Below, piece by piece: positions 1 to 36,223 of a stretch of 36,223 nt of DNA. Positions within the stretch are counted from its first letter, which is position 1. Each line of letters begins with the position of its first letter. Position numbers and translations under genes: made by a program. Source of the DNA: an uncultured Lachnospiraceae bacterium (GTDB taxonomy: Bacteria > Bacillota > Clostridia > Lachnospirales > Lachnospiraceae); NCBI GenBank assembly GCA_902783395.1, contig CACZRA010000194.1:1-36223 (forward strand), read 5' to 3'. The notes under the pieces are model-generated. The model searched no databases. It was not told the origin of the DNA and saw only the letters and a list, made by a program, of their open reading frames with translations.

Positions 1-645
1 CCCTGCTATGTGAATTCAAGGCTTGCGGCACAGGGCATTCCCGTTTCCTGCGAGGTCGATATCTACGGAGTTCTTTCAGAGTATATCGGTACCTGTATCT
101 CCGGTGATGCGGTAACCCTTCTTGATATCAATAATTCCGTACCCAAGGATATGTATAAGGAATCCATCGAGGGCAAGTTCCCTTACGTACATACGGATAC
201 ATTCATGGGATTCCATTGCGGAAATACCTGCTCCTCCAAGATCTGTGATCCTCATCTTTCATATCAGAGGATCATGGCCCGTACCCACCCGAAAGATTGG
301 TGTGACGGTACTCTTGAAGGCGATATCAAGCCCGGAGATATCACATTCTACAGGCTTCAGTCTACGGCAGACGGCAAGCTTCGCGCTTATCTTGCAGAGG
401 GCGAGGTGCTTCCGGTGGCTACTAAGTCCTTCGGATCCATCGGTGTGTTCGCGATCAAGGAAATGGGACGGTTCTACCGTCATGTCCTTATCGGTAAGAA
501 TTATCCTCACCACGGAGCTGTTATGTTCGGTCATTTCGGAAAGGCGCTCTTTGAGGTTTACAAGTATATCGGAGTGGATCTTGGCGAGATCGGATATAAT
601 CAGCCTGCATCCCTTCCCTATCCTTCGGAGAATCCGTATAAATAA
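1..645 (+). CDS. L-fucose/L-arabinose isomerase family protein, C-terminal part (5' end outside window)
   Basis: Frame is open from base 1 (PCYVNSRL...). Motifs GIPVSCEVDIYG, FHCGN and C-terminal YPHHGAV resemble the fucose-isomerase-like family. Stop TAA at 643-645. Confidence 0.75.
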   Translation, partial: PCYVNSRLAAQGIPVSCEVDIYGVLSEYIGTCISGDAVTLLDINNSVPKDMYKESIEGKFPYVHTDTFMGFHCGNTCSSKICDPHLSYQRIMARTHPKDWCDGTLEGDIKPGDITFYRLQSTADGKLRAYLAEGEVLPVATKSFGSIGVFAIKEMGRFYRHVLIGKNYPHHGAVMFGHFGKALFEVYKYIGVDLGEIGYNQPASLPYPSENPYK

Positions 646-672
646 TAAGGAATTCAGGATGATAAAACCCGG

Positions 673-707
673 GGCTGCGCGTATGATACGCGCAGCCTTT
701 TGTTTTG
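673..707 (+). terminator. Intrinsic terminator after the isomerase gene
   Basis: Perfect 11-bp stem GGCTGCGCGTA-tga-TACGCGCAGCC (673-697) followed by a T-rich tail TTTTGTTTT. Confidence 0.85.
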
Positions 708-716
708 TGGTAAAAT
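706..716 (+). promoter_or_regulatory. Extended -10 promoter element of uvrC (probably leaderless)
   Basis: TGTG-G-TAAAAT at 706-716, 6 nt upstream of ATG 723; no Shine-Dalgarno in front of the ATG. Confidence 0.55.
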
Positions 717-722
717 CTCTGT

Positions 723-2576
723 ATGGGCAAAGAGTTTGATATTGAATCGGAATTAAAAAAACTTCCCAGGTCTCCGGGAGTCTATCTTATGCACGATACG
801 GACGATGTGATCATATACATCGGAAAGGCCGTTAATCTTTTCAACCGGGTTCACTCATATTTCAGAAAAACGACAAAGTCAGAGAAGATAAAAAGGATGG
901 TATCCCAGATCGCATGGTTCGAGTATATACTGACCGATTCCGAGCTGGAAGCGCTTGTTCTTGAAAACAATCTGATAAAGGAGCATCGCCCGAAGTATAA
1001 TACCATGCTCAAGGATGACAAGACTTATCCGTATATTAAGGTAACGGTCAGCGAGCCTTATCCCCGCATATTGTTTTCCAGGACAATGAAGAAGGATAAG
1101 GCAAAATATTTCGGCCCCTATACATCCGGCTACGGCGTAAGGGAGACCATCGAGCTCATCAACAGGATCTACATGCTCAGGACCTGTAACAGAGTGCTTC
1201 CAAGGGACAGGGGGAAGGACAGGCCCTGTCTGAACTATCATCTGAAACAATGCTCCGCCCCGTGCAGAAGCGGCTTTACCGGACAGGATGATAAGGCGTA
1301 CGGAGATAGCGTGAGGGGCGCACTTGAATTTCTTAACGGACAGTATGAACCGGTGATCAACTCACTGCAGGAGAGGATGGAAGCGGCATCCGAAAGACTC
1401 GATTTTGAAAATGCAGCCTCGTACAGGGATCTTATAGAGTCTGTGCGCTCCGTTTCCGAGAAGCAGAAGATAACTGCCCTTGACGGAGAGGACAGGGATG
1501 TCATCGCTCTTAACCGCGACAGGGAGGATGCGGTCGTCGTGATATTTTTCGTCAGAGAGGGAAGGCTTATAGGCAGGGATCATTATGTACTGAGCCACGT
1601 AGCGGGAGATGCAGAGGATGCGGAGGTTATGAATGATTTTCTGGGGCAGTTCTATACAGGTACCCCCTTTGTGCCGAGAGAGATAATGCTCGAGACGGAG
1701 GTAGCGGATAAAGAGATACTGGAGAGCTTTCTTTCCGAAAAGCGCGGAGGAAGGGTTTCGATACTTGTTCCGAAGATAGGACAGAAGGAACGGCTTGTGG
1801 AGCTTGCACATCGTAATGCCGGAATGATACTGGAGAATTCAAAAGAAAGGATCAAACGAGAGGAAGGAAGGACTATAGGAGCCGCAAAGGAGATAGCCGG
1901 ATGGCTGGGGCTTTCTGACGTGAACCGGATGGAATCCTACGATATCTCACATATTTCGGGATTTGATTCTGTCGGGAGTATGGTGGTCTTTGAGAAGGGG
2001 AAGGCTAAAAGATCCGATTACAGAAAATTCCGTCTTTCCTCTGATATAGGAAACAATGATTATGAATCCATGAGGGAAGTGCTGACCAGACGGTTTACCC
2101 ACGAAGCCCGGTCGGAATTTGACAGCTTCAGCCGCTTCCCGGATCTGATACTCATGGACGGAGGGAAGGGGCAGGTGAATATCTGCCTTGAGGTTCTCAG
2201 GGATCTCGGTATAGATATACCTGTTGCCGGCATGGTGAAGGATGACAGACATAAGACACGGGGAATATACTATGATGAAAGGGAGATCCCGATAGATACG
2301 CATTCGGAGGGATTTAAGCTGGCAGTACGTATTCAGGACGAGGTTCACAGATTTGCGATCGAGTATCACCGTTCTTTAAGATCTGTGAGCCAGGTGCATT
2401 CTGTCCTCGATGATATACCGGGAATAGGGCCTGCCAGAAGAAAGGCTCTCATGAGACATTTCGGAGAAATAGAAAGGATACGTGAAGCGGATATGGATGA
2501 GCTTTCAAAGGTAGAAGGAATGAATGCAAAGGCAGCGGCCGCAGTAGAGGAGTTCTTCAGGGATAAGGAAAAATGA
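723..2576 (+). CDS. uvrC: Excinuclease ABC subunit C
   Basis: 617 aa. N-terminal GIY-YIG (PGVYLM...IYIGKAVNL), UVR helix (AASERLDFENAA), RNase H-like ESYDISH / DGGKGQ / RIQDEVHRFA, C-terminal HhH (IPGIGP). Confidence 0.98.
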   Translation: MGKEFDIESELKKLPRSPGVYLMHDTDDVIIYIGKAVNLFNRVHSYFRKTTKSEKIKRMVSQIAWFEYILTDSELEALVLENNLIKEHRPKYNTMLKDDKTYPYIKVTVSEPYPRILFSRTMKKDKAKYFGPYTSGYGVRETIELINRIYMLRTCNRVLPRDRGKDRPCLNYHLKQCSAPCRSGFTGQDDKAYGDSVRGALEFLNGQYEPVINSLQERMEAASERLDFENAASYRDLIESVRSVSEKQKITALDGEDRDVIALNRDREDAVVVIFFVREGRLIGRDHYVLSHVAGDAEDAEVMNDFLGQFYTGTPFVPREIMLETEVADKEILESFLSEKRGGRVSILVPKIGQKERLVELAHRNAGMILENSKERIKREEGRTIGAAKEIAGWLGLSDVNRMESYDISHISGFDSVGSMVVFEKGKAKRSDYRKFRLSSDIGNNDYESMREVLTRRFTHEARSEFDSFSRFPDLILMDGGKGQVNICLEVLRDLGIDIPVAGMVKDDRHKTRGIYYDEREIPIDTHSEGFKLAVRIQDEVHRFAIEYHRSLRSVSQVHSVLDDIPGIGPARRKALMRHFGEIERIREADMDELSKVEGMNAKAAAAVEEFFRDKEK

Positions 2577-3616
2577 TCTTCTGGATCTTTCTTGCATCAG
2601 CTTTTGCCTGGCTTATCGTGATGCTTACAGAGCGCCGAACGGTTTTGAGCGGTTTTCTTCTGCTGCTTACCGGTTTTTTGCTCGGAAGCTTCATTATATC
2701 GGAGGCTGTCAGAAGGCCGGAATGGTTTTCCGAGCATCTTTTGTTCCATATCCTTCTCGATATCGAGCTTATATTCCTTTCTGTCCTGCTGATAGCGTAT
2801 CCGCTTGTGCTGATACCCGTATTTCTCATAGGCGGTCTTGTGATAATGAAAAAGGAGGGAGTAAGGTTCAGGAACGGGCTGTCCATAGGTCTCGCGGCAT
2901 TGCTTATCCTGTTTGAGACGATATACCCCATGGTTTTTGATGTCACGGCTCCGGGCCTTCCGATGTGGATATACTGGTATATGACGATCATTTCAATGTA
3001 TTTCGTCATACAGCTTGCTTCCTTCTGGCTGTCCGATGTACTGAATCTGATCCATATAAAAAAGAATAAGGGAATACGTTATGTCGTGGTCCTTGGGGCG
3101 GGACTTTCCGGAGAAAAGCCTACTCCGCTGCTGAGATCCAGGATTGACAGGGGGATCGAGGTATACAGAAATAATCCGGGCGCAAAGCTCGTCATGTCCG
3201 GAGGCCAGGGTAAGGATGAGCTTCTTCCCGAAAGCTATGCGATGGCTGACTATGCCGTGTCTGTCGGAGTGCCGGATGAAGATATCATAAGGGAGGCCGG
3301 GTCGAAGAATACGGATGAGAATATACGGTTTTCCTATGAAATGATAAAGGAAGACAGCGGGGATGAGCCTGCCGGAAAAAGGGTCTCCGACATTGCAGTC
3401 GTTACAAGCTCATACCATGTGATGCGGGCTCTTCTTATAGCAAGACGTCAGCATGTAAAATGCATAGGCTACGGAGCAAGGACGAAGCTGTATTTTTCAT
3501 TAAACGCCATGCTGAGGGAATACGCGGGTTATTTCAGGGATACCCGGATCACAAGGATAGTTCATATCCTTATAGTAACGATATTGTATGTCATGTTCAT
3601 AATAAGCCGGACCTGA
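2573..3616 (+). CDS. YdcF/DUF218 (SanA/ElyC-like) membrane protein
   Basis: Several N-terminal hydrophobic helices, then DUF218 motifs VVVLGAG, SGGQG, E-x-x-S-x-NT-x-EN, VTSSYHVMRA, REY. ATGA overlap with the uvrC stop. Confidence 0.88.
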   Translation: MIFWIFLASAFAWLIVMLTERRTVLSGFLLLLTGFLLGSFIISEAVRRPEWFSEHLLFHILLDIELIFLSVLLIAYPLVLIPVFLIGGLVIMKKEGVRFRNGLSIGLAALLILFETIYPMVFDVTAPGLPMWIYWYMTIISMYFVIQLASFWLSDVLNLIHIKKNKGIRYVVVLGAGLSGEKPTPLLRSRIDRGIEVYRNNPGAKLVMSGGQGKDELLPESYAMADYAVSVGVPDEDIIREAGSKNTDENIRFSYEMIKEDSGDEPAGKRVSDIAVVTSSYHVMRALLIARRQHVKCIGYGARTKLYFSLNAMLREYAGYFRDTRITRIVHILIVTILYVMFIISRT

Positions 3617-3625
3617 GGCCGGACT

Positions 3626-6600
3626 CTACTTCATTGTATCGTCAGTGATCATTGCCCGTACGGTATCATTCAGATCCCGGACCAGTGCGTTCATGCTGTC
3701 CTCGGAATAAAGATTGCCGTGATAATCTATTTTCCAGATAATATCCCCGCTTTTTTTCTGGACGGGCTGCACTATCAGTTTTATACTTTCGTAGACCGTC
3801 CTTTCCTGCAGAGAGATCACTTTGATCTTATGGCCGTCCATCTCGTATTCCTCAGGAGAATAAGGCTGATACAGGTAGACTATGTCAAGAGCATTGGGAT
3901 ACTTTTCGAAAATGCTCATAATGGGCATGATAGGAAACGTCTGTACATTGAGCAGCATTCTGTCAATCTCTCTTAAATACTCTTTACATGAGGTGTGCTT
4001 TCCGGGATTACAGAAAGCCTCAAGAGCAGTGGCTATATAGCCGATCGAGTTTGAGAGACGGGAATCATTCCGTCCGCTGTATCCAAAGGAGAAAGCGATG
4101 CTTTCTCGCTTCGTATGACCGGCGAGTACGATCCCGAGAGCTCCCGCTAAAAGGGTGCTTTCCGTAAGCCGGTTTTTTGTACAGTATTCCTTAAGCTCAC
4201 TTCCGCTTACGGAAAGAGGGCTGTCAAGGTATGCCGGTCTCCATTTTTCCTCGTTTTTATCAGGAGGGAACGTAACTGCACCTCCCACATTGTCAAAGAT
4301 CTTCATATACATATCCGTGCAGATCTTTCCGGCTTTTGTATCCCAGAAGCCTGAGAGGAATTCTCCGTATTCCAATGCGGTAAGCTGTTCCGGTTCAGGT
4401 TCTTTTCCCTCATAGGCGGCAATGATGTCCTCTATGATGATAGAGATCGAGGCGCCGTCGGAATTCAGATGATTGTAATCGGTAAAAAGATACTTTTTAG
4501 AAGGAGTTTCTATGATCTCGAATTTAAAAAGCCATTTACCGTCGGGTGGCAGCGGGGTGCACAGCTCATGTATCCTGCTGTCAAGCCCGGAATCATCTAT
4601 AAAGGAAACCCGGATATCATAATCTCTGAAATCATCCTGGGGAATCTGATACAGCTCGTTTTCTTCATCGGGCTCAAGGCGTAGCGTCAGTCCCGGATGA
4701 ACGGCCATGGTCTTATATACAGCCTCCCTGAGACGGCCGGTGTCTACATCTTTATCCATTTCATAAAGGGTCGGAAGATCCAATTCATTTCCGCCGGCTT
4801 TAGCCTCGTTATATCCGGTGATCTGTCTCTCGGTAGCGTGGTATCTATCCAGCTTTCCCGTTTTCTTTAGTTTGGGGGCGGAGCTTATGAACTGTTCCAG
4901 ATCCATGATCGTCGGATGCTGAACAAAGTCACCGATATTTATGGCAATATTGAATTCGCTCCCTATCAGTGAGATGAAAAGCATAATGTCAAGCGATGAA
5001 AGACCGCCGTCGGGAAGATTCTGGTCAATGCCGAACGCTCTGTCTTCTATAACGGAATTCAGGAGCTTAAGAAGCGTCTCCTGGGTTTCTGTTTCCGGTC
5101 CGCGCAGCTGCTCATCCTTCACCTCATGCTGCGGTATCGGAAGAGCTTTACGATTTGCTTTTTTATTCTCCGTCATAGGCATTTCGTCAAGTTTCATGTA
5201 AATATCGGGGAGCATGTAATGTGCCAGATGCTCTTTGGCGTAGGTCCGGATCTCTGATTCCGCAACACCCTTTTCCGATGTGTAATAGAGGCAGAGGTAA
5301 CGGCCTTCAATAGCGGCGGCAACGCAGATGTCTATGCCGTCCATACCGTTCATTACAGATTCGACTTCTCCCAGTTCGATACGCAGACCTCTTATTTTAA
5401 CCTGAAAATCCTTCCTGCCGAAGGATTCGATCTCATTGTCGCTGTTTATCCTGCAGAGATCGCCGCTTTTGTAAGCTCTCATGCCCTTGTATCCTATAAA
5501 TAATTCAGCCGTTTTTTCCGGAAGATTGATATAGCCCCTGCCCACGCATTTGCCTGCTATGAGAAGCTCTCCTGTCTCACCCTTCGGCAGTTCATTTCCC
5601 TGCTCGTCTATGACGGTTACTTCGACATTTGTATGAGGGAACCCTATCGTGATGTTCTCAGCGCTCTGAAGTATCTTAGTGGTGCATATTATGGTCGTCT
5701 CGGTCGGACCATAGCTGTTTAATATGGCGACATCGGGATTGTATTCCCTGATGCGTGTATAAAGAGCCGGGAGGAAGGGCTCAGCACAGAAAACCACAGC
5801 CTTAAGTCCGGCGATCGCTTTGTCTACTCCGTTAAGCTTCATCATGCCCGAAAGGTAGCTGGGAGTGAAAACAGCTCCGTCCACATGATTGTCAACCATG
5901 AGCTTTATGAGCTTTGCAGGATTTGCGATCTCATCAAATAAGGCAAATACAGATGTGTGGCCGGTCACAAGAGGGATGTACTCTTCCATTACGGAGACAT
6001 CAAAAGTCATCTGGGCCATGGCAAGGCTTCGGGTGCTCTTTCCGGCAAGTTCCGTAAATCCCGGGTTGTCCGGAGCGTCTATGAGAAAATTGCTAAGGTT
6101 TCCATGCTCAAGCATTACACCCTTTGGCTTGCCTGTGGAGCCGGAGGTGTACTTTACATAGCAGAGATCCCCGGGATATATGACGGTGTCGGGGTTCTGT
6201 ATTTCCATGCTGCTCAATATATGTTCAAAGAAAAGCGGCCTTTTCTGAAGTCTGTCCACAAACAGCTCAAGTCTGTCATATACCGTGTCCAGGGAGGATA
6301 TGATGAATTTTGCCCCGGAATCTTTATATATATACTCGATCCTTTCATCAGGATATCTTGGATTGACTACCGCATATGCACAGCCGGCCTTAAGGGCTCC
6401 TATAGTGGCTGCATATATCTCTATGCCTCTTTCCAGCAGTATGCAGACGATGTCATCCGGGCCGGCATCCATATTGATAAGGGTGTTTGCGATCTTATTT
6501 GCCGATTCGTTGAGCTCTTTATACGAATATGATCCCTTTGAGGATACTACCGCGGGATGTCCGGGGTGGAGCTCTGCCTGTTTCTCAAACATCCTGGTAA

Positions 6601-6997
6601 CGGGAACAAAGTCGGAAGGGAGAGTATGCCGGCGGTCTGTTCTGCTGCCGGCTGTCGAAGGAATATCCGGTCCTCCGGTTTTTTCTTCCCCCTTCAGCTC
6701 GATCCCCAATACATCCTCCAGACCGGTAATGCTTATCACATCATATACACTGTCGGATACATTCAGGATGCGCAGATCTTTAACTCTTTTTTTTAATTCC
6801 AGCAGGATCCTGATCCCGGCTGATGAGATAAACGCAAGCTTGTCGGCATCTATTATTATCCTGTCTATGGAAGAACCGCTGTTTTCAGTATCTGCTATAT
6901 ATTCAAAGATCCTGTCGTATGCAGCTTCTGCGGTGTCATAGTCCAGTTTTTTATCAAGTATGATGCTGAATAATCCTTCACTGTATCCGAGCTTCAT
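3626..6997 (-). CDS. Single-module NRPS-like protein, STAS-A-T-C architecture
   Basis: N-terminal STAS/anti-sigma-antagonist signature (IIIDADKLAFISSAGIRILL). A-domain cores YTSGSTGKPKG, FDVS, NSYGPTE, YKSGDL, GRKDFQVKIRGLRIELGEVE, NKK. Carrier motif GGLSSL. C-domain motif NHLNSDG. Start placed at ATG 6997 because GGAGGG lies just upstream; the ORF track starts at 7021. Confidence 0.9.
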   Translation of the reverse strand: MKLGYSEGLFSIILDKKLDYDTAEAAYDRIFEYIADTENSGSSIDRIIIDADKLAFISSAGIRILLELKKRVKDLRILNVSDSVYDVISITGLEDVLGIELKGEEKTGGPDIPSTAGSRTDRRHTLPSDFVPVTRMFEKQAELHPGHPAVVSSKGSYSYKELNESANKIANTLINMDAGPDDIVCILLERGIEIYAATIGALKAGCAYAVVNPRYPDERIEYIYKDSGAKFIISSLDTVYDRLELFVDRLQKRPLFFEHILSSMEIQNPDTVIYPGDLCYVKYTSGSTGKPKGVMLEHGNLSNFLIDAPDNPGFTELAGKSTRSLAMAQMTFDVSVMEEYIPLVTGHTSVFALFDEIANPAKLIKLMVDNHVDGAVFTPSYLSGMMKLNGVDKAIAGLKAVVFCAEPFLPALYTRIREYNPDVAILNSYGPTETTIICTTKILQSAENITIGFPHTNVEVTVIDEQGNELPKGETGELLIAGKCVGRGYINLPEKTAELFIGYKGMRAYKSGDLCRINSDNEIESFGRKDFQVKIRGLRIELGEVESVMNGMDGIDICVAAAIEGRYLCLYYTSEKGVAESEIRTYAKEHLAHYMLPDIYMKLDEMPMTENKKANRKALPIPQHEVKDEQLRGPETETQETLLKLLNSVIEDRAFGIDQNLPDGGLSSLDIMLFISLIGSEFNIAINIGDFVQHPTIMDLEQFISSAPKLKKTGKLDRYHATERQITGYNEAKAGGNELDLPTLYEMDKDVDTGRLREAVYKTMAVHPGLTLRLEPDEENELYQIPQDDFRDYDIRVSFIDDSGLDSRIHELCTPLPPDGKWLFKFEIIETPSKKYLFTDYNHLNSDGASISIIIEDIIAAYEGKEPEPEQLTALEYGEFLSGFWDTKAGKICTDMYMKIFDNVGGAVTFPPDKNEEKWRPAYLDSPLSVSGSELKEYCTKNRLTESTLLAGALGIVLAGHTKRESIAFSFGYSGRNDSRLSNSIGYIATALEAFCNPGKHTSCKEYLREIDRMLLNVQTFPIMPIMSIFEKYPNALDIVYLYQPYSPEEYEMDGHKIKVISLQERTVYESIKLIVQPVQKKSGDIIWKIDYHGNLYSEDSMNALVRDLNDTVRAMITDDTMK

Positions 6998-7055
6998 TTT
7001 TCCCTCCATACGCCGCATCATTCGCGGTGATCATCGTTTCGCTTTAGTTTCGAGA

Positions 7056-7083
7056 ATTTTACCATAACTGGCGTAAATATGAA
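7056..7083 (-). promoter_or_regulatory. Putative sigma-A promoter of the NRPS-like gene
   Basis: Minus strand reads TTCATA-N16-TAAAAT with the extended TG motif (TGG TAAAAT). Confidence 0.5.
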
Positions 7084-7169
7084 AGAACTCATCCCATATA
7101 TTGAGCATTCCGGAGTGGAAAAACTGTTTTGCCACAAAATGTAGTCGTACTGTTCGAAAAATATTTTTT

Positions 7170-7198
7170 TTGACAAATCCGTCATTTATTCGTATATA
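7170..7198 (+). promoter_or_regulatory. Putative sigma-A promoter of the surface-protein gene
   Basis: Perfect TTGACA at 7170-7175, 17-nt spacer, imperfect -10 TATATA at 7193-7198; AT-rich upstream tract. Confidence 0.45.
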
Positions 7199-7307
7199 TA
7201 AGCAGACGATATTGTGTCTTTCTGACACATTGTCTTGAAAATATATATGGTGATAACTGTATCATGTTGATCAACCGGATCAAGAAACAAAGGAGGAAAA
7301 GCAGATT

Positions 7308-10300
7308 ATGAAGAAGAAAAAAACGATATCACTGATACTGGCTATCGTGCTCTCGTTTGCGGTATTCATACAGAATATCCAGGCGATAAGGACAGTCAGA
7401 GCCGCAGAGCCCGACTATGGATACGGCGACTTCGACGATGACGGTGACGGCGACGATGGCAGTGGCGGATATGATGAAGAGGCCAGCAGGGCAGCGGCAG
7501 AGCAGGCGAGCCGTGAGGCTGCGGAGCAGGCGAGCCGTGAAAAGGCAGAAGAGGCCAGCAGAGCGGCAGAGCAGGCAAGCAAAGAGGCTGCAGAAGCTGA
7601 GGAGGCGCGTAAGAAGCAGGAGGCGATGGACAAGATCGCAAAGGAAAACGAAGAAGCCCAGAAACAGCAGTCACAGGATGATGCGGCCAAGGCAGCTCAG
7701 GAGCTTGCGGACAAGAAAACACAGGAAGCGGAAAAAGCAGCCAGCGGAAGTGATAATGATAAAAACCAGAAGGTTTATAAGATAAATGCATCTCCGGCAT
7801 CCATCAATTTCGGAGAAGCACCTGCCGGAGGAGACAGGCCGGTATATACCGTTCAGGTAAATAACGTGGGTACGGAAGCAGTGGATTTTGATTTTTCTTT
7901 CGGATCAAACACAGGTGCGTTTACCTGTACGCTGAACGGGATAACGGATGGCAATTCTTACAATATCGCTAAGAACGGAGCTGCCATATTCCAGGTTTCG
8001 ATGAAGAATAACCTTTCGGTGGGAACATATACGGATTCACTTGTATTCAGAGTGACAACACCCGGAGCTCCGGCGTGCAGCTCTACAGTCTCTCTTAAGG
8101 GAACGGTGGAATCAGCACAGTCAAAGATAAAGAGCGTATCCGTAAGTCCTCAGAACTATAAGCTTTCGGTAGGGGACAATTATCAGTTCACCGCCACGGT
8201 AAAGGATGCCGACGGTGAGACAAAGGGTGTCAGCCAGGATGTTTCCTGGGAGGTAAGAGGAGCTAGATCGGGAGCGACTGATATTTCTTCAAGCGGTGTG
8301 CTCTCAATAGCCAGGGATGAGTCGTCTTCATCCCTTACGGTTTATGCTTTCTCAATGGATGCTCCGTCGGTGTACGGTACATCGAATGTAATACCTCAGA
8401 GGAGCGGATATAATGTCAGCGTAGCATCAGATCCAAAGGACGGAGGAACGGTAACAGGCGGAGGTTCCGTACCTGAAGGTGGATCGGTGACCCTTACGGC
8501 GATACCTAACAAGAATTATTCATTCGTAGGCTGGATAAGAGACGGCCAGAAGGTATCGACCGCAACAAACTATACGATAGACGACATATATTCAAGCATA
8601 GGCGTTACCGCAAAGTTTGACAGAAAATATGTGACCATTGATCTTGACAGGAATAATGATGACGGCGGAAAGGTTTCCGGCGGAGGCAAGATCAAATACG
8701 GAGACAGCACCACGATCACCGCAAAGGCAAATGACGGTTATGTATTTACCGGCTGGAAGGAAGACGGAAGCATCATAAGCAAGGACGCTTCCCTTAAGCT
8801 GAAGGACTGCAAGGAGGACCGCAAGATAAAGGGAATGTTTGAGAGAACGTCCCATACGATCACCTTATATGCCAGTCCTGCAGAGGGAGGAAAGGTATCC
8901 GGAGGAGGCACTTTCTCCATAAACCAGGGAACTACCGTGACTGCTACACCTAATTCCGGCTACACGTTTGTAGGCTGGGAGGTAAACGGACAGATCGTAA
9001 ACAGAAATGCAAAGGTAAAGATAGACAGACTGGAGGAAGATTACAAATGTACCGCTATCTTCATAAAGACAGGTATCACGTCATATGAGATATCGGCAGG
9101 AGTCGCGACCACAGGCGGTTCCATCAGTCCCAGCGGAAAGCGTACGGTTGCCCAGGGACAGAATATAACCTACACGATAGTCCCTAAGGCGGGATATGCT
9201 ATACTTGCTGTAGCCGTGGACAATGTACAGGTGGGACCGGTAAGCTCATATACTTTCTCCAATGTACAGTCTAACCATACGATAGCAGCAGCCTTCCTTC
9301 TTACCGATGCAGGAAAGGCCAAGGGTGCTTCGACTCAGTCCACTAAAGTGGAGAAGAAGCAGAAGACCCCTGAAAATACGGCCAGTTCAAACTCAACCGT
9401 AACCATAGACGATGCTCTTTCAGGTGAAGGCGGAGACGATTATGTGGAGGAAATGCATGATATTGACACCCTGCCGGTTCCCACCGATGAAGAGCTCGGA
9501 GTGACTGAGGAGGACTCATTCTACTCAGATGTGGCGGGCATGCTCGGTGTATCGCAGGAAGAAGCACGTGAGATGGCAATGTCAGGAGACAGGAGCCAGA
9601 TAGCAAGGGCAGCATTCTACGCGGGAGCACTTGATGCGTCTGCCGAGAACGAACTGGAACCTAAGAATATGAACGGTGTGGATTATTCATCGATGACTTC
9701 GGAAGAACTGATGCAGCTGCCTGAGGAAGAGATCTATCCCAGCTATACCAATCTGGATGTGGTAGTCGAAAACCTGCTGACAACAGATGACATGGTAGCA
9801 CTGGTCGACGGCGGAACAGAGAGCGTTGCGATAAGCCTTACGAAGCTCGGAAAATATGACGTACCTCCTTCGGATGAACAGGTGATAAAGAAGAACGCTG
9901 TAGGACAGAAGCCGCTTCAGTACTTTGATCTGTCGATGCTTAAGACGGTAAACGGCTATACGGATAATGTACATGAGATTGGCGATACCCTTGAGATCGT
10001 TATTGAAATACCGGACGAGATCTATAAGGCCGGAAAAACATATTCCGTTCTCAGGGTGCATGAAGGAGAGCTCAAGGTACTGCCGGATCTGGATGATAAT
10101 CCTAAGACGATAACATTCAGGACAGACCGCTTCTCATCCTATGCCATAGCCCAGGAAGTAGCGTCAAGCAAACAGATGGTCATATGGTTCTCGCTCGGAG
10201 CACTCATTGCTCTGCTTATAGGCCTCACCTGCTTCCTTATCCTGATCATACATCAGGCAAAGATGAGGAAGGAAAGAAGACGTATCCGTGCTGAGCAGCG

Positions 10301-10322
10301 CAGACGTCAGGAAAGATTTTAA
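7308..10322 (+). CDS. Large membrane-anchored surface protein (Ig-like and divergent InlB B-repeat-like domains)
   Basis: SD AAGGAGG. Signal peptide MKKKK...VRA. Acidic linker, Ala/Glu/Gln helical repeats, Ig-like segments (SVSVSPQNYKLSVGDNYQFTATV), three GG(T/K)V(T/S)GGG...Y-x-F-x-GW repeats plus a fourth variant, C-terminal TM helix and Arg-rich tail; no LPXTG. Confidence 0.8.
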   Translation: MKKKKTISLILAIVLSFAVFIQNIQAIRTVRAAEPDYGYGDFDDDGDGDDGSGGYDEEASRAAAEQASREAAEQASREKAEEASRAAEQASKEAAEAEEARKKQEAMDKIAKENEEAQKQQSQDDAAKAAQELADKKTQEAEKAASGSDNDKNQKVYKINASPASINFGEAPAGGDRPVYTVQVNNVGTEAVDFDFSFGSNTGAFTCTLNGITDGNSYNIAKNGAAIFQVSMKNNLSVGTYTDSLVFRVTTPGAPACSSTVSLKGTVESAQSKIKSVSVSPQNYKLSVGDNYQFTATVKDADGETKGVSQDVSWEVRGARSGATDISSSGVLSIARDESSSSLTVYAFSMDAPSVYGTSNVIPQRSGYNVSVASDPKDGGTVTGGGSVPEGGSVTLTAIPNKNYSFVGWIRDGQKVSTATNYTIDDIYSSIGVTAKFDRKYVTIDLDRNNDDGGKVSGGGKIKYGDSTTITAKANDGYVFTGWKEDGSIISKDASLKLKDCKEDRKIKGMFERTSHTITLYASPAEGGKVSGGGTFSINQGTTVTATPNSGYTFVGWEVNGQIVNRNAKVKIDRLEEDYKCTAIFIKTGITSYEISAGVATTGGSISPSGKRTVAQGQNITYTIVPKAGYAILAVAVDNVQVGPVSSYTFSNVQSNHTIAAAFLLTDAGKAKGASTQSTKVEKKQKTPENTASSNSTVTIDDALSGEGGDDYVEEMHDIDTLPVPTDEELGVTEEDSFYSDVAGMLGVSQEEAREMAMSGDRSQIARAAFYAGALDASAENELEPKNMNGVDYSSMTSEELMQLPEEEIYPSYTNLDVVVENLLTTDDMVALVDGGTESVAISLTKLGKYDVPPSDEQVIKKNAVGQKPLQYFDLSMLKTVNGYTDNVHEIGDTLEIVIEIPDEIYKAGKTYSVLRVHEGELKVLPDLDDNPKTITFRTDRFSSYAIAQEVASSKQMVIWFSLGALIALLIGLTCFLILIIHQAKMRKERRRIRAEQRRRQERF
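7476..7592 (+). repeat. Intragenic degenerate tandem repeat (~24-nt unit, AAEQASRE-like)
   Basis: GAGCAGGCGAGCCGTGA occurs twice, 24 nt apart; protein reads EEASRAAAEQASREAAEQASREKAEEASRAAEQASKEAA. Confidence 0.75.
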
Positions 10323-10417
10323 CTGCCGGATCTACGATTCTTTCGTATAAATATACAGAATGTATTTGATAATACATCCGGCTGATGGCTGATAAAACAC
10401 AGAAAAGGAGAGAAAAA

Positions 10418-10681
10418 ATGAACGATAACGAAAAGAAACTGCAGGATGAGCAGCTTGAAAACGTAAGCGGCGGTGCCGGAGTTACAAAGTGGGGATTTCC
10501 GTATGATGATAAGGGAAACGTAACATATACAGATAAAAGCGGACAGAGCCTTGTCATAAGCAAAAAAGACTGGCAGTGGCTGCTTACCCAGTATAAAGGA
10601 CCCATAGGTGATCCGGAGTATTATCTTTCAACTGTACCCGCAAAGGACCTGAAAGTGATAATCGCCGACCATAACGGGTAA
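10418..10681 (+). CDS. Small protein with double-glycine leader (19-aa leader + 68-aa core)
   Basis: SD AAAGGAG before ATG 10418 (ORF track starts at 10385). MNDNEKKLQDEQLENVSGG matches the L-x-D-E-x-L-x-x-V-x-GG leader consensus. Confidence 0.8.
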   Translation: MNDNEKKLQDEQLENVSGGAGVTKWGFPYDDKGNVTYTDKSGQSLVISKKDWQWLLTQYKGPIGDPEYYLSTVPAKDLKVIIADHNG

Positions 10682-10708
10682 AACGTGATCAGGGAACATT
10701 AAGACAGA

Positions 10709-10756
10709 AGAACCGCTGCAGTACTGCAGATGAGCTGCAGGAGCCGCAGCGGTTCT
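10709..10756 (+). repeat. Inverted repeat between the two double-glycine peptide genes
   Basis: AGAACCGCTGC (10709-10719) pairs with GCAGCGGTTCT (10746-10756). An overlapping perfect palindrome CTGCAGTACTGCAG lies at 10716-10729. Confidence 0.7.
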
Positions 10757-10779
10757 CATATGTACGGAGGAATAAAGAT

Positions 10780-11052
10780 ATGGATGGGATCACAAAGCTT
10801 ACAGATGAAATGCTCGACGGAGTGTCGGGAGGAGTACAGTCCAATACCAAGCATACCGAATCGGAGCTGGAGAAGGCCGGTGTCATAGTAAAGCATATTA
10901 ACGGCAAAACGATATATGAGACCCGGCTGTCAAGCGGCATGACCATAAAGATACAGCCGAACGTGGCCATGGGAATGTGCGACTGTTATAAACTTTCCGG
11001 AGGAGAAAGACTTAATGATCAGCAGATACAGGATCTTATAGCACAAAGCTGA
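10780..11052 (+). CDS. Small protein with double-glycine leader (18-aa leader + 72-aa core)
   Basis: SD GGAGG upstream. Leader MDGITKLTDEMLDGVSGG; core contains a CxC (MCDCY). Confidence 0.8.
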   Translation: MDGITKLTDEMLDGVSGGVQSNTKHTESELEKAGVIVKHINGKTIYETRLSSGMTIKIQPNVAMGMCDCYKLSGGERLNDQQIQDLIAQS

Positions 11053-11070
11053 TAACGGTGCTGTTCCGTT

Positions 11071-11098
11071 TTGCACACAGCGCTATTTATGATATGAT
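11071..11098 (+). promoter_or_regulatory. Putative sigma-A promoter of the hprK operon
   Basis: TTGCAC-N16-TATGAT with extended TG (TGA TATGAT). Confidence 0.6.
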
Positions 11099-11109
11099 TA
11101 AAAGAAAAA

Positions 11110-11129
11110 GAAACTCCCGCGGGAGTTTC
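11110..11129. repeat. Perfect 20-bp palindrome in the hprK leader
   Basis: GAAACTCCCGCGGGAGTTTC is its own reverse complement. Confidence 0.8.
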
Positions 11130-11179
11130 AATTTCTGTGTGAAAATATTTTTTCCGTAAACGGCAGAAGGAGGTCGGAA

Positions 11180-12109
11180 GTGGCGAGTGTTCCGTTGGAA
11201 GAGGTCGTCGAGAAGATGTCTCTCGTACATATCACTCCTGAGATAGATATCTCGGAGATCAAAATCGAAAAACCGGATATAAACCGTCCGGCCCTGCAGT
11301 TCGCAGATTATTTTGAAATGTTTGATGCCTCCAGACTTGAGATAATAGGAGCGGGAGAGTTTTCATTCATAGAGCAGAAATCCATAGAAGAAAAGCTTCA
11401 GATCTATGATAAATTCCTTAATAACCCTATACCCTGCGTAGTATTTTGCAGAAATCTGGAACCTGACGAAAAATTCCGTGAAGCAGCCGTAAAATATAAT
11501 GTGCCTCTTATGAAGTCTGCCATGCCGACATCTGCGTTCATGGCAGAGATAATAAGATGGCTGAATGTCAAGCTTGCACCGTGCATATCCATTCACGGTG
11601 TACTTGTGGATGTATACGGTGAGGGAGTCCTTATTACGGGAGAGAGCGGTATAGGAAAGAGTGAAGCGGCTTTGGAGCTGGTAAAGAGAGGACACAGGCT
11701 TATCACTGATGACGTGGTAGAGATAAGAAAAGTGTCGGACGAGACTCTTGTAGGATCGGCACCTGATATAACAAAGCATTTTATTGAGCTCAGAGGTATC
11801 GGAATAGTGGATGTCTACGCTCTGTACGGAGCATCGGCGATAGAAGAGACCCAGAATATCGATCTGGTGATAAGACTTGAGGACTGGGATAAGGATAAGG
11901 ATTATGACAGACTGGGGCTTGAGGAGGAGCATACGGAATATCTCGGGAATCAGGTCGTGTGCCATGTCATACCGATAAGACCCGGCAGAAATCTGGCCGT
12001 GATCTGTGAGACGGCGGCAATAAACCACAGGCTTAAGAAGATGGGTTACAATGCAGCTAAGGAGCTGTACAGGAGAGTACAGGATAATCTATCCAGGAGG
12101 GGATCATGA
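11180..12109 (+). CDS. hprK: HPr(Ser) kinase/phosphorylase
   Basis: INRPALQ, HGVLVDVYGEGVLITGESGIGKSE (Walker A), DDVV, ELRGIGI, PGRN. GTG start with AGGAGG. Confidence 0.98.
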   Translation: MASVPLEEVVEKMSLVHITPEIDISEIKIEKPDINRPALQFADYFEMFDASRLEIIGAGEFSFIEQKSIEEKLQIYDKFLNNPIPCVVFCRNLEPDEKFREAAVKYNVPLMKSAMPTSAFMAEIIRWLNVKLAPCISIHGVLVDVYGEGVLITGESGIGKSEAALELVKRGHRLITDDVVEIRKVSDETLVGSAPDITKHFIELRGIGIVDVYALYGASAIEETQNIDLVIRLEDWDKDKDYDRLGLEEEHTEYLGNQVVCHVIPIRPGRNLAVICETAAINHRLKKMGYNAAKELYRRVQDNLSRRGS

Positions 12110-13041
12110 AATACGCAGCAGGAATAGATGTAGGAGGAACATCGGTAAAGTTAGGGCTTGTAAGCATCGAGGGAGAGATATCGGAAATCTGGGAGATCCC
12201 TACCAGAACGGAAGACGGAGGGAAGCAGATACTTCCGGATATAGCGGAAGCCGTGAAACGCAAGATAGAGGAAAAGGGATTGGAAAAAGACCTGATCGGC
12301 GCAGGTATAGGGCTTCCGGGCCCCGTTGATGATGACGGGGTGATAAGAAAGGCCGTTAATCTGCATTGGGAAAGAACTTTTAATGTGGCGGACGAGCTGT
12401 CAGAGCTTCTCGGCGGTATGAAGGTCAAGGCCGGCAACGATGCAAATGTCGCTGCTTTGGGGGAATACTGGCAGGGAGCCGGAAAGAATTACGGTGATAT
12501 GGTAATGGTAACTCTCGGAACCGGTATTGGCGGAGGCATCATCCATCACGGAAAGATATTTGCCGGTACTACCGGAGCAGGAGGCGAGATAGGGCATATA
12601 TGTCTGAATCCGAACGAAAAGATACACTGTAACTGCGGCAATGCCGGATGCTTTGAGCAGTATGCTTCGGCGACTGGGATAGTAAGACTTACGAGAGAGG
12701 AGCTTGAGGCATCTTCGGACGAATCTGAACTCAGGAAAACAGAGGTAACAGCAAAAGCTCTGTGGGACGCAGTGAAGAACGGCGATAAGCTTGCCATACG
12801 GGTAGCCGAAAGATTCGGATATTACCTCGGCTGGGGTCTTTCCGTGATAGCGGGAGTCGTAAATCCCGAGGTGTTCGTCCTGGGTGGCGGAGTATCTAAG
12901 GCCGGGGATGTCATGCTTCCGTATGTAAGGAAGTATTTCGATGAACATGCATTCCATGCCTGCAGGGATGCCCAGATAGTCATAGCGACTCTGGGGAACA
13001 GCGCCGGAACGCTCGGTGCTGCAAAGATGGTCATAGACTGA
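12106..13041 (+). CDS. glk: ROK-family glucokinase
   Basis: GIDVGGT, NDANVAALGE, TLGTGIGGG, GEIGH, CNCGNAGCFE zinc motif. ATGA overlap with hprK. Confidence 0.92.
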   Translation: MKYAAGIDVGGTSVKLGLVSIEGEISEIWEIPTRTEDGGKQILPDIAEAVKRKIEEKGLEKDLIGAGIGLPGPVDDDGVIRKAVNLHWERTFNVADELSELLGGMKVKAGNDANVAALGEYWQGAGKNYGDMVMVTLGTGIGGGIIHHGKIFAGTTGAGGEIGHICLNPNEKIHCNCGNAGCFEQYASATGIVRLTREELEASSDESELRKTEVTAKALWDAVKNGDKLAIRVAERFGYYLGWGLSVIAGVVNPEVFVLGGGVSKAGDVMLPYVRKYFDEHAFHACRDAQIVIATLGNSAGTLGAAKMVID

Positions 13042-13043
13042 AT

Positions 13044-13967
13044 ATGGGGACTTCCTTTTACGAAGACAGACTTGCAGATATCTGCGGGAGGGATAATGTC
13101 AGGACATCAGAACCTATGTCCGGGCATACTACATTTCGTACCGGCGGGCCGGCAGATTATTTCGTGACACCGCCGGGTAAGGATACCTTTGTTAAGCTTT
13201 TATCGTATATAAGACAGACCGAAAAGGAATACCTGATCCTCGGCAAGGGGAGCAATCTGCTTGTAGGTGACGGAGGATACAGGGGAACCGTGATAGATAC
13301 GTCCGTTTACATGAACAGTGTATCAATAGACGGTGAGATAATTTCAGCGGAAGCGGGTGCCGGACTGGGTACAGCTGCATCCCTTGCGGCTGAAGCATCC
13401 CTTACCGGCATGGAATTTGCGTCCGGGATCCCCGGAACCATAGGAGGGGCGGTGTTTATGAATGCCGGAGCCTACGGCGGGGAAATGTCACAGATCGTTA
13501 CATCGGTCGAGATCATAGGACCTTCAGGTGACATTTTATACATCCCGGGTTCCGATATGGGCTTTGGATACCGGACCTCGATAGCGCAGATAAAGAATCT
13601 GCCGATAATCTCCGCTGAAATGAAGCTGAAAAGGGGAGACAGGGAGGAGATTAAAGCAAGGATAAAAGAACTCGGTATGGAAAGAGCAAAAAAACAGCCT
13701 CTTGATTATCCTTCGGCAGGCTCTACCTTCAAAAGACCGGAAGGGTATTTCGCAGGTAAGCTGATAAGTGACGCGGGTTTTTCTGGGCTTGCTGTAGGAG
13801 GCGCTCAGGTTTCTCCCAAGCACAACGGTTTTATAATCAATACCGGAAATGCCACATCTGCAGATATTCTGAAGCTTATAGATGAAGTAAGGGAGAAGGT
13901 CAGGTCAGGATCCGGAGTAGAGCTTACTCCTGAAGTCAGGATAATAGGAGATTTTCAGGATCAATGA
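13044..13967 (+). CDS. murB: UDP-N-acetylmuramate dehydrogenase
   Basis: HTTFRTGGPAD, GKGSNLL, GIPGTIGGAVFMNAGAYG, QPLDYPSAGSTFKRP, KHNGF. Confidence 0.97.
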   Translation: MGTSFYEDRLADICGRDNVRTSEPMSGHTTFRTGGPADYFVTPPGKDTFVKLLSYIRQTEKEYLILGKGSNLLVGDGGYRGTVIDTSVYMNSVSIDGEIISAEAGAGLGTAASLAAEASLTGMEFASGIPGTIGGAVFMNAGAYGGEMSQIVTSVEIIGPSGDILYIPGSDMGFGYRTSIAQIKNLPIISAEMKLKRGDREEIKARIKELGMERAKKQPLDYPSAGSTFKRPEGYFAGKLISDAGFSGLAVGGAQVSPKHNGFIINTGNATSADILKLIDEVREKVRSGSGVELTPEVRIIGDFQDQ

Positions 13968-14854
13968 AAATGGTCATTGTCACCGGTATGTCCGGCGCAG
14001 GAAAGAGCAGCACGTTAAAGATGCTGGAGGATCTGGGTTTTTTTTGTATTGATAATCTGCCCGCTCCTCTCATAGAGAAATTTGCCGAGCTTTTCACGGG
14101 ACCTTTATCGGAAATACCGGGCGGAGAACTCGGAAAGGTTGCCATAGGAGTGGATGCCAGAACGGGGCTCATATCTTTAAGAAAGCCGCTTGAGGATCTG
14201 AAGGAACAGGGTATATCTTATGAGATTTTTTTTCTTGATGCCGAGGACAGCGTTCTTGTAAAAAGATTTAAAGAAACAAGACGGGCTCACCCCCTCGCTC
14301 CGGAGGGACGCATAGAGGACGGCATAGCGGAGGAGAGAAAACAGCTTGATTATCTGAGGAAGAATGCGACATATATCCTTGATACCTCCCATATGCTCAT
14401 CCGTGACCTGAAAAAAGAGATAAACGATATATACTCGGCAAATAAAAGCTACGGCAACCTGTATGTGAACATACTTTCATTCGGCTTTAAGTACGGTATT
14501 CCGACTGATGCGGATCTTGTCTTTGATGTAAGATTCCTGCCCAATCCTTACTATATTGATGAACTGAAGAACGATACCGGCAGGGATAAAAGCGTTCATG
14601 ATTATGTAATGTCTTTTGAGGAGGCTCATTTATTTCTGGAAAAGCTTCAGGATATGCTCCTGTTCCTTATACCGAATTACGTAAAGGAGGGAAAGAACCA
14701 GCTTGTGATAGCCGTAGGCTGTACGGGAGGGAGGCACAGATCCGTATGTCTTGCCGAAGAGCTTTATAAAGGGTTGTCCGAGGATTCTGAATACGGTATA
14801 AGGGTGGAGCACAGGGATATAGATAAGGATACGTCCCGTCAGAAATCAAGGTAG
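13964..14854 (+). CDS. rapZ: RNase adapter RapZ/YvcJ P-loop protein
   Basis: GMSGAGKS, DNLP, ETRRAHP, SFGFKYG, DVRFLPNPYY, GCTGGRHRSV. Confidence 0.96.
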   Translation: MKMVIVTGMSGAGKSSTLKMLEDLGFFCIDNLPAPLIEKFAELFTGPLSEIPGGELGKVAIGVDARTGLISLRKPLEDLKEQGISYEIFFLDAEDSVLVKRFKETRRAHPLAPEGRIEDGIAEERKQLDYLRKNATYILDTSHMLIRDLKKEINDIYSANKSYGNLYVNILSFGFKYGIPTDADLVFDVRFLPNPYYIDELKNDTGRDKSVHDYVMSFEEAHLFLEKLQDMLLFLIPNYVKEGKNQLVIAVGCTGGRHRSVCLAEELYKGLSEDSEYGIRVEHRDIDKDTSRQKSR

Positions 14855-14858
14855 AGGT

Positions 14859-15512
14859 ATGTCATTTTCACAGGATGTCAAGGCGGAAATACAGGCCCGC
14901 CATTCAAAAAAGATCAAAGACTTTACATTTCCCGAAAATACTAATAATATAAACCCGTCGCTCATGCTGGCGATTTATTTTGTCCGCTGCGGATCTGTCA
15001 ATGATCCCAACACCAGCTACCACCTTGAGATCGCCTGCGATGGAAAGCAGGAGGCCGATGCCGTTTCGGGGCTTATGGAGGAGCAGGGGTTTAAGGTCAG
15101 AACGACTGTCAGAAAAGACAAACAGGTGGTCTATCTGAAAGACAGGGAGAGCATAGCAGATTTTCTTGGATTTGTAGGTGCGGTAAATGCAATGATGGAA
15201 ATGGAAAATTCTCTTATCCTCAAGGATATGAGAAATTCCGTTAACAGGAAGGTAAATTTCGAAACTGCCAATATAGAAAGGACAGTAGGAGCAGCGGTAA
15301 AGGATATAGAAGATATCCGCTATATAGAAGCCCACGGAGGGTTGAAGCAGCTGCCTGAGGGATTAAGAAAAATGGCAGAGGCGCGTGTGGATAATCCCGA
15401 TGCCGCATTGAGCAGTCTGGGAGAAAGCATGAGACCGCCTCTCGGAAAATCGGGAGTTAACCACAGACTCCGGAAGATCAGGGACTATGCCCGTAAACTA
15501 AGAGACAGATGA
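14859..15512 (+). CDS. whiA: DNA-binding protein WhiA, shortened form (217 aa)
   Basis: N-terminal MSFS-x-x-VK-x-E, GSVNDP...YHLEI, VYLK, NRKVNFETAN, KSGVNHRLRK; canonical position after rapZ. Confidence 0.88.
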   Translation: MSFSQDVKAEIQARHSKKIKDFTFPENTNNINPSLMLAIYFVRCGSVNDPNTSYHLEIACDGKQEADAVSGLMEEQGFKVRTTVRKDKQVVYLKDRESIADFLGFVGAVNAMMEMENSLILKDMRNSVNRKVNFETANIERTVGAAVKDIEDIRYIEAHGGLKQLPEGLRKMAEARVDNPDAALSSLGESMRPPLGKSGVNHRLRKIRDYARKLRDR

Positions 15513-15605
15513 AGGCTGAGCAGGGCGGATCTTTGGACGGCTCCTTAGGGAAATACTGACGGACCGGAGATTCCTTAAGGGAGAATGATTAAAGGGGAGA
15601 GAATA

Positions 15606-15860
15606 ATGAAGAGTTGTGAAGTAGAGATCAATGTAAAAAATGATAAGGATGCAAGACCCATCGCTTTTCTCGTGCAGACGGCCAGTCAGTTTGAGTCTAA
15701 GATCTATATTGACTATGAGGACAAGCATGTGAACGCAAAATCCATAATGGGTATGATGACACTGACACTTACTAACGGAAACAAGGCAGTGATAACCGCA
15801 GAGGGTAATGACGAGAATGAAGCCCTGGCAAAGCTTGAGGAGTTTCTGACAAAAGGGTAG
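15606..15860 (+). CDS. HPr-family protein lacking His15 (Crh-like)
   Basis: Start at ATG 15606 (purine-rich SD AAAGGGGAGAG) gives exact HPr numbering: D15-A-R17-P and NAKS46IMG. Confidence 0.9.
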   Translation: MKSCEVEINVKNDKDARPIAFLVQTASQFESKIYIDYEDKHVNAKSIMGMMTLTLTNGNKAVITAEGNDENEALAKLEEFLTKG

Positions 15861-15881
15861 GGAACGGACAGCATAAGGGTT

Positions 15882-15909
15882 TTGTACCTGCCAGAGTATA
15901 TGATATAAT
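15882..15909 (+). promoter_or_regulatory. Sigma-A promoter of fba
   Basis: TTGTAC-N16-TATAAT with extended TG (TGA TATAAT). Confidence 0.7.
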
Positions 15910-15962
15910 TTATATTGCGTTTTGCAGTACCTGAAAAAATATTTATATAAAGGAGAAGAGTT

Positions 15963-16931
15963 ATGGCATTAGTTACAAGTACCGAGATGTTCAAAAAAGC
16001 CTATCACGGCGGTTATGCCGTAGGCGCATTCAACGTGAACAACATGGAGATCGTCCAGGGTATCACGGAAGCAGCCGACGAGCTGAAGAGTCCTGTCATC
16101 CTTCAGGTTTCCAAGGGAGCAAGGGCTTATGCGAATCACACCTATCTTACCAAGCTGGTAGAGGCGGCGATCATTGAACACCCTGATATACCGATCGTTC
16201 TTCATCTGGATCACGGTGATACCTTTGAGCTTTGTAAGGACTGCATAGACGGCGGATTTACGTCCGTTATGATCGATGCTTCTTCGAAGAGCTTTGAAGA
16301 TAATATTGCCCTGACAAAGCAGGTTGTTGATTATGCTCATGATAAGGGAGCTGTAGTAGAGGCAGAGCTCGGAACTCTTGCAGGCATTGAGGATGAGGTT
16401 GTCGTCGAGGCAGGCAAGGAGTCATATACACGTCCGGAGGAGGTTGAAGAGTTCGTTTCAAGAACAGGTTGTGATTCCCTTGCAATAGCAATCGGAACCT
16501 CGCACGGCGCCTATAAATTCACTGCAGAGCAGTGCACAAGAAATGAAGAGGGGATCCTGGTTCCGCCGCCGCTTCGTTTCGATGTTCTGGAGGAGTGCAT
16601 GAAGAGACTTCCCGAATTCCCCATCGTGCTTCACGGTTCTTCATCCGTTCCGCAGGAGTTTGTCAAGATGGTTAATGCTTACGGCGGAAATATGCCCGAT
16701 GCAGTAGGAATTCCCGAGGAGCAGCTCCGTAAGGCTGCAGAGCTTGCAGTCTGCAAGATAAATATTGATTCCGATATCCGTCTTGCCATGACAGGAAATA
16801 TCCGCAAGTATTTCGCTGAGCATCCGGATCACTTTGATCCCCGTCAGTATCTGAAGCCCGCACGTCAGGCTGTAAAGGATATGGTATCGCATAAGATCAA
16901 GAACGTGCTCGGCTCAGACGGAAAGGCATAA
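15963..16931 (+). CDS. fba: Class II fructose-1,6-bisphosphate aldolase
   Basis: AVGAFNVNN, LHLDHG, SVMIDAS, VEAELG, AIGTSHG, VLHGSS, KINIDSD. Confidence 0.97.
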   Translation: MALVTSTEMFKKAYHGGYAVGAFNVNNMEIVQGITEAADELKSPVILQVSKGARAYANHTYLTKLVEAAIIEHPDIPIVLHLDHGDTFELCKDCIDGGFTSVMIDASSKSFEDNIALTKQVVDYAHDKGAVVEAELGTLAGIEDEVVVEAGKESYTRPEEVEEFVSRTGCDSLAIAIGTSHGAYKFTAEQCTRNEEGILVPPPLRFDVLEECMKRLPEFPIVLHGSSSVPQEFVKMVNAYGGNMPDAVGIPEEQLRKAAELAVCKINIDSDIRLAMTGNIRKYFAEHPDHFDPRQYLKPARQAVKDMVSHKIKNVLGSDGKA

Positions 16932-16975
16932 ACTCACAGCGAGCCATTACATTACATCAACCAATAAATTTTATG

Positions 16976-17010
16976 ATCCCTCCGGTCTGTATGTCCGGGG
17001 GGATTTTTAT
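16976..17010 (+). terminator. Intrinsic terminator of fba
   Basis: Stem ATCCCTCCGG-N9-CCGGGGGGAT (one G-U pair) followed by TTTTAT. Confidence 0.8.
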
Positions 17011-17055
17011 GGCTGCGGGACTCAATGACCGGAGTATAAAGACGAAAAAAGCCGT

Positions 17056-17150
17056 AAAAAAGGGAGGAGCCCGATATCCTTACGGATATCGGGCATTTTT
17101 ATGAAAAAGTTTTTGTAATAACGAAGCTGTCTTATTTATTTATTTTATGT
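17056..17150 (-). ncRNA. Candidate small regulatory RNA with anti-AUG and anti-SD motifs
   Basis: Minus strand: -10 TATACT (17161-17156), A-rich 5' part, ACUUUUUCAU, perfect 11-bp hairpin with GUAA (GNRA) loop (17094-17069), UCCUCCC, then U6. Ends are estimated. Confidence 0.55.
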
Positions 17151-17155
17151 TACAA

Positions 17156-17232
17156 AGTATAATGATCGAAAGTGAATAAATGATTTTACTCACATAAATG
17201 TTTTTTTAATGATTTATGAACAAATGATGAAC
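17156..17232 (-). promoter_or_regulatory. 11-bp-phased direct repeats plus -10 box (putative OmpR/PhoB-family activated promoter)
   Basis: Minus-strand hexamers starting at 17232, 17221, 17210, 17199, 17188, 17177 read GTTCAT, GTTCAT, ATTAAA, ATTTAT, TAAAAT, ATTCAC. The last lies 10 nt before TATACT; no -35 hexamer. Confidence 0.45.
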
Positions 17233-17271
17233 GAGTGAAAAAACCAATATCACCCGGAACAGGAGGAAAAA

Positions 17272-17817
17272 ATGTCAGAAGAAAGGAAGAATCCGATAGT
17301 AACGTTTACAATGGAGGGGGGAGCGGAATTTAAGGCAGAGCTTTATCCGGAGGTCGCCCCCAATACAGTGAATAATTTTATCTCACTTGTGTCAAAAGGG
17401 TACTATGACGGACTTATTTTTCACAGGGTAATAAAGGGATTTATGATCCAGGGCGGAGATCCTGACGGAACGGGTATGGGAGGCCCCGGTTATTCCATAA
17501 AAGGAGAGTTTAAAAGCAACGGCTTTGACAATGATCTGAAACACACGGAAGGTGTTCTTTCCATGGCGAGATCCATGATGCCGGACAGTGCGGGTTCACA
17601 GTTTTTTGTAATGCATAAGACTTCCCCCCACCTTGACGGAGATTACGCGGCTTTCGGCAAAGTGACAGAAGGTATGGATGTCGTAAACGGGATAGCGGAA
17701 TGTGAAACAGACTGGAATGACAGACCTTTAAAGGAACAGAAGCTGAGTTCCGTCACGGTAGAAACATTTGGTGTAGCTTATCCGGAACCGGAAAGATCGA
17801 TGATACCCTCGCCATGA
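17272..17817 (+). CDS. Cyclophilin-type peptidyl-prolyl cis-trans isomerase
   Basis: APNTVNNF, YDGLIFHRVIKGFMIQGGDP, LSMAR, AGSQFF, HLDGDYAAFGKV. SD AGGAGG. Confidence 0.96.
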   Translation: MSEERKNPIVTFTMEGGAEFKAELYPEVAPNTVNNFISLVSKGYYDGLIFHRVIKGFMIQGGDPDGTGMGGPGYSIKGEFKSNGFDNDLKHTEGVLSMARSMMPDSAGSQFFVMHKTSPHLDGDYAAFGKVTEGMDVVNGIAECETDWNDRPLKEQKLSSVTVETFGVAYPEPERSMIPSP

Positions 17818-17919
17818 ACAGTTTATTAAGCTTTGAGGGCTTCCACGGACAGGGAAAGCCGTATCTCCTGTACAAGGAATGAAGAACAGTCACGAAACGG
17901 TCAGAACGTTAACAAATTA

Positions 17920-17948
17920 TTGACATTGACCTATGTTTGGACTACACT
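17920..17948 (+). promoter_or_regulatory. Sigma-A promoter of the Lys/Ala-rich protein gene
   Basis: TTGACA-N17-TACACT. Confidence 0.7.
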
Positions 17949-17995
17949 TACCCAATAAAAATTCATTTTTCATTGATTTTGGAAGGGAGAATACA

Positions 17996-18616
17996 ATGGC
18001 GATCATCAAAAGGGCAGTTGCTTCCGCTGCAAACGAGAAGCCTGCAAACGGAGTGGTAAAGATAAACTCCATTGAGGAACCGAAAGCAAAACAGAAGGCT
18101 GAGGCTGCGGCAGCAGACAAAACGGCAAAGTCCACGGAAGCTGCAAAGGCAGTTAAGAAGGCACCGGCAAAGAAGACAGCAGCAAAGGCACCGGCAAAGA
18201 AGCCTGCATCAGCTGCTAAGAGTACGGCAGCAAAGCCTATAGAAAAGAAGGCCGAGACCAAGGCTCCCGCAAAGAAGACGGCAGTAAAGAAGACGGCGGC
18301 ACCGGCAAAGAAGGCACCGGCAGCAAAGAAAACAGAAGCAAAGAAGACGGTTGCAAAGAAGGCTCCGGCCAAGACAGCAGCAAAGAAGCCCGCAGCTGCA
18401 GCAAAGGCAGCGGCTCTTAAGGCTGAGCTTACAGTTGAGTTCAACGGACGCAGTGTCAAGAAGGAAGAGATCGATCAGGCATTTGAGGGCGTCTGGACAT
18501 ATGATATGCAGCGCAAGATGTCTGAGGTAAAGAAGGTGGATTATTATTTAAAGCCCGAAGAATCAGCTGTTTACTTTGTAGTCAACGACGGTACAGAGGG
18601 ACGCTTTGAGATTTAA
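17996..18616 (+). CDS. Lys/Ala/Pro-rich histone-H1-like protein with small C-terminal domain (DUF6465-like)
   Basis: Start at ATG 17996 behind GGAAGGGAG; repeated KAPAKK/KKTAAK units; C-terminal YYLKPEESAVYFVVN...G-x-F domain. Family name recalled, not searched. Confidence 0.75.
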   Translation: MAIIKRAVASAANEKPANGVVKINSIEEPKAKQKAEAAAADKTAKSTEAAKAVKKAPAKKTAAKAPAKKPASAAKSTAAKPIEKKAETKAPAKKTAVKKTAAPAKKAPAAKKTEAKKTVAKKAPAKTAAKKPAAAAKAAALKAELTVEFNGRSVKKEEIDQAFEGVWTYDMQRKMSEVKKVDYYLKPEESAVYFVVNDGTEGRFEI

Positions 18617-20336
18617 GCCAGAGTCTGACAATACCTTTGATGGAGCCGGTGGCATACGCCGCCGGCTCGTTTTAAATATAATCTCTGTTGCGGTCATTCT
18701 ATATACATTTTTTTTTCTGATATCAATATGCAGAGTTTCCTTTTCGGGCAGTCATATTCCGAACGAATACAGGGAAGCCGCGAATTTTGATCTTACCCTG
18801 TCGTTTATAAAGGGAGAAAATCCTTATACGCTCGATAACTTGAACGGCGAGGTACCCGCCTGCGTTTTCCAGTATGGGCCGTTGTTTTCGCTTTTGACGG
18901 CCGGCATCCATTTCCTGATACCCTTTATCGATATTTTTACGCTTCATTATGCAGTGGCTTTTTTATGTATTCTGGCGGCTGCGATAATGGCATCATATAT
19001 TGCAGCTGAAAACTCACAGACACTTTTGCCTCCTGCCTGCGTTTTTCTTTTTACCATCGCCTGTACATGGAGATACGGGTATATAAACGCGGTTCCCGAT
19101 ACACTCGGGGTTACGCTTCTGGTGCTCATTTTCTTTATAGAGACAAGAAAAAAGATATTTCCGAAGGAATATGCGGAGGCTGCGGTCGCAGTGGCTCTTT
19201 TATATACCAAACAGTATTTTATAATCATTGCGCTGAGTCTTTTCATATATAAGCTGATAACGGACAAAAAAGCGTGGATAAGGCTTTCGGTTTCGGGGAT
19301 CCTGATACTTTCGGCATCTGTTATCATACTGAATATTACCTGTCCGCTGTTTTTTACATATACTGTCCTGATAGTTCACGGTGTATCGGGGCAGTCGGTT
19401 GCATCAACCCATCCGCTGTTTTCCGGCATACTCTTTCCGGCGGCCGGACGGATCAGCCTGCTTTCTTCGGCGGTTCAACAGGAGCTTCCGTCTACGGGCT
19501 GGGCTTTTGAGATCATGCAGCTAAAGAGTCTTTCGGGTATTTTCATTTTCGTATTTGCCGGCATGCTGACGGGAGTCATAAGAGCCTTTGCTTCGAGGAC
19601 ACCGAGATTTTTTGCGAGCAGGCTTTTTGTGATCCATTCACTGGTCGCGTCCGCCGCTCTGTTATATCTCGGTCAGAATGACGGAGCATGGCTTTCGTAT
19701 TATCTGCAGCTTCTTATGCCGGCGGTGGTGATCTATTCTTTTATTTCGATAGAAAAGGATGTGCTTGATGAAGGTATGAAACGTATATATAAGGCGGCAT
19801 ATATCCTTCTTATGCTTTTCATGGTGATGTATACCACATACAGGATGGATTCGAGACTTCCGTATTTTGAAAAGGATGACACGGTTTTGGCGGAATGGGA
19901 TAAGGCATACAGATACTGTGACGCGTATGCTTCATCCGGTGAAATACTCTACAGGGCTCCGCTTGGGATAAATGCCCTTGCTGAAGGAAGATATCTGTAT
20001 GACAACGGTCATGAGATGGCGATACACCAACGTTTCCTTGATGAGTATAACGGGAGTGCCTTTTACCGGATGCTTTTTCCGTATGGCGGACAGCTTATGG
20101 AACAGCATCTCAGATATCGTGAGATAATGAGGAAAAAGATCCTGAATAAGGAATACAGTCTTGTTTTTGATACGGATGTTGACGGGGAGCTGGTAAGTAC
20201 CGGTGATCTCGAGGCGGGAGGATATGTTAAGCTTGATACACTGTCTCTTGATATGGGGTGGGCCTCATATGATATTGATCTCTGGATCCCGTCAGACGGA
20301 GATAAGCCATCCTTCGTGACAGAGGGTTGGACCTGA
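18606..20336 (+). CDS. Polytopic membrane protein, possibly a GT-C-fold glycosyltransferase
   Basis: About 10-12 hydrophobic segments; first loop has EYRE and NPY...YGPL, later PD and TKQ motifs, and a soluble C-terminal domain. The TTG start overlapping the upstream gene is uncertain. Confidence 0.5.
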   Translation: MRFKPESDNTFDGAGGIRRRLVLNIISVAVILYTFFFLISICRVSFSGSHIPNEYREAANFDLTLSFIKGENPYTLDNLNGEVPACVFQYGPLFSLLTAGIHFLIPFIDIFTLHYAVAFLCILAAAIMASYIAAENSQTLLPPACVFLFTIACTWRYGYINAVPDTLGVTLLVLIFFIETRKKIFPKEYAEAAVAVALLYTKQYFIIIALSLFIYKLITDKKAWIRLSVSGILILSASVIILNITCPLFFTYTVLIVHGVSGQSVASTHPLFSGILFPAAGRISLLSSAVQQELPSTGWAFEIMQLKSLSGIFIFVFAGMLTGVIRAFASRTPRFFASRLFVIHSLVASAALLYLGQNDGAWLSYYLQLLMPAVVIYSFISIEKDVLDEGMKRIYKAAYILLMLFMVMYTTYRMDSRLPYFEKDDTVLAEWDKAYRYCDAYASSGEILYRAPLGINALAEGRYLYDNGHEMAIHQRFLDEYNGSAFYRMLFPYGGQLMEQHLRYREIMRKKILNKEYSLVFDTDVDGELVSTGDLEAGGYVKLDTLSLDMGWASYDIDLWIPSDGDKPSFVTEGWT

Positions 20337-20342
20337 CAGGGT

Positions 20343-20371
20343 TTGAAGTCCTCTATTATAAGTGTTATTAT
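20343..20371 (+). promoter_or_regulatory. Putative sigma-A promoter of the ech-hyp operon
   Basis: TTGAAG-N17-TATTAT with extended TG (TGT TATTAT). Confidence 0.6.
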
Positions 20372-20418
20372 AGGTTTTAGTTGTTTTTGTACGTATTGAT
20401 CAAACAAGGGGGAGCGGT

Positions 20419-22398
20419 TTGCCGGTTTTGGCGTTTCTTATATTATTTCCGTTTGCGATCGCCTTTATCCTTTTTTTTCTGAAGAAGGATTCAAAGGGGC
20501 GTTCTTTTGTTGTCATATCCGGAGGGCTGGCAGAGCTTGCGGGTTCTGTCCTTTTTGCGGCGGATAATCTGATGAATCATGACATGGAAATGGGGACCTA
20601 CTATCTTAAGGAAACCCATATGACCGATATGTTCATTGCGGCATTGGAGCTTTGTCTTATGCTGCTCGTCATTTTTCTTTCGGTAAAATATAAAAAGTAT
20701 TATGTGATACTGCTTTCGGCTCTCGGAACCCTGCCGGTCCTTTATATGGATATTTCCGGAGCCGCAGAAACAACAGCATCGCATTTCAAGGTGGATCATC
20801 TGACACTTATCATGGTGCTAGTAGTGGGTGTGGTAGGTTCTCTTATCTGTATCTATGCTGTGGGATATATAAGGGATTATCATCATCACCATACGGAATT
20901 TACGGACCGGTCGGGGTATTTTCTTTCCCTGCTTTTTGTATTTCTCGGGGCCATGATGGGTCTTATAAGCTCTGATAATCTCATGTGGATGTATTTCTTC
21001 TGGGAGATAACATCGGTCTGCTCTTTCCTTCTGATAGGATATTCAAGGACTGCGGAGGCGGTCAATAATTCCTTCAGGGCCTTGTGGATGAATCTTCTCG
21101 GCGGATGCGGCTTCATGGCGGCTATCGTTTTCTGTATCTATGTTATGGAGATAACCAATATCTCCCAGCTGCTGTTGTTTACAACAATGCCGGTGCTTGC
21201 AATATTTCCGGTGGCGATGCTTTCGTTTGCGGCGCTCACAAAGTCCGCACAGATGCCCTTCAGCAGATGGCTTCTGGGGGCAATGGTAGCGCCTACACCG
21301 ACATCGGCACTCCTGCATTCCGCTACCATGGTCAAAGCGGGGGTGTACCTGCTTTTGAGGCTTTCGCCTGTTATGTATGAAACGTATGTGGGGACGATGG
21401 TCACGGCGATAGGAGGATTTACTTTCTTTGCGGCATCGCTTCTTGCCATAACGGTATCGGACGGAAAGAAGGTGCTTGCATATTCCACGATATCAAATCT
21501 CGGACTCATCACGGCTGCTGCAGGATGCGGTATGGCGGAGGCTGTATGGGCAGGGATAATGCTCCTCATATTCCACGCAGTTACCAAATCAATGATGTTC
21601 ATGTCAGTCGGGGCGTATGAAAATTCCACCGGCAGCAGGGATGTGGAGGATATGCATGGAATGATAGTGAGGTATCCGAAGCTTGCCTTTGTGATGACTA
21701 TAGGTATTTTCGGCATGTCAGTGGTGCCGATGGGAATGTGTGTAGCAAAATGGGCAGCGCTCAAGGCCTTTATTGATACAGGAAATATATATCTTATCCT
21801 GTTTTTATGCTTTGGTTCGGCGTCCACTCTTTTCTACTGGATCAAATGGCTCGGAAAGATATTCAGCGTGTCAAAGGGATCAAAAAGACATGAGGATACC
21901 GTGCACGGCAGTGAATGGGTCGCTATCTATCCGCTTTCGGCCATAGCTGTTATACTTTGCCTGGTATACCCGTTTATAAGCAGGTTTTCAGTCACTCCTT
22001 ATATTCAGAATGCTTTCAGCGGGTCATTGAACCGGCTTGTTTCCGCTGCTACTGCTGACAGTCTGTTGGGATCGACTGACAATATCGTCGCTATAAGCAC
22101 GGAGGATTTTGTTATCATGGGAGTCATGCTGATCTGCATGTGCATACTGCCACTCGCGATGAAATATGTGAACAGTGTACAGGAGAGACGGGTAATGTCG
22201 TATATGTCCGGATTCAATACGGGAGATGACAGAAGCTTTTATGACAGCTTCGGAAATGAGCGCGGGCAGTATCTTTCAAACTGGTATATGAATGATATTT
22301 TCGGTGAGAAAAAGATACTGGCCGCATGTCTTATGATCACGGCTGCGTTTCTTGTGGTAATGATGGGAATATGTACCATGGGAGGACTTTTCCTATGA
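20419..22398 (+). CDS. echA: Ech hydrogenase subunit A (NuoL/MrpA-like antiporter subunit)
   Basis: FFWEITSVCSFLLIGY, KSAQMPF..WL..AMVAPTPTSALLHSATMVKAGVYL, KKVLAYSTIS, HAVTKS. TTG start after AAGGGGGAG. Confidence 0.93.
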   Translation: MPVLAFLILFPFAIAFILFFLKKDSKGRSFVVISGGLAELAGSVLFAADNLMNHDMEMGTYYLKETHMTDMFIAALELCLMLLVIFLSVKYKKYYVILLSALGTLPVLYMDISGAAETTASHFKVDHLTLIMVLVVGVVGSLICIYAVGYIRDYHHHHTEFTDRSGYFLSLLFVFLGAMMGLISSDNLMWMYFFWEITSVCSFLLIGYSRTAEAVNNSFRALWMNLLGGCGFMAAIVFCIYVMEITNISQLLLFTTMPVLAIFPVAMLSFAALTKSAQMPFSRWLLGAMVAPTPTSALLHSATMVKAGVYLLLRLSPVMYETYVGTMVTAIGGFTFFAASLLAITVSDGKKVLAYSTISNLGLITAAAGCGMAEAVWAGIMLLIFHAVTKSMMFMSVGAYENSTGSRDVEDMHGMIVRYPKLAFVMTIGIFGMSVVPMGMCVAKWAALKAFIDTGNIYLILFLCFGSASTLFYWIKWLGKIFSVSKGSKRHEDTVHGSEWVAIYPLSAIAVILCLVYPFISRFSVTPYIQNAFSGSLNRLVSAATADSLLGSTDNIVAISTEDFVIMGVMLICMCILPLAMKYVNSVQERRVMSYMSGFNTGDDRSFYDSFGNERGQYLSNWYMNDIFGEKKILAACLMITAAFLVVMMGICTMGGLFL

Positions 22399-23267
22399 CT
22401 ATGATCGGTATGATCGCGGTTATCATATATCTGGTGATATCCCCGTTAATAGCATGTCTGATCTCGGGAGTGGACAGGGTCGTTACCGCGCGGATGCAGG
22501 GCAGAAAAGGACCTAAGCTTATGCAGCCCTGGTATGACATAGTGAAGCTTTTCGCCAAGGAAGCTACTTCGGTAAATGATATGCAGAAGATACTGGTCAT
22601 GGCGCACTGCTTTTTTGCTATCTTCAGCGGAGCGGTTTTTTTCGCAGGAGGAGACATCCTGCTCGTTCTTTTTGCGCTTACCATGGCGGAGGTATTTCTT
22701 GTTCTTGCCGCATACAGTGTAAATGCCGCATATTCAGAGCTGGGGGCGCAGAGGGAGCTGCTGCAGATGATGGCCTACGAACCAATGACGCTCCTTACGG
22801 CTGTGGGATTTTACCTTTCGACAGGATCCTTTAAGGTTGAGGATATAATAAAGACCGATATTCCGCTCATAATAAAGATGCCGGGCTTTTTTATAGGATT
22901 TTGTTTTATTCTTGTTATCAAGATGCGGAAATCACCGTTTGATCTGGCTACCTCGCATCATGCGCACCAGGAAGTCATAAAGGGACTTACAGGAGACCTG
23001 TCCGGACCTGTTTACGGCTTTTCAGAGCTTGCTGAGCTGTACGAAGAGGTTTTGATGCTCGGGATAGTGGGACTGTTTTTTGTGACGTCCGATCCCCTGA
23101 GCCTTGCAGGGGCTGCGGCCGCGATAATAATTGTGATGTTTTGTATGTCGCTTACAGACAATATCTTCCCAAGAGTAAAATGGGAGGGAATGCTCAAGGC
23201 GGCATGGATCGTGACGTTTTTTGCGGGAGGCGCGAACCTCGTCGTTCTTTCGCTTTTGAACCGATAA
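22395..23267 (+). CDS. echB: Ech hydrogenase subunit B (NuoH-like)
   Basis: DRVVTARMQGRKGP, QPWYDIVKL, YEP, KSPFDL, PR. Start at ATG 22395 (ATGA overlap with echA, SD GGAGGA). Confidence 0.93.
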   Translation: MTMIGMIAVIIYLVISPLIACLISGVDRVVTARMQGRKGPKLMQPWYDIVKLFAKEATSVNDMQKILVMAHCFFAIFSGAVFFAGGDILLVLFALTMAEVFLVLAAYSVNAAYSELGAQRELLQMMAYEPMTLLTAVGFYLSTGSFKVEDIIKTDIPLIIKMPGFFIGFCFILVIKMRKSPFDLATSHHAHQEVIKGLTGDLSGPVYGFSELAELYEEVLMLGIVGLFFVTSDPLSLAGAAAAIIIVMFCMSLTDNIFPRVKWEGMLKAAWIVTFFAGGANLVVLSLLNR

Positions 23268-23293
23268 TAATGCTGGTCATCGGAGGTGCTTAG

Positions 23294-23797
23294 ATGAGGA
23301 TCTCAAAAAGTCCATGGCTGCTCCATTATGACGGGAGCAGCTGCAATGGGTGTGATATAGAGGTATTGGCGGCTACAACTCCAAGATTTGATGTGGAGCG
23401 CTTTGGGATAATAAATACGGGCAATCCCAGACATGCGGATATTTTTCTCTGTACGGGAGGCGTTAATTCACAGAATAAGGATGTAGTGCGTCAGATATAT
23501 GATCAGATGCCCGATCCCAAGGTCGTGCTTGCCTGCGGGATCTGTGCCTGTGACGGAGGGATATTTAAGGACTGTTATAATATAATGGGCGGCACGGATA
23601 CGGTGATCCCCGTGGATGTGTATGTACCCGGATGCGCCGTAAGACCGGAAGCGCTTATAGACGGGGTTGTGAAGGCGCTTAAGCTGCTTGACGAAAAGGC
23701 TGAAAAGATGAAACGGGGAGAATATAAGAGCCTGACCTCGGCAGAATATGAGGCCGCACGCAGGCAGGATGCGGCTGAGGAGAAGAACAATGCTTGA
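23294..23797 (+). CDS. echC: Ech hydrogenase small subunit C
   Basis: SCNGCDIE, ERFG, PRHAD, GICAC-x-GG, DVYVPGC (NuoB-type Fe-S ligands). Confidence 0.95.
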   Translation: MRISKSPWLLHYDGSSCNGCDIEVLAATTPRFDVERFGIINTGNPRHADIFLCTGGVNSQNKDVVRQIYDQMPDPKVVLACGICACDGGIFKDCYNIMGGTDTVIPVDVYVPGCAVRPEALIDGVVKALKLLDEKAEKMKRGEYKSLTSAEYEAARRQDAAEEKNNA

Positions 23798-24122
23798 AAA
23801 CCTGGAAGAGATCGAACTCATAGGGCTGCTCAATAAGGCCAAGGAGATAAAAAATGACGGATACAGGGTCATGCAGATCTGTGCGACAAAGATCGAGGAT
23901 GATTATGAGCTCCTTTATACCTTCGGACGGGGATATGATATCAGACATATAAAGACGGTCATTTCTCCGGGAGTTCATGTGCCGAGCGTGTCGGATATTT
24001 TTCCCGCGGCTTTTCTCTATGAAAATGAAATGCATGATCTGTTCGGAATAGCGATCGACGGAATAAACCATGACTATAAGGGCGGGTTGTACCGTACTGC
24101 GGTAGAGACACCGTTTGCCTGA
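23790..24122 (+). CDS. echD: Ech hydrogenase subunit D (NuoC-like)
   Basis: GYRVMQICAT, YELLYTF, VPSVS..FPAAFLYENEMHDLFGI. Start at ATG 23790 after GAGGAG. Confidence 0.9.
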   Translation: MLENLEEIELIGLLNKAKEIKNDGYRVMQICATKIEDDYELLYTFGRGYDIRHIKTVISPGVHVPSVSDIFPAAFLYENEMHDLFGIAIDGINHDYKGGLYRTAVETPFA

Positions 24123-24134
24123 TCGGAGGAAGAA

Positions 24135-25217
24135 ATGGCAGGAAAAAGAAGTGTTATCCCATTCGGACCGCAGCATCCGGTTTTACCGGAGCCCATACAT
24201 ATAGATCTTATAACCGAGGATGAAAAGGTTGTAGAAGCTGTCCCCTCCATAGGCTTTGTCCACAGAGGACTGGAGCAGCTCGTTACAAAAAAGGACTTCG
24301 GCGAGATGGTTTATGTGGCGGAAAGGATCTGCGGGATATGCTCTTTCGGACACGGATACGGATATGTTAATGCCATAGAGCATATTATGGACATACATCC
24401 CACGGACAGGGCGAGATTTATACGCACCATGCTCTTTGAACTGTCGCGTATGCATTCTCATATACTGTGGCTCGGTCTCATGGCAGATGCATTCGGGTTT
24501 GAGAGCCTTTTCATGGAGACCTGGAAATACAGGGAAAAGATCCTTGATATGCTCGAGGCGGCAACGGGCGGTAGAGTCATCTTTTCCATTATCAGGATAG
24601 GCGGCCTGAGGAAGGATGTTCCGGATGAAGTCATGCAGGGGTTCCTGCCTGAGCTTGATAAGGTGGTCGAGGGGATAAAAAGCTGTGAGAAGGTGTTCCT
24701 GTCAGATCCGGCTGTTTTAAGCCGTTTGAAGGGAATAGGTTATCTTTCAAAGGAGGACGCCATAGCGCTTGGATGTGAGGGACCTTTTCTTCGGGCCTCC
24801 GGTGTGGATACGGATAACAGGATGAGGGGCTACGCGGCATACAGCTCCGTTGATTTCGATATCATCACCTCAGACGAGGGGGATTCCTATGCGAGGTGTT
24901 ATGTACGTATACAGGAGATATACCAGTCGGCGTCCATTATCAGACAGTGTATTGAGAAGATGCCAAAAGAAGGAATATATGTACCGATCAAGGGATTTCC
25001 AAACGGGGAATATATGACGGTCATTGAACAGCCGAGAGGCGGTGCCTGTTATTATGTACATTCCTCGGGGAGGAAATTCATAGAACGGATGAGAGTCAGG
25101 ACACCAACCTTTGCAAATATCCCTGCTCTGACAAAGACACTGCAGGGATGCGATGTGGCTGATGTTCCCATACTGGTGGTTACGATAGACCCGTGCATAT
25201 CCTGTACTGAGAGATAA
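24135..25217 (+). CDS. echE: Ech hydrogenase large [NiFe] subunit E
   Basis: PFGPQHP, HRGLE, L1 motif ERICGICS, L2 motif DPCISCTER at the very C-terminus (no cleavable extension). Confidence 0.96.
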   Translation: MAGKRSVIPFGPQHPVLPEPIHIDLITEDEKVVEAVPSIGFVHRGLEQLVTKKDFGEMVYVAERICGICSFGHGYGYVNAIEHIMDIHPTDRARFIRTMLFELSRMHSHILWLGLMADAFGFESLFMETWKYREKILDMLEAATGGRVIFSIIRIGGLRKDVPDEVMQGFLPELDKVVEGIKSCEKVFLSDPAVLSRLKGIGYLSKEDAIALGCEGPFLRASGVDTDNRMRGYAAYSSVDFDIITSDEGDSYARCYVRIQEIYQSASIIRQCIEKMPKEGIYVPIKGFPNGEYMTVIEQPRGGACYYVHSSGRKFIERMRVRTPTFANIPALTKTLQGCDVADVPILVVTIDPCISCTER

Positions 25218-25221
25218 ATAT

Positions 25222-25716
25222 ATGTCATTGGTAAATTTTACAAAAACTGAATTAAAGAATCTCTTTTCAAAACCCGCTACGGAAAAGTATCCGGACGGTC
25301 CCGCTACATACAAAGAGGGGACCAGGGGACATATAGTCAACAACATGGATGCGTGCGTGCTTTGCGGAGTGTGCCAGATGAGATGTCCCACGAGAGCGAT
25401 CACGGTTGACAGGAAGGGACAGACCTGGTCAATAAGGCCGTTTTCATGCATACAGTGCCGGCGCTGCGTGGATAACTGTCCCAAGAAATCTCTTTCCATG
25501 GCAAAGGAGTATACTGAGCCTGACGTGGAGAAAAGCCAGATGGATTTTGAGCTTTCGGACAGGCAGAAGGAAGTGCTTGCAGAGCAGGCAAGACAGGCAG
25601 CGGAAAGAGCAAAAGCAGCCATGCTTGCAACAAAGCAGAAGACCGTACAGGCAAAGGAAGACAAGCCGGGAGAAAAGCCGGGAGCGGATCCCGATCCCGG
25701 AAAAGCTGACAAATGA
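25222..25716 (+). CDS. echF: Ech hydrogenase subunit F, 2x[4Fe-4S]
   Basis: CVLCGVCQMRCP and CIQCRRCVDNCP; charged C-terminal tail. Confidence 0.93.
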   Translation: MSLVNFTKTELKNLFSKPATEKYPDGPATYKEGTRGHIVNNMDACVLCGVCQMRCPTRAITVDRKGQTWSIRPFSCIQCRRCVDNCPKKSLSMAKEYTEPDVEKSQMDFELSDRQKEVLAEQARQAAERAKAAMLATKQKTVQAKEDKPGEKPGADPDPGKADK

Positions 25717-27938
25717 ATTATGAGATAACCGTAAAAGGCGTAGTACAGGGTGTCGGATTCCGTCCTTTTGTATACCGGCTTGCCAGGAAAATGGGGCTCT
25801 CGGGAGATGTAAGGAATTCCGGGGGTATAGTACGCATAAGGCTTACGGATACCGATGAAGAGACGGCAAAGAAATTTGTTTCCAGGCTCAGGACGGATAA
25901 GCCCGGGGAAGCGGTGATCAGTTCGGCAGATATAAAACCGGCAGAGCAGGAGAATGGCGCTGCCGGTTTTTTTATCATATCCTCCGATGACATACGGGAG
26001 GATGAGCTACCGGATATCCCGGCGGATATCGGGGTATGTACGAAATGTATTTCCGAGATGAGAGAGCTTTCAAACCGGAGATACGCATATCCGTACATAT
26101 CCTGCGCAGCCTGCGGGCCGAGATTTTCCATTATAGAAAGACTGCCGTATGACAGAGACAATACAACCATGTCGGAATACGAAATGTGTTCCCGATGCAT
26201 GTCGGATTACAATGACGCGGGAAATCCCTACGCAAGAAGACATTTTGCCCAGACGATAAGCTGCAACAGCTGCGGTCCTCAGGTCATACTGCGTACCGAT
26301 GAGGGCAGGGAGTTGACCGGGGGATTCGCTGTAGGAAAGGCGTGTGAGATATTAAGATACGGCGGTATTCTTGCTATCAAGGGGACAGGGGGTTATCAGT
26401 TTGCGTGTCTTCCGGATGATACTTACGCGGTGCTGAAGCTGAGGGATATAAAGGGCAGAGAGAAGAAGCCCTTTGCTCTTTTGTTTCCGACTATAGCATC
26501 CATAAGGGAGGTCGCGGAGGTGTCCAAAGCAGAGGAGCAGCTGCTTCGCTCCCAGGCGCGTCCGATAGTGCTTCTGGAAGCGCATCTGAGAGACAAGGCC
26601 CTGAAATTTGTGTGCGGTGACAGCATGAGCATCGGAGCAATGCTTCCTCATACAGGACTGCATGCAATATTGTCATCGACCCTGGGACCTATGGTGCTTA
26701 CTTCGGGAAATATAAGCGGAGAACCGCTTTCTTACAGGGACGAGGATTTCTTCCGTCATGAGTTTGAAGGTATTGAGGGAGTCCTGTACTATAAACGGGA
26801 CATTCTTGTTCCGCTGGATGATTCGGTGGCAAGGATCACCGACGGAAAAAAACAGATACTCAGATACGCGAGAGGATATGTGCCGGGAAAGCTGGTGCTG
26901 GATAAAAGTCTTAAAAAGCCTCTGATCGCGTTCGGAGGGGATCTGAAGGCTTCTTTTGCTGTCGCGAAGGGAAAGGGTATCGTGCTTTCCCAGTATATAG
27001 GAGATATGGAGAGCTATGCCTGCCAGGAGAACTTCAAGGCTTCCCTGGAAAGGGAGATCAGGCTGTACGGGTTCCGGCCGGAGGCTGTTGTCTGTGATAA
27101 GCATCCGGGCTATATTTCCGCGAGACTAGCAGGAGAATTCGCAAAAAAGCACAAGATTCCCGTCATAGGTGTTTATCATCATCATGCGCACATTGCCTCG
27201 GTGATGGCGGAACACGGTCTTACGCATACTATAGGCATTGCTATGGATGGTACAGGTTACGGCAGGGACGGAAGGATCTGGGGAGGCGAGGTTTTCTATG
27301 TTATGGGACCCAATTCCGACAGGCGTTCGCATATAGGATATTTCCGGCTTATAGGCGGGGACGAAGCGGCTAGGGATGCCGGGAAGGATCTTAAATGTCT
27401 TATGCATGCAGCTGGCTTTGAAATAGATGATGAGATAGTTGCCGCCGCCATAGACGAGCATATAAACACATTTGAAACATCTTCTGCAGGGCGGCTCTTT
27501 GATATCACGGCAGCGGCTCTGGGATTAAGGAGCTATAATACTTATGAGGCTGAATGTGCCACGGCGCTTGAAAATGCAGCCAGATCAGCACTGAAAAAGG
27601 GGCTTACGATGTATGCGCTTCCCGTTACCGGAGATCCGCATGAGCTGATATATTATCTGATAAAAGCAAAGCAGAGGGGCATCGATGTAAGAGAACTCGC
27701 CATAGGATTCCACAAAGCCCTGGCTTCCTGGGTGGTAAAACAATGTGAAGATATACGGGATGATAACGCCGATAATAACGTATGTCTTTCAGGCGGATGC
27801 TTTGCAAATCAGGTACTTACGGATATGTGCAGGGACGGACTTACGGCGAAGGGATTTCATGTATATATGAATGAAAGGATCCCACTCAACGATCAGGGGA
27901 TCGCAGCAGGGCAGGCGTACATACTGGCACTGCAGTAA
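25713..27938 (+). CDS. hypF: Carbamoyltransferase HypF
   Basis: Acylphosphatase GVVQGVGFRPFVY, two CxxC...CxxC zinc fingers, TSGNISGEP, DKHP, HHHAH, DGTGYG, SSAGRLFD, LSGG-x-F-x-N, ND-x-GI-x-x-GQ. Confidence 0.96.
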   Translation: MNYEITVKGVVQGVGFRPFVYRLARKMGLSGDVRNSGGIVRIRLTDTDEETAKKFVSRLRTDKPGEAVISSADIKPAEQENGAAGFFIISSDDIREDELPDIPADIGVCTKCISEMRELSNRRYAYPYISCAACGPRFSIIERLPYDRDNTTMSEYEMCSRCMSDYNDAGNPYARRHFAQTISCNSCGPQVILRTDEGRELTGGFAVGKACEILRYGGILAIKGTGGYQFACLPDDTYAVLKLRDIKGREKKPFALLFPTIASIREVAEVSKAEEQLLRSQARPIVLLEAHLRDKALKFVCGDSMSIGAMLPHTGLHAILSSTLGPMVLTSGNISGEPLSYRDEDFFRHEFEGIEGVLYYKRDILVPLDDSVARITDGKKQILRYARGYVPGKLVLDKSLKKPLIAFGGDLKASFAVAKGKGIVLSQYIGDMESYACQENFKASLEREIRLYGFRPEAVVCDKHPGYISARLAGEFAKKHKIPVIGVYHHHAHIASVMAEHGLTHTIGIAMDGTGYGRDGRIWGGEVFYVMGPNSDRRSHIGYFRLIGGDEAARDAGKDLKCLMHAAGFEIDDEIVAAAIDEHINTFETSSAGRLFDITAAALGLRSYNTYEAECATALENAARSALKKGLTMYALPVTGDPHELIYYLIKAKQRGIDVRELAIGFHKALASWVVKQCEDIRDDNADNNVCLSGGCFANQVLTDMCRDGLTAKGFHVYMNERIPLNDQGIAAGQAYILALQ

Positions 27939-27958
27939 GGAAACGGAAGGAAAAAGCT

Positions 27959-28171
27959 ATGTGCATTGCATCGGGCGGAGTGATAAAGCAAAAGAAAGGA
28001 CATAAGGCGCTGGTTGATTTCGGAGGAAATGTAATAGAAGCCGAGGCCGGACTTACCGAATGTGCAGTCGGAGACCATGTGCTTGTCCATGCGGGGTGCA
28101 TAATACAAAAGCTTTCGGAGACAGAGGCAGAGGAAATGAATGAGATCATGAGGCTTTTGGAGGATATTTAA
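27959..28171 (+). CDS. hypC: Hydrogenase assembly chaperone HypC
   Basis: N-terminal MC, ALVDFGG, VGDHVLVHAG. Confidence 0.9.
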   Translation: MCIASGGVIKQKKGHKALVDFGGNVIEAEAGLTECAVGDHVLVHAGCIIQKLSETEAEEMNEIMRLLEDI

Positions 28172-28187
28172 CAGCACCGGGGATAGT

Positions 28188-29216
28188 ATGATGGAATCGG
28201 AACATACGATTGAGTACCTGAAGAATTACAACGGCAGAGAGATCCGTCTGATGGAGGTCTGCGGAACACACAGTGCGGAAATCAGACGAAACGGTATACC
28301 ATCCATGTTATCGGACAGGATCCATATGATAACCGGGCCGGGATGTCCCGTGTGTGTGACGGTAAGCGGGTATATCGACAGACTGATAGAACTTTCCCGC
28401 GACAGCCGGAATGTCATAGTCTCGTTCGGGGATATGCTGAGGGTTCCGGGTTCCTGTTCGGATCTGATACATGCAAAAGCCGAAGGAGCGGATATCAGAT
28501 ATGTATATTCACCCTTTGATATGCTGGGCATGGCTGCGGAAGACAGAGAGCATATATATATTTTCGCAGCTGTAGGATTTGAAACTACCGCTCCGGTATA
28601 TGCAGCGCTTATTTCAGAGGCATTGGAGCAGGGTGTTGAAAACATAAGACTGCTGACATCGCTTAAGACCATGCCGGGTGCGATAGAACGGATCGCGGAC
28701 GGTGTAGACGGATTTCTTGCCCCCGGGCATGTGGCAGTGATAACCGGAACAGGAGATTATGAAGCACTTGCATCAAAACTCGGACTTCCGTTTGTTATCT
28801 CGGGATTCAGGGGAAAAGAGCTGCTGTCATCGATATATGCACTGACCAGGATGGCGGAAAGAAGTGAAGCAGGGTGCATGAATCTTTATCCGCAGGCGGT
28901 GGTGAAGGAGGGGAATCCTTCCGCAAGAAATGCCGTAAAGAAGTTTTTTGAAGCAGGGGATGCAGTCTGGAGAGGTATGGGTATGATACCCGCTTCGGGA
29001 ATGTATCTTACGGAGGAATATCAGAAGTATGATGCCGGCAGCAGAGGGATAGCCGGGGATGCCGAAATATCCGGATGTAAATGCGCACAGGTGATAACGG
29101 GGAAGCTTACACCCGGAGAGTGCCCGATGTTCGGAAAAGCATGTACTGCGGAACATCCCGTCGGCGTTTGCATGGTCTCTCAGGAGGGAGCCTGTTTCAT
29201 AATGTCCTCCGGATAA
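28188..29216 (+). CDS. hypD: Hydrogenase formation protein HypD
   Basis: MEVCGTH, GPGCPVCV, GFETTAP, APGHV, C-terminal C...C...C...CMVS-x-EGAC. Confidence 0.96.
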   Translation: MMESEHTIEYLKNYNGREIRLMEVCGTHSAEIRRNGIPSMLSDRIHMITGPGCPVCVTVSGYIDRLIELSRDSRNVIVSFGDMLRVPGSCSDLIHAKAEGADIRYVYSPFDMLGMAAEDREHIYIFAAVGFETTAPVYAALISEALEQGVENIRLLTSLKTMPGAIERIADGVDGFLAPGHVAVITGTGDYEALASKLGLPFVISGFRGKELLSSIYALTRMAERSEAGCMNLYPQAVVKEGNPSARNAVKKFFEAGDAVWRGMGMIPASGMYLTEEYQKYDAGSRGIAGDAEISGCKCAQVITGKLTPGECPMFGKACTAEHPVGVCMVSQEGACFIMSSG

Positions 29217-29286
29217 GGCCGGATATGATACATGAGGCCGCAAAGAAGGCAGCATACAGAGAAGAGAATGTCAGAGGAGCATATAA

Positions 29287-30156
29287 GTGATAATATCGGA
29301 CAAATGGAAAGATTATGAGGTGCTTGACACATCCTGCGGCGAAAAGCTGGAGCGATGGGGAAATTATGTGCTGATACGGCCTGATCCGCAGGTTATATGG
29401 GATACGCCGAAACGGGACAGGCGGTGGAAGTCGGCAGACGGTCATTATTACAGAAGCGATAAGGGCGGCGGCCATTGGGAATTAAACGGACTGCCCGAGG
29501 AGTGGCGTATCTCTTACGGGGAGCTGAGATTTAACCTGAAACCTTTTTCCTTCAAGCATACAGGGCTTTTTCCCGAGCAGGCCGCAAACTGGGATTTTGC
29601 TTCCTCACTGATAAGAGAACGGAGGGAGAGAGGTAAGAGCGTGAAGCTTCTGAATCTTTTTGCCTATACCGGAGGCGCGACTGTTTCTGCTGCAAGAGCA
29701 GGAGCTCATGTGACACATGTGGATGCGTCGAAGGGGATGACGGGATGGGCTAAGGAAAATGCCGAAGTATCCGGGATCCCGCATGAAAGCTGCCGGTGGA
29801 TCGTGGAGGACTGCCGCCGGTTTACGGAACGGGAGATACGGCGTGGAAATAAGTACGATGCCGTTATACTTGATCCGCCCTCATACGGAAGGGGACCAAA
29901 GGGAGAGGTTTGGAAGATGGAGGAGGATATATTCGGGTTTTTACAGCTTGTCTCGCAGCTTTTATCGGATGATCCTGCTTTTGTGATCCTTAATTCATAT
30001 ACTACAGGACTTCAGCCGGCAGTGCTTACATACATGATGGAACTTCTTCTGGTAAAAAAACACGGCGGAACGGTGGAATCGGATGAGGTGGGACTTCCTG
30101 TTACCGGAAACGGTCTGATCCTGCCCTGCGGAGCAACGGGGAGGTGGCGGATCTGA
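29287..30156 (+). CDS. Class I SAM-dependent methyltransferase (RlmI/RlmK-like catalytic domain)
   Basis: KHTGLFPEQ, LLNLFAYTGG, HVDAS, ILDPPSYGRG. GTG start with SD GAGGAG. Confidence 0.88.
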   Translation: MIISDKWKDYEVLDTSCGEKLERWGNYVLIRPDPQVIWDTPKRDRRWKSADGHYYRSDKGGGHWELNGLPEEWRISYGELRFNLKPFSFKHTGLFPEQAANWDFASSLIRERRERGKSVKLLNLFAYTGGATVSAARAGAHVTHVDASKGMTGWAKENAEVSGIPHESCRWIVEDCRRFTEREIRRGNKYDAVILDPPSYGRGPKGEVWKMEEDIFGFLQLVSQLLSDDPAFVILNSYTTGLQPAVLTYMMELLLVKKHGGTVESDEVGLPVTGNGLILPCGATGRWRI

Positions 30157-31154
30157 TGACCGGAGTAGACAGAACCCACGGTTCGGGCGGAATCGCAACA
30201 TCAAAACTCATAGATGAGGTATTCAAAAAAGCCTTCTCAAATGAATATTTAAATAAACTTGGCGATTCGGCGGTTGTTCCGGGGTATGACAGACTGGCCG
30301 TAACCACGGATTCCTTTGTAGTGAAGCCTGTATTCTTTCCCGGAGGAGATATAGGAAGACTGGCTGTCTGCGGGACGGTGAACGATCTGCTTATGAGCGG
30401 AGCAAAACCCGTATATCTTACGGCCGGATATATCCTTGAGGAGGGTCTTGAAGCAAAAGCCCTGGAAAGGATCGCGCATTCCATGGCGGAAACGGCGAAG
30501 GAGGCAGGGGTTGTGATAGCGGCGGGAGATACCAAGGTTGTGGAGCCTGCCGATCCCGGGAACCCCGGACTCATGATAAATACATCAGGGGTCGGATTCG
30601 TGAGTGAAGGTACGGAAATCTCTCCTGAAAGGATAAGACCCGGAGATGCAGTCATAATATCCGGAAATCTCGGTGATCACCATGCCGCTATCCTGAGCAC
30701 CAGAATGTCGGTAAAAAACAGTATCCTGTCGGATGCCGCTCCGTTAACGGAGATGGTTGGAAGGCTCATCGGTTCAGGAACGGAGGTCCATGCCATGAGA
30801 GATATAACCCGCGGCGGACTTGCTACTATATTAAATGAGTTTTCGGATGCTTCGGGGATCCATATCAGGATAGAGGAAAGGAAGCTTCCGGTATCTGAAG
30901 AGGTTGCCGGATTTGCCGGACTTTTGGGACTGGATCCGCTGTATATGGGAAATGAAGGCAAATGCGTCTTTATCCTTCCTGAGGATCAGGCAGATGCGGC
31001 ACTTGATATCATAAGGAGCAGCCGGTACGGAGCAAATGCTTCGATCATAGGATATACCGATGATGCAAAGCAGGGCGTCACAATGATCACCTCCATAGGA
31101 GGCGAAAAAGTCGTAACACCTCTCTACGGAGAGGGTCTTCCGAGGATCTGCTGA
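30156..31154 (+). CDS. hypE: Hydrogenase expression/formation protein HypE
   Basis: HGSGG, TTDSFVV-x-P-x-FFPGGDIG-x-LAV-x-GTVNDL, GDTKVV, RD-x-TRGG, NEG, C-terminal PRIC. ATG 30156 (TGATG overlap, SD GGAGGT) preferred over GTG 30144. Confidence 0.95.
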   Translation: MTGVDRTHGSGGIATSKLIDEVFKKAFSNEYLNKLGDSAVVPGYDRLAVTTDSFVVKPVFFPGGDIGRLAVCGTVNDLLMSGAKPVYLTAGYILEEGLEAKALERIAHSMAETAKEAGVVIAAGDTKVVEPADPGNPGLMINTSGVGFVSEGTEISPERIRPGDAVIISGNLGDHHAAILSTRMSVKNSILSDAAPLTEMVGRLIGSGTEVHAMRDITRGGLATILNEFSDASGIHIRIEERKLPVSEEVAGFAGLLGLDPLYMGNEGKCVFILPEDQADAALDIIRSSRYGANASIIGYTDDAKQGVTMITSIGGEKVVTPLYGEGLPRIC

Positions 31155-31202
31155 TCAGTAACATCCCTCTTCCTGTCATTTGTGAAAAAACGGTGTTTGG
31201 TG

Positions 31203-31231
31203 TTGACATTAGACATTAAGGGTGGTAGATT
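31203..31231 (+). promoter_or_regulatory. Sigma-A promoter of the hrcA-dnaK operon
   Basis: TTGACA-N17-TAGATT with extended TG. Confidence 0.8.
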
Positions 31232-31243
31232 ATGTCTTGACGA

Positions 31244-31270
31244 TTAGCACTCATTCGAGTCGAGTGCTAA
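31244..31270. promoter_or_regulatory. CIRCE element (HrcA operator)
   Basis: Exact TTAGCACTC-N9-GAGTGCTAA between the promoter and hrcA. Confidence 0.98.
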
Positions 31271-31295
31271 CGAGAAAACGGGAAAGGAGGTTCCG

Positions 31296-32354
31296 ATGGC
31301 TAAAGAAGCAGTGAAGATAACCGAGCTTGACGAGAGAAAAGTAAAAATACTTACGGCAGTCATCAGGAACTATCTTGAGACGGGCGAGCCTGTCGGAAGC
31401 CGTACGATATCAAAATATACGGACCTGCAGCTTTCAAGCGCTACCATAAGAAATGAGATGTCCGATCTGGAAGAGATGGGCTACATTTTCCAGCCTCATA
31501 CCAGCAGCGGCCGGATACCTACGGATAAGGGATACAGATTCTACGTGGATAACCTTATGAGCGAGAAGGAGCGTGAGATCCAGGAGAAGGAAGACCTTAT
31601 CATAGAAAAAGCGGATAAGCTGGAGGCAGTGCTGAAGCAGGCTGCAAAGCTGCTTGCGGCAAATACGAATTATACAGCGCTTGTCAGCTCTCCGGAGACG
31701 CACAGGAATAAGCTTAAATTCCTTCAGCTTTCAAAGGTTGAAAAGGATTCGCTGCTTGCAGTAATAGTTGTCGAAGGAAATATCATAAAGAACAAGATGA
31801 TCCAGACTGAGGAGGAGATAGACGAAGATACGATCCTCAAGCTGAACCTCCTGCTCAATACTCATCTGAACGGATTATCGCTTGAAGAGATCAATCTCGG
31901 ACTTATCACACTGCTTAAGGAAAGAGCCGGGATGCATACGGAGATAGTAAGTTCCGTTATTGATGCGGTGGCAGATGCCATAAGGGCAGATGAGGATCTG
32001 GAGATATATACTTCCGGTGCAACGAATATGTTCAAGTATCCTGAGCTTATGGATTCCGGCAAGGCGACGGACATAATAAATACCTTTGAAAACAAGGAAG
32101 AACTTGAAAAGATAGTTAATGCGTCTCTTGCCGAGAACAACGCCGGGAAGAACGAGATGCAGGTATATATCGGAAAAGAGATGGCGAGCCCGGCAATGCA
32201 GGACTGCTCGGTGGTCACGGCAACCTACGATCTCGGTGACGGTATGAGAGGTACGATAGGTATAGTCGGACCAAAACGGATGGATTATGAGAAGGCCATG
32301 GGAACCATGCAGAGCCTGATGAACCAGCTTGATGAGATATACAAAAAGAAATAG
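31296..32354 (+). CDS. hrcA: Heat-inducible transcription repressor HrcA
   Basis: EPVGSR, SSATIRNEMSDLE, QPHTSSGRIPTDKGYR, GIVGPKRMDY. Confidence 0.98.
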   Translation: MAKEAVKITELDERKVKILTAVIRNYLETGEPVGSRTISKYTDLQLSSATIRNEMSDLEEMGYIFQPHTSSGRIPTDKGYRFYVDNLMSEKEREIQEKEDLIIEKADKLEAVLKQAAKLLAANTNYTALVSSPETHRNKLKFLQLSKVEKDSLLAVIVVEGNIIKNKMIQTEEEIDEDTILKLNLLLNTHLNGLSLEEINLGLITLLKERAGMHTEIVSSVIDAVADAIRADEDLEIYTSGATNMFKYPELMDSGKATDIINTFENKEELEKIVNASLAENNAGKNEMQVYIGKEMASPAMQDCSVVTATYDLGDGMRGTIGIVGPKRMDYEKAMGTMQSLMNQLDEIYKKK

Positions 32355-32393
32355 TGAAAACACAGATGATACGGGTATTCGGAGGACACTGAT

Positions 32394-33020
32394 TTGGGTA
32401 AGAATAAGGACAAAAAGAAAACAGAGGAAGCAGCGGAAGAAACGCTGAAGGAAGAACAGAAGGAAGAGGCAGCCGGCGAAGAGCAGACCGGAACAGAGCA
32501 GCCGGAGGAAAAAGAGGGCGAAGAGGAAGAGACGGCCGCCGGAGAGGAGCAGAAGGAAGAGGATCGGGAAAAAGAAGATCCGAGAGATATAAAGATCGCC
32601 GAGCTTAATGATAAGGTGGTACGCCAGATGGCTGAGTTCGATAACTTCAGAAAGCGTACCGACAAAGAAAAATCCGAAATGTTCTCTAACGGAGAGAAGA
32701 CAGTAATAGAGGCGATACTTCCGGTCATAGATAATTTCGAGAGAGCACTCGAGATGGCGGGAAAGGATCAGGAGAAAAAGGATGATCCGTTTATGGAGGG
32801 AATGGATAAGGTTTATAAGCAGCTTCTCGACGAGCTTGAAAAACTGGGAGTAAAACCTATAGAAGCGCTCGGAGCGGATTTTGACCCTAATCTGCACAAC
32901 GCGGTGATGCAGGAGGATACGGAGGATTATGAATCCGGAAAGGTCTGCAAGGAATTACAAAAAGGATACACACTTAATGATTCAGTCGTAAGACACTCTA
33001 TGGTGTCTGTGGCAAAATGA
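32394..33020 (+). CDS. grpE: Nucleotide exchange factor GrpE
   Basis: Acidic N-terminus, [32 protein letters not shown]...VR. TTG start with GGAGG. Confidence 0.97.
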
Positions 33021-33033
33021 GGAGGATAAAGCT

Positions 33034-34938
33034 ATGAGTAAGATAATCGGAATCGATCTCGGAACAACAAATTCATGTGTGGCAGTCATGGAGGGCGGAA
33101 AGCCCACTGTCATAGCAAATGTGGAAGGAATGAGGACAACTCCCTCGGTAGTTGCGTTCACGAATAACGGTGAGAGACTTGTCGGAGAGCCTGCAAAGAG
33201 ACAGGCCGTAACAAACGCGGACAGGACCATATCATCCATCAAGCGTGATATGGGTACGGACCGCGGACGTACGATAGATGACAAGAAGTATTCACCACAG
33301 CAGATATCCGCAATGATCCTTACCAAGCTGAAGGCTGACGCGGAAAGCTATCTCGGAGAGAAGGTGACGGAGGCTGTCATAACGGTTCCGGCATACTTCA
33401 ATGATGCACAGAGGCAGGCAACAAAGGATGCCGGCAAGATCGCCGGGCTCGATGTAAAGCGTATTATAAATGAGCCCACGGCAGCGGCACTGGCATACGG
33501 TCTTGATAACGAGAAGGAACAGAAGATCCTTGTATATGATCTCGGAGGAGGCACCTTCGATGTATCCATAATCGAGATAGGCGACGGCGTCATAGAGGTT
33601 CTTGCGACCAACGGAGATACTCATCTCGGAGGAGATGATATTGATAACGTGATATCGAAATATATGGTAGATGACTTCAAGAACAAAGAAGGCATAGACC
33701 TCTCCGGTGACAAGATGGCCATGCAGCGTATAAAGGAAGCGGCGGAAAAGGCTAAGAAGGAGCTTTCCAGTGCATCCACGACAAACATTAATCTGCCGTT
33801 CATTACCGCAACCGCAGACGGACCCAAGCATTTTGACATGAATCTTACAAGGGCAAAGTTTGAAGAGCTTATCCATGATATAGTTGAAAAAACCGCCGTA
33901 CCCGTACAGAATGCCATGAGGGACGCGGGACTGAATAATTCGGATCTCGGAAAGGTGCTTCTTGTAGGTGGTTCAACGCGTATCCCCTGTGTGCAGGATA
34001 AAGTAAAGCAGCTTACGGGGCAGGAGCCTTCAAAGAGTCTCAACCCTGACGAGTGTGTGGCTATCGGTGCGTCGATACAGGGCGGAAAGCTTGCGGGTGA
34101 CGCAGGAGCGGGGGATGTGCTTCTTCTGGATGTAACTCCTCTGTCACTTTCCATCGAGACTATGGGAGGCATAGCTACGAGGCTCATCGAAAGAAATACG
34201 ACCATACCTACCAAAAAGAGCCAGGTATTTTCAACGGCGGCGGATAATCAGACCGCAGTGGATATAAATGTCCTTCAGGGTGAGAGACAGTTCGCGAAGG
34301 ATAATAAGAGCCTCGGCCAGTTCAGGCTTGACGGCATACCGCCTGCAAGAAGAGGAATGCCTCAGATAGAGGTTACATTTGATATCGATGCAAACGGTAT
34401 AGTTAATGTATCCGCGAAGGATCTCGGGACAGGTAAGGAGCAGCATATCACCATAACCGGCGGATCCAGCATGTCGGATGATGAGATAGACAGGGCTGTA
34501 AAGGATGCCCAGCAGTATGAGGCTGAGGATAAGAAGCGCAAAGAGGCCATCGATACAAAGAATGATGCCGATTCCTTTGCCTTCCAGACCGAGAATGCGA
34601 TAAATGAGGTCGGTGATAAGCTCGATGCTTCAGCAAAGAGTGAGGTAGAGGCAGATCTTAAGGCATTAAAGGATATTCTTGCAAAGCACAACGATGCATC
34701 GGAGCTCAGTGAGAGTGATGTGGATGAGATAAAGGCGGCCAAGAGCAAGCTCGAGGCATCGGCTCAGAAGGTATTCTCCGCTATGTATGAGAATATGCAG
34801 AAGGCCCAGGGCGCCGGTCCTCAGGCCGGACCCGCTCCCGATATGGGTAATATGGGCGGCGGAGCATCCGATAACGGATCTTCCTCTTCGGATGACGGAG
34901 GGCCGGATGTAGTAGATGCAGACTATCGGGAGGTATGA
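33034..34938 (+). CDS. dnaK: Molecular chaperone DnaK
   Basis: [44 protein letters not shown]. Confidence 0.99.
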
Positions 34939-35006
34939 GTTTCTTAACATTGATGCTCATGCCGGTACGGCGCGATCCCTTTGAATATTGTCCGCTGAAA
35001 GCGGAT

Positions 35007-35037
35007 TTTGACACATGCTTTTTCGGCATGTGTCAAA
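35007..35037 (+). other. Stem-loop between dnaK and dnaJ
   Basis: TTTGACACATGC-N7-GCATGTGTCAAA, a perfect 12-bp stem with no U-tract; a smaller hairpin lies at 34991-35005. Likely a partial terminator or mRNA stabiliser (inference). Confidence 0.6.
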
Positions 35038-35082
35038 GCCTGTAGACAGTGATTCAGTGAAGAATATGGAGTAAACCCAGAC

Positions 35083-36223
35083 ATGGCAGATCAGAAAAGA
35101 GATTATTATGAGGTTCTCGGTGTCGAGAAAGGCGCCGATGAGGAAACCTTAAAAAAAGCATACAGGAAGCTGGCAAAGAAATACCATCCTGACGCCAATC
35201 CCGGAGATAAGACGGCCGAGGCAAAGTTCAAGGAGGCTTCTGAAGCATATGCTGTCCTGTCAGATCCGGATAAACGCAGAAAGTACGATCAGTTCGGTCA
35301 TGCAGCGTTTGACGGTCCCGGTGGCGGAGCAGGCGGATTCGGAGATTTCGGAGGCTTCAGTACCATGGATTTCACCGATATGTTCGGCGATATCTTCGGG
35401 GATCTCTTCGGAGGCCGGAGCAGAGCAAATCATACGGGGCCGAGAAAAGGCGCGAATCTTCGTACTGCTGTGCGCATAACCTTTGAAGAAGCGGTATTCG
35501 GCTGCGAAAAGGAGATAGAGCTGACACTCAAGGACGAATGTCCCAAGTGCAAGGGAACGGGATGCAAGCCGGGAACCGGAAAAACTACATGCGGGAAGTG
35601 CGGCGGAAAGGGACAGATCGTATTTACGCAGCAGTCGCTTTTCGGCACGGTACAGAATATCCAGACCTGTCCGGATTGTCACGGATCCGGACAGATGATA
35701 AAGGACAAATGTCCTGACTGCTACGGAACGGGATATATCGCATCAAAGAAAAAGATACAGGTCTCGATACCTGCCGGTATTGATAACGGACAGGCTGTCC
35801 GTATCAGGGATAAGGGAGAGCCGGGAAGCAACGGCGGCCCGAGAGGCGATCTGCTTGTCGAGGTCGATGTTGCAAGACATCCCATCTTCCAGAGGAGGGA
35901 TATGGATATATATTCCACAGCGCCCATATCCTATGCTCAGGCTGCTTTAGGCGGTGATGTGATGATCGATACCGTAGACGGGAAGGTCGTTTATAACGTC
36001 AAAGCCGGTACCCAGACAGACACCAGGGTAAGACTTAAGGGCAAGGGAGTCCCGTCTCTGAGAAACGCAAATAACCGGGGTGACCAGTATGTGACACTTA
36101 TCGTGCAGGTCCCTACAGGACTGAACAATCAGGCAAAGGATCTCCTGAGGCAGTTTGACTATGTCACGGGCGATTCCTTAAACTATGTTGCAAAGCATGA
36201 AAATGATGCGGCAAAAGAAAACG
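35083..36223 (+). CDS. dnaJ: Molecular chaperone DnaJ (3' end outside window; absent from the ORF track)
   Basis: Read directly: [14 protein letters not shown]...KYHPD, G/F-rich linker, four CxxCxGxG repeats; no stop before the window end. Confidence 0.97.

Follow-up and report, generated by a model that had tools for sequence, protein, structure and literature searches.

Members of the Lachnospiraceae are among the most abundant bacteria of the gut and rumen. In the 36,223-nucleotide stretch of DNA analyzed here (the window), which derives from an uncultured member of this family, the fba gene (15963–16931, plus strand) and a gene for a cyclophilin-type PPIase (17272–17817, plus strand) are separated by an element whose minus strand reads as an anti-AUG, a hairpin, and an anti-Shine-Dalgarno (anti-SD) sequence, in that order. 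The fba gene is convergent to this element, and the cyclophilin gene is divergent and has the promoter region in common with it. The locus raises the question of what an antisense copy of a translation start, divided by a hairpin, does on this strand. The element represents a real and widespread family, sRNA-like and apparently undescribed, that has a split seed together with a regulator box of its own, and the reading preferred here, to which a probability of about 0.55 is assigned, is that it makes an RNA of ~100 nt that lowers the translation of many signal-peptide and lipoprotein mRNAs, likely under an envelope- or secretion-stress two-component system.

Layout, distribution and novelty of the element

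The predicted sRNA, ~95–105 nt in length with both ends inferred, is placed by folding at 17045–17150 on the minus strand, and the sequence matches the initial annotation, which had described an anti-start arm, a hairpin with a GUAA loop, UCCUCCC, six U, and a TATACT box. The anti-start arm AAAACUUUUUCAU (17101–17113), which is the complement of AUG AAA AAG UUU U, is joined by a 6-nt spacer (17095–17100) to the 11-bp hairpin (17069–17094). The stem is abutted by the anti-SD arm UCCUCCC (17062–17068), which is followed by the U run and a second U run (17045–17061, with the six U at 17056–17061). The predicted RNA has a folding z-score of −3.55, and none of 200 shuffled sequences folds equally well. 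With the stem looped out, the anti-SD and anti-AUG are 4–7 nt apart in 152 of 154 copies, similar to the spacing at real start sites, and in 137 copies the two arms, split by the stem, have predicted mean unpaired probabilities of 0.67 and 0.62, respectively. A CCC..GGG mini-hairpin 3′ of the anti-SD occurs in 71 of the 154 copies and a second U run in 94, and this mini-hairpin with its U tract is likely the 3′ end of the RNA, which departs from a textbook terminator in having seven bases between the main stem and the U run.

The same layout recurs across the family. Among 401 genomes of the family, each representing one genus, a pattern requiring both flanks with a 12–42 nt gap matches 189, vs. 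~19 for the reversed control, and the layout is therefore not due to chance; the hairpin is present in 25 of 30 fetched pattern loci, so some of the pattern matches are false. Within the genus, BLAST at a loose threshold gives a match in 34 of 47 genomes, and in 25 chosen copies the aligned flanks are constant while the stem varies. In a collection of named genomes, 120 loci were found in 4 of its 64 parts (~2400 estimated overall), and a stem ending against the anti-SD is seen in 108 of 121 sequence-only matches compared with 10 of 8100 shuffles. The stem-positive records are mostly labeled as Lachnospiraceae or as genera of Lachnospiraceae, five are labeled Bacteroidota, and most of the outsiders fall among the 13 negatives. 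Butyrivibrio, Lacrimispora, Enterocloster, and Oribacterium have strains among the named carriers. A covariance model retrieves the element from this genome and from four of seven other family genomes, and with only 47 candidates scored in each of 93 genomes from the order's other families, it gives one weak match, which lacks the promoter.

The paralogues that the initial annotation had proposed to look for occur in other genomes but not in this one. Siblings amount to 7, 5, 3, and 2 model matches in four of five genomes, which were picked mostly for known multiple matches, and most of them have the repeat box described below. They may be clustered, with two copies within 600 bases at one locus and three within 11 kb in another genome (G386:C1, 4471382–4482224). 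In the present assembly, the model finds only two copies, namely that of the window and one on contig C381, and the latter was rejected as a paralogue since C381 has a second rapZ-whiA-HPr-fba block and the copy is a duplicate of the same locus. This second block (C381, 1–3234) is diverged, with its element cut by the contig end, and it is likely that the assembly mixes two strains or species.

Matches were also seen in a viral collection, where 15 of 67 resemble true family copies by eye; among six examined, two sit between host pfk and a phage integrase, at a prophage edge, and one adjoins a tail-sheath cluster. A separate phage element occurs in viral contigs of 40–221 kb, with the anti-AUG, hairpin, and UCCUCCC behind a TATAAT box. 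At its 5′ end it has an additional hairpin, at its 3′ end a long one that contains a second UUCCUCCU, and it has no repeat box; it may be a phage sRNA whose design arose convergently.

The comparison with Rfam suggested by the initial annotation gave nothing at gathering score for the window, and ten loci with the element, of which nine are family copies, were equally without a match at that score. Literature searches yielded no description of the element, nor did a word search of PMC11109978 and PMC8632094 (main text of each), and the alignment supplements of PMC5737381, PMC11109978, and PMC8040213 may contain an unnamed listing. No characterized regulatory sRNA family was found for the Lachnospiraceae in the literature searched.

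Promoter and candidate regulator

Upstream of the element, the minus strand carries a −10 box, TATACT (17156–17161), which overlaps TATAAT on the plus strand, a possible −10 box of the divergent cyclophilin gene. Across 137 copies, the −10 box is TATACT in 98 and TATAAT in 21; an overlapping TATAAT on the opposite strand is present in only 15 of these copies, and ownership of the −10 box by the divergent gene alone was accordingly rejected. When the copies are aligned on their best −10 box, CA is enriched at −80, −69, −58, −47, −36, and −25, which marks six TTCAYA-like repeats with an 11-bp period in fixed register, of which the two most upstream read GTTCAYA. Direct repeats at this period are the layout of OmpR-family sites. 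In the window, the two strongest repeats, GTTCATC and GTTCATA, lie 11 bp apart at 17215–17232 (minus strand) and are predicted from the family profile to be the site of an OmpR-type regulator, and four weaker repeats in the same register, corresponding to the family-wide CA at −58 to −25, continue through the −35 position (17171–17210, minus strand). This arrangement agrees with the response-regulator-type promoter that had been proposed at first, as far as sequence can indicate. An earlier interpretation of the upstream palindrome as a Rex site was dropped once the 11-bp period appeared.

The promoter profile scores at least 15 bits in 138 of 150 copies, which are also its training set, and at most −12 in shuffled sequences. 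With this genus left out of training, the profile gives the window promoter 56.1 bits, with the next best site in the genome at 15.0. The promoter is kept both where the upstream gene is divergent (56 of 60) and where it lies on the same strand (47 of 50). The least circular test of the element is retrieval by the promoter alone: in 71 genomes, this search gave seven matches, all of which lead into an anti-start arm; six are complete, one is cut by a contig end, and four have variant arms that the two-flank pattern had missed.

A second candidate sRNA is present on contig C238 of this assembly (~3380–3510, plus strand) and at further loci, with an inverted box, TGAACAC-N4-TGAACAC, before TATAAT. 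These are followed by a UCCUAAA stretch resembling that of csRNAs, by C-rich segments similar to an anti-SD, and by a terminator hairpin that covaries; the candidate is conserved in 8 of 47 genus genomes including this one, and has no Rfam match.

The two-repeat box has 28 matches in ten genomes vs. seven control matches. The sites comprise seven sRNA promoters, two before hsp20, one before an htrA-like gene, and one, inverted, before secA, and the remainder are mixed and partly inside genes; the recurring non-sRNA genes are those of protein quality control. At 12 bits or more, the box is found at a constant promoter position before 6 of 30 htrA-like and 6 of 30 hsp20 genes (0.2–0.3% in shuffled sequences), and is absent before the other 24 of each. 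In this genome, it reaches 18.4 bits at hsp20 and 1.4 bits at the genome's own htrA-like gene. The Pho regulon, which was the first guess from the repeats, was excluded, as none of 18 pstS genes has the box at 12 bits and the best score on the sense strand is 5.4 bits. Upstream regions of pstS instead contain TTTAC(A) repeats with an 11-bp period in 12 of 28 cases, which are likely the Pho box of the Lachnospiraceae. In eight hsp20 promoters, TTCACA repeats stand directly before an operator overlapping TTGACA, which we take to be CIRCE-like, and this suggests dual control of these promoters.

In this genome, the htrA-like gene lies in one cluster with mutS2 and the genes for a histidine kinase and an OmpR-type regulator (contig C237, ~4000–9900), and the cluster is conserved, in rearranged form, among genomes, with a kinase motif within 1.5 kb at 28 of 30 regulator loci. 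This regulator and its kinase are the best candidates, by gene context, for the system acting on the box. The regulator falls below every NCBIfam cut-off (best MtrA, YycF) and fits no named NCBIfam family, and in none of 30 cases do the 350 nt before the regulator gene, which mostly follows mutS2 in an operon, contain the box. In CssRS of Bacillus subtilis, which activates htrA and htrB, the quoted box TTTTCACA agrees with the unit TGTTCACA at seven of eight bases, and no sRNA arm is mentioned in the accessible part of that source (PMC6749698). The box given in the available portion of PMC12113857 is different from the repeat box here. Based on the box at htrA-like and hsp20 genes, the htrA-linked cluster, and the one-base difference from the CssR box, there are roughly even odds that an envelope- or secretion-stress system drives the element. 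A phosphorylated OmpR-type regulator would then bind the TTCAYA repeats, which would replace a −35 box.

A less probable but still serious alternative, held at about one chance in four, retains the same antisense sRNA but has it either controlled by a different OmpR-type regulator or a different signal (WalR-, ResD-, or heat-type) or directed at a few specific mRNAs rather than at exported proteins as a class. A different regulator would be in keeping with the five OmpR-type regulators of this genome, none of which could be tied to the box, and with the presence of the box at only a fifth of the htrA-like and hsp20 genes; the recurrence of protein-quality-control genes among the non-sRNA genes sharing the box and the exclusion of the Pho regulon speak against it.

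Predicted targets and known antisense sRNAs

Which mRNAs the arms would fit was examined in 1897 genes of this genome with a clear ribosome-binding site (own gene calls), 227 of which (12%) are signal- or lipoprotein-like according to a rule. Ranked by summed duplex energies with accessibility left out, 14 of the top 25 starts are signal- or lipoprotein-like, in line with the initial proposal that signal-peptide genes would be the best-matching starts. Both arms together give 30 such genes among the top 100 partners, the AUG arm by itself gives 38 exported proteins of 100 and the SD arm 16 of 100, and 60 of 96 ATGAARAA starts are of the export type. This enrichment follows from the anti-Lys-Lys seed and shows the fit of the seed, and is no proof of regulation. 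The start region of a 1004-aa surface protein with InlB B-repeats (7283–7320, plus strand; gene at 7308) is a predicted target of rank 12 of 1897. The pairing that had been suggested for this mRNA is reproduced by co-folding, which predicts an 11-bp helix with one G-U and a GGAGGA helix and leaves the hairpin intact, giving a three-way junction.

In the preferred reading, the RNA would expose UUUUUCAUAA and UCCUCCC on opposite sides of the stem, and looping out of the stem would bring the arms 4–7 nt apart, so that they could pair on either side of the ribosome-binding site, clamping GGAGG together with AUG-AAA-AAR within a three-way junction. Since Met-Lys-Lys starts are typical of signal peptides, one seed would cover a class of exported proteins, and a two-component system switching the RNA on under envelope or secretion stress would place a brake on them. 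The possibility that only a few specific mRNAs are targeted draws on the csRNAs, for which the available text of PMC4507080 indicates a handful of proven targets. A search of 46 genomes for starts with the full complement gave 13 in ten genomes; judged by eye, 11 of these open long proteins whose N-termini are of the signal, lipoprotein, or anchor type, and the other two are short ORFs. The long proteins are unrelated apart from one paralogue pair, and no single conserved target gene was found among these starts, which argues against a narrow target set.

Alternatively, the element could be a regulated non-coding RNA in which the constant flanks serve to bind a protein or to sponge a second RNA, its likeness to a translation start being incidental or secondary. 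A protein site would equally be expected to keep flanks near-invariant over hundreds of genera, and no mRNA was found to show compensatory change. This explanation is nevertheless improbable: among the anti-SD variants that replace the UCCUCCC of the window (ACCUCCC, UCCUCUC, ACUCCUC, and GCCUCCU), the first and the last two stay complementary to Shine-Dalgarno sequences, the looped-out spacer equals start-site spacing, and the seed, when spliced, nearly equals the csRNA consensus.

This consensus, UUUUUUCAUAAUAAUCUCCU (RF02379), resembles the seed of the present family minus the hairpin, and the likeness may reflect ancestry or convergence. The csRNAs of the streptococcal CiaRH system are, so far as the available parts of the reports describe them, sibling sRNAs under an OmpR-family regulator with htrA in its regulon, as is proposed here (PMC3091779; PMC4507080), and their anti-SD and anti-AUG are unpaired, as is predicted here; the seed is contiguous in csRNAs and split by a stem in the element. 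The analogy drawn by the initial annotation thus extends to the anti-SD and anti-start motifs and stops at the box, which consists of GTTCAYA repeats rather than the CiaR box TTTAAG-N5-TTTAAG given in the accessible text of PMC3091779. In addition, the csRNA nonamer [A/C]UCCUAAA[A/C] is absent from the RNA of the window and forms no conserved block in the family alignments, and RF02379, one of the best weak Rfam matches of the element, gives it 21.5 bits (cut-off 57, E = 1.6). On box, nonamer, and score, the element of these Lachnospiraceae therefore fails membership of the csRNAs, whose hosts are streptococci. Hfq is apparently absent in streptococci, according to the part of PMC3091779 available, and it was not found in any of the five genomes searched here.

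Similarly, LhrC1-5 of Listeria monocytogenes are multicopy sRNAs driven by the two-component system LisRK under envelope stress, in which a C-rich motif blocks the translation of a surface protein; as presented in the available text (PMC4132741), the UCCC site of LhrC is present three times, redundantly, in loops and linker, whereas the element has one anti-SD arm together with an anti-AUG-Lys-Lys arm. There is one UCCUCCC in the window, and some siblings have C-rich loops.

In enterobacteria, the SigmaE sRNAs MicA, RybB, and MicL are Hfq-dependent and driven by a sigma factor and have outer-membrane targets. Compared by logic alone, they have in common with the present proposal that envelope stress lowers the export load by silencing envelope-protein mRNAs. 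The element is best read as a family of split-seed sRNAs, akin to csRNAs and LhrC, that would brake exported proteins under secretion stress. A bolder form of this reading can be put forward only tentatively, namely that the brake is family-wide, with one RNA reading the Met-Lys-Lys opening at the codon level and damping exported proteins as a class, the hairpin acting as a ruler between two seeds, and the RNA forming an arm of an undescribed envelope-stress system of regulator, kinase, HtrA, and Hsp20. If true, Gram-positive bacteria without Hfq would lower their export load via a class-wide seed, and an sRNA geometry with the seed split by a stem would be added to those known. The conserved sRNA, promoter motif, candidate two-component system, and target class together form one testable package, which bears on how strains being developed as live therapeutics secrete surface proteins and carbohydrate-active enzymes.

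Strand of the predicted RNA and neighboring genes

In 60 diverse copies, all nine stem pairs examined are changed on both sides, and 86% of cells are paired, a level reached by none of 500 shuffles and compared with 36–52% in slid-alignment controls. The flanks are near-constant while the stem varies and covaries, the opposite of the pattern that the initial annotation had named as contrary to its proposal. Wobbles in 138 unique stems, read on the minus strand, are 34 G-U vs. 3 A-C, and this asymmetry indicates that the RNA is the minus strand, carrying UUUUUCAU and UCCUCCC, which supports the strand assigned originally; kinship of the sequences and a lenient minus-strand folding-energy pre-filter of the stems weaken the p-value and leave the direction as it is. 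The GNRA loop, which had been advanced as an argument for this strand, is invalid for that purpose, as only 26 of 154 unique copies are GNRA and loops vary freely.

As a very improbable alternative, the element might encode no RNA of its own and only terminate the convergent gene, either on the plus strand or in both directions. In the terminator scan, the stem scores on the plus strand only, and of 122 cases with a neighbor, 95 have the next gene in convergent orientation. The separate fba terminator claimed at the outset exists in this genome as a hairpin at ~16976–17008, but is absent before the element in 7 of 27 genus loci with fba visible, at which the main stem may end fba transcripts. 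However, the wobbles favor the minus strand by 34 to 3, constant flanks and an opposite-strand promoter in fixed register would be needless for a terminator, and the promoter alone retrieves the element; termination of fba could still be a second job of the element. A plus-strand mini-gene, in which the hairpin brings Shine-Dalgarno and AUG together (GGGAGGA-hairpin-ATG AAA AAG TTT, for a Met-Lys-Lys-Phe peptide), is scarcely credible, as the ORF opened by this ATG is between 4 and 39 codons long depending on the copy, with indels that shift the frame, and the wobbles and the promoter are on the opposite strand. A 5′ leader or riboswitch was ruled out by gene orientation, and the frequency of convergent next genes, along with neighbors that differ widely, argues against a leader.

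Four RNA runs matched the window only with pieces of fba and PPIase from relatives, the source organism being absent from them, and thus give no evidence on expression. A Butyrivibrio copy compared with the same runs gave family-like contigs in three of the four, at a depth of 2–4 and strandless, which is no evidence of a transcript.

Other features of the window include two short ORFs (98 and 90 aa) at 10385–11052 (plus strand), directly after the surface-protein gene, which have no Pfam match and each contain an 'L..VSGG' motif, presumably a double-glycine-like leader, making peptide precursors possible. Encoded at 3626–7021 (minus strand) is a stand-alone protein of unusual make-up, combining STAS, AMP-binding, carrier, and condensation domains. 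An energy-converting hydrogenase-like operon at 18606–31154 (plus strand), which includes hypF, hypD, and a hypE-like gene and is interrupted by a methyltransferase gene, is followed by hrcA-grpE-dnaK-dnaJ.
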